A stretch of 63,988 nt of DNA, filler included, from Rhizaria sp. SCN 62-66 (Eukaryota): NCBI GenBank assembly GCA_001724265.1. It is 3 parts of 3 records of this genome, joined end to end, with 100 filler letters (N's around TTAATTAATTAA, not from the genome) between each part and the next. Parts side by side here need not be neighbours in the genome. Positions count along the whole stretch, not along the records: positions 26,403 to 52,590 come from MEDY01000411.1; 2 more parts are not named here. One strand, written 5' to 3'. Of the stretch, positions 1 to 63,988 are shown one piece after another. The position numbers were made by a program, and so were the translations under genes. Numbering within the stretch: the first letter of the stretch is position 1; each line of letters starts with the position of its first letter. Below the pieces are notes generated by a model, which saw only the letters and a list, made by a program, of their open reading frames with translations, did no database searches and was not told the DNA's origin.

Positions 1-1862
1 GCGGCGGCCGCGGCGGCCGCGGCGGCGGCCGAGGGCGAGCGCGAGCGCAGGCCCGAGGGCCCGCCGTTGGGCCCGCCGCTGCCGCCCGCACCGCCGCTGG
101 CGCCGCAGTGCGGCGAGGCCGGCGCCGGGGCCGAGCAGCGCGGGCACCGGCCGCTCACGCTGAGGGAGTACATCGGCACGCGCACGGCCGAGCTGGCGCG
201 CGCGGCAGCTGCGGCAGCGGCGGCGGCCGCAGTCGCCAGACGGACATCCGCATCAACGCCACTGGTGCCGTAGCCGCTGCCATACGCGCCGTCGGCGCCG
301 GCGGACGCGGGGTCGAGGCCCGGACTGCTGTGGCTGTTGTACGCGGCGGCCGCGGCGGCCGCGGCGGCGGCGGCGGCGCGCGGCGACGGCACCGGGACCG
401 GCGTCGCGGCCAGGATCGCGCTGCGCGGGTGACCGAGGGCGCCGCGTGTACCCGCGGAGCCCTTGCCGGTGCCCGCGGAACCCGTGGAGGTGCTGTAGGA
501 GTGGGTGCGGGCGGCGCGCTGCTCGGCCGCGGCAGCTGCGGCGGGGGCGGTTGCGGCCGCGGCGGCGGTGACGGCAGCGGCGGCGGCGGCGGCGGAGGCG
601 GCCACGGCGGCGGCCGCAGCAGCGACGGCGGGGGACATGCTCATGTTCATGCTGTTGCTGCTGCTGCTGGAGAGGCCCAGTGCGTGGTGCCCGTCGGTCG
701 CAGCGTCGCCGTTGTAAGTGCTCGAAGGGTACTTACGGAGACCCGAGGTATTTACACTTCCATCGCCGCTGTTGGTGTAAGTAGCGCCGGCGGTGGGGGA
801 CGGCGACGGGTGCTGGCTGCCGCCAGTGTAAGTACCCGTCGCCGAATTGTAAGGGGCGGCGGGGGAGCCCACCTGCATGTGCGATAGGCCGCCGAAAGCC
901 CCTCCACTCCCGAAAGTGGAGAGGCGCTGCTGCTGCTGAAACTGCTGGCCGCGAGCGCCGGCGCCCGCGCTGGCGCTGGAGGTGCTGTTCAGTGCGTTGT
1001 TGGCGCTGTTGTTGTTGTTGGTGTTGTTGCTGTTGGCCAGAGCAGCGGAGCTAGGAGAGAGAGGGAAGGGCGCGAAGAGGGTGTCGTTGTCGCTGTCGCC
1101 GCCCATCAGAGCGTCAAAGTCGAGCTGCACGCCGTTGGGAGCAGCGCCAGTGTTTACGTTAGCACGCTCCTCAGCAGCAAAGCGGTTGTTGGCATTGTCA
1201 GCAGTCGTCTGCGTGTTGTTCTCGTTATCCTGAGCGGCAGCGTTAGCGTTGACTGGAGCGCTGGCGTTAACGTTGCTGGTGCTGTCAACGCGCTGCACAA
1301 TGGCGGACAGCGCAGTGCGCGAGGCGGTCATGGCGCGTGACAGCAAACCACTCAAGCCACCGCCGCTCGTCGAGCTAGAACTCGAGCTCGAGTTGGCATT
1401 GGCAGAGTTGGTAGTGTTGCCGCCGCCGCTGTTGTTGTTGTTGCTGTTGTTAGACTGCGAGACCGAGGCCGAAGGCGCGCGTGTGATGTGCGCGGCAAAC
1501 GCAGCGAGGTTGTTGCTCATGGGGCCGCCGTAGCGCACGCGGTCCGCGTTGGCGTCGTCCTCGATGTCGGTCGCGCTGGCACTGGGGTTCACCTCGCTCC
1601 CGTCTTCATCGGAGTAATCGCCGGCACCAGCGAAGGCAGCGCTGTCTGCGCTGCCCGCGCCCGCGTCCGCGCCGCCGGCCCCTGCCGAGGGCGTGGCGCC
1701 GGACGCTGCGTTGAGAGTGGAGCGGGTGGGGATGCCGGTGCCCATGACGGGGGGCGAGGCCGCGGCCACGACGACGGGCAAACCGGGCTGCGCGGGGGTG
1801 CCGGCGTCGTCGAACGCGGCCAGCAGCTGCGAGGCGCGCTTCGAGCGCTGCGAGAATGACAT
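1..1862 (-). CDS. Low-complexity hypothetical protein, 3'-truncated by the window edge
   Basis: ATG at 1862 begins MSFSQRSKRASQLLAAFDDAG. The frame appears open to position 1 (spot-checked; it is absent from the ORF track because it has no stop). Ala/Ser/Asn-rich like neighbouring genes, with AT-rich sequence upstream. Confidence 0.7.
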   Translation of the reverse strand, partial: MSFSQRSKRASQLLAAFDDAGTPAQPGLPVVVAAASPPVMGTGIPTRSTLNAASGATPSAGAGGADAGAGSADSAAFAGAGDYSDEDGSEVNPSASATDIEDDANADRVRYGGPMSNNLAAFAAHITRAPSASVSQSNNSNNNNSGGGNTTNSANANSSSSSSSTSGGGLSGLLSRAMTASRTALSAIVQRVDSTSNVNASAPVNANAAAQDNENNTQTTADNANNRFAAEERANVNTGAAPNGVQLDFDALMGGDSDNDTLFAPFPLSPSSAALANSNNTNNNNSANNALNSTSSASAGAGARGQQFQQQQRLSTFGSGGAFGGLSHMQVGSPAAPYNSATGTYTGGSQHPSPSPTAGATYTNSGDGSVNTSGLRKYPSSTYNGDAATDGHHALGLSSSSSNSMNMSMSPAVAAAAAAVAASAAAAAAAVTAAAAATAPAAAAAAEQRAARTHSYSTSTGSAGTGKGSAGTRGALGHPRSAILAATPVPVPSPRAAAAAAAAAAAAYNSHSSPGLDPASAGADGAYGSGYGTSGVDADVRLATAAAAAAAAAARASSAVRVPMYSLSVSGRCPRCSAPAPASPHCGASGGAGGSGGPNGGPSGLRSRSPSAAAAAAAAA

Positions 1863-2726
1863 GCGGGGCCACGCAGAGCGCTGGAGCGGCGGGGCAGCAG
1901 GGATTGCAGATTGACAGCGAGGGGAGGTTGGGTGGGAGCGAACAGAGCCTTGGCGCTCGGTATACAAAGTGCTTAGATCTGCGAGTAATGAATTGCGACT
2001 GTTCTTAACTGTGCGCGGCAGAAAATCTTTGTTTTATCCGGTTTCTGTTTGATTGAATTCGGTTAAACGGATGAAATCTAGATTTGTGGGGTGGGAAGGA
2101 GTCGAAGAGTGGTGTGAGATTTAAGGGGGATCCGAAAACACACTTGCATAAACACGTTTAGCGCAGAATCATAATATTTGTAAAGAAACATGGCGAAAAT
2201 TCATGTAAACGCTATAATGAACGCATTGGCCTTTTCTAAATCCCGATAATCTTACTTCAGGAATCGCCATCGAAATCAGGGCCACTTGCTCGCGCCCTCA
2301 TACAAATCTAGCTATCTGACAGCGCAGTCGCAGTTTGTCACTGAAGCAACTTTTGCATCCATATAACAATCTGCTATGAAGGTATGGCTTTGATGAAAAG
2401 TGAATGTATTCAATACTTGTTTAATAGAAGAAAGATTCGGTGCTGTGGGTGTCCGACCTCCGTCAGTATACCACTAGAAGAAAATATCTGCAGCCGGCAG
2501 AGTAACTCAGTCGTAGTGCTTTGCGTGACAAGAGAGGCGACGGAACACGTGAAAATTGAAAGAAAGAGAGAAATTGCGTATCATATAATATTGTTTCGTT
2601 GACATTTTTTTTACTTTTGATTTTGTTCAAAACATAAAATAAACAAAATAAAGCGACAAACACCCTTGTTGACTAGCGTGTCAAATGCAAGAGAGCAGTC
2701 GCGTGTTACAGCAGCCTTCTGCTTGC

Positions 2727-5700
2727 TTAGACGTTGGACTCGGCGGCCTCGAGCGGGATGGGCTGGTACTCGGCATTCTTGCGCGCCGCGATGGCGAGCT
2801 TGACGCGGTACGCGCCGTAGAGCAGCGCGAGCAGCACGGCGACCGAGACGAGCACCTTAAGCAGCACAGCACCAACACTGGAGCCGGCGTCAGCGCTCTT
2901 GTTGGCAGCGGCGGCCTCACTGGCGGTCGCGGTGGCGGCCTCGGCCTCAGTCTCGGCAAACATCATGAAGCCGGGCTGGAACGCCATGCCGGGCAGCGCG
3001 GCAGCACCCGTCGCCGGAGTAGCAGCAGCAGTGTTGGCGGCGGCGGGGGAGCCGATGCCGAAAGCGGCCATGGCGTTGTTGTTCATCGCGAGGTTGGCCT
3101 TGGCGTACGACGCCTGCGTCGCCAGCGCGCCGGCGCCGGGGCCCATGAAGGGCGCGGCGGCGGCGGCGGCGGGCTTCGCAGTGGAGGCGGCGCCGGCAGC
3201 GGGGGCGGGGGCGGTCGGGTGGGGAGCGAAGGCCGCGTTCATAGCGAGGTTGGACTTAGCGTAAGCAGCCTGAGTGGCCATCGCGTTCGCGCCGGCGGCA
3301 GCGACACCAGTGGCGCCGGCGCCAGAGGCGGCGGGGGCGACGGTGTAAGCCGCGGTAGCCTGCTTGTTCATGGCGGCGTTGGTGGCCATGTACGTCGCGC
3401 CGAACGCGCCGACATCGACCAGCTGCGCGGTCGCCTCGGCGTCCTTGGCAGCAGAGCCCTTGTTGGCCTTGCTGGCGGCCTTGGCGTCGGCCTTGGCCTG
3501 CTTCTGCTGCTTCTCGAACGCCTGCTGCGCCTTAATCACGGAGACGATGTCGAGCACCTGGTTCGCGAGCGCGTCGATGGCACCCGCGGCCGACTTGGCG
3601 GCGGCCGTGGACGCCTTGTCCGCGCCGGGCGTCACCGACACGTCGTGGGTACGCGTGACGACGGCGTCGGAACTCGTGGTGTTGTTGGCGCCGACGCTGG
3701 CGCTGCGGGCCTTGACCTCGGACTTGATCTCGCCGCCCTTGGCCGCAGCGGCCGCCTTGACATCAGCGGCCTGCTGCTTGACAGTTGCAGCAAAGTCCTT
3801 GGCCTGCGCGGCGACGTCTGCGCCGAGCTGCTTGCCGGCCGCCTTAAGTTCCTCCTTGGCCGCCGCGAACTGCGCCTTGACCGGGTTCGCGCCAGTCGCG
3901 GTCGCGTTGGTTGCGCCGTGCGTGGTGTTGGCAGCGGCGATGGGAGCGGGCATGATGACGGTTTCCTTGACGGCCACGGCGCCGTCCTTGCCCGCGGCGG
4001 CCGCGGCCTCGGCGCCCGAGGCCAGCTGCGCGCTGAAGAGCTTGAACTGCGCGGCAACGGCGCCCGCGACGCCCGCAATGTGCGCGGCAGCGGCCTTGGC
4101 GGCAGGGCTAGCCTCGGGCTCAGCGGCATCGACAGCGGTCTCAGTCTCGGCGGCAGTGACGGCGGCAGCGGCAGCGTCCTTGTTCTCAGCGTTGGCCTTG
4201 TTGTAAGCCTGGCTGGCCTTGGCCTTAGCAGCGATGCTGCGGGCCTCGGCAGCGGCGTCGGCATGCCATTGCGCGACCGCGGCAGACACGGCGTTGACGC
4301 TGGTGGTCAGCGCGGCGACGGCCGAGTCGAGCTGGGCCTCGGCGCCGGCCTTGGCGGCGTCGGCGCCGGCGCTGGCCCCAGCCGCGGCGGAGTGCGCGGC
4401 GGACTTGGTGGCCGCGGCGGCCGAGTCGACGCCGCCCTTGGCATCGGCCGCGGCGGCTGTAGCGGCGGAAAGCAGCGCAGTGAGGCCCTGCTGCGTGGCG
4501 GTGAGGCGCTTCGACAGCTCGGACACCGTCGCCGCGTCGTTGACTGGGTCAACGTCGGACTCGGACTCGAGGAGAGTGGTGGTCGCGGAGGCAGAAGCCG
4601 AGGCAGAGGCAGAGTCGAGGGCATCGGCGGCGGCGCGCATGGCGTTCGCGGCAGTGGCGGCGACACCGGGGGTCGCGTCGGCGGCGAACTGGCGGGCCTG
4701 AGAAAAACAAGAAACGAAGTGAAAAGATACAGAATGACATAAATGAGCTTAAAGTGCATAAACGTCGGAATCATCGTGTAAAAATAAGTTGTGTTACTAG
4801 ACCCAGACAAAAACAAACAAATATATTTAAATAAGTCCGCAGTTAATGCACATAGATATATATATCGCTTCAGTTGGAGTTATTCCGTACCTGGCGGAGG
4901 TAGTGCTTGGCGGCCTCGGTGGCGGGGGTGGCGCCGTCCTTCTTCTCCTTCTTCTCGATCTTGGCCAGCGCGGCGTCCAAATCAGCCACAGCGTCCGACT
5001 TCCCGGTCAGCTTGGCCGTGATCCTGCCCTCGACGGCGTCGGCCTTGGCGCGGACCTTATCGGCCGCGCTGGACAGCTTGTCGGCGGCCTTGGACGCGAC
5101 GTCACGCTTGGCCGCAGTCGCGGAGTCAGCGGCCTCCTCGTCCGCAGCAACATCGTCCTCAGCCTCAGCGTCAGCACCAGTATTCGACGTGGCGCCGGAC
5201 TCGGCGGCGGTCACGGTGGACTGCTTCTGCTTGTCGGCGGCGGCGGCAATATTGGCGGCCTTGACGGCCTCGATCACCGCGGTGAACTGCGGCACGTCCG
5301 CGGTGCCAAGCCACTCACGCATCTTCGCGCCCGCCTTGGAGCCCTTTAGCTTGGCCACGGCCACGTCGAGGCTCGCGTTGTCGGCGGCAGCCTTGGCCTC
5401 GGCGTCGGACTCTGACTCGGAGTACTTGGGGATCGCAGAGCCGGAGCCGGCCATGTACTTAGAGTAGTCGAAGGGACCCTTGGAGTCCACGGCGGCGCCC
5501 TTAGACGACGCCTCGGAATACTTAGTCGCGCCAGAGGCGGACGCGCCGGCCATGTACTTAGAGTAGTCGAACGCAGCGGCACCAGAAGCGGAGGCACCCT
5601 TAGACTTCTCGCTGGCCTTGACGTCGCCGCCCTTAGACTGGGCCTTAGATGTGGCGGCGGCGGCGTACTGCGAGACGAAGGCCTGCCAGTCGCCGTTAGC

Positions 5701-8700
5701 GCCAGCGGGGGAAGAGCTCTCAGCGAGAGTCACAGTGGCGGGGCCAGCGGCAGCAGCGTCAGCATCGACGTCAGCGGCAGCCTTCTTGTCCTTCTTATCC
5801 TTCTTGCCCTTAGAAGAAGCCTTCTTGTACTCGGCCTCGGTCTCCTTGGACTCGGTGGCGACGGTACTCGTGGTGGCACCCGCGGGGGGACCCATGGTGA
5901 AGCCCTTGGTGTAGACGCTCCAGTCGAAGCCGCCACCGGCACCCATACCGGGGAAACCGCCGGCAGGCATGCCAGGGAACCCACCGGGGCCCATGGCGCC
6001 GGCGCCGGAAGTAAAGCCGCCGCCGGCAGCGGCGCCGGCGCCGGTCTTGGCGAAGGAGCCCGTGCTGGGGGTGAAGGAAGCCCAGGGCGCGGCGGCGCCG
6101 GCGTCGTCGTCGTCGGCAGAGCCGGGCACGCCCGTGGCCACAGAGGCCTCGAACTTGGCGCGGAAGTCACCGCCCTAACAATAGCAAAAGGGAAAAGATT
6201 GCGAGGATATATTTGAGTATGATGTTAAAACATAAGTATTTCGGTATAATAAGTGATAGTGAAAAAAATAAAAATAATAGTATCAAGACATGTTCATCAA
6301 AAAGAGTTATATCCTGTTGCGTCGTTACGTACCTGACCGGGGCGGGCAGCGGCGGCAGCGGCGGCGTCGGCGGCGGCGGTCGACACAGACGGGCGCTGGC
6401 AGCCAGCAATCTCACCGAAACCGATGTAGCCCTTCAGCGTCGGCTTCTCAGCCTCATCGGCCTCAGCGACAGCCTCGGAGTCAGCATTCTTGGCGCTCTT
6501 GGCGCTCTTGCCCTTCTTCTTGTTGGCCTTGTCTTTGTGCTCGTGGAAGCTGTTGCGGTATGTGATGAGCGTGTAGTAGGCCTCCAGCAGCGGCTGGCCC
6601 AGGCCAATCACCTTGGAGTCGACGTAGGCAAGCACGGCGCGCGCGCTCTCAGCGGTGTCCTTCGCCTCGGCCTCCGCGGCAGCAGCAGCCTCGGCAGCGG
6701 CGGCGGCCTCAGCCTCGGCAGCAGCGGCGGCCTCAGCGTCAGCGTCAGTGCCAGCGGCGACGGCGGCGGTGGCGTCGGGGGCGACCATAGACGCGGTGGG
6801 GCCGGAGAGGAAGCTCGACCAGTCGAACCCGGCCATCGCGCCGCCGCCCGCAGTGGCGCCGGCGCCGACACCAGCGCCAGCGCCGGGGACGAAGCCAGAC
6901 CAGTCAAACGCACCGCCCGCAGCAGCACCGGCGCCGATGCCAGCGCCAGCAGCGGGAGCGGCGGGGGCAGGGGCCATGGTAGCCTCGGTGTTAGAGTAGG
7001 CCGTAGCCTTGGCAGACTTGGCCGCAGACTTGCTGCTGGACTTGGTGGAACGGGTATGCTTGCGCGTGGCGGCGTCCGCGGCGACGGGCTTGCGGCGGCG
7101 GATCATGAGCTTGTTGCCCGAGCCCGACTCGCACATGGCGTCAGGCACCACGGGCAGGTATTGCGCCGCCGTCAGTACGAGGCGGATGGGCTGGGACTGG
7201 CCATGCGCGTGGCCCACGCCGCCCTCGTCGCCGTCGAAGCGGTCGGTGGCGTACGTAGGCGCAAACACAGAGCTGGACTCAGCAGTCTCAGCAGTCTCGG
7301 ACTCAGTGGACTCGGCCGCGATAGTGTTCTTGCTGTTCTTGGCGTTCTTAGCATTCTTGGCGTTCTTAGACTTCTTATTGGAAGTACCCTTAGAGCCCTT
7401 GGAGCGTTTGGCAGCACCCTTAGACTTCTTACCGCTCTTGTTGTTGAACTTGAACTTGACCTCAGACTCCGCGGCGACGGTGACGTGGGCCGGAGACTTG
7501 CCGGACGCGGGCGCTGCGAGGATGCTGTCCAACTCGCTGGTCAGCATCGCGAGCCCGGTCTCGGTGGCCGCGACGGGCGCCGAGCCCTCGGCGAAGACGA
7601 TCTGGAGGTCACCGTCGTCGGCGTCCTCAGTCTCAACGTCGACCTCGGAGTCATCGGCCTCCTCGGCCTCATCGGCCTGCTGCTGCTGCTGCTGCTCCTT
7701 GTGGGAGAGCGTGCGTCCACGGACGAAGACAGAGATAGTCGGCCAGTTGATCGCGTCGGCGCCGTACTTGTCGAACGGGTTGCAGCTCTCGCCGCCCCAG
7801 AACGTCGACGGCACGCGCTCGCTGGGGAAGTTGTCCCCGACGGCCTTGCGCAGCGCTTTGATCACGGCGGCGTGGATGGGCGCCGGTAGCGACAGCGCGG
7901 GCGCCGCGACGTCGATCACGCCTACGGCGGGCGTCTCGGCGTCGCAGTGCGCGTGCAGCGCCTCGAGCGCGGCCGCGAAAACCGACACGGGGGCGGGGGA
8001 AGTCTCAGTGCCCATGCCGGCGCCCATGCCGCCGCCCATGGCAGCGGCACCGCCCATCCACTTGGAGGAGAAGGCGGCGAAACCACCGGCGCCGGACATA
8101 AACCCACCAGCGCCAGCGCCAGAGCTAGAGTCGGCGGCGGCGTCGGCGCCCTTGGTGGAGGCGAGCGGGGAGACAGTGGGGGTAACAGGGCCGGCGCCGA
8201 CGCCGAAGCCCGAGCCGACGGAGAACTGGTGCCAGTCGGGGATCGAGTCGGCCGCGGGCATGGCGCCGGCGCCAGAGGCAGCGGGGTCAGAGCTAGATTT
8301 AGCCTTGTCATCGTCTACAGAGGCGGGCAGGTTGTCGTTGTAGATGAGGCCCGGGTAGAAGAGCGACTGGGAGCCGACGGCGATGTCGACGATCTCGACG
8401 GCGAGCTTGGAGCTGAGGTAGCGCGAGAAAACCGCAGCTGACGCCACGCAGTGCGCCGAGTGGGGGCGCACGGCGCTCACCATGGGCGCGAAGTCAAAGT
8501 CGCCCTCGGTAACACCGTCGTCGTGAGCGTCCTTCTTGACTTCGTCGTCGTCGTTGTTGGCAACGGCGGCAGCGGCGGCGGTCTTCTTAGACTTCTTGGA
8601 GCGCTTCTTGACGTGGGCGGGATTAGCGCCGCCGATGTCGAGGGAGCCGTGGGCGCGCGCGCCGTTACCAGCGACAGCAGCATCAGCGTTGTTGTTGTTG

Positions 8701-9761
8701 TCGGAAACAAGAGCATCCCAGCCGCAAGTGTGGATGCCGTAGGTAGTGGCGTCGACGCCCTTGGCCTTCTTGCCATCCTTGCCATCCTTGCTGTCAGCAG
8801 CCGCCGTAGACTCAGCGTCAGCATCAGCGTCACCGTCAGCCTTGCTCTTCTTGTCCTGCTTCTTGCCGTCCGCGGCGGCGGCGGCGGCCGAGTCCGCCAG
8901 CGCCTTGTGCTGCTGCTTGACGGCGTCGACAGCGCTCGGTGCGACAGAGCGGTCGGCAGCCAGCGTTGCCTTGTCACCGGGGCCCAGCGCGGACTGGATC
9001 GAGTGCACGATCGCCTCGAACACGGCCTTCTCGCTGCCCGCTGCCGCGGACTTGTCCTCCTTCTTCACAGCCGGCGTATCAGCGGCAGCGGCAGTGGCGG
9101 GGGCAGCGGTGGCATCAGTGGCAGTGGCGTCGTCAGCGGCGTCAGGAGCGTCAGCCTCGGCGTACTTGGCGACCGAGGGCGCGATGCCCAGCACGCCGGT
9201 CTGACTGGCGCCCGCGACGCCCTCGCAGGTAAACGCGGCGCCGTCGGCCGCGCCGACCGAGAGAAACGCGGCGGCGGCGGCGGGCGGGCCGGCGGCCTTG
9301 GAGCCCTTAGTGGCGAGGCCGATGTCGGCGGCGCAGGCGACGCCGGCCATGCGCTGCGACTTGTACTGCGCAACATGGATCTTGTCGTTCGCACCCGTGT
9401 CACACTTCAAAGAGCGAGACGTAGACTTATCGTTGGGCTTGTTGGCGGTGGGCGCGTGCTTGAAGCAGTTAAGCGCGGCGTCGCCAGCGACTGCGGCGCC
9501 CGAGATGGTCGAATCGAGCGCGAGGTCGTGGACCTGCCCGTCAACGGTCACGGGCACGACGTAGTGTGCGTCGGCTAGCGGAGACGCGCCGTCGGCGGAG
9601 AGCGACGCATGCAGCTGCTTCTGCAGCGGCACGGAAACCGAGGCCGTGGGGACCTTATTGCTGGCACCGGAGGCTGCGGCGGAGACGAAGGCGGAGTGGC
9701 CGTTGGAGTAGAGGAAAAGCGCAGCGAGGAGCGCCACGTAGCGCGTAATCACGCGAGTCAT
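2727..9761 (-). CDS. ~2227-aa type I membrane protein with a degenerate pepsin-like (A1 aspartic protease) domain; exons 9761-6333, 6174-4891, 4697-2727
   Basis: Three ORF-track ORFs join in frame through phase-0 GT-AG introns 6332-6175 and 4890-4698. Signal peptide MTRVITRYVALLAALFLYS. Pepsin-like motifs YVVPVTVDGQVHDLALDST, GVLGIAP, GVIDVAAPALSLP, IGLGQPLLEAYY, YIGFG. C-terminal TM VLLKVLVSVAVLLALLYGAY. TAA stop. Confidence 0.8.
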
Positions 9762-10665
9762 GGCAAGGAACGGAGGGAAGTGATGAGAGCACGGGGCCAA
9801 GAAGTCCTGTGTCTGCGTGCGAGCGAAAGGTCCGTTCTTTGCGGTTGGTGAGTTGTGGTTGAGAGAACGGGACTGAAGGCCCGGGAAGTGATGCGACTTC
9901 CTACGGAAGCGGTCTGTTTTTGTGTGGAATTAAAAGAAGACAAAGGGCCACCACAAGTGAACGGAAGCCGATTATGAAAGGCGACGAGGCAAGGGCATAT
10001 CAGGCGAGTGGAGAAGTGAAGTGAGCGGGTGCAAAAACAGGCGATGACGGATGGGTGAGAGTCCACGAAGGATACAGAACCATATATATGGTTGAAATAG
10101 ATTGCTGGAATATTATTAGGTAGAAAAAATAATAAACTATACTTCAACCAAGTTGCAGATTGAGATGAGGTTGGGAAGGGCACTAAATTTAGGTTGGTGC
10201 GTGAGAGGCCAGGTTTTGACCCAGCTTGCACTCCGGAGTGACCGCCACAACAAACCGGCCCATCGGGTTGAGGCGTCAAATGACCGAATCCGGGAGCTTA
10301 AATTGCAGGCCATATTAAAATTGGTCGTAAAAGCAGTATAGTTTCATTAAATTACGAATGGACACTCCTAGCACCTGCAAAATGCGATTCCCTGGCAACA
10401 CGCGATTTATCACCGACGACGATCGCAGCTGCCGTCAGTCCGGTTCGCAAAAACTGGTCCACGGTCACTTTGGTGTTGGACCCATCGGACGAACTTCTAA
10501 AGCAGGCGCATACCAAAGCTATTCCATCGTCAATGTTGAAACCTGACTTGCGATGACTTGTGCGCGCACTACAACAACTCATTTTTACATATTAAACTCG
10601 CCCTGTTGACCGTAACACCCTTCTGCGTACCACCTGAAAACGCTCAAGCAGACAAGGCAGATCTT

Positions 10666-12286
10666 ATGTCTACCTCCTCTGCCAAGTACTACCTCGGTCC
10701 GTCCATTCTCTCTATCTAAACACGACTAGCTTCAGCATTATATTCGTTGGCGTTTCTTTCTATGCTTACTGTTTTGATCGTATTTGCGCTCATAAATACC
10801 TCTGAATCACTTGCTTTCTGTCTCCCACTCCTTGTTTCATCATTCAATGTGCCACTCTCGCGCGACTCCCTCGCTGCAGGCATGGACCTGGGCGGCACCT
10901 CGATCAAGGCCGGCCTCGTCACCGAGGAGGGCGTCATTGCGGCCACCCACATCGAGCCGCTGCCGGGCCGCACCCCCGAGGACGTGCTGGCCAGTTTCAC
11001 CCGCGCCATCGAGTACTTCGTCGCCGCGAACCACATCACCAGCGTGACCGATCTCCTGGCCGCGGGCGTGTGCGCGCCCGGCGAGTGCGAGTCTGACACG
11101 GGCATGGTGCACAACCTGACAAACTTTACCAACTGGCGCTCGGTCCCTCTCGCGCCCTACATCTCCGACATCATCAAGCGGCCCGTCGCTTTGGTCAACG
11201 ACGGCGACGCCGCGTGTGTCGGAGAGTGGTGGGCCGCGTCACAGTCACTCAACAAGGCCCACGCCGAGGCCACCGCCGCGGCCAAGGCGGCCGACGCCGC
11301 GGTCACGAAGCACAAGGAGCTCGCGAACATGTGCCTCCTGACTCTGGGCACCGGCGTCGGCTGCGGCATCGTGAGCGACGGCAGCCTCGTCCGCGGCATG
11401 GGCATGGCGGCCGAGTTCGGCCACATCCTCGTGGTTGACCCGCTCTCGCCGCTCGTCGCGCACCCGCCGCCCGCGCTGCGCGCCTCGGCGCATTACCTTG
11501 CCGCCGAGCCCTGCAACTGCGGACAGCACGGGTGCCTCGAGAAGTACACCGGCGCAGACGGCATCACGCGGCTCACGGCCACCAAGGCCGTTGATCTCAT
11601 TGACGGACGCACCACCGCGCCCTGGCTCGAGGCCGCCGCTGCTGAGAAGGCGGTTGCGTCAAGTCCGCTGCTGCAGTCGCTTGCCGCCAAGGCTGCGCAC
11701 TTCCGCAGTCAGAACGCCGCCGACAACGCGACGTTCGACGGCGCCCGCGCGGCGATGCGCGCCGACCTCAAGGTCGAAGCCGTGTTCGCGGCGGCCCGCG
11801 GCGGCGACCCGTTCGCGCTGTTCATCGAGGACACAGTCGCCGCGCTGCTCGCGGTGTCCGTGCTCACGCTCGTGCGCACCATGGACACGCAGGCTGTATA
11901 TTTCGGCGGCGGCGCCTCGCTCGCGGGCGGCGCGCCCTTCGTAGACAAGATCCGCAAGGTACGTTATCGCAATGGTTCCTAAAAACAATACTTTTGGAGG
12001 CTTGGACATGCATCATTTTGATCGAAGCTGTAAAATTGTACGATATTCGCACGATTGTAAAATATTGCTTTTATTCTTCGCTCATCATGTGTTCATATCA
12101 TGTGTTTTATTTTTTTCCTTCACGTCAAACTAGGGCTACGAGGCGCGCACATGGAAGTTCCAGCGCCACAAGTTGATCATCGCGCCGGCGCAGATGGGCA
12201 ATGACGCGGGCTTCTACGGCATGGCCAAGCTTGCTATTGAGGCCGCGCACAAGCATAACCTCACTGTTGCGGGCGCTAAGCTCTAA
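10666..12286 (+). CDS. ROK-family sugar kinase (glucokinase/ManNAc-kinase-like), ~420 aa; exons 10666-10696, 10880-11958, 12134-12286
   Basis: Spliced product has YYLGMDLGGT (ATP-binding), NDGDAA, LTLGTGVGCG, EFGH, the zinc motif CNCGQHGCLE and C-terminal GNDAGFYG. Both GT-AG introns preserve frame. TAA stop. Confidence 0.9.
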
Positions 12287-12872
12287 GGAAACAAGTGACT
12301 GTGTGTAAGAATCAAAACAAACTAAGCCGCCAGCAACAACATGTTGGAGGCAACTGATATAGTCATATGTACATTGTTCTAGTCTTTGTTTTTAAAATAA
12401 AAAGATTATAAAGTTGATTATATATGTATTTACGATATAATATTAAAAATATAACTATTCTAACACTTGAAGAAAATGAGAAAAACCACAAAAGAAAGTC
12501 GACTCACACGAACGAAGAGAAAAACAAAAACGACTGTCAACAATTGTCAACATTGAAAACATACGAAAAAGATACAAGGAGATGCACCACTGCTGAGATA
12601 TTGCATGTACATTGTAGAATAAGAGAAACATAGACTGCAGATAACCATATGTAAGTTCAATAAGCACTCAAGCAAAGCAGGATCATCATCGAGTCTCATT
12701 TAAAATTCATCGTGCTGTCATAAGCTCGCTTACGCGCATGTTGCACTCATATAGCCAAGTACTTCAACACTGTACGTACAGTGTGAATGTAAGTACCTTC
12801 CTTGAACAGACTATAGTCCGCTCTGCGCTCTAAGAACCCCCCTTATCCGGATCTAAGTGTCATCACAGCCGC

Positions 12873-14928
12873 TTACATGCCGCGGCGCTCATGCAAGTCC
12901 CCGTCCTCGCCACCGCCCAGGAGCCCGAGGCCTTCCTCGTGTTCAGGATCGTGCTCATCGCCGTCGTCGTCGTTGCCGCCGCTGCTGCCGCCGGCGAGCA
13001 GCACGGTTTCTTCGTCTTCGCCGGCGCCGCCCGCGCTGTACGACACGGACGCGGTGCGCGAGACAGAGGGCTCGAGCCCGGCCTCGTCGTCGTCGTCCAA
13101 GTGCTCGACGTCCTGGCCCTCAACCGACTTGACGCGCGCGGCGCCTCTGCCGCCGCCTCTGCCGCCCGTGGCGACGTAGACGGAGCCGGAGTCGTAGGCC
13201 TGCATCTGCTCCACGTTGTCAAACATGGGGCGGGTCTTTGTCTCGTAGGGCAGGAAGAAGCATAACGCGCCGGTGATGGTGGACATGATGGCGTAGATCA
13301 GCCCCGCCGTGGTCTTGTCGAGCCCGGTCGCAATAAACGAGGTGATGAACCCGCTGATGCGCGAGAAGGCCGAGTTGAAGCCCAGGCCCGTGGAGCGGGC
13401 GACAGTGGGGTACACCTCCGAGGTGTAGATGTACGTCACCGTGAAGGCCGAGGAAGAACACATGCGGGACACACAGAGGCACACCAGCACCACGGTGTCG
13501 TCGGGCACGAAAGCCAGCACGAAGAGGAAAACAGCCGACAGCAGCAGCAGCAGCCCGATGGTGGCCTTGCGGCCGATCGTGTCGAGCGTGAGCATTGGCA
13601 GGAAGATACCGGGCACTTCGGCGGCGGTCGTGATGAGTGCGGCCGTAAAGAGCGAGCTCGACTGGAAGAACTTGGGCGTGATGAACGCACCGCCGTAGTA
13701 GGTGAACGTGTCGGTGGACCAGACGAGCGCCATGATGAGCGTAGTGGTGAGCAGCGCGGGGTGGAAGAGCGTCGTGAACGACGACCGGTTGTGGTCATAC
13801 TCGGCCTCAAGCACGAGTTCCGTACCTTCGGGGTACTCCTTGCCATTAGCGCGGGCGACGTCGCGCAGCGTCTGCGCGGCCTCGTCAACGCGGCCGTGCA
13901 CCATGAGGTAGCGCGGGGACTCTGGCAGGCAGAAATAGAAGGTCGCGGTGATGAAGGGCAGGATGGCGGAGACGACCATGAGGTGGCGCCATCCGTCGGA
14001 CGAGGCGGGGATGAGCCACCACGCAAGCAGGGCCTCTGTGAAAGCGCCGATGGTCCAGAAGATCTGGTTCAGCAGCAGCATGGTGCCGCGGGAGTCCGAG
14101 GGCGTGAATTCCTGCCACAGCGTGTAGGCCGTGTGGGAGCCGCCGAAGCCGAATCCGACGAAGAAGCGGAAAATGAGAAACGAGACCAGGCTGTGGCTCG
14201 CCGCAGAGGCCATGCCGAACACACCGACAAAGAGCGACGTAATGAGGTAGCAGATGCGGCGGCCGAACTTGTCAGAGACGATGCCCCAAAAGAAAGCACC
14301 GACGAACATACCGATGAAGACGATGCCAGACATGATGCCGTCGGTCCCCGCGGAGAGGTTGAACGCAAGCCTGAAAGGGGGTTAACACACAGAAAATCGT
14401 CGGAAATGATTGGGAGTAAGTCATCGAATGTGTTTGCAAGCAGAAAACAATTGAGACATTGTGATATCACGCGGTTTCGGTGACGTACTTGAGCTCGCGG
14501 AAGAGGAATTCGAGCATCATGATTTCCATGGCGTCGGCGGTCCAGCAAAGACCGCAGAGGAAGAACATCTTAACCTGGTACTTGCCCAGGCCAAAGCGGT
14601 CGATCAGCTCGTCCACCGTCGCTTGCGGACGCTAAGGAGCAGGAGAGAGTCGGTGCGAAAAGAAGAGAGAGAAGAGGTGAGTGTGAGTTGCGTCATTGCA
14701 GAAGCAAGGTGTATCAGGAGAGACAAAGCAACGATGCAAGAGCAAAATAACTCGGGATAGGTTTAATACACCGCTAAAAACTCGGCGGGCGACTGTGTGA
14801 TGTCGATGACCATAGCAACTTGAGACAAAGCGTGAAGACTAGGGTGTCGGGCAACAGCGAGACATGATTGAGTTAAAGGCGGGTAGGAAACGTACGCGGG
14901 AGATCGACAAAGGAGCGCCCACGTCCAT
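12873..14928 (-). CDS. MFS transporter, SV2/SVOP-like, ~557 aa; exons 14928-14896, 14631-14489, 14370-12873
   Basis: TVDELIDRFGLGKYQ...WTADAMEIMML (SVOP-type N-terminus), GIVSDKFGRR (motif A), PESPRYL, DTIGRK, EVYPTVARSTG, PYETK. Both introns have GTACGT donors. The small first exon is less certain. TAA stop. Confidence 0.88.
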
Positions 14929-15879
14929 TGTGGGTCTGCGCAGGAGAAACAATAGATATTGCAATGTACGTTGGCAGCAAAGACATGAGGTGATGATGTG
15001 AGAGAATGGTGGGCCAGGGGGTGATATCAACAAGGGAAGTGGCGAGGCGAAAGGAGGACAGTGGCCTTGGGGAGCGAGCTCGTTATGAGTCGCACATCAC
15101 TTTTGCGGCAGATTCAAAATAGGAAATACGTGTTAACAGTTCTCAACGCTGTGACAAACAAGGTTTCTTCACAAACAGACGGGCGTGGACCGACTTCTAG
15201 GCCTTACAAGTTTGCCTTCGTCAACCGACCGTGAGCGAGCCGGTCAGTCAGACCGAATCGCCGTATAAGTAATCCTTTTAGTTCCAGGTGATAGAAGCAA
15301 ATGTAAGACGGAAGTGAAATTGTTGCGAATGTTACATAAAAGCAGCTTTATGGTGGGTCTTACATGACAAAAATAATAATGGGGTGGTAGTTTAAATTAT
15401 TAGACTCAACGTGAAGTCTTGGATATCACGCCTCTGGGCTGCAACGAACAGCATGAGTACGTTAGATACTTAACTAAGAGAGGACGAGGGATAGTGTGGG
15501 TGTGTAGTGTCCGTGTGTTTGTGTGTGTGAGTTTGTGTTAACAACGACGAGCTATAACGGAACACTTGACATGGCCCATGTTATAAAACGTGTGACTGAG
15601 AAGACTGACTACGTGCGCAAAACACAGACAGAAAACAGAAGTAGAACCAGAAACAAGACACAGAGAAACAAGAAGCAAAAGCAAAACAAAAAGAAGAGAA
15701 TTACATGATATAGTGCACTGGGCGTACACGCGCACGTAGATATAAAAGCGAGGAAAACAAATGATTTAATCGAGTGGACAAGCTTAGCGCCACCTAAATT
15801 ACATGTACAGAAGCAGAGGAACAAACAGATAAGAAAAAGAAATTCGGATGATCAAAAGGCGTGTCATGATAAATTAACA

Positions 15880-18800
15880 TTAGAGGCTGCGCAATTGGAA
15901 CATCGTAGGGTGAATAGGCTCAACAAGGCCTCCGTTGTTCACACCACTCACGGCACCGCAACCAGTGGTACTACCGTCGCAGTCGTGAAAGGTGCTGTTG
16001 TGGCTATTAGTGAAGCGATTGCTCTTAGCAAGCGCGACCGCCGCAGCGCTGGCGACTGGCTCCAGCGCCGCAACGCCGGCGCCTGCAAGCACGCGGCCCG
16101 CGGCGGCCGCGGCGCGCAGCGGCGGCAGCTCCCAGTAGCCCTGGTTGACGGCCTGAGTCGTGGTGACGAAGAAGAAGGGCGCGCAGCACGCCGCGGCGCC
16201 CGACACAGCCGGATTGACCGCAGACGCGAGCGCAAAGTTGGCGCTCGCCTGTGCGCGCTGCTGTTGCGACGCAAGGTTGGTGCTACCGCTCGTGTTGCTC
16301 GCCGCGGGCGTTGCACTGCCGGGGACAAGGCCGCGAACAGGCGCAGTCCCAGCCGTTGGCGCAGAGGCGACAGTGTTTGTCGCGGTCATCGTCGTCGTTG
16401 TTGTGGAGGTGGTGGTGGTGGCGACAGCAGACGCAACTGCGCCAGCAGCGGCGTTAGCGGTGCCGCGCGCGAGGACGGCGGCCGCGGACGTGCTGACTCT
16501 GCTCGCCGTGCCGTCGTCGCCGTCATCGACGTCATCGAGGTCGTCGTGCGGGCCGCTGCTGTGCGGCAAGTGGATAATCCCGGTCTTGTGGCCGGCGCCA
16601 ACCTTCGCGCCGGTCGCACTCGCCGCCTTGGAGCCCGCATTCGCGCTCGAACTGCCGGAGCCAGCGTTGGGCACCGGGGCGAAGAGAGTGGACGTGCTGG
16701 CGCTGCTCAGGTGCATCAAGTGGCCGTGGCCGTGGCCGTGGCCGGTTTGGGGACCGAGCGCGCGCGCGCTGGGGCCGTGGCGCGGCATCGCGTCGCCGAC
16801 CGAGCTGTTCCGGCTGTCGGGGTCACCGCGGCTGCGGCTATGGCTGTGGCTCTGGCCACCGCGGGGGTTCGCGCGGTCGCTGTCGCTCTCGCTGTCGCTG
16901 TCGCCGCCGGCGCCGTGCCGCAGGCTCGCGGTGTTCACGTCGGCCTCGCCGTCGCTGACGCTGTGGCTGCGCGTGAGACTCAGGCTGTTGCCGCCGGCGT
17001 CGCCGCGGCTCAGCAGCGGCGGCTGGCGCGGCAGGTGGGACTGGTATGGCGACTGCGTCGGCAGCTGTTGCTGCGACTGCTGCTGCAGCAGCTGCTGCTG
17101 TTGCTGCGAGTACGAGTGCGACTGCGTGTTGCCCGTGACGTCGGCCAGGAGGTCGGCCATCGACCGCGGACCGCCAAGGCCCTTGCCCGCGCTGCTGGGC
17201 GTGTTCCGGCTGTTCTGCCGGCTGTGTCCGAGGCTCGACTTGACCGGCGTAGCCTTGGCGCTGTAGGTGCCGCCGGCGTGGGCGCCGGGGGTCGCGCGCC
17301 CGCTGCAGTTGCCAGTCACGGTGTTGTAGGTGTCACTGTTGTTGTGGTGCAGCATCGTGCTCGCGCCCGCATTCGCTACTGTCCGGGAGGAGTTGAGAGG
17401 ACCCTGGTGGTGGTGGTGGACGTCGTCGTCGTCGTCGTCGTCGGCGGCGCACGCGCCGTGATCACTGACATCGTCGGTGTCGTCGCCGTTGTTGATGTTG
17501 TTGATCTTGCCGAAGTTGATAATGTTATTGTTGCTGCTGTTGTTGCCGCTCGCAAAGCCTGCATTGTCGCCGAGCCCGGTGCCGCAATGTTCTCTGTACA
17601 GATTGCCCGCATCGTCGCCGTTGTCGCCGCTAAGCATCGTCGTCAGCGTCGGCGGCGGCGGCAGCCCCAGCGCGAGGCTGTGTGTCACGCGCCTCGGCGA
17701 GCCCTGCGGCGAACTGCGCAGCGACGCGCTGCCGGGCCGCGACGCGGAGCCGGAGCCCGTGCGTGAGTGCGAGCTCTTAGTGTTGGGAATAACAACGCCA
17801 GGGACTGGAACTGGAGCGCTGACGACGCTGCCGTCGTTTGCATTCGCGCTTGCGCTGGCGCTTGTGTTGGTGTTGATCGAGGTGGGGACCGTCGCCCGCG
17901 CGCGCGCGCTGCTGGTGCCGTTGGCAGCGGGGTTCGTGCTGCTGTTGCCGCTGCTGCTGTAGCCGAAACCAAGGAGGTTGTTGCTGTTGCCGCTGCTGTT
18001 GCTGCCGATCGGGTTGCTGCTGTCGGGCTCGATGAGCAGCGTCTCGACGTCGCCGACCACGGCGCCCGCGACGGACGTCAGCCCGTTGCTGCTGGCGACC
18101 GTCGTGCTCGCGTTGCCGGAACTCACGCTGGCAGCGCTGGCGTTGCTGTTGACGGTGTTGAGCAGAGAGGCTGGTGACCGCAACGACCGCAGCGCGGGCG
18201 GCGCGGGGGAGCGGCGGCGAGACGGGGGCACAGCAGACGCGGAGCCAGAGCCGACCCCAAAGGTACCGCCGGCAGGACCCGCAGCCGCAGAAGTGCCGTT
18301 GACGGCCCAGTCGCTGGTGCTGGTATGAGCGCTCCCGTGGCCGTGGCCGTGGCCGGCACTGCGGCCGCTGAGACTGTGGGCGAGCCCTGGCGGCCCCGGG
18401 CCCAGCTGCTGCTGCGGGGAGGTGAAGCTAGCGCCGTGCTGGTGGGGATTGTTGTGGACGCCGCTGAGACCGACGATGGACGGCGGCGGCGACGCGCACG
18501 GAGTCTCGTACCCCACAGCGCCGCGGCCGCCCTGGACATTCACAGCCAGACTGGCGACCGGAGCGACCACCAACGCGCTGCCGCTGCCGCTAGCGAACTG
18601 CGCGGCGGCCGAGTGCGCCGCGACGGGCAGGTGCTGCGGCGGCGCGGCGCCGGCGTAGCGGCGGGCGTGCTCCTGACTGTGCGCGCTGGTGTTGAGCGTG
18701 ATGTTGGTGTTGCTGCCGCTGCCGCTGTAGATGGGCGGCGAAAGCACTCTCGCGGCGGCGAACGGCGTCGTCGTCCGGCTCAGAGCGACCGGCGTCGCCG

Positions 18801-21798
18801 CTGTCGCAGTCGAGGTAGTGGCGACGGGGGCCGCGACCGCACCGGCGCTGGTCGGGGTGCCCTGGCCCTGCGAGGCGAGCGTCGGGAAAAGACCGGCACC
18901 GGTGGTAGCACTGGCGCTGCCGCGGCTGAGCGCATGGACGCCATTCGAGAGCGCGTTGTTGTACGCGGACGAGTTGGGCGGCGGCGCCGGCGCAAGTGAC
19001 GAGGCTGAAGAGAGAGGCCGGGCGAGGCCGCGGCCCAGCAGCAGCGCCCTTTGCTGCTGCTGCTGGAACTGCGAGCCACTGAAGCCGTTGGTGCTGCCAT
19101 TCGGGGGCATGGGCGACAGCGAGCGCGGATGCGACTGTTGCGGGAACAGCGACAGAAGCGCCCCCGAGCTCGCGCTCGCGCCGAGACTGGTGACCCCGCT
19201 AGTGACGCCGCTAGGAGCGCCAGCAGCGGCCTCGGCCTCGAGTGTCGCGTTGAAGCGCAGCGTGGCGGCCGCGAGCGCGACCTGGAGCGTGGTGTCGACG
19301 ACGGCCTCCTGCTCCGCCAGTCCGGCAACGCCTGCTGCCAGCAGCAGCGCGACGGCGTCGGCGTCGCAGTGTGCCGCGGGCGCCAGCGCCGTGATCGACA
19401 GCGGCGGCGCCAGCGCGGGCGCGTCGCGCGCCAGCGTCGCCGTGATGTAGGCGCAGAAGGTGAGCAGGTCGCTGAAGGGAAGCGCCGGCAGCTGCGGCAG
19501 CGACGGCGCCAACGCCGTGGTCGTCGTCGTCGTCATGGTTACAGACGTGGTGACAGTCGTCGTCGTCGTCGTGCTGAGAGACGCGACTTGCTGCGGCGGC
19601 GTCTGAGACTCCAGCGGCAGCGTGCGCGCTATGGGCACGGGGCTGATCTGACTGAGGCTGTAGCTGGCATCTAACGGCAACATGCGGGACAGAGGCACGG
19701 GGCTGATAGCAGCGGCGGAAACATGCACAGTTGCTGCGTTGGTCGTCGAATTGAACGAGCTCGCAGCAGTTGCGTTGTTGTTGGCGCCAACAGGGACGCC
19801 CCAGCCCGCGACGGCAGTGTGGCTCGCGTTGGCGTTATGCGCAGCGGAGTTGCTGGCGTACATGTTACCGCTGTTGGTGTGGAAAAGGAGCGGACCAGGT
19901 GTGCCCGGTGACACAGGCGACACGATACCAGCGGCGACAGGAGCAGCAGCATTAGCAGCAGCGTTAGTGTTGAAATTGGAGATCGAGCTCGCGCTGCCGT
20001 TCATGTTGTGCGTCGAGCTGCTGTTGTTGTTGGGCAGCGGCGACAGCGGCAGTTGGCGGCTTAGAGCTGACTGCGGCCGCAGCACCGGCGGCTGCTGCTG
20101 CGGCATCTGGCTCGAGCTGTTGTTATTATACCAGAACTGGCCGCTGGCTGCGGGAGCCTGGACAAGCGCAGCAGTCGGGCTCAGAGCGCCCGCGGCCACA
20201 GAGCTTGCGCTGGAACCGGCGTTGTTGTTATTGTGGATGAAGACGGGGGCGCGGCGCGTGTACAGCGCCGTCGTAGTGCTGAGAAAAACGACGCTCCACT
20301 GCAGACTCGCCGGCGCACAGTCGCAGCACACGCACATGCTGCTCTGGCCGTTCAGGGGGTTACTGGTCGCGCCGGGACCGTTCACGCCGCTCACAGTGAC
20401 TGCGGTCGCAGCAGCAGCAGCGGCGGAAATGCGGGTGGGGCAGTCGGCGGCCTTGGGCGGCAGCAGCAGCGCCGCGGCGGCCTCGAGCGAGGGCGCGTAG
20501 TCGGCCTCCACGCCCAGCTTCGCGAGCGCCAAGTGGAGGATCTGCATCACGACGCGCGAGGGCTCGACGACGAGCACGCGGCGCGGGGGCGCGCGGGGGA
20601 TCACGCCGCGCCGCATCAGCCGCGCCGCCCCCGCGCTCGCGCTCACGGGCGCGTGTGACTGCTGCTGCATACCGGAGCCAGGGGCGGGGCTCAGCACGCG
20701 GGAGCCCGGGCCGCCCTGACCGAGCAGGTGGCCGCCGGGGGACTGCAAGTCGGCGTCGTAGTAGCCGCCGCCGATGACGCTGCCGCCGCCCGCGGCGTTG
20801 GCGCCGCCGAAGGCGTTGAAGGAGAACGGGACGGGCGTGCCGTGGCGAGAGAGCGCGCGCGACGCCAGCGGGGCCGTCGACGTCGGACGCTGCGGCGGCT
20901 GCTGTTGCTGCGGCAGCACCGGCGACTGCGACGGCGCCTGCTGCTGCAGCTGCAGCGGCTGCTGTTGCTGGGGCACAGGGGCGCCGGCCACGGGGTCGAC
21001 GCCCTGAGAGCTGGCGTGTTGGGCGGGGTTGGTGCTAGTGTTGCTGTGCGTACTGTTGCTGTTGTGCAGATACAGCCCGTGGTTGGCGCGGTGACCGGAC
21101 GAAAACGCCCTGCCCAGCGCCAGTGCGTTGCCAGCGGCGCTGCTATTGGCGCCAGCAGCCCCGCCGGCGGCAGCGCTCGCAGCGAGGTTGTGATTGTTGG
21201 GGTTGTGGACGTGTTCGTTGTCGCACGTCGTCGAGTCCGCGAGCGATTCAAGTCCAGCGGCGACGACCGCGGCCGAGACGGACGCAGAGGCCGCGCCCTT
21301 GGCGGCGACCGCGACGACGCCGGTGCCCGCGCCGCCGGGGTGCGCGCCCCACACGCCCGCGCTCGACTGGCGGTTCTGAGACTGCGAATGCGACTGCGAT
21401 TGGCTGTGGGCTTGGCTGTGTGCCGGGTCAGCCGGGATGGGGATCCCGTCGATGTCGTCGACCAGAGCCACGGAGCCGCCGTAGACGCTGTGCGCACCGG
21501 TGCTGCCGAAGTAGGGAGCGGGGGACTGCGAGGCAACTGGCTGTTGCTGCTGCTGATGCTGTTGCAACAGCTGCTGCAGATGCAGTTGCTGGAGCGAGTT
21601 CGTGGAGCTCGTTCGTCCCAGTGACCCGTTGGCAGCATTCGCAGCAGCGCCAGTTGTCGCGACGTTTGCGCCTGGAACAAGGGTGCCCGTGTCAGAGCCC
21701 GCGTTGCTCGCGGTAGCAGCGTTGCCGTTGTTGGCCAGCATGGAAATCAACGCGGGGCCGGAGCTCGTTCTCGATGACAGCGGCATCTCCAGCCTGCC

Positions 21799-21831
<33 letters not shown>

Positions 21832-24800
21832 GAGCTGGAGCTGCTGCTCCTTGAGGTGGTCGTTGTGCTGCCGCAGCTGCTCTTGGATCAGCAGCGACTG
21901 GTGCTTCGTCAGGCTGCTGTGGCCGCGGCCGCGCGGAGACAGCACCGCGACGGCGCTGCCGCTGCCGCCCGCGCCGCTGCCGCTGATCGACAGCGGCAGG
22001 ACGGGGCTCCCGCGCGCCCCTGAGACCGCTCTCAGCCCCGAGATGGCGCCGCTGGGGCCGCCGGCGCCGCTGGCGGCGGTGGGCGAGTGGGTCTTGGAAG
22101 AGCTCGAGCCAGCGCCAGTACCAGAGCCAGTACCAGCGGCGGCAGCGGCGGTGGCGGCGGCGGCGGCGGCGAGCGCGGTCGCGTCGTTCTTGACGAGGCT
22201 GCTGCGCGCGCTGTTAGTCGGCGACAGCACCGCGCCCGAGCTGCTGCGGCGCTGCACGAGGCGCGTCGCGGCGGCCGTGGCGGCCGCAGCGGCCTCGGGC
22301 GAGCCCGCGAGCTGCGCGTGGTAGTGCGGCGACGCCGGGGCGCCGACATTCACGTGCAGTCCGCTGCCGCCCACGCCGGTGTTGAGCAGGCGGTTCGTGG
22401 GGCTGATGGTGGCGGCGTTGAGGCCGCTGCTGCTGCGCGGCGTCAGCGACATCATCAGCGGCGGCAACATCGCAGACGAAGACGATGACGATGACGACGA
22501 TGAAGACGACGACGACGATGATGACGATGACACGGCACCGCCACCAGCGGCCGAGGCAGCGGCGGCGGCAGCGGCGGCGGAAGAGGGCGAGACGAGGAGG
22601 CCCGTGCTGTGGGTGCGGCGGTGACCGATGGACACGCACGCGCCGGTGCCCATGACCGCAGCGGCGGCAGCGGCGGCGGCCGCGGCGGTCGCGGCGGCGG
22701 CGGCCGCGGTGGCGGCGGTGGGCGACTGCGAGGGGGACTCGGACTGCGCCTCTGATGGCGACGGCGACGGCGTCAGCGACAGGTGAGTCAACGCATGTGC
22801 GTGTGTTGGCGGCGTCGGCGTCTGCTGCTGCTGCAGCTGATGGTCTTGGCTGGACTGCAGCAGAGTTGCAGGTTCGCCCGCGCCCGTGCTGTTAGCGGCA
22901 TTGCAGCCGTCTTTGTTGTTGCTGTTGGGCGAGTGGTTCGCCGTCGTCGCAGCAGCAGCGCCGGCGTTGGAAGCGCCCGAGCGCAGCAGCGAGCGGCCGC
23001 TGGCGCTGCTGCTGCTGCTGTAGAGGTGCGGCTCACCGTGACCGTGACCGTGCGCATGGCCGTGCACGCTCGGGTTGAAACTGCTCGGGTTGCCGCCGCC
23101 GCCGATGACGATGTTGTTGCTCAAACTGCCGTGCGCGTTGGCGCTGGCAGCAAGGTTGGTGTTGATGTTGCCGACGTGGAGAAACGCGCGCGAGGACCGG
23201 CGCGAAAGCGCTACGAGCATGGGGGAGTTGTTGTTGGAGCCGCGCGCGCTGCTGCCGCCGGTGACGCTGCCGCCGCTGCTGAAGTAGTTTGTGGTTTGTT
23301 GTTGATGGATGGGATAGTGCTGGCTATTAGGACTGATGTTTTGAGGGTTATTGGGGTTATTATTGTTGCTGTTGTTATTAATGTTCGGATTTGGGGTTGT
23401 CGTGGCACTTTGACTGGAGTCTAGGGGGCCGGCCACGGGCGTCAAAGTGGGATCTAAGGGGGGCAGCGTCAGCGCCTTGTCGAACCGACTGAGCCACTCG
23501 CTCACCGGGTCAGTCACAGCCGCAGCAGTCGCAGTGACGCTCGTGACAGGGATAAGTGTGCCTTGCGATCCCGCGCAAGCGCTTGAGTGGGCGCTCGAGT
23601 TGGACTGGTGCGAGGCCGCTGCGGTGGGCGCGCTCGGCCCGTACGCAGCGCCCGAGAACGAGGTGACGCGCTCCGACTGCGGGCGCTGCTGAGCACTCCC
23701 CGCGGCGGCGTGGCTGAGACTGTGTGCGTTAAGAGCGGCCAGCGCCGCGCCCAGGGGCAGGTCACGGGTGGGACAGGCGGCGCGTAGCACCGGCGACGGC
23801 GGGCCGCGCGGCGCCGCTGCCTGCACCGCCACAGCGTGCCCAGTCCCCGTTGCAGTGGCGGCGGTGGCGGCAGCGGCAGAGCCGGGCTGAGTGGAGTCCG
23901 CGGCCGCCGGGGATGTGACCCCAGAGGAGGACGTGGCGGCGGTCGGGGTGCTTACGGAGGGCGACAGCGCCAGCGCCAGCGCCAGCGGCAGCGGCAGCGG
24001 CAGCGGCAGCGGCAGCGGCAGCTGCACGGGCGACGGCGGCAGCGCACCACCACTCGCGCTCGCGCTTACAGTCGCATTCGCCGTCGCAGCGGCGCCGGCG
24101 GCAGCAGTGGCGGCGGTCGTGTTGCTGGTGCTGGTTTGGGAGCTGACGCTGGCGCGGCGGCCGCGGTTGCTGGGGCCCAGGCTGCCGCTCTGCGGGGGCG
24201 AAACGCCGGTGCTGGTGCCCACGGCGGCGCACGGGTGGCCTACGAAGCTGCTAAGGTTGTTCAGGTTGTTCATCGTGAGGTCAGTGTTGTGTGCGGCGCT
24301 TGCAGCAGCCGCCGTGGCGGCGGCGACGTTGACGCTGGCGCTGGAGCCGTGGCTGGGGCACGGACTGCTGCGGCCGCTGCCGCCGAGCGCAGTGTTGCTG
24401 CTAGCGCTGACTGTGCTCATCGCGCTCACCGCGTGGAGGCCCGCGTTCGAGCTCACAATGGCTGCGACATTGTTATTGTTGTTGATATTGTTGCTGTTGT
24501 TGTTGTTGTTCGGATTGTTGTTGAGTGACACCGCGCGGAGCCGCGAGAGCGAGCCCGACACCGCGCGCGCGCGCGCCTCAGAGACGCCGGCGACGGCGGG
24601 CACGGCGGCGACGGCGGCGACGGCGGCGAGGTCGTCGGCCACGTCGTCATCGCCCTGCTGCGAATGATGCTGTTGTTGCTGCTGTTGATGCTGCTGATGT
24701 TGCTGCGAGTGCATGGGGGGCTGCGCAGACACGGGCGGCGGCAGAGTAACGTGTTCGAGCTCGGCTATCCCGGCGAGTCGAGCGGCCGCAACAGCGCTCG

Positions 24801-25398
24801 CACTGGGGTTGAGAAGCTCTGTGATTTGCTCAGGAGCAGAGACCGCCGCAGGCCCCGCGTCCGTGGGAGTGCTGTTGCTGTCCGCGGCCGCAGTGGCGCC
24901 AGCTTCGCTGCTATCGTTGTTGTCCGCGCCGCCGTCAGTCGCAGGCGCAGCCACATCGTCGGTCTTAAGCACAGGTTCAGTCGTAGCATCGGTGTCGGCG
25001 TCGGTGTCAGCAGCAGACGTGGAATCTTTCGTATCAGCCTCAGCAGAGACAGGAGCCGCAACGGCAGCGGCTGGGGCGTCAACAGCAGCGTCAAGGGCAG
25101 CGATTTTGTCGTCGGTGGCAGCAGTCGCAGGCTCAGCAGCGGCATTAGCAGACGCAGTAGCCGCGCCAGCGGGGCTTTCGTCGTTCAATGTCACCACTGC
25201 GACTGGCACAGCTGCTTCCTGTTGTTCCTGCCTCTTGTTAGAGCCAGCAGGCCGGGTCACAGGAGCGCTCTCGTGAGGACCTATAGCGCTGGAGCTTTCG
25301 GTGGGGCTCTTGTTGCTCTTGCTTATCGTGTTGGCGTCGTTGTGTGGCGAAGGCGGACCGCGGCCAGCCTCGACAGGCAGGCTTGTGGTACACCCCAT
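15880..25398 (-). CDS. 3172-aa intronless, mostly disordered protein with an N-terminal acylation motif and a probable split pseudo-receiver domain
   Basis: Uninterrupted 9.5-kb ORF. Begins MGCTTS. Contains RRVLVVEPSRVVMQILHLALAKLGVEADYAPSLEAAAALL. Poly-Q/N/A/S tracts. TAA stop. Confidence 0.8.
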
Positions 25399-26154
25399 GG
25401 GACGGAGGGGAGTGCAAACTCAACAAGAACAAGAACTGGGTGTACTTATAAACGCAAAAGTATGCGTGGGCTGCGGGGGGTAAATGACAATAAAGAGTAA
25501 CGTAGAGCGAGGACAGGAGATGAGATAAGATAAGTCAGAGGAGGCATGGGGCAGAAACTTGAAGTAGGAATCGGATGCGGCGGGACGACGCAGAGGTGCA
25601 AGGAAGCCGTTGATAGGGATAAAAGCCGTAACATAAGCCACGAGAATCAACGAAAGGAAGCAGCAAAGTGCGGATAGGAGCATATGACCCGAGTACGGGC
25701 TACGCGGGGTGCCGGGCGTGGGCTAAGGTGACGTCGCGACCCACTCCTCTGGAGACGCGTCCGAAATGAGTTTTATCTTGCGTGTGTACATGGAAAATAG
25801 AAATTAAAGGCGTGCTATAGCAACAAAACAACATTAATTAGGCGCACACCAAAGTATCATTCAAAAATCGAACGCCAACTGCCGTTTGAACTGGCTTTGT
25901 GAAGTGTGGTGGGACACCAAGACGATCGTCGGTCATCAGAGCGTCTTGTCTGCCGCCGTGCGGTCGCCAAGTCACTCCAGTCGGTCCGATGGATGGACGT
26001 TGTCAACAATGATTCATTGCGCGCAAGTGCGTGAAAAGTAACAATTCAAGAACAAAGGCTGACATCAAAAGTGGTAGGATAGATGGGCGTGGTGTTGATT
26101 GAAAGACTGATTTACCCGTTATGTATTGTGTTGTGTCGATCTAGGTCAAGGCAC

Positions 26155-26302
26155 TTACTGAGCCTTGACAGAGACCTTGCGCTCAGAGAGCTTGCGCGAG
26201 AGGGAGCGCTTCTTGGCGGCGGCAGCGGCCTCCTGGGAGCGCTTGTGGACGAGCTCGTTGAACTCCTCGGACTCCTTCTTGGTCTTGGTGGAGCGGGCAA
26301 CA
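26155..26302 (-). CDS. RPS6: 40S ribosomal protein S6 (eS6), C-terminal fragment cut by the contig end
   Basis: Translates ARSTKTKKESEEFNELVHKRSQEAAAAAKKRSLSRKLSERKVSVKAQ*, resembling the basic, Ser-containing eS6 tail. Strongly biased codon usage. Confidence 0.65.
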
Positions 26303-26402
26303 NNNNNNNNNNNNNNNNNNNNNNNNNNNNNNNNNNNNNNNNNNNNTTAATTAATTAANNNNNNNNNNNNNNNNNNNNNNNNNNNNNNNNNNNNNNNNNN
26401 NN
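26303..26402. other. Artificial contig spacer
   Basis: 100-nt block of Ns containing TTAATTAATTAA (26347-26358), which gives stops in all six frames. Confidence 0.98.
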
Positions 26403-26556
26403 CACCCCCGTCTCCTCCAAGCGCGTCGAGCTCCAGAAGAAGGTTGATGCCGCCCTCATGCCCGCCGTCACCAAGGCTGGCAAGGAGTTCGTCTCCTACC
26501 TCGGCGCCCACTTCCGTCTCTCCAAGGCTCAGTTCCCCCACGCCATGAAGTTCTAA
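26403..26556 (+). CDS. RPL6: 60S ribosomal protein L6 (eL6), C-terminal fragment
   Basis: TPVSSKRVELQKKVDAALMPAVTKAGKEFVSYLGAHFRLSKAQFPHAMKF* matches the eL6 C-terminal pattern (QK.VD...YL...F.L....PH..KF). Confidence 0.9.
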
Positions 26557-27010
26557 GTGTGCTTAGGACTGCGAAGCGCTAACCATACAAAGTCAATTTC
26601 CCTTCCACAAACTATACATCTGCACTCGCTCCTCTCCACGATATTTTCTTCTTGACCCTATTCTGCAACGTCTCTCTGCTCTAAACCGCTCTCTTCGTTC
26701 TTTTCCTGTCATTGGTCCTGTCATTGGTGTTCGCCCGCTCTCGCTCGTCCAGTACGTCGGTCCGGGGGCAATCGGAGTGAGAAACGAACAGCTTCTAAAA
26801 GTCGTATGATCTTTCTCCATAGTCCGTTGTTCGGGATATATGTTGAGTTTTCTGAATAAATGGTTCGTGGTTTTTCGATTGTCTTTGCCACATCTCTCCA
26901 ATATGCTCACAACCTCCTATACTCGTCTCATTCGAAGGCGTATCGCCCCAAGCTGAGCCACCACACCGCTCGCGCCTCTCTGAACTTCGACAACACTGCT
27001 GCTTGCGCAT

Positions 27011-30000
27011 ATGTCGAGCCACGGCCCGCCCGCGCCACCCGGCGCGCACTCCGCACCTGGCCGGGCCTCTGGCCCCCAACAGCCTCCACAGCAGTATTTG
27101 CATCAACAGCAGATGTATCAGCAGCACACCGACTCCGCCGCCTCCGCGGCCGAAGGCACAGCGCGCTTCCGCGAGCTCAACCAGCTGCGCGCGCAGCTTA
27201 AGGACTCTGAGGCGCGCCGCGAAGCCGCCGATTCGCGGCTGGCGCGCGCGCTGGGCCGCGCCGAGGCCGCCGAGGCCGAGCTGCAGCGCGCGCAGGCCTC
27301 TGACGCCGCGCCCGCCGCCGGCGCCGGGGACACCGCCGCCTCGCAGGACCTCGGTGGCGGTCTGACCTACCCGGGCGCCAACGGCGGCGCCGAGCAGACG
27401 GGGCTGCTCTTCCCCGCGACGGGCCTCCCCGCCGCAGCCGCGACCGCTGCGCTGACCTCGAGCAGTCTCTCCGCCAACGCCAACGGCGCCGGCGCCGGCG
27501 CTGGCGCGAACGCGCGTCTGTTAGACCCCGAGCTGTTTGTGTTGCAGCAACAGAACCACTCCCTGCGCGACCGCGTGCTGTCCCTCTCGGCGGCGCTCTC
27601 TGCGGCCGAGGCGGACCGCGCGGCCCTCGAAGCGCGCGCCGAGGGCGACAGTGAAGAGCTTGCCCTCACGCGCAAGCAAGTCCACGCGCTGTCGGTCCAG
27701 GTCGAGCGGCTGCGCGTGCTCTCCGCGCAGCACAGCGCCGCGCACGCGGGCGTTGAGGCCGAGGCCGCGCGGTGGCAGCGCGAGGCCGCGGCGGCGCGCG
27801 AGGAAGCCCTGGTGCACAAAACGCAGGCCGCGCGCGCGCAGCAGGACGCCGCCGCGTGGGCCGGACTTAAGGCCGCTAACGCCGACGCGCAGGGCGCCGT
27901 CGCGGCGCTGCGCGCGCAGCTGCTGGCGGCGACGGACGAAGCGACGGCGCGACAGCACGCGCTGCAAGGCCAGCTGCAGCAGTCGCGACAGTTCCTCGCA
28001 GAGCTACGGCTCGAGCACCAACGCGCCGCAGAGCAGGCCGCGGCCGAGACCGCCGCCGCGCGGGCCGCGCGCGCCGCCGGGGAAGCGGCGCTGCGGCAGG
28101 AGCTGGAGCTTTCGCGCGCTCGCAGCGAGGCCGAGGTGGCCGCGCTGCAGGAGGAGCACACCGAGACGGTCCAGGCGTTCCGCGCTCAGTTCCGGCAGTA
28201 CCGTGAGGCTGTCGAAGCCGTGTTCGCGGCCGAGGCGCGCGGGTTTGAGCAGCGTTTCAAGGGTCAGGCCAAGGCGCACGAGGCTGAGATCGCGCACCTC
28301 GTTCGCGCCAAGGACCACAGCTTCAACCTCATGGCTGCCGCCAAAGACGCCAAGGTGGTTTCGCTGCTGGACGGGACCAACTTCCAGCGCGTGGTGCTGA
28401 GCCATCAGGTTGAGCTCGAGGCGGCGCGGCAGGCGCACGAGCAGCAGCTCGCGCTGCTGCGCTCGCAGCTACAGTCTGAGCACAAGCAGGCCGTGTACGG
28501 GCTCAAGAAGCACGTCTCCGCGCTCAACCTGGACCTGGACCAGGCCAAGTCGGAGCTGGCCGTTGCGGCGCAGCAGACGGAGGCGGCACACGCGGCGCTG
28601 CGGCGCGCGCGGCGTGCGCAGGCGGCGCAGCAGCAGCAGCTGCGCGACTCCGTGCGCGAACTCACTGCCGAGCTCGCCGCCAACGAGGCGCTGCGCGCGG
28701 CGGCCGGCGAGGAGCGCGAGGCGCTGCGGCACAAGCTGCTGCGCGCGCGGCTGCTGGCCGAGGGCCGCGGCGACGGCAGCGCGGACGTCTCGGTTGCCAT
28801 CGCCCAGCTGCAGCGCCGCGCCGCCCAGCTGCAGGAGGAAACGGCCACGCAGGCGACCGCCGTCGCGGCACTGGTTGCGGACAAGGCGGCGGCGGAGAAG
28901 CGGCTCGAGCGCACCGAGGCCGCGCGCGCCGCCGCCGAGGCCGCTGTTGCGCGGCTGACGCAGGACCACACCGCGCTGCTGCGCGCGCTTGAGAGCGTGC
29001 TCGCGGCGCGGCTCGCGGGCGGCCTCGCCGCTGCACAGAAAGCCGGGCTCGGGAAGGGCGACGCGCTCGCGGACACGCTGCCCGCCAAGAACAACAACGC
29101 CGACACTACCGCAGCAGCTGCGGCGGCTGTGGCTGCGATGAACGGTAACGGCGCGGGTGACGCTGCCGGCGGCGACTTCTCTGAGTTGTTGTCGATTGTC
29201 CGGCAGGCGATGCGCGGGCTCAGCGCCGCCGGCCGTTTGGGCGGTATCATGCCGTCGGTTGCAGGCTCGGGCGCTAGAGGCGCTGGCGACCGCGACGACG
29301 AGGACGGCGATGAACAGGGACATGAGGAGGAGGAAGGCGGAGAGAGCGAGCTGGCTCAAACCAAGCGCTCTCCTGCTGTCGCGGCCTTTGTTCCTGTTGC
29401 TGTTGCTGTTGGCGGTGGCAGCGCTGCTGCTTCTAGAGCGGCGAACACGAACAAGTCTTCTTCTGCTGCCACTGTTGCTGCTGCCGCGCGTGGCCGTGAC
29501 CGTGACAGTCAAACCGCGGCGAACAACAAGCGCGTGGCGGCGCTGGCCGGCGGCGCACATGGACTGGCCCCCGTCATCATCGCAGCGGAAGCCAGCGGCT
29601 TCACCGTCACAAGCAACAACTCCACTGCGAACGCCAACGCCAATGCCAGCGCGAATACGCGAAATGCGAGCAGCGGCTCGATCAGCGACTCTGCGGCCTC
29701 GCTCGCGCTGAACGCTGACCTGGCGGCCGGATTCAAGCAGCTGGCCGCCTTCAAGGCCGGATCACGCGAGCTGCTCCGCAGTCTGCGCCTGGACCAGTTC
29801 TCGCCCAACACTGTCACGCTGCCATCCGACGGCCGCAACGGCGGCGCGGGCGCCAGTGCCGATCTCGCCGCGGGTGGCGGCTCTGCCGCTGCGGGGGGCT
29901 CTGTGGGCGGGAGGTCTGCCGCGGCTGCGGAGGCCGAGGCGGAGGCGCTGGTGCGGAAGACGCTGCGGCAGTTCGGCGTCGGCGTTGCGAAGGGCGAAAT

Positions 30001-30976
30001 CCGCCATGGCAATCCCCTGCCTGTCGCTAAAGTCAGCAGCAGCGCGGGCACGCGCACGAGCAGCCGCGTTGGCACAGCCGCCGCCGCCGCCGCCGCAGGG
30101 GACGTTGACGCTGACGCTGACGGCAACGAGGCCGATAGCGGCGACGCTCTGAGCTTTGTGATGAGTGGCGTGACCGTGCGCGACCACACTGATGGCTCGC
30201 TGCCGCCGGAGACTGCTGACGGCCGCGATGACGGCACTCAGTCGCTGTCGCGGCCGGGTACTCAGTCGCAATCGGAGTCACGCTCGCAGGCTCAGACTAA
30301 GAAGGCAGAACCTGCTTCTGGCAGCATCAGCGGCCGCGTCCGTCTTAACAACAGTAACAGCAACGCCAACTTGAGCGCAAACGCTTCGAACGCTCTTGCA
30401 CCTTCCTCGTCTTCGTCATCTCTGCTCTCTGGCCTCAGCCTCACTCTCACTGGCCAGTCCGGTGCACAGCAGCAGCAGCAGCAGCGCGGCGTTATGGGCC
30501 CGCCCGCGTCTGCCGCGCCCGCGCCCGTGCCGGGTCACGGAACCGCAATGCGGGGCGGGAAGCTGCGGCTGCCCGTGCCGCCGGCCGCCGGCGCCGCTGC
30601 CGGCTCGGCGGGCGCGCGTGCCGGCGCTGGCGCGGCGAGCATGGCGCCGTCGCCGCTGAAGCTAAGCCGCCAGCATGTGGCAGTGAACAAACATGCCACG
30701 GCTCAAAGCCAGAGTCAGAGCAGCGCGCAGAGTCAGCAGCAGGCCGGTGGCGCGAGCCCGAGCGCGCACACAGGCTACTTGTCGGTTTTCGACGCTGATG
30801 ACGGCGCGCTCAACAGTGTCAGCAACAACAGCAACGGCAACACTGTTGGCACTGGGCTGCCTGTGGCTACGGTCGATGACGACGCTGCTGACAGCGACAA
30901 CGACGATAAAGGCAATAGCACCGGGCTTGTTCCAGGTGGAGAGGCGACCTGGCTTGACGAGGCTGGGGACTTGTAA
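27011..30976 (+). CDS. 1321-aa long coiled-coil protein with a disordered C-terminal half
   Basis: Uninterrupted ORF with heptad-rich E/Q/A/R/L helices over about aa 170-670. TAA stop. Confidence 0.8.
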   Translation: MSSHGPPAPPGAHSAPGRASGPQQPPQQYLHQQQMYQQHTDSAASAAEGTARFRELNQLRAQLKDSEARREAADSRLARALGRAEAAEAELQRAQASDAAPAAGAGDTAASQDLGGGLTYPGANGGAEQTGLLFPATGLPAAAATAALTSSSLSANANGAGAGAGANARLLDPELFVLQQQNHSLRDRVLSLSAALSAAEADRAALEARAEGDSEELALTRKQVHALSVQVERLRVLSAQHSAAHAGVEAEAARWQREAAAAREEALVHKTQAARAQQDAAAWAGLKAANADAQGAVAALRAQLLAATDEATARQHALQGQLQQSRQFLAELRLEHQRAAEQAAAETAAARAARAAGEAALRQELELSRARSEAEVAALQEEHTETVQAFRAQFRQYREAVEAVFAAEARGFEQRFKGQAKAHEAEIAHLVRAKDHSFNLMAAAKDAKVVSLLDGTNFQRVVLSHQVELEAARQAHEQQLALLRSQLQSEHKQAVYGLKKHVSALNLDLDQAKSELAVAAQQTEAAHAALRRARRAQAAQQQQLRDSVRELTAELAANEALRAAAGEEREALRHKLLRARLLAEGRGDGSADVSVAIAQLQRRAAQLQEETATQATAVAALVADKAAAEKRLERTEAARAAAEAAVARLTQDHTALLRALESVLAARLAGGLAAAQKAGLGKGDALADTLPAKNNNADTTAAAAAAVAAMNGNGAGDAAGGDFSELLSIVRQAMRGLSAAGRLGGIMPSVAGSGARGAGDRDDEDGDEQGHEEEEGGESELAQTKRSPAVAAFVPVAVAVGGGSAAASRAANTNKSSSAATVAAAARGRDRDSQTAANNKRVAALAGGAHGLAPVIIAAEASGFTVTSNNSTANANANASANTRNASSGSISDSAASLALNADLAAGFKQLAAFKAGSRELLRSLRLDQFSPNTVTLPSDGRNGGAGASADLAAGGGSAAAGGSVGGRSAAAAEAEAEALVRKTLRQFGVGVAKGEIRHGNPLPVAKVSSSAGTRTSSRVGTAAAAAAAGDVDADADGNEADSGDALSFVMSGVTVRDHTDGSLPPETADGRDDGTQSLSRPGTQSQSESRSQAQTKKAEPASGSISGRVRLNNSNSNANLSANASNALAPSSSSSSLLSGLSLTLTGQSGAQQQQQQRGVMGPPASAAPAPVPGHGTAMRGGKLRLPVPPAAGAAAGSAGARAGAGAASMAPSPLKLSRQHVAVNKHATAQSQSQSSAQSQQQAGGASPSAHTGYLSVFDADDGALNSVSNNSNGNTVGTGLPVATVDDDAADSDNDDKGNSTGLVPGGEATWLDEAGDL

Positions 30977-31431
30977 GTGAAAGAACTCTTAACGGCGAAG
31001 TAACACCTTCTCGACTAAAGCGATAATGATACCTAGATAATAATGAATACCAAAGGCAATAAAGAATATTAAATTAGAACAGTAGATACGTATGTCATAC
31101 GTATATTTTGCATTGTGGTTACTTTATTTTGCTTAGAATCGCCATTCCGGGTCACTCACTTACAGAGTCGAAGGCTGTGACGGTGAAAAGCCCCAACGAG
31201 CAAAATAGCAATGCAAACCATCTTTTTTCGAAATAAAATTCAAACTACGTGTTAATTTCGCTTTTTGATTTTTGATTTTTGCATTTTTACGCAATATATT
31301 GTTTTTCATACTTTGATTCTGCTTTTCTTCTTAAAAAATATGACGCGCTCAAACATCTGTCTCCTTCTTCACAAGAAGCTCACACCATGAGAAATCACAC
31401 TCTGACCGTCAACAACAAGCGAGCCTGTACT

Positions 31432-32484
31432 TTACTGCTTGCCCTGAGCGGAGGAGCGGCGCGCGCGGTTTGTGGCAATGCCCTCGCCCTCCCGCGCGTC
31501 GCCCTCGTTGCAGTGCTCGCCGGCGGTGGCGTCGCCAGTGCACTCTTTCTTGCTGCCGCTGCTCTTGTTCGTGTTGGTCGTGTTGGTGCAGGCCTTCTTG
31601 CTGCCGCTCTTGGTGTTGCCGCCGTCGGCATTGGCGCAGACCGCGGGCGCCTCGTTCTCAGCACTGTCGTTGGACATCTCGGCAGCGCCGCGCTTGTGCT
31701 GAGTCGCGGTCTTGCCGCCGCTGCTCTTGTTGCCACTGCTCTTATTGCCCCCGCTGCCGTGGAGGATTTTCTCGTCGCCCGCATGCTCGCCCTCCTTGCT
31801 GTGCTGCTGGTGAGTGGTGGTGGCGGTCGACTCCTCCTCGTTGGTGTTCTGCGACAGCGCGCTGTTGATGGCATCCTTGATGCTCTCCACGGGCGCGCTG
31901 TGTGCGATCGCGCTCGCCGCGTTGGACGCCGCAGTCGAAATCGACTCGGCGGCCTGGCTCAGCGCCGCGCCCGCCGCCGACGCCATGTTGGACGCCGTCT
32001 CCGCGATGCCGTGGGCTGTCTCGGCCAGCTTCTCGCTGACGGACTCGCCCTCGGCGTGCGCGGCCTGCGCTAGGGACTGCGTCTGGCTGTGGGTGGCCTG
32101 ATGCCCGTGGGTTTGCTGACTGTGGGCAGTCGCCGTCGCGTTGATGTTGTGATGCGCCGCGGTGGTGTGCTTCGACTCGGACGGATTCTTGATCACACCG
32201 GTCTCGCCCGCCGTGTCGAGGCCCTTAGCGGCGTCGGCGGCGTCGTGCATCGCCTCCTTGAGCTTTGCCGCGGGCGTGTCGGACGGCGTCTTGATCGCGT
32301 CCGAGTGCACGTTTACCGTCTCCGTGATTTCGTCCTTGTTGACGTGAGTAGCCGTGTGGTGGGCCTCGTCCTTGGCATCCTCCATCGAGCGCGAGATCGG
32401 CGCCTTAGCGGTGTGGGTCGCGGACTGCGCGGTGTGGGGCGCCGCGGTATCAGTCTTGGGGGTCTTGTGGATTGCGTCACTCAT
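31432..32484 (-). CDS. 350-aa hydrophilic disordered protein (LEA/hydrophilin-like composition)
   Basis: ATG-initiated ORF flanked by AT-richer DNA. Rich in A/S/T/H/E/K, no aromatic residues, GNKSSG repeats. TAA stop. Confidence 0.7.
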   Translation of the reverse strand: MSDAIHKTPKTDTAAPHTAQSATHTAKAPISRSMEDAKDEAHHTATHVNKDEITETVNVHSDAIKTPSDTPAAKLKEAMHDAADAAKGLDTAGETGVIKNPSESKHTTAAHHNINATATAHSQQTHGHQATHSQTQSLAQAAHAEGESVSEKLAETAHGIAETASNMASAAGAALSQAAESISTAASNAASAIAHSAPVESIKDAINSALSQNTNEEESTATTTHQQHSKEGEHAGDEKILHGSGGNKSSGNKSSGGKTATQHKRGAAEMSNDSAENEAPAVCANADGGNTKSGSKKACTNTTNTNKSSGSKKECTGDATAGEHCNEGDAREGEGIATNRARRSSAQGKQ

Positions 32485-33244
32485 TGGAGAGTTGAGCTGA
32501 GACGATTATGTGGGGCGCAGGAAAGCGAAAGAGCGGCATGAACACGAAAAGGGAAGAGTGGGAGCAAGTGAGTCAAGGTCAGATTACGCAAGCAAAGCGT
32601 GGCTTACAAGTAAAAGACGCCCACTTCCAGTTATTGCAACACATGAAATACTTGAAGTTGCAGATCTATTTTCAACAGCGAGCTAATAGAGTGTCAGGTC
32701 GAGAGAGGGATTGAAGTTTGACATGCTGAGCTGGAAGCTGGGCAGTTCAGCAGCCCGATCAAAGCGCAGCATAGAGCCATTGTTCAAGTGAAATCAAATT
32801 AAAATCAATTCAAATACAGCACTAAATAGTTTAAACATGCAATTATATCCAAAAAGAATCCGGATATGGCGCAGGGTCGCGTTTGCAGAGTTGGAATCAA
32901 GAGCGGGAAGCACCCAGCCGCCTCAAAACTCGTTTGTGGTTGGGCAATTAGTTAGGTCGCCAGTGGGGCGATCTGTCTGGAGAGCGAACGGCTGGCAGTC
33001 GGTCGGCCGCACAAACGCCCAGAACGGCTCCGCGCCGGGGGTCGGGAGTCAGAGACTACAATGTCCCGATGCGACCACTGAATAGCGTTAAAAACTTGGT
33101 ATTAAGGCCGATCCGCTTGTGATTTGTATTTTATTTTTCTAGCTTTGTTCTCGCCGCTCACTTGATTCCTGTGTACTCTTCCCCCCGTGCTTGTCTGATA
33201 CCCGCCGCCCGCGCCGCTCGTCCCGCGCGCCTCAGCACCGAGTT

Positions 33245-34100
33245 ATGTCTAGCGAGGCTCCCGTTAACAACGCCCAGGCCGCTGCTGCCGCCGCCGCCGA
33301 GGAGACGTGCACCGCCGAGTTTGCCACCAAGGTGAACCTCTCCCTCGTCGAGGTCGACGACGGCGAGAAGGATGAGGAGGTCATCCACGCCGACCGCTGC
33401 GCGCTCTACCGCTTCGACGACGAGAGCAAGGAGTGGAAGGAGCGCGCCAAGGGCGATGTTCAGCTCATGAAGCACAAGACCACCGGCAAGTGCCGTGTCG
33501 TTATGCGCCAGGAGAAGACCTTCAAGCTCCGCCTCAACCACTTCGTCCCCGATGAGGCTCTCAAGCCCAACCCCGGCTCCGACAAGGCCTGGTACGTCTC
33601 CCCTCTATTCGATCAACAAGATATCTCAATTAATTATCGTCAAGACACCTTCTAATTCACACATCACTTCATTTTTATCGCAATGCACTCACATCTTCTA
33701 CTTTATTCTTCTCTTTTCCCGCTCACCTATGACCCCTTCTCGTGTTGTTGCTGCTTTGCTCCGCTCTGATCGCACACACACACATAGGACCTGGCGCTGC
33801 TCCGACTCCGTGACGGACTCCGGCGAGCCTGAGGTGTACTCGTTCGCGGTCCGCTTCCGCACCCCCGGCGACGCGCATAACTTCAAGACCAAGTGGGACG
33901 AGGCCCGCCAGCGCAACGTGTGCATCCACAACGATACCAAGTTCGACGAGAGCACCGTCGTCGTCATCGCCAAGAAGGAGGAGGCCGCCAAGCCCACCGA
34001 GGCTGCCAAGCCCGCCGAGGCCGCCGCTGACGCCAAGAAGGAGGAGCCTAAGAAGGAGGAGGAGCCTAAGAAGGAGGAGGCCGCCGCTAAGGCCGAGTAA
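33245..34100 (+). CDS. RANBP1: Ran-binding protein 1 (RanBD), ~219 aa; exons 33245-33591, 33788-34100
   Basis: GEKDEEV...LYRFD...EWKERAKGDV...RVVMRQEKTFKLRLNH...GSDKAW|TW...FAVRF. The GTACGT...TAG intron splits the Trp codon. Confidence 0.93.
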
Positions 34101-34618
34101 GCGCGCTTACCAATGCACTCTCTTTCTCTCTCACTCGATTCTCTCTATCTCTCAATCGCCCTGTTGCCCCACTGTCGCCTATCGCTGCGCCAGTCGTGGG
34201 CGCCACCTGCGGGGGCTGAGACGGGTTGACCGGTAGCGGCCACTGTTGTTTCTCTGTTGATCACTGTATTTGCTATGCCGTACCTGTTGACAGCACCCAC
34301 AAAATCTTACATACTACACTTCTAGGACAAACAAAACGTCGCTTTTTTGTATGCTTCGTGAAATGTCACACTACATAATACAGTCTTGTTTCTATATCAC
34401 ACAATCCTTCATCCCTTATATATCTGAATAGTCTTGTCAACACGGTTGCTCTCTGTGTGTCAGTTCAGATCCAAGTTCCCGCGCATTTGCGCTCACCTTT
34501 AGCACAAGATTTTCCACATGTAGAGTCCGTTGTTCGAAATGCCACTCTGCGCTACGAATTGAAGAGTTAGGTGTCTGATACCTTTTCAAATTATATTTTC
34601 CTCTCATTGCATGTAGAC

Positions 34619-36797
34619 ATGTCGGAAAACCTCGAAAGTGTTCTGCTGGCCAAGGTCCAGAACGGCCGCCAAGCCGTCACCTCCAAATGGCTCTCAGACA
34701 CACAGAAGGTCACCGCCGACGCTGCCAAGCAGGCCATGGATGACGTTTACGCCAAGCACACCTCCACGATGAATGCCGTGTTCCTGGTCACCGGCGTCGC
34801 GTCGGACCTCTCCCTCCGCATCCAGCTCGTCTCGGCGTCCAACCTCGACGCTTACTGTGCCTCGCTCGACCGCGTCGTCTCCAAGCATGTCTACGCCCTC
34901 AGCCCCAAGCCCGCCGCCCCCGCAGCCGCCCCCGTGCCCGCGTCCCCTGTTGCGACGGCGGCCTTGTCGCTCGGCGTGGCGACCGCGGACCAGCCCTCTC
35001 TGCTGAGCGCATGGTCCCTCTCCGTCGTTGAGCAGCGCGCGCAGCACCGCGGCGCCCCCGGCAGCGACATTCTCGCCCCCAACGCGCTCCGCACCAACGC
35101 ACACTCGCGCATCACCAACACCACTGTCACCCGCGCGCGCGGCGCCTTCGCTCTCCCCGTCGTCACTGCCCCGCCGATGAACATCGTGTCCAACGCCTTC
35201 GATGCAGTCGCGGGCTCCGCGCTTGGCGGACGCTCTCAGTCCTCCATCACGGCCGCGTTCGCCAAGAGCACTGCCGCCACTACGGCGGGCGGCAGTCCCG
35301 GCGGCGCGGCCTTGGTTGCTGCCGCTCCCGCCCGCGCATCCTCGGCCTCCGCCGGCGGCCTCAAGGGTATGTTCGCGCTCGCTAGCTCTAGCTCTAGCTC
35401 GACTGCAAGTCCCGCAGCTGTCAAGGCCGACCCGTTCGCGCCATCCAAGGATCCTTTTGCGACTCCCAGCGCCAGCTCTAGCAAGCCATCGAACGCGTTC
35501 ACTCCCATCCCCAAGTCCACCGGCGCGGCGACCTCAGGCGCTCCCGATAGCGGCTTCGGCTTCAAGCTGGGCGACGACCCCTTTGCCAACGATGCGCCGC
35601 TCAACGCGGCCAAGGGCGGCAAGCGCGGCCCCGCGGCGGCAGGCAGCGGCAGCAGCGGCAAGGCGGCGGCCGCGGCCAAGCCCGCCGCGGGCAAGGGCAA
35701 GGGCAAGGGCGGCAAGGACGACATGGGCGACTTCATTGCCCGCGACAGTGACAGCGAGAGCGACAGCGACAGCGACAACAGCAGCAGCAGCAGCGAGGAT
35801 GAGGGCGCGTTCGTGCGCCGCGCGCCCACGACTGCGGACGAGGAGGACGAACACGCCTCCGCGGCGGCCGCGGGCCTCTCCCGTCGCACCGCGGCGGCGA
35901 CGACCGTGGACGACGACGACGCCAACGACTACGATGACCGGCGCGACCGCGCGCGGCTGCAGGAGGAGCAGCGACACAAGGCGGCTGCGCTCGCTGCGGG
36001 CCGGGGCGACAACGACGACGATGATGACATCGGCCGCAAGGGCAAGAACAGCGCGCGCAGCCGCGTCATCTGCGACGATGACGACGATGACGACACGGGC
36101 AGCGGCAAGTCCAAGAAGAAGGTTTCGGTACGTCACAGAACGAGACATTTACGCGGTATAATCACTTTCGAGTTCATGTTACTTTTGATGTTAAATTCTC
36201 TTTGTTTTATATGCTGCATATCCTTTGTGTTGCACATATCCTCATGCTCACGCTTCAATATTTTCTCGGTCTTGTTCTTAGCGCGTGATCATGTCGGACG
36301 AGGCTGAGGAGACCGTGGAGCAGCAGTGGGAGCGCGAGCAGGCGCTAGCGCGCGCAGAGGACGCCGCCGCCGCCGCTGAGGCGCGCGCGCAGTCCACTCT
36401 GGGCCGATTCATCCTCGGTACCGACGGCGCGGCCGGCGGCGGCAGTGACAGCGTGGCGCCCAAGCGCAAGCGCACTGTGGAGCGCGAGGTGACCGTGGTC
36501 AACGAGCGCGGATACCTGGTCACCAAGCTCGAGCGTGTCGAGGTCTCCGACGACGAGGATGACAGCGACAACAGCAAGAGTGCGGCTGCGGCGGTTGAGG
36601 CCAAGAGCGCGGCCGACGCGAGCGCCGGGGCGCGTGCAACTTCGAGATCGACCCCAGCGGCCCCCGCGGCGGCGCCGGCGTCTGCGGCCAAGAAGCCTGC
36701 GCTGCCGGTGCCCGCGGCGGAGGAGAAGAAGGAGCGCAAGACCAAGGAGAAGGTCGTCTCCAAGTCCATCTTCAGCTTCATGACCAAGAAGGAGTGA
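34619..36797 (+). CDS. POLD3: DNA polymerase delta subunit 3 (POLD3/Cdc27/Pol32-like), ~674 aa; exons 34619-36127, 36282-36797
   Basis: N-terminal VTSKWLS...AKQAM...VFLVTG winged-helix-like domain, long disordered linker, VNERGYLVTK (like DEEGYLVT), C-terminal PIP-like KSIFSFMTKKE. Phase-0 GTACGT intron. TGA stop. Confidence 0.82.
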
Positions 36798-37129
36798 GTC
36801 AACTGACTCAATTGTACGAGGTAAATTGGTGCCATCGGAGTTGTTCTATTATCCGTCGGAATTGTTTTGTCAGATTGTTTGTTTTTGATACGGTTAAATA
36901 CATGTTTTATATATTTTTTGTTCTCTTACTCTTCATTCCGTAAAATCAGCGTTGTAAAAGCGTTCGGGATGCCCATAATTCAGAGTGAGAAAATGTTTGT
37001 ATTTGCGAGATACGAATTTGTGGATATTTAATCAGTTGCTATATAACTGCGCATGTACCGAAGCATGCAGACCACATGTAGATTGAACACACGCGGTACT
37101 CTCGGAAGTGACATTTACAATAGCGCGGC

Positions 37130-40100
37130 TTAGACGTCGTATAGTGACCAGTGCGAGCCGCCGAGTAAGAGCAGCCGATCCGAGCCGCGCGTTTGCACGA
37201 CGACAGTCTCGGCGACAGTCTCCGTTGCAGTCTGCGGCAACATGAGGAAGCAGGGCGAGTGGTAGAGAAAGGTGTGACGATCACCGAAAGCAGAACGAGT
37301 GAGCACAAGAAGACAGGAATGAAACTCACAGTACGTGTGATGTTGTTTCATGATATCATCAAAGAGTCGGATTCATGGTTATTAAAGATATTTACGTGAT
37401 GATTAAGAAGACGTACGAGATGCCTGACCGCGGCGAGATTCTGTGACGCGATGGCCCACTCACGGGCCACGCCCTGCGCGTCCACAGTCAGCAGCGCGTT
37501 GCCAGCGCGCACAAAGTGCACTGCGCTCACGGGCTCCGCAGTGTACAGCACGCCGCGCACCTACAGAGCGCAAGAGAAAAGGGGAGCAAATAACAAACAA
37601 CCTTTGTGAGCACACAGACAGATTCAATTCAAATTTCAAAAAGAAGATACACTGGTATACAACAAGAGGACACGACATATTAGCAATTCATAGTCCGCGT
37701 ACCTGTGGGTCAACAAAGAGCGCGAGGTCGTTGGGCGCGCCTCCGCCGGCCATCGCTGCCGCGACAGCCGCGCTGGTTGTGGTGGCCAGGTCGATCAGCC
37801 GCGCCGCGCCATCCGCGCTGCCCACGGCCACGACCACGGCCTCAGCGCCGCGGCCGGAGCTGGCGGCGGCGGCGGCGGCGGCAGCGGCGGGATGGCGGCC
37901 GCTGCCCGCGTTGGCCGCCGAGGAGGCCGCCGCGGCAGCCATGTCGCCCGCAACGCCCGCGCCAGAGAGCAGGGCGGACGAGGCGCGGCGCCACGACGAG
38001 GCGGCCTCGGCGGCCTCGTTGCCGCTGAAAGCGCCGCCGCCGCCGCCGCCGCCGCCACCGCCGCCGCTGAGCTGACTGGCGCGGTTGCCTGCCGTGAGCG
38101 TCGTCGTACGGTTACCGCTCGCGCTGCTGCTGCTGCTGCTGCTGTTGCTGTTGTTGTGGTGGTGGCGGCTGTGGATGGTGATTGCGGCGACGTCAATGCT
38201 AGTGATGGCGACGGGCAACTGCGACATCGTGACCGGCACGGGCGTAATGCCTACGCTGGACCGACTGCCCGCGCCCACCACCACGGGCCCTTCGTCCGCG
38301 CAGTCGCCCTCCTGCGCGCTCTTGGCAGCGCCCGCGGCCGCGGCCAGCGCGGAGGACGACGCCGCGGGGTCAGACAGCACGCCCCAGTCGAAGCCCCCGC
38401 CGCCGCTCAGCGGCGAGTGCGCGTAGTTCGACGGTGATCGCGCGTGGCCTTTGCCTTTCGCAGCGGCACCACCACCGGCGGCTGCAGCGGCGGCGGCGGC
38501 GGCAGCGGAGCGCGGGGAGAGCTGGCTGCTGTTAACGTCGCTGCCGAACCACGACTGCGTGCGCACGTGGCCCTTCTTGCCACCCGCGGCACCGGCAGCG
38601 ATCACACTGACGCTGGGCGTGATGTTGGCGACGCTGCTGCGGCTGTTGCCGTTTTTGGGCGGGCGGTTGAGCCCGAGGCTGACGCCGCCCGCCGCCGACA
38701 GCACGCTGCCACCGGCCCCAGCGCGGGCCCCTGCGGCCGCGCCGCCAGTCGAGCCAGCAGCCGCGGCGGCGGCGGGCTGCAGGCCGGCGTGCGCATGAGC
38801 CTTGAGAGCGGCCAAGTCGCTCCCAACCAGCGCCTGCTGCAGCGAGATCGCGGTGAACCGCCGGATGACGCGCGCAACTGCGATCCACCCAGCAGCGCTG
38901 CTGTTGTTGCTGCTGCTGTTGCTATTGGCGCTCACCGGACTGAGAGTGACCGCAGAACCGGCGCGGGGCGACGTCAGCCGCGCTCCAGCGTTGCTCGCAG
39001 CGCTGTTGCTGTTGGCCGCCGTGGGCGCCATCGCCGAAGGCTTGCGGCTGAGGTCGACGCGCAGCAGAACGCCCGACGCGGTGCCCAGGAACACCTGGCC
39101 CGTGCGCGCGAGCTGGGCCAGGGCCGTCACGCGGTGCCGCAGCCCCAGCCGCGGGTCGCTCAGCGCCAGCCGCGCCCCGCCGCCGCCGCCAGCGCCAGCG
39201 CCGCCACCGCCGCCGGTGTTGCCGAGGCTGGCAAGCCCCACCGCACCGCTTGGCGTCCGCGTCGCGCCGCCACGCGCACCGGCGCCGGCGCTGGGGACTG
39301 CGCCCGCGGCGGCGACGAGGGCGCCCGGGTCGTCGCCGTCGCCGCCCTCGATGGCCGTGACCGCAGACACGGCCCACATCGTCTGCAAGCGCGCCGCGCA
39401 GCCGAGCGCCGTGACTCCCGCGCCCGCGGCGACGGCCACGGCGTTGTGCGCGGGCAGGAACAGACAACGCCACGGCCGCTGTAGCGACTCGACCGTCGCG
39501 CCCGCCACGTGCGAGAGCAGGAACGGCGCGTGCGGCGGCCGGGACACCGGAGGCCACGTGTTAGCGTACGCGGCGGCAGCAGCGGCGGCGGCGGCGAACG
39601 CGGCGGCGGTGGAGGTTGCGGCTGCTGTGGACGCCGCCGGCGCGTTGGTACCCGGCCGCAACAGCGCGCTCGCAGGCACAGCGCCGGAAACACTAGCAGC
39701 AGCGGCGGCGGCAGCGCTGGGAGTTGAAGTGACAGCAGCGGCGGGAGCAGGCGTCGGCGGCACAGCGACGGCGGGCGCGGGCGGGGGGAAAAGCGCCCTG
39801 CGCAGCGCTACAATAGACGCCGTGAGGAACACTGGCGTGCGCCGACCGCCGCCACCGCTGCCCCCGTCGATGTCGCTGCTCGCACTGGCGCTCGTCGCGG
39901 AGGCCGCACCGCTGCTTGCGCCCGCGCCGCCAGAGCTGTAGCTGGCGCTGGCTACGGAGCTCGAGACGAAGGCGGCGACGGAGAGCGTGAGCAGCACCAA
40001 GACGGCGTCACCGTGGCAGGTAACCGCAAACACAAGCGCGCGGCCCGTCTGCGCGCCGCACCAGGCGCCGCACGTCACGCGCACGCTGCTGCTGCTGCAG

Positions 40101-41137
40101 CAGTTGCCGCTAACATTGTTGTTGCTGTTGACGACCCAGCTGCCCGCGGCGCCGGGGGTCGAGGCGTTCGCGGCGCTCTTGGAGCCCGGGGTCGGGGCGG
40201 GCACGGGGGCGAGGCCAACGCGGGTGCTCGCAGCGGCGCCCGCGGCGAAGGGGTTGAAGCCGTGGAGCGAGCGCGCGAGGGAGCCGGCGACGGCGTCGCT
40301 GACGGGACTGCTGTAGTCGTTGGCGTTCGAGCTGGTGGTGTTGTTGTTATTGAAGCCGAAGCCGTCGTCGTCGTCGCTGTCGCCGTCAAGAATGTCGTCG
40401 TCGTCGTCGTCATCGTTGTCATCATCGTCGTCGTTGTCGTCATCGGCGGTCGCGCTCGCGTCGTCGTCATCGTCGTCGTCAATGTCATCATCATCATCAA
40501 GCTCATCGTCATAGTCGTCGTCATCAATGCTTTCACCGCGCTTCGCCTCGTCGTCATCGGCGTCGTCGCCCTCGTTCTCGTCGTCGTTCTCGTCAATCAC
40601 GCCGTCCCGCGCGCGTTGCGCCTTGCCCGCCCGCAGCGCCCGCGCCTGCGCCCGCGCAAGCTCCCTCGCGCGCGCGCCCGCCTTGGCCGCCGCCTTGGCG
40701 TTGACCTTGGCGTGGGCCTTGGCCTGCGCGCGGTGGGCGCGCGCCTTGGCCTTCTTGTCGCGCTCCACGGCCCGCAGCGCGGCGGCAACAGTGAGCGCGC
40801 CCCCGCTGCCGCCGGCGCCGCCGCCCGCGCCGCCCTTGCCGGCGCCGTCGCCACCTCCGGCGCCGGAGGCGTTAGCGGCCCCGCGCGCGGCGCCGTGCGC
40901 GGCGAGGTCGTCGCGGCGCAGCAGGGGCGTGAAGTCAAGCACGGTGTACGCGGCGTCCCAGGCGACGGCGTGGCCAGACTCGGTGATGGCGAGGAACACG
41001 CTGTTGTTGATGTTGGTGACGGCTAGAGGGCGGCCGAGCGGGCAGGACACTTCGCGGTCGTACCGCGCACCGCCATGCAGCGCCTTGCTTGAGCGGGCAA
41101 AGCCGGCGCGGTGCTACTCAAAGGAGTAGAAATCCAT
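37130..41137 (-). CDS. WD40/beta-propeller-like protein with large low-complexity insertions, ~1226 aa; exons 41137-37703, 37560-37417, 37231-37130; in-frame TAG at codon 8
   Basis: Blade-like motifs FLAITESGHAVAWD, VFLGTASGVLLRVD, VAVGSADGAARLID, LLTVDAQGVAREW, WSLYDV*. Two phase-0 GT-AG introns. The nearest upstream in-frame ATG lies 7 codons before a TAG. Confidence 0.72.
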
Positions 41138-41530
41138 CGCTCTCGCGAAAGCCACACACACAGAGGTGGGGCAGGACCAGTGGGTTTGTGACGGTCAAGC
41201 TGAATCTAGAAGGAGTAACGGGCTTGAGGAGTATCGTCTGCCGGGAATACAGAGGTTGGATGCTTTCATGTGAGTGTAGAATTTAAGAGAATACATAAAA
41301 TCGCATGAATATATACAATACCAGAGACATGCGGCTATGAACTCTCAAATGCTCTCAAGGCAGTAGATTTGTTAGAGGTCATGCTCATGTGCTGAAACAG
41401 CGCGCCTGACAGTCGGCAACTTATCTTCAGTCGAAATGACATATCCTGACCGTCAGCGTGATTATGATTAGCGGTAGGCAATTTAAAACTTACATGAAAC
41501 AACTAATATATTATTCGCACTCCAAAACAG

Positions 41531-42668
41531 ATGCTTCGCGGCTCCCTGCGACTGACTCGCGCGCTCTTTGGCGCGCCAGTCCCCGTTCCTGCCGCAGCCA
41601 CAGCTTCGCTCGCCGGCCTCTCGGTCTCTCGTCCTTCCCTGCTCACCCAACCAACCCGCGCGTCTTCCTTCTCACCCAACAGCGAGGGCGGCGACCGCGA
41701 GCGCCCGTCAGTGATGCCCTTCGGCAAGTACCGCGGGCGCCCGCTGGAGGAGATCCCGGCGTCGTACGCGCAGTGGCTGGAGAAGGAGGGCGGGCTCGTC
41801 AAGCGCGAAGGCCTGCGCCGCGCCTTCGCCGAGATGGGCATGCTCAAGGACTTCCATCCCTACGACTACTCTGCGCTGCGCGCGAGCCGGCTGAATCCTT
41901 TCGTGGCCGCGCGCGCGGGCGCCCCGCTCTCCCCCGATCAGATCCCGCCCTTCTGGGGCGCGGGGCTCGCCTTCCACCCGCTCCCGGCCCCCGGCAGCTC
42001 TCTCAGCAGCAGTGACAGCGCCACTGCAGTGGCCGCGAAGGCGAGGGAGCCCGGCGCGTTCGACGTGGACGCCGCCGACCTCGCCCTCAGCGCCCCCAGC
42101 GCCCCCAAGCCTGACCCCGAAGACGGCAACGACTACGACGATGACGACCGCAGCGCTGGCTCGGGCAACGCCGCCGTGAACCCCGCGAGCGCAGCAAGCG
42201 ACAGCAGCGCGGCGGCGGCGGCGGCGATGACCCCCGCCGCATTCGTGCCGATCGAGACTGCGCTGGCGCGCCTCTCCCCGTCCGCGGCCGCCGCGCTGCG
42301 GCCCTTCGCTGCCGTTCCGGCCTCGCTGCCGCGCCACGTCATCTTCCTCGACACCGAGACGGTCTACACCACGGCCATGATGGACCTGGAGAACTCGCAC
42401 ATCGCGCAGCTGGGCGCCGTTGACGGCGCGGGCAATGAGTTCCTGTGCGACGTGCGCCCACCCGTGCCGTTCGCAGCCGTCGCTGCCGCCTCAGACTGGT
42501 TCGCGCGCCACGGCTTCGAGCGCTTCTTCAGCGCCACGAACCCGCGCTTCGCGGACGCGTGGCCGCGCCTCAACAGCTGGCTTTTCTCCCCCGCGCACGG
42601 CCGCGCGCGCTGCGGCGAGCGCGCCACGGCCGACGCCGAAACTGCCCCCGCCACGGCTGAGAGCGCAG

Positions 42669-42699
<31 letters not shown>

Positions 42700-43867
42700 G
42701 TCCGAGCCCGAGCCGCTCGCGGGCGACCCCGCGCTAATCTACAGCATCAACACCGCAGGCACTGGCACTGGCGCTGGCGCGGCGCCGTACCGCGGGCCCG
42801 TGTTCTTGATCGGCCACAACTTAGCGCGGTTCGACATGCCACACATCGACAAGGAGCTGCGCCGTCTCGGCCTCGTCAACTCCGAGTTTAAGGCCGGGCT
42901 CGATGTGCGTGCGCCCGTGGCGGACGCGCGCTCGCAGCTGTTGACGCACGGTGGCGTGCGCATCATCGACACGCTCGACATGCTGCCCGGCTTCACCGCT
43001 GTCGAGCAGTCCCCCGGCCGCGGCGCGTGGGCGCTGACGAACCTGCTCCACGCCTTCACAGGCAGCCCGCCGCGCAACGCGCACGACGCGCTCGACGACG
43101 CGCGCTCGTTGCGCGCGCTTTTTTTTGCCGACAACCTCGCCGGCGCCTTTTTCCGCGCCGAGCTCGCGCGCCAGATTGCTGCCGCCACGCCCGCAGCGGT
43201 CGACTTCGCGCCAGAGCACCTCCCCGCTGTCGCCACGCTTGAGGGCGCGGCGCGCGGGCTGCTCGCGCTCAAGCCCGCGCCGCAGACGTCCGGGCTGGCG
43301 GCCGCCGCGCGGCAGCAGACGCGGCAGGCGCCCGCGGCATCCCTCTTCGGCGGCCGCGGCGCCGGCGCGGCGTTTGAGGCCTCGCACGGGCTCGGCTTCC
43401 GCGCCATGAACGCCGCGCCGCCCGGAGGCTTTCCTGAGGAGCCCAGTAGCGCGGGCAGCTCCAGCTCCAGCTACAGTAGCAGCGGCGTCGGTGGATCGCA
43501 GGGACAGAACGGCTACACGGCCTTTGCGACGTCCAAGAGCGGCAAGGTGTACGCCTACAACAAGGACAAAAGCGCGACTGGCACCGGTGCGCCCGCCAAG
43601 AAGTTAGGCCGCCCGCCTGCATCCAGCTACAACAACAACAGCAGTGGCGCTGCGGCGGCGACGGCGACCGCGGGCGCGGCTGCTGCGGGCTTGTCCGGGC
43701 TGAGGAGCGACGGGCCCGAGGACGGCGACTACGGCTTCGGCGAGGGCTACGACGACCACGGCGACGGGGACAGCGGCAGCAGTGGTCGTGGCTCTGGCGG
43801 CGGTGCCTCGGGACGCATGATCCAGCCTCCCAAGGAGCCCATGAGCGGGGACTTTATCGCAGAGTGA
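41531..43867 (+). CDS. DEDDh 3'-5' exonuclease with a putative mitochondrial presequence and an N-terminal MPFGKY (DUF3820/ExoX-C-like) module
   Basis: ExoI IFLDTET, ExoII IGHNLARFD, ExoIII NAHDALDDARSL. MPFGKYRGRPLEEIPASYAQWL module. Arg/Ser/Leu-rich, acid-free N-terminus. TGA stop. Confidence 0.85.
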
Positions 43868-43890
43868 GAGCAGAGTGAGAGCAGAGTGAG
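43859..43890 (+). repeat. 11-bp tandem repeat (GCAGAGTGAGA x ~3) over the exonuclease stop codon
   Basis: gcagagtgaga gcagagtgaga gcagagtgag, read directly. Confidence 0.9.
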
Positions 43891-44625
43891 CGAGCGCACA
43901 GACTCGACTTACTGGCTAAGAGATAGTGTGCGAGCCAGGTTTAATTGATGTGATAAACACAATTTTCGACACACCTAGGCAGTTGCGACATCATTTTCGG
44001 ATTATCACGCACTAATTAATTAACTATACACCCGCAAGGGTCAGAGTGGAGATGTTTTTGTATTCCAGATTGTGTAAAACGTTCAGTTTGACGCAACTAT
44101 GCGAAAGTGCTTTGAACAGATCTGTGGGGCGAAGCCGTGTTTGATGCAACATAACAACCCGCTCCGGATCACTCCGATGTTCTGAGAGAGCTCTTTGTTG
44201 ATGTTGCGCAACACTATCACAATACACAGTTACTTGCGCGCAACGGTGCACTCAACCACTTGACACTAACACACATCACGAATACTCTTAGCCGTAAAAT
44301 GAGATTTCTGCGCTGAACAATTTCGGTTTATTGTTTAATAATAATAATTTTGTTCAGTAAACACGCCTTTATCTGGATCGATTTCTTGATAAAGATCTTT
44401 AGTTCCGATTCGTTACGCTTGCAGATGTAGCATCAGTATCGTAGGTCTTGAGTTCTCAGCACAACAGCGCATCTCACTGGTTTGTTGACGTAATCCGCCT
44501 TGATACCATTGACACCCATCATATTGCGCCGAACCCATTACCATAATACTACCCCTATTTGAACGCACTCAACCCAAACTTTCCTTTAAAGTTGGGCCGT
44601 GAATGAAGACATGGTTGTTCATGCC

Positions 44626-46983
44626 TCACTTGGACTGGAAGGAGATAAATGAAACAACTATATTCATGCGCGCCTCAAGGCGCTCCAGCACATCAGCGTC
44701 AAATGGCGCCCCATAGTGTTGCGGCATCCATTGAGCAAAGCGCGACATCACGCGGCCGACTGGCACGGCGCCGCGCAGCAGGCTCACCGGGCATGGCTTG
44801 AAGACGATGAACAACGGTGTGTTTGTTGATGGGCTGTGAGGATAAATCGAGCGGGGATACATCAAGACTGTGCCAACGGGGTGTGCTGCGGTTTCATCAA
44901 GGCTAGCAGCCGTGCCAGTCGACGGCGCATGCTCACCGTAGACGAGATCGTGCTCCGGGAGAACCAGAGGCGCAGTGGTACATCCCTAATTTGGGCATGA
45001 GCAATCGTCGAGGGACAAGGCGAAAAACGGCAGCGACGCCGCAGATGAAAGCCCGGGCGGCAGAAAACACGTGTGCAGCCGTTTTCCCAGGCCGTGATTA
45101 TTCGCCGCAACGCGGAAGTACGCGGCGTTGCACGGAAACGCCTCGTCATCAGGCCGGATTACCATGATGTACATGTCTCGCTGCTGCGCCTGTGATCTGG
45201 AAAACCGCATTGAAAACACGACATCTGACGTCATATTCACATCCTTTAGTTCCCCCCGAGCGTCGCACAGGACGCACTCGCGCGCCCTGGCCTGCAAGAA
45301 AGTAAGCGTGGCTGCGGACGGCGGCGCACGGTTACTCTCCATTTGTCCATTGTCGGCGCCATATCGCGGGTAACCGCTCTTTGTCAGACGGGACGCAATG
45401 TACGCATTGAACGCAGTTTGCCAGCTATCGTGCGCCCCTATAAACACACTCGTCTCCGCGAGAGTCTGTCGGCGCGCCTCCTTTGTTGCGTCAGTGATAG
45501 GTGCGATCAAACGCAAGTCGGCGAGCAGTGCGTAGAATTGCATGAACTCGTGCTGTGCGGGACTGCCACCGTCCTCTTGCATGTCCTCCTCATAATGCAG
45601 TAGTTTGACTATTTGCAGCCCGCGACACGCAATGAATTCGGCCACAGAGGGGTTTGGTGGCGCATCGCCGCTGCCGCGCACTGCAGGGCCTGGCGATGTG
45701 TCGCTGGCGTTGGTGCTGATGCTAGCGCTGATCATCACGCGCAGCACGCGCAAGAGCAGCGCCAGATGCTCCATGTTATCCAGCCGGTTTGATACGACGA
45801 AATGCTTCAGAACTGTGCAGCAAATCTTCATCGCACCAGCGGCAAGCAGCTGCTGCGCCTCGTGCGCAACGTCGGTTGCGGCGTTGAGCATGCACTCGAA
45901 CACTAACGTCGTGTTGTCAAGAAGCGACTCAAAGCACATCAGTGGAATCTCGTTAATCTTCTCATTAATGGTGCCAATAATCCGCACGAAATTAGGATCA
46001 CGAGAGAGCCTGCACACAAACACAGGAAATCGGACTGTCAGTGGCGCAAGTACACTCATGAACGCTTCCAGATGCGCTAGAGCGCACATTTGGCTTGCCT
46101 CAAACGAAGACAGAATAAATTCAAAACGATGCTCAGGAAAAGCGCACGTAAACATTTCATCGTCGAATATCTCCACAAACTTTTGCAACAGCATCAGCTT
46201 CTCTGCGTCTGCGAAGTCCAACAGTGTGACAAATTCGCTACTTGCAGCGAAATCCAAGAGATCACTTCGCCAACACCCTTCATTGCTACCACTGCCACAT
46301 GAAAACAAAACAAACAAAGCAGACAACACGATGTGGCTGGTCTTCTCCAAAGACCATTCATAACTCATGAGAATGCCGCGCAGCACGGGAACGAACGCGG
46401 AAACAGAGTCGTAAGAAACCTTAGGTGTGCTCGAGACGACGGATGACAGCAGGTTGCAAGCTGCGGCTTCATCTACAGTAACAGCAACGCCGTTGTCGTC
46501 AACCAGCCCGGAGCAACGCATGTACGCCAGAAGATGATACAATACGACCTGCTTGACCGGAGCGGTGAGGTCCGACTTGCGAGCGAGAGTATGGATGAGC
46601 GAGAGGATACTTGGCGCGATGTCCGCGTGCAAGCGATGAAGAAGAGGGAGAAGCTTTTCAACAATGCCGCACTAAACAAGCCAGTTACACCCATCTTTGC
46701 CCCCTGTTATGCCCCAAAAGAGAACAATCATGAGTTGAAGCCGCGCAATAATAATCTCGTTGTCGGATGTGAGATCGAGCGACTGCAGAAGCAGTGTCAC
46801 GACCCCGCTCTCGCGGATGATATCAGTCGCACTCGAGTAACTCAAGCATGCACGGGTGAGCTCCGTCAAATCGGAGGACTTTGCAGTCAGAGCAGTTGCA
46901 CAGACCACTGCGGCGTGTAGACGGAGAATTGCTCGCGACATCCCCTGATCGGATTGATCATCGTCGAGTGACTGTTGACTCAT
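44626..46983 (-). CDS. ~785-aa armadillo/HEAT-like helical repeat protein containing two in-frame TAG codons
   Basis: ORF-track ORFs 46672-47022, 44986-46632 and 44626-44865 share one frame and are separated only by TAG. ARM-like motifs IIRESGVVTLLLQSL, WLV*CGIVEKLLPLL, LLAAGAMKICCTVL, FIACRGLQIVKLL. Ends at TGA. Confidence 0.75.
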
Positions 46984-47717
46984 GTCGCGACGGTATGAGT
47001 GTGCAACAAGATGCGAGAGCACAGAATTCGATCAAAACCACGATTGTTATGCAGTCACAGCTACGATGACACTTTACGCTGAGCTTTATGGAGTGAAAGG
47101 AGGGAGAATTCGAGATGGTGAAGGAGCAAGCTGAGCGGTGTAAAGGCGAGGTCCACAGCTACAGGTTGACTTTGATAAGACAAATAGAAACGATTGTAGA
47201 TACGCAAAACGGATTTCTCTCTATTACACCATCGAATAATACATCCGACGATGAAATCAAGACATGCCATTGTTCGCAAAATCGCCTTCCCAACTCATCT
47301 CGTCTTCACCACAAACAGGACAAGCCGACAAGAAAAGAGTAGTATTTCAGGTTGTTAAGAATAAATCCACTTTATTATCAGCACGAACGGCATACACATC
47401 TTATATATAAACAAATGAACAACAAACAGTTTGTTGTTAAACGAGAGTGATGCGAAACAGCTGTTTAACTCAACTAACTTCGCAAGGCTGGACCCTATCA
47501 GGCCCATATCTTACACGCGATTACAAACAACAAGCACATTTACTTCTTCAAACAAAGTCATTTCGACAATCACAGTGACAAAATACATTATGTCTCGAAG
47601 TCAGCACGCCATGACGACGAGAGCGCGTCGACACAGCGGAGTAGCACTCTTCGTCGACTTCACAGCCTTCCAAGCCCAAACGAAATTCGCCCCCAGAGCT
47701 TCACCCCCACACGCTCT

Positions 47718-50700
47718 TCACGCCGAGTCGACAAAGCGGACAACGCGCTCGACGAGCCCCAGCGGGCGCAGCGGCGCAAGCGCGGCGGCGGCGAACACGG
47801 GCGCGACTGTGCCCGTAACGTACCACACGGCGTCAAACACCCCGCTGTTGATGCGCACGCCACTGGGCGAGCCGGGCGGGTAGTGGTTCGGCACGGGCGC
47901 GCGCTGCAGCACGTCGAGCAGCAGCTGCGCGAGCGCAAACGACAGCACGGCGCCCGTGGCGGCCACGGAGACGCCCGCGAGCGCGTTCTCGGGGTGCAAG
48001 TACCGCACCGCGAAGGATGTCAGGGTGACGAGCGCAACCCCCGTAAGGCCGGCGACGATGGCGGCGCACGGCAGCACGCCGACGCCGGCGTCCGCGGCCG
48101 TAGGCAGCGTGGTGAGGAAAAGCAGCAGCGCGAAAGCCACCGCGAAGCCCGTGGAGCGGGATCCCGCGGCCTCGGCCCAGCGCGCGCCCAGCAGAGCGCC
48201 AACCAGCAGCGCGCCGACGACGACGCCGAAGCGCACGTCGGCGGCCGCCGGGGTCACGTTGAGCGTGTGCACGAAGAACAGCGGGCCCGCGTTAAGCAGA
48301 CACAGCCCTGGCAGCGGGAGCAGCAGCGCCACGGCGGCGACGACCCACGCCTGCCACGTCGCGCACAGGTCAGACAACGGCAGCGGCGAGAAGTCGCCCT
48401 CGAAGTCGAGCGGCTCGTCGCCGATGTCCAGCACCGCGAACTCGCCGCCACCGGGTACAGCAGCAGCGGCGGCAGCGGCACTAGAAGCGCCCGTCTTGGC
48501 CGCGCCGTCGCTGTCGCCGTGCGCGTTGACCGCGTGCGAGAGCGCGTTGTTGGGCACGGGGTAGAGCGGCGCGGGCGGCGGCGGCAGCGGATAGCGCCGG
48601 CTGCTTCCGCCGTCGTCCTCGTCGTTGTCGTTGAGGTTGGCCAGGCCCAGCTCGAACGCGGTATCATTTGCGTCTGTGGCGTCGTTATTATTGTTGTTGT
48701 TCTTGTTGCTGTTCTGAGTAGCGCTAGAGTCGTTAGGGTGCGCATTGAGTGTCGCGCCGCCAGTCGCGCCTGCAGAAGACGCGGCGTCGGGCGAAGCTGC
48801 GGCCGCGACCGCCGCGAAGGCCGCCGCGGCGTCGGCGCCCTCCTCAGCGGCCGAGTCGTCCTCAAGCTGGTCGTCATAGGCGTCGACGCCACCCTGACCG
48901 CCACTGACGCTGCGCCGACTGCCGCCAGACGTTGCGCCGCGGCCCGTCTGCTGCAGCCGCGCGCGCTGGGGCGTCATCGCAGCGTCGCCGCCGGTGTGAC
49001 GCTGTCCACTGCTGCCGCTGCCGCTGCCGCTGCCGCTGCTGTTCACCGCGCCGTTGCTGTTGCTGTTGCTGTTGTGCGCCTGGTGCGAGCCTGCGCCGCG
49101 GAGGCTGTAGCGCGCGCTGCCCGGCGCCGCGGGCGGCTTGCCGTCCCCACTGGCGGCGTCGGCGGCCTGGCGCTGAAGTGTGGCCGTCACGAGATCCACG
49201 TCGCGCGGGCCGGTAAACCAGCGCGGGTCCACCGCGGGCGGCTGCGGCGTCGTCTGCCGCTCCGTGTCGACTGGGTGCACGGCGCGGTCGCTGCTGACGC
49301 CCACCGCGGTCACCACAACGCCAGTGCCGGACGGACTCGTCACACCGTTGCCGTTGCTGCCGTTTCTACCGCTGCCGTTAGAACCATTGCCATTGCTGCC
49401 GGCCGCGTCGGCGGTGGAGGGACTAGCGCCGGCGGTGTCGGTGGCGCCTGCAAGGCGCTTGAGGGACGCGAGCGTCATGGGCGTGACCTTGCGCACCTTG
49501 GTCAGCAGCGCGATGGCGCCCCGACCCGCCGCGCCGGCGCCCGCGCTCATGGCCGCCGCGACGCCGCTGCCGGGGCCCGCCGCCGTGCGCACGGAAACTC
49601 TCGCGCCGCCGGGAGACAGGGACGAGGCCGAGGAGCGGCCGCGGCCACCGCGGAAGGCCGTCGCGAGCTCCACCTCAACGGCGTCGCGGTGAATGGCCTG
49701 TTGTTGAGATATAACAAAAGACGAGACACGATGTACAAGATGAGAGAGATGGAGGTCAAAATCGATTCATATAGTGGATTACACAAAGTTATTGATACAT
49801 CATATTTTAGAGAGTCTTCATATTAGTCCAATTTAATTGTTGATACATTGTTGTGAGAACATACCTCTTCCTCGGTGGCAAACTCGCCATAGCCGCGGCG
49901 GATGCGCGTCGAAAAGCGGCCCTGCAGCCTCTTACGGAACGCATTGAGCCGCGCGAAGCTGAGCGGAAAGCGCCTGCGCGCGGGCGCCGGCCCGTCCTCG
50001 TCGTCCGCGTGCACGTGGCCGTCGATGCCGTCGGCGGCCGAGTCCACACCACCGTTGTGGTGGAGTCCGTCGCCGTCGGCGTCGCCGTAGCCGCGCCCGG
50101 GCGAGTTGGGCATTGGGTCGTTGCCGTCGCCCGTAGCGCCCGACACGCCACCCGCGCCAACGCCGCCGCGCAGCGACGCGAAGGCCTCAGAGAATATGGA
50201 GTTTGTGCGCATGTGCAGTTTGATCGCCTCCGTCAGCAGCGGCGAGGGCAGCAGGTAGAAGAACCGCAGCGGGAACGCGAAGAGCGCAGCCAGGCACGCG
50301 TGCGCGGCTGAGGCGAGCGGCGCGCCCAGCGCAGTGGCCATGAAGGGCGTCAGCAGGCGGGACAGCCCGGCACCGACGGCGGCCGACACGAGCAACAGCG
50401 CGGTGGTAGTGGCGGGCATGTCTAGGAACCAGGACGCGCTGAGCTGCAGCGCCGACACTAGCGCGGCGCCCAGCGCGATGCCGTAGACGGGCCCCGCGGC
50501 GAGGACGTACGCCGCGGGCGCCGGGGACGCCAGGGCAAAAGCGGCGGCGATGCGGGCCGCGACGAAGAGAAACAGCGCGAGAGTGTAGGTGGCGCGCGGG
50601 GAGAGCGTGCCGCGGAGCGTCAGCGGCAGCGACAGCGCAATGGCGATGCCGCAGAAGAGCGGGCGCAGCGACGCCGCCGTGTTCACGTCGACGGAAGTTA

Positions 50701-51385
50701 AGCCGCGCTGAGCCTTGACGACCGAGGGCGTGTAGGTCGCCTCGAAGCACAGCGAGGGGCCGAGCAGCAGAGCGAAGGCGACGGAGGAGGCCAGGAAGGC
50801 GCAGCGCCAGCGCCACGAGTCGAGAGCCAGCCAGTCGGACTCGCCGTCCACGGCGCCGCCGCCGGCCTCCGCGCCGCCGCCGCCGCGCCCGCCCAGGCCG
50901 TAGCCGGCGCCGGAGGACGAGGACGAGGACGAAGAGGAGCGGGGCTGTGTGCGGGCTGCGAAGATGGCGGCGTCGGCAGCGTCGAGCTCGTCGAACACGT
51001 CGTTGGCGTCCAGCGCCGCGCTCAGCGAGGAAATGTACGCCGCCGTCGCGGTAACGGACGCGGCAGAGGATGGCGCGCCGCCACTGCCGCGGGCGGGAGA
51101 CAGCTGCTGCTGTCCTTGCTGCTGCTGCTGCTATTGCTGCGAGGCTGCGGCGGCTGCGGCTGCGGCGGCGGCCTTGGTGCGAGGGGCGATGATGGTCTCA
51201 ATGTCGTCGTCGTCCTCGTCGCCGATGATGCCGGAGCCGGCGTTGGCGGCGATCGCGCCACTGCTGCTGCTGCCCGCGTTAAGACCGGCTGCGCTAGCAG
51301 CGTTGGCGCTCAGGCCTCGCTCATGGTCGTCGTCGTCGTGCAGCGCGGACGAGCGCAGCGCGGTGAAGCGGGCGGGGCGGGACAT
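47718..51385 (-). CDS. Divergent MFS-like transporter with a very large central loop, ~1166 aa; exons 51385-49865, 49697-47718; in-frame TAG in a poly-Gln tract
   Basis: Two bundles of about six hydrophobic helices. GPVYGIALG...SASWFLD and DLCATWQAW resemble OFA/MCT-type MFS features. Phase-0 GTATGT...CAG intron. TGA stop. Confidence 0.75.
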
Positions 51386-52314
51386 GCGTCAGCAAACAGG
51401 ATGTGTCGGTGCGCAGTCCGCGTTGAGAGAGTTAGGAGGGAAGTGCTTTTGCAATCTCTCTTTCTCGTACTTCTTGGTGGAGCCACAAGAGACGGAGCGA
51501 GGTGGGGGGCGGACGTGCGCCGGGAGAAAAGGAGAGCGGTTCAGTCGGCCGGTGCGTTGCAGTGTATACAACGATGGGTCTACTAGGCCGAAGGCGCGCG
51601 CTGTTGCGGGCCGAGCGAGGGCCGAGCGAGATGTGGGCGCAATGAGTCGCATTTGACGAAGTATCGGATAGAGGAGAGATGAAAGCGAGAAGATTTCAAT
51701 AGAAGACAGGTAAGATACAGAGATTGAGCAAAGCAAGCGGACCGTATATGCCACAAACAATGTACCAGTGCCACGATGATCGTCGTAGCTTCGGTGTCGA
51801 CCGACTTGTGGGCGACGGCGGAGGATGCCGATAACGGAGGCACGTCACTCTCACTCCATGTCTGAATCAGCAGTCGAGTTCGTGGGGTTCCTAAGAGATA
51901 TTGCGCAAATCATATTGATATGGAAATCTGAAAAACACAGCTAGACGAATAGTCGAAGGACACGTGCAGAATACGATAGTGCGTCGTCGATTTATCTTTG
52001 TAAAGTTGTTCAGATTGCCAAGGCCAGCGGTGTCAGCCTTGCGGTCTCCGCGCGCCGGCCGCACGACCAGACGGAACCCGCTCAAAGCCGTTGAGAAACG
52101 GACGATATGTATTTCAAAGCGAAACATTTCAGGTATCAGAGCTTATGGCAGAGATCAGGCAGTAACATGTTGTCCGAAGTGAGAGTGTATTTGTTGACAC
52201 ATTCAATGAGAGATTATCTATCGTATGATGAGGACCGGCGACACCGCCCGGAGGGAGCAACCCCCCGCGACGGGCGCCGGCGGCGGCGAGATCTTTCCGA
52301 CGACGTTGTGCTGC

Positions 52315-52590
52315 TTAGAAGCGGAGCTTCTGGAAGAAGTACTGAACACCAGTGGAGTGCTTGGCGCCACGGGCGATGTACTTGGCGGAGAAGGCACGGC
52401 GGACGCGGGCAACGATCTTGTCGCGGCCAGCACCGGCGTTCTCGACCTTCTGGGGCACAACGATGTCGTTGAGCTTGATGTCGGTGGCCGAGTAGCGGGT
52501 GGGCATGATGTGCGCGGCGTTGATGTTCTTGACGAAGACCTTGATGGAGGACTTGCGCATGATGGTGGTCTTGCTCATGGTCTTGGAGAC
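52315..52590 (-). CDS. RPL27: 60S ribosomal protein L27 (eL27), C-terminal part cut by the contig end
   Basis: KSSIKVFVKNINAAHIMPTRYS...YFFQKLRF* is the characteristic eL27 C-terminus. Confidence 0.93.
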   Translation of the reverse strand, partial: VSKTMSKTTIMRKSSIKVFVKNINAAHIMPTRYSATDIKLNDIVVPQKVENAGAGRDKIVARVRRAFSAKYIARGAKHSTGVQYFFQKLRF

Positions 52591-52690
52591 NNNNNNNNNN
52601 NNNNNNNNNNNNNNNNNNNNNNNNNNNNNNNNNNTTAATTAATTAANNNNNNNNNNNNNNNNNNNNNNNNNNNNNNNNNNNNNNNNNNNN
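52591..52690. other. Artificial contig spacer
   Basis: 100-nt block of Ns containing TTAATTAATTAA (52635-52646). Confidence 0.98.
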
Positions 52691-55600
52691 CGGGTGCGCG
52701 CCGCAGGGACGGGCTGCACGAGGCGCTGCTGATGGGCTTTGCGCCGCAGGTCCAGGAGCGGCTCGCCGCCGGGGAGGGCGACGAGCTGGCGGCTGTGGCG
52801 ACAGCGCAGGGCCGCGAGGCGCGGCGCGGGGCGCGCAGCGCGCGCGCGGGCGCCGCTGCGGCCGCACGGAGGGCCGGGCGCGCCGCTGTGCACGCGCTCG
52901 AGGCACACACGGCACACGCTTATCACTCTAAACGCGGCAACGAGCGCGGAGCACGTGGCGGTGGATGTCGTGCGTGCGCGCGCAAAGCGGCGGTCGTGGC
53001 CGCGGGCGCCGCTGCCGTGGCCGCCGCCGAGGCCGAGGTCTCCGCGGCGGCTGCGGCGGAGGCGGCTGAAGCCGCGGCCTTCGCAGGCGTGCCGGGTTGG
53101 GCCGCGGCGGCCGAGGAGGAGGCCGTGGCCGTGTGGGCCGCGGCGGCCGCTGCGGCGATCGCGGGGGCTTTCGCGCCGCAAGTGACCGTGAGCGCCGTGA
53201 GTACCATGGTTACCGTTGGTACCGTCAGTAACAGTAGCTCTGGAGTAAATACTTCGACTGCTGGGATGAACAACAGCAGCAGCAGTACCGGCTCTCAGAT
53301 GATTGCGTTCGCCCCGTCCTCATCGTCGTCGTCTTTGATGCTTAAGGGGGGCGCTACTCACACGAGTGTAAGTGTGCTGCCGATGACTGCCGCGGTGTGG
53401 GGAGGCTCTGACTGGGCTACCGGCGACAGCACTGCCGCGATCAACAACACCTTTAACTACAACAACAGCAGCAACAGTAGCGCTGCGAATGATGGCGCTT
53501 TGCTGTTGGTAGCGCCGTCGCCGCTGCTGCAGTCAATGCAGCAGCCTCTGTCTCCCCGCATCACCGCTAACAGCACTGATAACGCCACACCTGCGAGCGC
53601 CAATAGCAACGTCAGTGCAAGTGCGAGCGCGACCGCGAGCGCCATGGCGACTAGCGCGGCCAGCCCGAGCCCGAGCCCGCGGTTCAGCCCCAGTGCCAGC
53701 CCTTGGCTCGGCCCACAGTCTCTCACACAGTCGCAGTCTCAGTCTCAGCTGCAGCTGGCGCCGTGTAAGGGCCTCCCCGCGTGTAAGGGTTCCTTCGACG
53801 CCGACGCCGGCGCCGGCGCGGCGCTGGCGTGCGGGTGCGCGTGCCAGTGCAAGTGCCGGTGCGCGCAGCTGTGGACCCGGAGGCTGCAGCCGCACGCGCT
53901 GACCACGACGCCGACGCCGCTGCCGCCGCCGCCGTCGTCCTCGGCGACACAGCAGCCGCAGCCGCTGCGGCCGCCGTCGCTGTCGCAGGCCCCCTCTGCG
54001 GCCGAGTCTGCACTGCAGCAACAGCAGGAGCAGCAAGAGCCGCACGGGCACAACCAACAGCAACAGCAGCAGTTTGTGTGCTGTGGCGTCTGCGGCGGGG
54101 CCGTCCTATCAACATCGTCATCGTCGTCAGCGTCTTTATCATCGCTCTCTGTTGCTGGCGCTGTCGCCGGCGTGGAGCACGGACTCGTGCGGGAACCCGC
54201 GAGGGAGCACGTGAGGGACCGTGGGCACGGGTACTGGGCGTACGGCGGCGTGCGCGAGAACGCTGTGCTGCTGGTTGACACTGACGCCCAGTCACAGTTG
54301 CAGTTGCAGCTCCAGCTCCAGGCACAGTCGCATTCAGCCTCAGCCGCAGACAATAGCTCTGGTAACGCGATCGTGAACACGGACGGGGATGCTGCTAACA
54401 GCGACAACGTCAATCCTCCGACGAATGCGGCCACTGCAGCGTTGACTGTAGCAACGGCAGTGACTCCGTTCGGATGCTTACCGACGCCGGTACCGCTGCC
54501 GCTGTCTTTGCGCACACGGTCACTCTGCTCACGGTCACTTCGCTCACGGTCATTCTGCTCCTGCCCTGCACCAGCGGTGTCGACCCAAGCCACTGCAAAC
54601 GACGGGGCCAGTGCGAATGCGAGCGTGAATGTGAGTGTTAAGACTGTGCCGCTGGCGGAGATCCCCTTGCATTTCCCCTTGGCGCTGCCATACCGTCCCT
54701 TGAGCGGCACTTACACCGCCGACGGGGTACTTGGACAGGCTAACGACGAGACCCTTACACGGAATCGTCGCTGTCGTCGCCGCCGCGGTAGTAGCCGCCG
54801 CATCAACGTGGCGACTCCTTTAGCCAGTCTGAGCGCGAACCTGGCCCGTCTAAGTATCCCCTTAGCCGGTGTAAGCGCCCTGCACCTGGAGGACGCTTCG
54901 CCCGCGCTGCTGCGCTCGCTGCTGGCGGCGCCCGCGGCCACGCTGGCGCCCGCCGTGGCCGCCGCAACGGGCGTGGCGACTGCCCTGCCCTATAGCCACA
55001 ACAACGCTCTCAACAACAGCAGTTGCGGCTGTCTCAGCGACGATGATAGTGACTCGTGCTCGAGCTATGACTCCGACTCTGGCTCTGGTTCCGGCTCTTA
55101 TGATAGTTACGACTCTGAGACCGAAGCTGAGCGCGAGACTGTAATTGGAGCCAAGTCTGACTCTGACGGTGACTCCGACGGCGACGATGACGAGTGCGAG
55201 TGTGAGTGCGAGTTTGATTACCTCGGCAACGACTCTGACTCGGTCTATAGCAACGGCTCTCTGAGTGAACACGACGATTACCATGACGACGATGACGGCG
55301 ACGGCGATGGTGACGACGGCAGCTACTCTCGTCGCCGTCGCAGTCGCCGCTCTCGCCGTTCTCGCGTTGCGTCGGTCGAAGTTCAGCAGCCCTCTGCGTG
55401 GGAAGTTAAGCCGCACCTGTCGCACCGGTGCAGCGTTGGCCCCGCTCCTGTGCTGCCCCCTTACTCCATCCCACAGTCGCAATTGCCGTCGTCGTCGCAC
55501 TCGCCCCGTGAGAGAGGCATCAGCGGCACCACCAAGAGCAAGGCAAGGGCTGCCGCCGCCGCCGCCGCCGCCGCCGCTGCCGGGTCTAGCCCCAACCTCA

Positions 55601-58600
55601 ACTCGAGCACCAGCGCTAGCAGTGGCACGGTCGTTGTTTCCGGTGCTGATCTATCGCCGCAGTCTCTGGCGCGCGCAAAATCGCATCCCCACACCGTCAG
55701 CAACAGCAACAGCAGCGCGGACGTTGCTGTTAGCGCGAGCTCTAGCACTGCTGCAGCTGCGAGTTCGAACAGTGCGCTGCTGCTGCCGCCGCAGCCGCTC
55801 ACTTCGTCTCTCTCAGACGGCGGCGCGAACAAGAGCGCTAGCAATAACACAAACAGCACCGAATCAACCACCGCTGCCGCTGATACCGCCGCTGCCACCG
55901 CTGCTGCTGCTGCTTCAGCGCTATCACCGCCCCAGTCCCCCACTGTGTCCCCATCAAGCAACAACAACAACGATGCGGCCAGCGCCAGCACCAGCAGCAC
56001 ATCATCCTCCACAACCGCGACCGCAGCGACGACGGCGACAGCGCCGCGCCGCCGCTCCCGCCTGCCGTCATCGCCCGGCGCCGGCGCGCACCCGCCGGCC
56101 GCGCGCGCGCCCCCGCGGCCGCCGCTGCCCGCGACGCCCCCGCTGCTGGCCGCGCCGCCGCTGCCGTCGGCGCAGCGCCGGTGGGCGCCCGACCTGCCGC
56201 CGCTGCCGCCGCTGCCCGCGCTGCTCAGCCCGCTCGGCGGCCCCCACGGCGGCCCCCATGACGACGGCGACCGTGGGCAGCTCGACAGTGATAGCGTTAG
56301 TGACGGTGAATATGGAGGCGCTGGAGTGATGCCGGCGGCCCTGTGGTTTGCCGCTGTGCGCGCGGTCCTGGGCTGTCCGCAGTGGGGCTACTGCGACACG
56401 GTGCCGGCCGCGCACGTCGTCACCGCCGCCGCGCTCTATAACAGCAGCAACAGCAGTGACAACAGTAACAACCAGAGCAATGCGAGTAGTGCGAGTGTCG
56501 GTGATAGTTCAGTTGCGAGTCAAGAGAAGGACACTGAGCAAGAGCGTGAGCGCGAGCAGAGGCAGAGGCAGGAGTTGTTTCTCATGCTTCTGCTGCCGCC
56601 GCTGCCCGCCGCCGCGCCAGCGACCGGCGCCACTCACCTCGCGCAGGCCTCCTACTTAGCCGCGACTAAGGGGCACTTAGACATCGCGGCTAAGTACTCC
56701 AGCCCCGCACTGTCCCGCACCATCAGCCACGTCAGCACCACGATCGGCGCCGTCGCTGCCAAATACGACGGTCGCGGTAGCCGCGGCCGCAGTCAGAGTC
56801 GCCAGAGCTCTCGCCAGCCCGCCCTGGCCATCGACCCCGTCAGTGTTGCCCTCGCCGCGGCGGCCGCGCGCGGGGGTTGCGCGCGCAGCGCCGGGCTGGC
56901 GGCAGCGGCCTCGCTGTCGTACGGGGCGGCGCTGGTCGCGCTCGCGGAGCACTACTGCCGCGCAATCACCGCCGCGTCCGGGCTGCTGGCGCCGCCGCCC
57001 GCGCTGCTGCAGACCACGAACAGCAACGCGAACAGCAGTGGCAGTAGCGGTGGCGCTGTTGACCCAGACGCCGTCCCCGCCGGTTCCGCCCCTAGCGCCG
57101 CCGCGAGCGCGAACTCAAGCGCTGGCGTCGCCAACGGTAGCGCTGAGAGCTCCCACTGCGTGGCCGTGGCCGGCGGTGTGGCGCCCCCGTCGGTGGTGCG
57201 CGGCGGCTGCCGGCGCGCCGACGCGGCGCTGCTGGCCGTGGCGCTCAGGGAGGCGCTCACGGTTGCGCTGGCGGGCTACCGCGCCGCCAGGGCCAGGGCC
57301 AGGGCCAGTGCTTCCGCCAGCGTGAGCGCGAGTGCCGGCGCCAACGCGAGGCCAGCTGCTGCTGGTGCTGCTGGTGCTGCTGTTGGCGCCGTGGCGCCTG
57401 CTGCTGTTTCTAGCAGTAGCGCAAGCAGTAGGCGTGTGTGCTGCGGGGGCAAGTGTGAGGGGGTGAGGTCTAAGAGCGACGTTAGCGACAGCAAGATCTC
57501 CAGTGATATCGAACACAACGATGCAGCTAAGTCTCCTGCTGCTGCTACTGATGTCACCGCGACCGCGACTGCTGGTTCTGTTGCTGCTGCTGCTGCGAGT
57601 CGCCCTCGCTCTCGCACGCACCGCCACGCTGCGCTGCTGCAGCAGCACTACGCCTCGGTTCTCCGCTCAGACTCTGGCGCCAACAATGGCTCTAACTCTG
57701 GCTCTGGCTCTGGCTCTGGTTCTACTGCTGCTGCTGTGTCGAGTGCCGGTACCGGTGCCGCCCACAATTTCTTCGTCGACGTCTCCTCGCTCCCGCCCCT
57801 TGCCAGCGCTCATGGTCACGGCGACACCGACGACGGCGAGAATGTAAGTGGCAGCGGCGACGGTGGCGGTGATGTAAGGGTGGGCTCGGCCGGACAGGCG
57901 CTGTGTCTGCGCAGCCGGACGCTTCCGCTGCTGCCGCTTGCGCGCGCACTCACTCCGCTTCAGCCTGCAACGACAGGTACTACAGCTACCACTGCGGTGC
58001 AGTCGAGTGCGTCTGCGGCGGAGAGTACCACGAGCAGCAGCAGTAGCTCTGGGAGTGTAAGTACCTACTTTGACGACGGGTCCTTTGCGCTGTCTGAGGC
58101 CGAGGTCGCCGCGATTTATGCGTGGCGCAAGAAGTGCGCCGCCGAGTCTAAGGGGGTACTTACCCAGTCTAAGGGTGCGCTTACCCCTGCACAGTCCGAC
58201 TCGCCGCCGCTCGCGCTCGCGCCGGCGTCGCGTGTGCTGCTGTCCTCTGTCGTCTTCGCCACCAACACGCCCAGCACGATCACGATCGCGAACATGGGCG
58301 CGGGTGCGAATAGTGCCACGGGCACGACGACTGGCACGACCACTGGGACTAGCTCTGGCTCTAGCTCTAGCGCTAGTGCGGGTGCGAGTAGTAATGGGGT
58401 GATGTCGCTGTTGTCCGTCGCGAGAAACAGCGGCAGCAGCAGCGGCAGTACACCCGTGCTCACGGTCACCGCCCCCAGCGACAGTGACTCCTCGGACCCT
58501 GCAGCCAAGACAGCTGACCACAACAACAACAGCAGTGTGCCCGGTAAGGACAATAACGGCGAAGCGGGTGGCGACTATGACGAGCTCTGTTTGCCGCCAC

Positions 58601-59239
58601 TGCCTCTGCCTCTGCCTCTGCCTTTGCCGTTGTCTGCCAGCGGTGGTCTCACTGGCAACGGCAACGGCAACGGCAATCTCAACGGTTGTCCGCTGTACAA
58701 GCCTTCGTCGCGTGCGCCGTCCCCGAGCCACTCACCCTCAGTCTCCCCGTCCATCTCGCCCTCGTTGACCGCTCTCGCCGCGATCACCACTGGCGGTGTC
58801 ATTGCTTCCGGGAGTCTGAGTGCGCCGGGCTCGGGTCTAAATACCCCCTTACACCACGCGATCAGCGACCCCGAGTTGGAGACCTCGCCGCTCTCAGCCA
58901 CGCTCGCCTCGGGCCCCCGCATCTCCTCGCCGCAAAAGGACCTCTCTGCCGCAGCTACGACCGCTGGCACTGGTGCTGCTGCTGCTGCTGCTGCTGAGAG
59001 TAGTAGTAATGAGATGTTGCGCAAGGCGTACAGCGCCGCGGCTGCGGACGCCGCTGCCAAGGCCGCTGCAGTCGCGGTCGCCGCCGCCGTCGCCGCTGCC
59101 GCTGCCGCCAAGGCCGCCGCCGGAGATGCCGCCGCCGCCGACGCCGCCGCCGCCGCCGCCGATGCCAGTACAGCCCGCACGCCGGTCGCCACCCCTGTGT
59201 CTAGCCCCAACAAGAACAAAAACAAGGGAAAGAGTCATG

Positions 59240-59298
<59 letters not shown>

Positions 59299-60948
59299 GG
59301 CGATTCTGTCAAGATTGCAGTGGCCAGCGCCGACTCGGCTACTCCTGGTGCGACCTCAAGCCCATTCACTCCCAGTGCCACCGCAACTGCGACTGCCACG
59401 GCGACAACAACAACAACAGCAGCAGCAGAGACAGCGGCGGCGACGGACGTGACGACACCAGGTAGCCCTGCCACTCCCATCTCCCACTCCCGCCGCCGCA
59501 AGGGCAGCAACGACAGCCGCGACAGCCGGGACAGCGGCGGCCGGGGCCGCGGCAGTGGCCGGGACTGGCGCGGGCGCGGGCACGCGTCGTCGCCCTTCTC
59601 GGGGGCGGGTTCGCCGTTCTCGCCGCCGCCACCGGGCCACTCGGCCGCGGCGGACGCTGCGGGCGCCGCGGAGACGACCGTGTTCATGTCTCGGCTCTTC
59701 GCGGCACACAACGCGGCAGCGGCGGCACAACAGCAACAGCAACAGCAACAGCTGCACAGCAGAGGCGGCAGCAGGGGCAGCAGTGTGAATAACACGCCGA
59801 CACGCACGCCCATTCGCGCCGCCAACGCTGCCCACGGTCACGCCCACGGTTACGCTTACAACGACTCACAGTCACCTGTGTCACCCCGCCCGCACTCGCA
59901 CTCGCATGCGGTGCAGGGCGCGGCAGTGCTGGGCACTGTGGACGCGGGCATGCTCCCGGTGCTGGCGGTCGCGGCTGCGCTCAGTCCGCGCTTCCGCGGC
60001 TTAACTTTGCAGCCCTCACCCTCGCCGTCGCCGTCGCCGTCGCCGCCTCTGGGCGCGAGCGCTGGATCTGGCTCGATTAACAACAACAACAACAACAATA
60101 CGGTCAGTCGCAGCAACAGCGGCGTCACTGTTGTGAAGCCTTCCGCGTCCCCGCTGGTCCAGAGCAAGAGCCAGAGCAACGGCGACGTGATGTCTGACAT
60201 TGCGACTGCCGCGACTTCCCAGGGTGACCGTGAGCAGGCGCTCTCGGGCCAGGACCAGGACGAGTGCGTGCGCGTGGCTGAGCAGGATCCCGACAGGGCG
60301 CCCGTAGGCGACTGTGACCAGAAGCAGGAGCAGGAACAGGAGCAGGAGCTGGAGCGCGGTGATCTGTCCCCGTCGTCGTCCTTTTCGTCTTTTGTCTCGC
60401 TCTCGCCGCCGCCAGACCTCTACCAGTCGATGCACCCCACCGCCATCACCGCTTCCGCGTCAGCCTCAGTAACCGCGAGCACTGCTGCTGCTGCTGGTGC
60501 GAATGCGACCGCTGCCGACGGCGCTGCTGCGACGGACAGTGGCGCCGCCGCCGCTGCCGCGGGGCCGGCCCCCGTCGCGGCGCCCGCGCCGCCCGTGCTC
60601 TCCCCGCTTGCCGCGCTGGCCGCCGCGGCCGCCGCGCGCGCCGCCGCCTCGGCCGCGGCCGCTCTGGACGCTGCGTCGGACCCGCTGCTGCTGCAGTCGT
60701 CGCTGGCGCAGGGCGCGTGTGCGGACGTCGCGCCCCCGGCCTGCGAGGCGCTCGCGGGCGTGTTTGCGGGCGTGCTCGAGGCGCCGCTGGACGCGTGCCG
60801 CGACGAAGTGGCCGCGCTGGCGCGGATCAACGCGGCCAAGGCGCGCTGCGACCGGCAGTGGCTGCTGGCATGGGCTGAGCTCGAAGGCGTGCTCAGCCGG
60901 CGCGAACTGCTCACGGCCGCGCTCGAGCGCGTCAGTGAGTTCAAATGA
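52691..60948 (+). CDS. Giant (>2738 aa) low-complexity hypothetical protein, probably 5'-truncated by the contig start
   Basis: The frame is open from the spacer to the TGA at 60948. Short ordered-looking islands (e.g. GHGYWAYGGVRENAVLLVD, LWFAAVRAVLGCPQWGYCD) lie among A/S/N/Q/P tracts. No family recognised. Confidence 0.75.
59242..59298 (+). repeat. Perfect (AACAGC)9.5 coding microsatellite encoding (Asn-Ser)n
   Basis: Read directly; one of many coding tri- and hexanucleotide repeats in the window. Confidence 0.92.
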
Positions 60949-61689
60949 GCACAGCAACTAACTAAGACAGCATCGCATGTGAGAGTGAGATAAGTGACTT
61001 TGAGTCACGTGAAAGAAAAAAAGAGAGATGCAACAAAAAGAGATGCTTTATTGCTTCTTAGACTTATGATTTGACTATTTCAGAATTGATTTTTATATTT
61101 TTAAGTACTTATTGCGTTTATATAGCTATTTTATAGATGGGCTTTGTTTGCTGCACAGCAAGGTCCAGTTACATGATCAGTCACGTGACTCGAACTATCC
61201 GTAATCCGTACGTAATGATCGTTGACGCCCGTCAGCAATTCTAATCTTTTTAAAATTAAGGAAAACCCTTGATTGTTGGAGATTAGACCCGATAATGTCC
61301 ACTTTCGTAGCTTTATTGTGACTTCCCTGTTCCGCTTATTTGCAGATTGTCTTCATTGCGCTAAGTACTTCGTGACGCTTCAAGTTTGGAGTATCGGAAT
61401 AAACCTATAGCTCTATTCATTTCGCTTCACCTTATTCTAACTCTCCAGTGAGATTGTTTTATGAGTTCAAGTGTCATATAAACTTGTGGACTCAACCAGC
61501 CAATCGCATGCCACCGTCGCCACGGGATTGTTAAATACACTCTTACTATTTGTTAGTGTGCTATTTGAGAAACTGGGGTACGGGGTGCAGTCTGGGACAT
61601 GGAGAAGCGCAGCGATAGAAGAGCGGAGGAGAGCAAGCAACCCGACAAATTGTTCTACAACGCTATGCCTAGTTAAGCCACCCGGCCTC

Positions 61690-62262
61690 ATGACCGTGGT
61701 CCAGCCGGTCCACAGTCTAAAATCTCACTCTCGGCGCGGACTACTCGCGGACGCTCATCATGGACACACAGGCTCGAACTCAAGTGACAAAAACAGCAAC
61801 ACTGTTCTGTCGACGGATGTCACAGCAACAGCAATGTTACCGCTGGTACATGTGGATGTTGTGAAGCCCTCAGCTTCCCCGCTGGTCAACACCAATAGCC
61901 AGAGCGACTTGATCTCCGATGTTGCGACTAGTGCCGGTGATGCGAGCAGATGGAACTACAGGCACGATGTCTTACAAAACCGTCATCAACCACTTGGACA
62001 GTATTTCAATCAGCGCTCTAAATCACTACACAGCTTCCAGCAAGTGTTCGTCTCTTGGAGTCGGCAGGCACATTTCAACGCGGTATCGGTTGGGCATAAT
62101 GTGGAAATTCAAATTGATCAAGTTCACCCGATGATTGAAAGTGATAACAGCACAATCGTCGGTTACGATTCAGGATCTATGATGACTCGTGAGTCTTCTG
62201 AAAGGTATGTTCGGAGCTTTATTGATCAAGTGACCACACTTCAAACGTGCTCCCATAGTTGA
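61690..62262 (+). pseudogene. Low-GC ORF carrying a degenerate duplicate of part of the upstream giant gene (young gene or pseudogene)
   Basis: VVKPSASPLVNTNSQSDLISDVAT (61858-61929) versus VVKPSASPLVQSKSQSNGDVMSDIAT (60130-60207), with evident nucleotide similarity. Confidence 0.5.
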
Positions 62263-63093
62263 TTTGGCGATTCCGGAGTGACCTGGCGCAGAGGCAACTT
62301 CAAGAGAAATGCTGGTCAATTGATTGCCAGTCATCGTAACACAAGATGAAAAAAGACTGAAAATGACTATCGCATGACAAGAGAATCAGCGCATTGCATA
62401 TCAATAAGAGAAATTTCAAAGGATATTGAGCTACACCTGATGCTCATTGTAGTGAAGCTTGAACAATGCTTCAAGCGTGACATTGAACAACATCAATACA
62501 AAACAAACTCAGGTGGTTTTTGATAAAAAACCAGCAAAACACATGAGAACAAACTAGCGTGCTTGAGAAGAAGAGAAGCGAGGTATTTACGGAATCCATA
62601 TTCAATTGTCACATCAGTTGCCCGTGACCAGACTTCTCGGTACGAACACATAGTATTTGTGACATAAAAATGCACTATAAAACGACGCATTTTCATTGCT
62701 GCGTCAGGTGCGAAGAAGAATTATTGCATCATAAAAAAGGTTTCAAAGAGATCCGTGCTTTCGTAAGAGCTTAGAGGACTAATGAAATCACAGATCCGCA
62801 GACACACCGATCACATACAAAGGCACGGATGAAATGGTGCAACGTAGACACAATCGTTGCCATGGTTGTAACAGTATCCTAGTTAGCTGCATGCACGTTG
62901 TAAGAGAAGTAGAAAGAAAAAAAATTTCGAGAGGTCAATATGAACACAACACGGAAAAATAAACTTAACAGAATAACGAGAGATGGATATATTGTCTTCC
63001 AACAACAGAACACCAGAGAGGGAAGATAGGGCCATTCTGACCAATTATGAGGACAAACACAGCTTCCGCATGACAGTGACATATTTTTAAGCA

Positions 63094-63988
63094 TTACACG
63101 AGAAAGGTGATCATGAAAAGCAATGTTACGAACATCGCCTTCACAATACCCATATCAGCTGCGGTGATGGCGCTGTTGACCTTGCCGCACGTCCCATCGC
63201 GGTTGCAAACGCCTGAGAGACAGTCTGAATTCTGGCTGCAGGGTTGAGGCGTGGAGTCCAGCAGCGAGCGGAACGACACAGGCGGCGTGCTTATGAGCAG
63301 TAAAGGGTACGTTGTGTTGACGCCCGCAACGGTGGCTGTGAGAGTCAGGTCGAACAGCCGTTTAGAGCTGGTAACAAAGTTGCACACGATGGCGGGCGCT
63401 GCAATGCCAAAACCAGTCGTCGGCACTGTCACCGTGTTGCCCCGGGAGACAGCAGCGTTGGTTACTGCAACGCAGTTGTGCACGTGCGAGCTGAGAGTGA
63501 ACTTGTCATCAGCATCCAGCAGAGAAAACGTGCCAGACGGCGCAAACGTGACAGAAATCGTATACTGCGACGGCATCACGGTTGCATCAAGCTCAAGCGG
63601 CAAAGCGGGCACTTGCGCGGGGACGTAGGGTGTCGCGCCGTGCGAATCGTACACAGTGCACGAAGGCGTCTGGCGCGTGGCCACAACAAGATCTGTGGCA
63701 CTTGCGACGACGTCAACTTTGGTGACGGCGACAGAGTGGTAATACAGCGCATCAATCTGCGTCGCTTGGCTCCATGACGTGAGCGCCACCGGTGTAACCG
63801 CACCAGAGCTTGACACAATGCCGATCATTAGAACGGGCGCATCGCACACAAGCATGACAGTATGGCCTGACTGGAAACGTGGCATTGTAATCGAAAACGC
63901 CTTTGCACCGCTGGCAACAGCAGTGAACGTGACCGGTGCGATGTTGTCGTCAACAAGCACGCGCACAGGGGCGTCCATGACTCCGGCT
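63094..63988 (-). CDS. Putative GPI-anchored or tail-anchored surface protein, probably 5'-truncated by the window edge
   Basis: V/T/S-rich beta-strand-like ectodomain, Cys knot PCSQNSDCLSGVCNRDGTC, then NSA, a spacer and a hydrophobic C-terminus AMFVTLLFMITFLV*. The frame is open to the window end. Confidence 0.72.
   Translation of the reverse strand, partial: AGVMDAPVRVLVDDNIAPVTFTAVASGAKAFSITMPRFQSGHTVMLVCDAPVLMIGIVSSSGAVTPVALTSWSQATQIDALYYHSVAVTKVDVVASATDLVVATRQTPSCTVYDSHGATPYVPAQVPALPLELDATVMPSQYTISVTFAPSGTFSLLDADDKFTLSSHVHNCVAVTNAAVSRGNTVTVPTTGFGIAAPAIVCNFVTSSKRLFDLTLTATVAGVNTTYPLLLISTPPVSFRSLLDSTPQPCSQNSDCLSGVCNRDGTCGKVNSAITAADMGIVKAMFVTLLFMITFLV

Follow-up and report, generated by a model that had tools for sequence, protein, structure and literature searches.

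In-frame TAG codons in genes of a GC-rich uncultured eukaryote point to possible sense reading of UAG

Do in-frame TAG codons in three genes of a GC-rich uncultured microbial eukaryote mean that UAG is read as sense, while UAA and UGA still terminate translation, as the original prediction proposed? We addressed this question in the window, i.e. the whole stretch of 63,988 nucleotides that was analysed, which consists of three contigs joined through N...TTAATTAATTAA...N spacers. Its GC content is 50-75%, and most of its genes have no Pfam assignment. Wastewater-type metagenomes are the source of this organism and of a relative; runs X6-X10 were left out of this habitat inference (small word shares). 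A literature search, which did not extend to supplementary files, gave no account of the organism and none of a UAG code in any eukaryote from wastewater.

Four in-frame TAGs in three genes

The four TAGs lie on the minus strand at the predicted coordinates, 41114-41116 (TAG no. 1), 44986-44988 (no. 2), 46672-46674 (no. 3) and 51131-51133 (no. 4), and each frame is open between TAA or TGA stops. The frames do continue past the TAGs to a TAA or TGA, but two of the three ends first quoted (TGA 37688-37690 and TAA 49823-49825) are intronic, and the true stops are TAA 37130-37132 and TGA 47718-47720. The TAGs are real and sit in true sense frames, with coding-like sequence on both sides. Three of the four were found unchanged in metagenome contigs from independent runs or studies. 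No. 1 is identical in X3 record 5 and X4 record 12; no. 2 is crossed colinearly and without differences by X3 record 7 and by X5 record 21, from a poly-A RNA library; and no. 3 is retained in X4 record 15 despite SNPs at distances of 7 and 21 bases. No listed contig piece of X3-X6 covers 51131-51133 (no. 4), and the pieces end at 51206 and 51221, adjoining a repeat. The RNA contig over TAG no. 2 does not prove that a mature mRNA exists; a second contig of the same X5 library extends 74 bases into the intron of gene 4.

TAGs no. 2 and 3 interrupt the same gene (gene 2; 44626-46983, minus strand), a single exon of 785 codons with the stop TGA 44626-44628. Its family is lineage-restricted and shows a cyclophilin-like fold in the C-terminal domain. 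TAG no. 3 is located in the N-terminal helical-repeat part, and TAG no. 2 falls within a variable loop of the conserved C-terminal domain; an AlphaFold model (pLDDT 73, pTM 0.76) places the latter between strands of one cyclophilin-like barrel. Gene 2 is 36-43% identical to P0003 and P0004 and colinear with them over both TAGs, with no frameshift. The column of TAG no. 3 holds E in P0004 and G in P0003. At columns invariant in at least six other family members, gene 2 keeps 12 of 13 residues upstream of TAG no. 2 and 33 of 36 downstream. A pseudogene would be marked by mixed stops, frameshifts, a dN/dS of about 1 and the disappearance of conserved residues beyond the first stop; gene 2 has TAGs only, no frameshift and the residues just described, and dN/dS in the family is 0.39-0.61. 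Its GC3 is 0.62, far below that of its neighbours, and run X4 carries a CAA-to-TAA change at 46956, in codon 10. Five differences between runs were found in this gene; four occur in X4, and X3 and X6 likewise have that at 44786. Two are synonymous and three non-synonymous, a split that does not demonstrate strong constraint. No terminal repeats of mobile-element type were detected around the gene, and a scan of viral contigs with the family's C-terminal domain yielded no relative. The Atlas look-alikes of gene 2 are hypothetical proteins of Basidiomycota (0.90-0.93), which we regard as a lead only.

TAG no. 4 is codon 85 of gene 4 (47718-51385, minus strand), which codes for a multi-pass membrane protein of approximately 1,166 codons in two exons (51385-49865 and 49697-47721; intron 49864-49698, GTATGT..ACAG; stop TGA 47718-47720) and is otherwise uninterrupted. 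As predicted, this codon sits within a run of glutamine codons (CAG CAA TAG CAG CAG CAG CAG CAA). GC3 is 0.83 in the 84 codons upstream and 0.88 in the 100 codons downstream; the surrounding sequence, ~70% GC and GC3-periodic, carries no intron signal. The first ATG past the TAG lies ~270 codons downstream within a hydrophobic region and is not a usable start. A homologue search with exon 1 returned only the window's own product P0007, a 391-residue database piece of gene 4 that starts after the TAG and is recorded from five contigs.

TAG no. 1 occupies codon 8, counted from the ATG at 41137-41135, of a WD-like, low-complexity gene (37130-41137, minus strand; exons 41137-37703, 37560-37417 and 37231-37133; stop TAA 37132-37130). 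Its introns are 37702-37561 (GTACGC..GTAG) and 37416-37232 (GTACGT..GCAG). The sole usable ATG precedes the TAG by seven codons, and ~600 codons downstream of it are devoid of ATG. A search for homologues of the N-terminal 120 residues (starting MDFYSFE-TAG-HRAGF) gave no match. Two other 5' ends were considered and rejected: a mini-exon, ATGTCTCTG, followed by GTATTG near 41330, as its donor lacks the position-5 G of all eight introns, and a donor GTAAGT at 41493, as the frame upstream has no ATG and adjoins the start of the divergent neighbour (ATG at 41531).

Introns, stop codons and expected TAG frequencies

Spliceosomal introns are present in this organism, with eight recognised in the window. 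Only that of the RanBP1-like gene (33592-33787, plus strand; GTACGT...CATAG) has experimental proof, in the form of a spliced cDNA contig (X6 record 25) that joins 33590 to 33787. The remaining seven were deduced from a GTAYG donor, an AT-rich body and phase-matched exons. Every one of the eight donors carries A as its third base and G as its fifth; the introns measure 142-196 bases, with a GC content of 29-43%, and TAG is the commonest acceptor (five of the eight). Yeast Yrb1 and human RanBP2 chains match the RanBP1 protein with similar scores. Two further TAGs were rejected as sense codons. That at 6177-6175 (minus) is the acceptor of an intron (6175-6332, minus strand) with appropriate donor, body and phase, joining ORF 9929-6333 to ORF 6174-4891 in phase 0, and that at 34568-34570 (plus) is in a 5' UTR.

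These observations bear on the possibility of an artefact, namely assembly or consensus errors, or TAGs hidden in unrecognised introns and spliced out. The frequency of TAG acceptors is in keeping with it, as are the location of TAG no. 4 in a CAG/GCC repeat that breaks short-read contigs and the fact that the original prediction took intron-related stops as gene ends. In contrast, none of the four TAGs combines a GTAYG donor, an AT-rich body of ~140-200 bases and phase-matched exons. TAGs no. 2, 3 and 4 have homology or GC3-rich coding sequence directly 5' and do not fit as acceptors, and for no. 1 each candidate upstream donor either is out of phase or does not have the position-5 G. Homologues align up to and over TAGs no. 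2 and 3, leaving no space for an intron, and the GC-rich, periodic surroundings of no. 4 differ from the AT-rich introns. With three TAGs recurring in other runs and P0007 recorded from several contigs, an artefact appears very improbable.

The 15 gene ends that we re-modelled comprise 9 TAA, 6 TGA and no TAG. The 17 ends originally listed (12 TAA, 5 TGA, 0 TAG) had mixed true stops with intronic ones. If TAG had a normal share of stops, 0 of 15 would be expected with a probability of 0.035 (20% share) or 0.013 (25% share). In this small sample, UAA and UGA are in use as terminators and UAG is not.

The interruptions themselves are less informative. It is true that no in-frame TAA or TGA breaks the modelled genes, but this is partly a product of how the ORFs were delimited. 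That TAG alone interrupts genes does not hold as support either: nonsense mutation in GC3-rich genes gives mostly TAG anyway, and antisense frames produce the same picture, as in frame 12793-14382 (+), which runs antisense to the transporter gene and contains 12 TAG and no TAA or TGA. (Atlas look-alikes of this transporter come from several phyla.) The expected TAG share among random nonsense mutations is 70-73% in GC-rich exons and ~50% in gene 2, and four TAGs out of four then has a probability of ~0.13. This window-only count is not significant, since most such mutations in GC-rich exons (~70%) would create TAG. TAG is also rare, with four sites in three of ~15 genes, i.e. 4 in ~17,000 codons (~0.02%). 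The other genes of the window, ~14,000 codons, have none, including the conserved genes at hand (ROK kinase, MFS transporter and RanBP1).

Family copies in the related organism

The best statistics come from the related organism, sampled as 16 loci of one metagenome. Twelve of its family ORFs bounded by TAA or TGA contain 14 in-frame TAGs over a total length of 6,173 codons. In the paralogue-aligned stretches of non-frameshifted copies, we counted 11 TAG, 1 TAA and no TGA; with TAG expected at a share of 0.48, at least 11 TAG out of 12 has a probability of ~0.002. The three remaining stops (1 TAA, 2 TGA, no TAG) are in the frameshifted copies L013 and L016 (Fisher P = 0.009). Conservation continues past the near-C-terminal TAGs of L005, L007 and L011, and five close paralogues give dN/dS values of 0.39-0.61. 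Three family loci are degenerate, the two frameshifted ones and L001, which has an in-frame TAA. The neighbour genes within L009 and L015 have no TAG in ~3,958 codons, where ~9 would be expected at the family rate (P = 1e-4). This uneven usage is the pattern expected if decaying copies alone carried TAG.

Decay under the standard code is indeed the main competing explanation. The TAGs would then have arisen by plain nonsense mutation, with gene 2 and most family copies as pseudogenes, and gene 4 and the gene at 37130-41137 as null alleles or genes with mis-modelled 5' ends. The high TAG share among nonsense mutations in GC-rich exons (0.70-0.73), the low GC3 of gene 2, its TAA variant in run X4 and the occurrence of the locus TAGs solely in a multi-copy family with some frameshifted members all speak for it. 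Against this, the excess of TAG over TAA/TGA in the non-frameshifted copies is not expected of random mutation, these copies are free of frameshifts over ~6,000 codons, and their dN/dS values and the invariant residues surviving downstream of TAG no. 2 point the same way. Decay would also need a near-start null mutation in each of two large, GC-rich, multi-exon and otherwise perfect genes, and would leave the lack of TAG among the 15 stops to be explained. We therefore consider the standard code unlikely. The related-organism loci strengthen the reading of UAG as sense, with UAA and UGA as terminators, which is the best explanation and probably correct, albeit from a small sample and unproven. 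The core of the original prediction thus stands, although several of the supports quoted for it fail as written. That ribosomes read through the TAGs, the residue they insert and the validity of the code genome-wide are what we infer from these patterns.

The residue, a putative mechanism and known UAG-only codes

The assignment of UAG to Gln was not established. A naive-Bayes analysis of 15 aligned sites ranked Glu and Gln on top, tied at 0.06 log units apart, with Leu (-12.8 log units), Tyr (-10.2) and Trp (-9.5) scoring low. Close paralogues have CAG or CAA opposite TAG in three of seven informative columns, and the TAG sites align with variable positions rather than with a single conserved residue. 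The poly-Gln setting of TAG no. 4 weakly favours Gln. Judging from these alignments, Gln or Glu is most likely the residue, and Leu, Tyr and Trp are disfavoured.

These scores are also relevant to the alternative that UAG still generally terminates but is leaky, some genes undergoing programmed or tolerated readthrough by near-cognate or low-level suppressor tRNAs with no reassignment of the codon. Gln is a classical near-cognate readthrough residue at UAG, and Tyr and Trp are the other usual ones. Gln would fit here, and TAG is extremely rare, unevenly distributed and found at variable positions, as readthrough would predict. However, Tyr and Trp fit the aligned columns poorly, none of the 15 genes ends with TAG, and no common readthrough context exists, as the bases following the four TAGs all differ (CAC, GGA, TGC and CAG). 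Leaky termination thus seems improbable.

If UAG is sense, it would be a rare codon, mainly at fast-evolving or low-complexity positions, and unseen as a terminator. Its decoding would call for a tRNA with anticodon CUA, possibly descended from tRNA-Gln(CUG) or tRNA-Glu(CUC), alongside an eRF1 with poor UAG recognition. ARAGORN predicted no tRNA genes at all, either in the window or in the 16 loci, an Rfam scan of the window at gathering thresholds gave no match, and the window contains no eRF1 gene. Tentatively, the two related uncultured eukaryotes may be at an early stage of UAG codon capture, with UAG, once lost as a terminator, returning to genes as a rare codon for Gln or Glu. Under such capture, it would re-enter fast-evolving, weakly expressed genes first, such as the TRIM-like/cyclophilin-fold family, and low-complexity tracts, while long conserved genes would still be without it.

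Reassignment of UAG alone in nuclear codes is reported from a handful of lineages (PMC5304391, PMC11687900). The list in the original prediction was outdated, as it missed the phyllopharyngean ciliates, in which UAG alone is described as reassigned, to Leu or Gln, with widespread sense use (PMC11687900). The present window differs from those ciliates in its high GC content, its introns 142-196 bases long and its sparse use of TAG. In the fornicate Iotanema spirale, UAG is reported to code for Gln while UAA and UGA are stops, a code matching NCBI table 15. As there, UAG alone would be sense here and a CUA-anticodon tRNA is predicted. The assignment in I. spirale, though, drew on 96 in-frame UAG in well-aligned blocks, hyperconserved positions included, compared with four here, none at a conserved position and with Gln inseparable from Glu; the present organism is also GC-rich and from wastewater-type metagenomes. 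As a non-ciliate protist with a UAG-only reassignment that was detected in mixed sequence data, the sainouroid rhizarian exLh would resemble our case. Its UAG is reported as Leu (82 of 86 hyperconserved UAG positions), which fits the present columns poorly. Glu, tied with Gln for the best fit here, is assigned to UAR in Blastocrithidia-type codes, in which UAA and UGA are reported as reassigned too, whereas both terminate all 15 genes here.

In practice, gene callers using the standard code would split or truncate TAG-containing genes and so affect annotation in wastewater metagenomes, as the database pieces indicate: gene 2 is represented by a 548-residue stretch that lies between the two TAGs, and gene 4 by one of 391 residues. 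If true, the reassignment would add an independent origin in a further lineage, GC-rich and non-ciliate, and, should the weak Basidiomycota lead hold, it would be the first nuclear stop-codon reassignment in fungi. If the rarity of UAG is real, these organisms would offer a natural intermediate for tests of the codon-capture and ambiguous-intermediate models.

In-frame TAG codons and gene structures in the window

The original prediction placed four in-frame TAGs on the minus strand, at 41116-41114 (TAG no. 1), 44988-44986 (no. 2), 46674-46672 (no. 3) and 51133-51131 (no. 4). These coordinates are exact, and each frame is open between TAA or TGA stops. Contigs nearly identical to the window occur in runs labelled bioreactor, wastewater or activated-sludge metagenome, and at least half of the sampled window words are present in four runs from three studies, one run being possibly the window's own source. 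Contigs of four other runs, compared over 33000-52590, show no difference at the four TAGs, and we regard an artefact as highly improbable. Among the contig pieces listed, three of the four TAGs are spanned: no. 1 by record 5 of run X3 and record 12 of X4, no. 2 by record 7 of X3 and record 21 of X5, a poly-A RNA library, and no. 3 by record 15 of X4, which differs at 46651 and 46665 and keeps the TAG. The X5 library includes intronic sequence, as its record 24 reaches 49771, 74 bases inside an intron of gene 4 (47718-51385, minus strand); its contig over TAG no. 2 is therefore no proof of mature mRNA.

Artificial N...TTAATTAATTAA...N spacers link the three contigs of the window. The GC content is 50-75% (2-kb windows), and the ORFs are very long, with a G+C content at third codon positions (GC3) of ~0.8-0.9. 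Pfam recognises a ROK kinase and an MFS sugar transporter; its other matches are a weak Cdc27-like one and a few that are marginal. A PDB sequence search gave a clear match for a RanBP1-like gene. A search for tRNA genes and Rfam families across the window found none. The ROK-family sugar kinase (plus strand) adjoins the MFS transporter (minus strand) at 10720-14381; this pair is bacterial-looking, yet has eukaryotic introns and the GC3 of the host. A second RanBP1-like sequence occurs in run X4: over ~250 bases (33306-33550) it shows 15 differences, of which 12 are synonymous, suggesting that the sample also contained a sibling strain or species.

One antisense frame of GC3-rich genes has nearly no TAA or TGA and many TAGs, because NNC-TAY pairs of the sense strand read TAG on the opposite one. 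Long frames of this sort, devoid of TAA and TGA, lie at 12793-14382 (plus strand, 12 TAGs), 41941-43908 (minus, nine) and 49857-50708 (plus, five), and they are a trap for scans seeking TAG-only interruptions in GC-rich genomes. That the four TAGs are in true sense frames is shown by homology, by the continuity of splicing and by a TAG count far below that of the opposite strand.

A cDNA contig of run X6 joins 33590 to 33787; thus, the organism splices. The signature of this intron (GTACGT...CATAG) led to seven further predicted introns, defined by a GTACG[T/C/G] or GTATGT donor, a body of 142-196 bases with 29-43% GC and phase-matched exons. Five of the eight have a TAG acceptor. An apparent in-frame TAG at 6177-6175 was rejected, being the acceptor through which ORFs 9929-6333 and 6174-4891 are joined in phase 0. 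The gene carrying TAG no. 1 (37130-41137, minus strand) consists of three exons, with TAA 37132-37130 as its stop. Gene 4, which carries TAG no. 4, unites ORFs 51385-49865 and 49697-47721 and ends at TGA 47718-47720, and the stop of the ROK gene is TAA 12284-12286, downstream of an intron at 11959-12133 (GTACGT...CTAG). Two gene ends proposed earlier, TGA 37688-37690 and TAA 49823-49825, both fall inside introns. The claim that no gene ends with TAG survived this re-modelling, while the accompanying tally of 17 ends (12 TAA, 5 TGA) gave way to 15, with nine TAA and six TGA. If TAG normally made up 20-25% of stops, such a run of non-TAG stops, which the standard code requires, would have a probability of 0.013-0.035.

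TAG no. 4 is codon 85 from ATG 51385, in the context CAG CAA TAG CAG CAG CAG CAG CAA. GC3 is 0.83 in the codons before this TAG and 0.88 in those that follow, and the next ATG is ~270 codons on, within a hydrophobic region. That this TAG is part of an intron was rejected, as the neighbouring DNA looks nothing like one. TAG no. 1 (ATG GAT TTC TAC TCC TTT GAG TAG CAC...) is followed by ~600 codons free of ATG, and no donor of the type common to all eight introns was found that would give an in-phase exon upstream. The divergent neighbour of this gene starts at 41531 (41531-43864, plus strand); the two have a 394-base promoter region in common, and the N-terminus of the neighbour, MLRGSLRLTRALFGAPVPVP, resembles a mitochondrial presequence. 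If the code is standard and the TAGs are nonsense mutations, these two large, otherwise perfect genes must have suffered early null mutations. The expected TAG share of random nonsense mutations is 70-73% in GC-rich exons and ~50% in gene 2, so that four TAGs out of four have P ~0.13; the window alone barely exceeds chance.

The gene 2 family in the window and in a related organism

Gene 2 (44629-46983, minus strand) carries TAG no. 2 and no. 3. In the protein database it matches only its own 548-residue piece between both TAGs (P0001) and two clusters of relatives, one of which includes a full-length protein of 862 residues (P0004). The largest contig recorded with P0001 measures 233,573 bases. 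Gene 2 is colinear with its relatives across both TAGs, without frameshift. Opposite TAG no. 3, P0004 has E and P0003 has G, and TAG no. 2 is in an indel-variable loop. In the C-terminal alignment, 27 of 27 invariant columns are downstream of TAG no. 2. With columns invariant in at least six other family members, gene 2 keeps 33/36 downstream and 12/13 upstream of this TAG; under the standard code, it would have to be a pseudogene that retains invariant residues. An AlphaFold model of the C-terminal domain (pLDDT 73, pTM 0.76) has predicted strands on either side of TAG no. 2, and nearly all the structures it matches in the PDB are cyclophilins, though the similarity is weak (TM by query 0.35-0.43, best E = 9e-4). 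Other features speak for a pseudogene. Run X4 has CAA>TAA at 46956, codon 10 of gene 2, which could mean either that translation really begins at the ATG of codon 15 or that constraint is relaxed. Across runs, gene 2 shows five differences (four in X4; that at 44786 also in X3 and X6), two of them synonymous and three non-synonymous, and its GC3 is low, 0.62 vs 0.8-0.9 in the neighbours.

When metagenomes were scanned with the alignment of gene 2, 16 loci were identified, all in one metagenome (31-58% identity, 44-62% GC), which are paralogues in a related organism; P0003 is the product of L003. The family is multi-copy and fast-evolving there, with dN/dS of 0.39-0.61 for five close paralogues. 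Fourteen family frames bounded by TAA or TGA hold 16 TAGs, and the best 12 frames, 6,173 codons in all, contain 14. In paralogue-aligned stretches of the non-frameshifted copies there are 11 TAGs (nine, plus those at columns 42 and 86 of L009), one TAA (L001:457) and no TGA. The column-7 TAG common to L007 and L009 was left out, because it is at the ORF edge and may be an acceptor. At an expected TAG share of 0.48, the probability of at least 11 TAGs in 12 is 0.002. The frame-changed copies L013 and L016 have one TAA, two TGA and no TAG (Fisher's test against the non-frameshifted copies, 0.009). Conserved sequence persists past near-C-terminal TAGs in L005, L007 and L011. The standard code thus requires this family to decay almost solely through TAG. 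It is favoured by the TAA in L001 and by the neighbour genes in L009 and L015, with no TAG in ~3,958 codons where ~9 are expected at the family rate (P = 1e-4).

In some members (L007:361-3060, L009:8258-10657), the predicted cyclophilin-fold C-terminal domain is combined with an Ala-rich coiled region and, at the N-terminus, with a B-box zinc finger whose match is weak (E = 1e-4) and falls short of the Pfam cut-off. This layout recalls TRIM-Cyp restriction factors, unlike the helical-repeat N-terminus of the window gene. In another copy (L011:2-958), the frame passes a linker rich in Ser and Asp, and two TAGs, before it reaches a complete ubiquitin domain (PF00240, E = 1.4e-24). In addition, a histidine/phenylalanine ammonia-lyase-like gene of the relative (L006:1833-2880, minus strand) has an AT-rich intron, CAG|GTATGC...CTCAG, in the style of the window introns, which supports a probable kinship of the two organisms.

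Decoding of UAG

We consider it likely that TAG is read as a sense codon. This explains the kept residues of gene 2, the two intact large genes, the TAG-biased family of the relative and the 15 non-TAG stops. The rarity and patchiness of TAG would fit a codon that was captured recently or is decoded poorly. They also keep pseudogenes plausible, but we regard the standard code as unlikely overall. Leaky termination at UAG, with which a rare, patchy TAG is likewise consistent, appears improbable.

Regarding the residue, TAG is opposite CAG or CAA in three of seven informative columns of close paralogues, the others having D, A/S, F/H/L and S/K. In a naive-Bayes score over 15 sites, the predicted Gln is among the two best-fitting residues; however, Glu ties with it (difference 0.06). 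Lower are Lys (-2.3), Ser (-3.2), Trp (-9.5), Tyr (-10.2) and Leu (-12.8). With 15 random sites of a known residue as controls, at least 98% of draws returned the correct one. Because the TAG sites are variable and hydrophilic, the score is better at excluding Leu, Tyr and Trp than at picking a winner. The poly-Gln run at TAG no. 4 may slightly favour Gln.

A literature search covering the main text of papers found no report of the organism or of a UAG sense code in a wastewater eukaryote. UAG-only sense codes have been described in Iotanema spirale, with Gln, and in the rhizarian exLh, with Leu (PMC5304391). In phyllopharyngean ciliates, such codes assign Leu and, in two cases, Gln, and UAA is preferred as stop (PMC11687900). 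UAG is abundant in conserved genes of exLh and I. spirale (PMC5304391), and its use is reported to be widespread in the ciliates (PMC11687900), in contrast with the window organism. If UAG is indeed read as sense, this organism would add to the known UAG-only sense codes.

What the first reader, a model, noticed from the sequence alone, without database searches (positions are those of the whole stretch)
51110..51145. TAG embedded in a poly-glutamine tract points to Gln as the decoded residue
The minus strand reads TCG CAG CAA TAG CAG CAG CAG CAG CAA GGA CAG CAG CAG (SQQ*QQQQQGQQQ). It links the ATG-initiated 84-aa ORF at 51385 to the transporter body, which the ORF track otherwise has to start at GTG. 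A CAG>TAG change tolerated near the N-terminus of an otherwise intact ~1166-aa gene is what a synonymous Gln codon would produce.
Basis: partly seen in the sequence, partly recalled or inferred. Interest (0 to 1): 0.8.

Follow-up and report, generated by a model that had tools for sequence, protein, structure and literature searches.

The report
Protist reading UAG as glutamate

Summary
The TAG at 51131-51133 is real: codon 85 of a two-exon, 1166-codon membrane-protein gene. UAG is a rare sense codon genome-wide: 18 TAG, 1 TAA, 0 TGA in 139,286 confidently coding codons; 45 TAG, 3 TAA, 1 TGA in 64 matches of one paralog family. Strict gene ends were 25 TAA, 11 TGA and one doubtful TAG. One tRNA gene with a CUA anticodon was found; its body is Glu-type (36/53 fixed positions match the genome's tRNA-Glu, 22 and 18/53 its tRNA-Gln). 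eRF1 carries T32S and has an in-frame TAG at human E107. Alignment columns reject pure Gln and lean Glu, with a real Gln share. The poly-Q setting is explained by CAG>TAG transitions and does not name the residue. Verdict: UAG sense about 0.92; Glu alone 0.68, Glu/Gln mixed 0.14, Gln 0.08. UAG=Glu with UAA and UGA kept as stops was not in the papers read. Lineage unresolved (perhaps Rhizaria). Needs proteomics.

The parts
51131..51133 (-). In-frame TAG, codon 85; read as sense, most likely Glu
   Evidence: genome-wide inference
51104..51139 (-). CAR-rich tract (QQ-TAG-QQQQQGQQQ) in a low-complexity N-terminus; likely mutational source of the TAG by a C>T transition (inferred)
49865..51385 (-). 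Exon 1 (507 codons) of a 1166-codon membrane-protein gene; first cluster of hydrophobic segments
   Evidence: no Pfam family
49698..49864 (-). 167-nt GT..AG intron, GC 0.32 (predicted from sequence; no spliced read seen)
47718..49697 (-). Exon 2 with second hydrophobic cluster, ends in TGA
46672..46674 (-). In-frame TAG, codon 104 of the gene 44626-46983; paralog column E 10, K 5, T 3 of 25
   Evidence: bridged unchanged by a contig of run X4
44986..44988 (-). In-frame TAG, codon 666 of the same gene; variable column
   Evidence: bridged unchanged by a contig of polyA RNA run X5
44626..46983 (-). 785-codon member of a lower-GC3 paralog family of no known Pfam type; the family supplied most of the TAG alignment columns
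41114..41116 (-). In-frame TAG, codon 8 of the 1149-codon gene 37688-41137
   Evidence: bridged unchanged by contigs of X2, X3 and X4

Best explanation
The organism, a GC-rich flagellated protist with spliceosomal introns, uses a nuclear code in which UAG is a rare sense codon for glutamate and UAA and UGA are the stops. Shown in sequence: in-frame TAGs, the virtual absence of TAG gene ends, one tRNA gene with anticodon CUA (G000:C84:76008-76080, minus), and eRF1 changes T32S, G57S, T58K. Inferred mechanism: a duplicated tRNA-Glu(CUC) gained C36A and now pairs with UAG but not UAA; GluRS charges it through its Glu-type body; T32S weakens the eRF1 contact to the third-position G, so the tRNA usually wins. 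Decoding is probably costly (one tRNA gene found against 7 places of tRNA-Glu(CTC)), so UAG stays near 0.3% of Glu codons in high-GC3 genes. New TAGs arise from GAG (silent transversion) and from CAG (more frequent transition, Q>E, tolerated in loose regions). The TAG of the finding is most likely of the second kind: SQQ-E-QQQQQ.
For: Sense: of 159 stops after strongly coding DNA in 878 kb, coding continues after 16 of 28 TAG, 0 of 68 TAA, 0 of 63 TGA; 18 TAG, 1 TAA, 0 TGA in 139,286 codons; 45:3:1 in 64 family matches against an expected TAG share of 0.5 for random nonsense, P about 1e-10; no TAG column is led by Trp. Not a stop: 25 TAA, 11 TGA, 1 TAG (short, doubtful frame) of 37 strict ends; 7 of 7 dynein ends seen are TAA. 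tRNA: Rfam 58 bits, ARAGORN CUA, T-run behind it; versus the genome's tRNAs Glu(CTC) 36/53 fixed positions and 11/15 acceptor, Glu(TTC) 30 and 11, Lys(CTT) 24 and 8, Gln 22 and 18 with 2/15 acceptor; of the 19 best phage-collection hits (77-85% cover, weak E-values) 10 are annotated, all tRNA-Glu; it has U11-A24, U13-G22, A46, no residue 47, U35, A37, listed as E. coli Glu determinants in PMC9976931. Columns: eRF1 E 106, D 12, V 1, gap 1, Q 0 of 120; UBE2J1 D 99, N 16, E 16, S 10, Q 1 of 155; family single-residue log-likelihood E 16.5, K 13.4, Q 4.8; mean TAG column A .13, D .09, R .06 matches E codons (.11.11.05), not Q codons (.06.04.13). eRF1 T32 is T in 118 of 118 homologs with a residue there; PMC5304391 describes T32 as bonding the G of UAG and changed in Iotanema.
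Against: TAG columns are also less E-like than ordinary Glu codons (P 0.0002-0.0009; 0.015-0.025 with E and Q left out); a mixture fit gives E .44, Q .31, D .14; well-conserved columns split E 4, D 4, Q 4, A 3, P 1, L 1. A NEK kinase TAG faces Q in NEK1; a captured ubiquitin copy has TAG where the genome's ubiquitin has Q; 5 of 18 confident TAGs are in Q-rich stretches against 0.7% of GAG. The closest eRF1 relative (84% identical) has V, not E, at the TAG site. The same mixture method calls the Arg codons AGG and AGA mostly Lys, so it can follow mutational neighbours, and Lys scores close to Glu. No TAG was found at an invariant catalytic residue, and none inside the conserved core of 47,783 aligned dynein residues. 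C36 is itself a GluRS determinant and amber tRNAs are often charged with Gln in E. coli. Family columns are not independent. No charging or peptide data.
Confidence: 0.68

Rival explanations
1. UAG is sense but ambiguous: the Glu-bodied CUA tRNA is charged by both GluRS and GlnRS, so UAG gives a Glu/Gln mixture, possibly still competing with eRF1.
For: A mixture of about 0.65 E and 0.35 Q fits 7.6 log units better than E alone; conserved E and Q columns in equal number; U35 and G73 favour Gln mischarging of amber tRNAs in E. coli and A36 removes a GluRS determinant (PMC9976931 passages); TAG is far rarer than in published UAG-only codes (6.5-32% of synonymous codons).
Against: The Q share is what a CAG>TAG transition path predicts: CGG and CGA, Arg codons one transition from CAG/CAA, show the same Q share (.11.10 against .10 for TAG), and AGG is pulled towards Lys in the same way. 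The acceptor stem shares 2 of 15 positions with the genome's tRNA-Gln.
Confidence: 0.14
2. One reading: UAG is a synonymous Gln codon, as in Iotanema spirale.
For: Poly-Q contexts at 5 of 18 sites, like CAA (28%); Q at the NEK1 and ubiquitin sites; Q is the top residue in 7 of 45 family columns, up to 26 of 37; eRF1 T32 is changed as in Iotanema.
Against: No Gln-type CUA tRNA among 22 pattern matches, though such a tRNA would fit the pattern unless it had a long intron or is missing from the assembly; pure CAG or CAA behaviour rejected with and without the E and Q columns; TAG at columns with E 32 of 37 and E 21 + D 10 of 38; TAG is 3 against CAA 123 in poly-Q centres.
Confidence: 0.08
3. Standard code: the TAGs are base-call errors, nonsense alleles or pseudogenes, perhaps with a weak amber suppressor in the background.
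For: TAG is very rare; most TAGs inside Pfam matches of dyneins, a DEAD helicase and a Ras protein were intron 3' ends; 3 TAA and 1 TGA show that some family copies are broken; depth is about 5-7 in the related runs; the finding's own TAG is not bridged by a printed contig.
Against: TAG:TAA:TGA of 45:3:1 and 18:1:0; three window TAGs unchanged in runs X4 or X5 of a separate study that carries its own SNPs; a TAG in the only eRF1 gene found; TAG is not used at gene ends; an intact CUA tRNA.
Confidence: 0.06
4. UAG is sense for another residue, most plausibly Lys.
For: Lys is second in the single-residue likelihood (13.4 against 16.5); CUU>CUA is one change.
Against: tRNA body is not Lys-type (24/53; G1-C72 and a 5-nt variable loop in tRNA-Lys); no conserved TAG column is led by K; Lys is the method's default for loose polar columns.
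Confidence: 0.04

Closest known systems
UAG-only nuclear reassignments: rhizarian exLh and TARA phyllopharyngean ciliates (Leu); Iotanema spirale, Hartmannula, Trochilia, Protocruzia (Gln); Scotinosphaera (Ser) (PMC5304391, PMC11687900)
   Same: UAG sense, UAA and UGA kept as stops; a CUA-anticodon tRNA; eRF1 T32 changed as in Iotanema (T32G there, T32S here).
   Different: Residue is most likely Glu. Usage is about 0.3% of Glu codons in high-GC3 genes and 3.6% in one family enriched by my choice of stretches, against 6.5-32% of synonymous codons and 78-91% of genes in the ciliates.
Oligohymenophorea sp. PL0344 (PMC10553269)
   Same: UAG = Glu through tRNA-Sup(CUA) genes most like tRNA-Glu.
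   Different: There UAA = Lys and only UGA stops, with 10 CUA tRNAs at 69-93% identity to tRNA-Glu; here UAA is the main stop and one CUA tRNA was found at 47/73 (64%) identity.
UAR = Glu codes: peritrich ciliates (PMC11687900 passage) and Blastocrithidia (PMC12153298)
   Same: Glu at UAG through tRNA-Glu(CUA); reassigned codons avoided in highly expressed genes.
   Different: Both UAA and UAG are Glu there, and UGA = Trp in Blastocrithidia, whose change is linked to AT pressure. Here no in-frame TAA or TGA pattern, no UUA or UCA suppressor by pattern, and the genome is GC-rich.
Mimivirus/Megavirus eRF1 with internal stops (PMC3521657, abstract only)
   Same: An internal stop codon inside the release-factor gene, which could give feedback control.
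   Different: There recoding acts under the standard code and the abstract calls such control absent from cellular eukaryotic homologs; here the codon is sense genome-wide and feedback is only a hypothesis.

Membership tests
UAG-only stop-to-sense nuclear code (Panek 2017 type) | In-frame UAG in intact genes, without in-frame UAA or UGA | tested here: met
   18:1:0 in 139,286 codons; 45:3:1 in 64 matches
UAG-only stop-to-sense nuclear code (Panek 2017 type) | UAA and UGA end genes, UAG does not | tested here: met
   25 TAA, 11 TGA, 1 doubtful TAG of 37 strict ends; 7 of 7 dynein ends TAA. Sample is 878 kb of 34.9 Mb
UAG-only stop-to-sense nuclear code (Panek 2017 type) | Cognate tRNA with CUA anticodon and none with UUA | tested here: met
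   One CUA tRNA; the 23 UUA/UCA pattern matches, judged by eye, held only a tRNA-Lys(UUU)
UAG-only stop-to-sense nuclear code (Panek 2017 type) | eRF1 change at a stop-recognition motif | tested here: met
   T32S in GTS, G57S and T58K before NIKS; the effect is inferred, not assayed
UAG = Gln code (Iotanema type) | UAG at conserved Gln positions at the rate of CAG/CAA | tested here: not met
   Q is at least 35% of the column at 9.5% of TAG sites against 33% (CAG) and 27% (CAA); draws rejected
UAG = Gln code (Iotanema type) | CUA tRNA of tRNA-Gln type | tested here: not met
   2 of 15 acceptor positions shared with the genome's tRNA-Gln, 11 of 15 with tRNA-Glu
UAG = Glu | UAG at conserved Glu positions at the rate of GAG/GAA | tested here: inconclusive
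   E is the best single residue, but E is at least 35% of the column at 9.5% of TAG sites against 34% and 26%; rare codons ATA and AGA show a like drop
UAG = Glu | CUA tRNA derived from tRNA-Glu | tested here: met
UAG = Glu | Glu inserted in protein; tRNA charged by GluRS | not testable with these tools
   needs mass spectrometry or charging assays
UAR = Glu (peritrichs, Blastocrithidia) and PL0344 (UAA = Lys) | UAA is also read as sense | tested here: not met
   TAA is the main terminator; coding continues after 0 of 68 TAA
Rhizaria (Cercozoa) | Extra residue at polyubiquitin monomer junctions; phylogenomic placement | tested here: inconclusive

The most novel reading that the evidence does not exclude
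A code change caught in its ambiguous stage in a GC-rich non-ciliate protist: a single Glu-bodied amber tRNA, perhaps charged with both Glu and Gln, competes with an only partly blinded eRF1 (T32S), and the UAG inside eRF1's own gene acts as a feedback loop, so that more release factor cuts short its own synthesis. A TAG in this gene, chosen before looking, has a chance of about 0.05 at the genome rate.
Probability: 0.2. Interest if true: 0.93.

Novelty: new variant of a known kind. Interest (0 to 1): 0.8.

Why it matters
UAA and UAG almost always share a meaning; the few nuclear exceptions that keep UAA as stop give UAG to Leu, Gln or Ser. UAG = Glu with UAA and UGA as stops would be a new code table and another independent uncoupling, here with tRNA, release factor and codon usage all visible in one genome. 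It arose in a GC-rich genome, against the AT-pressure story told for Blastocrithidia. The very low UAG usage, the single tRNA and the UAG in eRF1 make it a natural test of the ambiguous-intermediate model. The organism occurs in bioreactor, wastewater and activated-sludge runs, including a polyA metatranscriptome, so metaproteomics could test it. Standard-code gene callers truncate such genes: a database protein identical to this eRF1 starts just after the TAG (P0001).

Tried and rejected
Frameshift or intron around 51133: rejected, the same frame codes on both sides. Downstream start: the next Met is residue 323. A first codon-score filter mixed in antisense frames and was replaced by a six-frame model. 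TAGs in Pfam matches of dyneins (7 hits), DEAD and Ras were intron ends or lay in unaligned stretches, and the kinesin one sat at the match edge; none was counted. ABC, SMC, SNF2, myosin, tRNA-synthetase and EF-Tu family searches gave no usable TAG. Of the 12 TAGs that did not pass as continuing, 3 looked by eye like continuing frames and 9 like wrong frame, antisense or intron. Three of 45 family TAG columns had under 10 rows and were dropped from the statistics; five more TAGs from added fragments gave loose columns. C at +4 after TAG: 23 of 62 against 16.4 expected, P 0.04, but no higher than after GAG (273 of 818), so no readthrough-context claim. The tRNA's minimum-energy fold is not a cloverleaf (z -1.5); the cloverleaf rests on Rfam and ARAGORN. 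The metagenome scan gave 32 eRF1 loci, one identical to this genome's (possibly the same source, not counted) and the rest at most 69% identical. Runs X2 and X3 look like one data set and X2 shares a study with the possible source, so neither counts as independent. Lineage: not settled by the kinesin tree, dynein hits, cluster names or the divergent 18S. The family of the host membrane protein stays open. Earlier-findings look-ups were empty.

Full report
Observation. The window is three contigs joined by N-flanked TTAATTAATTAA linkers; the finding lies on the second, C411, of a 34.9-Mb, 714-contig eukaryotic assembly. With one 167-nt GT..AG intron removed the gene has 1166 codons, TAG is codon 85, the next Met is residue 323, and eight hydrophobic segments fall in two clusters. 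Neither exon matches Pfam, so 'transporter' is an inference. The window holds three more in-frame TAGs, at 41114, 44986 and 46672.

Is UAG sense? I gathered 878 kb of the genome (kinase, dynein and tRNA loci, 200 kb of one contig and the window, so not a random sample) and trained a six-frame coding model. Of 159 stops after strongly coding DNA, coding continues after 16 of 28 TAG, 0 of 68 TAA and 0 of 63 TGA. Among 139,286 codons with coding support on both sides there are 18 TAG, 1 TAA and 0 TGA. A genome-wide search with the window gene 44629-46983 gave 64 matches holding 45 TAG, 3 TAA and 1 TGA; random nonsense would give TAG a share of about 0.5 (P about 1e-10), and no TAG column is led by Trp. 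Strict gene ends are 25 TAA, 11 TGA and one TAG in a short, doubtful frame; seven dynein ends seen are all TAA. Contigs of runs X4 and X5 (a separate study; X5 is polyA RNA; both carry their own SNPs) bridge the TAGs at 41114, 44986 and 46672 unchanged. No printed piece bridges 51131-51133 and no other letter is listed there. Against over-reading: TAG is rare, none lies in the conserved core of 47,783 aligned dynein residues, and many TAGs inside Pfam matches are intron 3' ends.

Machinery. A pattern scan gave 22 matches; 13 loci covering the distinct candidates other than six tRNA-Ile hits were run through ARAGORN, and one is a tRNA with anticodon CUA (G000:C84:76008-76080, minus). It lies between two GC-rich genes, is followed by a T-run, scores 58 bits on Rfam and has no second copy. 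Position by position it is closest to the genome's tRNA-Glu(CTC) (36/53; acceptor 11/15) and Glu(TTC) (30; 11/15), far from Gln(CTG) and Gln(TTG) (22, 18; 2/15) and Lys(CTT) (24; 8/15); the set compared covered 14 amino acids, not all. All 10 annotated hits among the 19 best in the phage collection are tRNA-Glu, at weak E-values. It carries U11-A24, U13-G22, A46, no residue 47, U35 and A37, which PMC9976931 lists as E. coli Glu determinants (passages). No UUA or UCA suppressor was seen among 23 pattern matches judged by eye. The one eRF1 gene found has T32S (T in 118 of 118 homologs), G57S and T58K, and an in-frame TAG at human E107. PMC5304391 says T32 bonds the G of UAG and is Gly in Iotanema (section 9); PMC9161772 reports intact GTS in Iotanema's standard-code relatives (passages). 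The closest eRF1 relative here (P0002, 84%) keeps T32 but shares T58K.

Which residue? For Glu: the tRNA; the eRF1 column (E 106, D 12, V 1, gap 1 of 120); the UBE2J1 column (D 99, N 16, E 16, S 10, Q 1 of 155); and 42 family columns, where single-residue log-likelihoods are E 16.5, K 13.4, Q 4.8 and the A, D and R shares match Glu codons. A cross-validated E-versus-Q score puts TAG above all but at most 1 of 20,000 draws from CAG or CAA, also when E and Q are left out of the features. For Gln or a mixture: the same score is below ordinary Glu codons (P 0.0002-0.025); the mixture fit is E .44, Q .31, D .14; conserved columns split E 4, D 4, Q 4; NEK1 and the genome's own ubiquitin have Q at two sites; 5 of 18 confident TAGs are in Q-rich stretches; P0002 has V at the eRF1 site. 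The kinase columns from paralogs are loose. I read the Q share as mutational: CAG>TAG is a transition, GAG>TAG a transversion. CGG and CGA show the same Q share, rare ATA and AGA show the same halving or worse of their own residue, and AGG is pulled to Lys. If UAG were Gln the transition path would be silent and TAG should look like CAA or, by analogy, TTG and TTA for Leu; it does not. The columns come from related paralogs and are not independent, so the P values are optimistic.

Mechanism, with odds. Shown: the codon pattern, the tRNA gene, the eRF1 changes. Inferred: origin of the tRNA from tRNA-Glu(CUC), charging by GluRS, weakened UAG recognition, and a decoding cost that keeps UAG near 0.3% of Glu codons in high-GC3 genes. 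UAG sense about 0.92 overall; Glu 0.68, mixed Glu/Gln 0.14, Gln 0.08, standard code 0.06, Lys or other 0.04. The TAG in eRF1 has a chance of about 0.05 at the genome rate, which hints at feedback but does not show it; PMC3521657 (abstract) describes such control in giant-virus eRF1.

Organism. At least 11 dynein heavy-chain loci, mitochondrial-type EF-Tu and GT-AG introns mark a flagellated protist. Ubiquitin genes begin MSMQIF, reminiscent of the Rhizarian junction insertion (PMC12930898, PMC13746701 passages), but no junction is assembled. Trees and best hits name no close relative. I put Rhizaria at about 0.55. Runs holding the stretch come from bioreactor, wastewater and activated-sludge metagenomes.

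Novelty. PMC11687900 (sections 10 and 11 and passages) lists UAG-only codes as Leu, Gln or Ser; PMC10553269 (passages) has UAG = Glu with UAA = Lys; PMC12153298 (passages) has UAR = Glu. Nine library searches (listings, plus passages of PMC12440015) showed no report of UAG = Glu with UAA and UGA kept as stops. The library lacks most subscription papers and I read no supplements, so a prior report is possible.

Noticed in passing
L031:1594-1596 (minus), G000:C63: eRF1's own coding sequence holds an in-frame TAG, followed by the rare Lys codon AAA; possible feedback control of termination.
   Followed up: partly
window 44626-46983 (minus); L218-L256, L258-L260: A family of roughly 50 or more paralogs of about 800 aa, lower GC3 than most genes, armadillo-like by eye in the N-terminal part, with a conserved C-terminal domain and no Pfam match. 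It is much richer in TAG than other genes.
   Followed up: partly
L208 (G000:C681:2300-3600): One family member is fused to a captured ubiquitin copy (with a TAG) and a Peptidase_S74 intramolecular-chaperone domain, a phage-type domain.
   Followed up: partly
L207 (G000:C706:4459-8903): Very divergent 18S rDNA, 4.4 kb, with about four insertions that look like group I introns, the first holding a His/Cys-rich stretch that may encode a homing endonuclease (by eye).
   Followed up: no
L209, L210, L215: Ubiquitin genes begin MSMQIF and several end GGHPQ; copies are collapsed or truncated in the assembly.
   Followed up: partly
family alignment: The Arg codons AGA and AGG sit in Lys-like columns (mixture fit K 0.72 and 0.84). 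Probably a mutational-neighbour effect, since conserved AGG columns are 62% Arg, but AGA (24% Arg, 25 columns) was not checked against a tRNA.
   Followed up: no
L139 (G000:C148), minus, beside a kinase domain: The single confident in-frame TAA lies before a poly-Q run in a member of a small group of similar kinases; may be a broken copy or an error.
   Followed up: no
window 26347-26358 and 52635-52646: TTAATTAATTAA flanked by N runs: artificial contig linkers; the 2769-aa frame at 52639-60948 starts in one.
   Followed up: yes
window 15880-25419, 26984-30976, 52691-60948: Very long, almost intron-free low-complexity genes rich in Ala, Ser, Asn and Gln runs, typical of this genome.
   Followed up: no
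window 41507-43867 (+): 778-aa gene with a short QSregVF_b Pfam hit (E 1.7e-6) and, by eye, a DEDDh-type exonuclease motif set; possibly mitochondrion-targeted.
   Followed up: no
L002, L005, L029 and others: Many tRNA-Ala(AGC) copies with an atypical T-loop sit in repeated Ala-Ala-Lys tRNA clusters.
   Followed up: no
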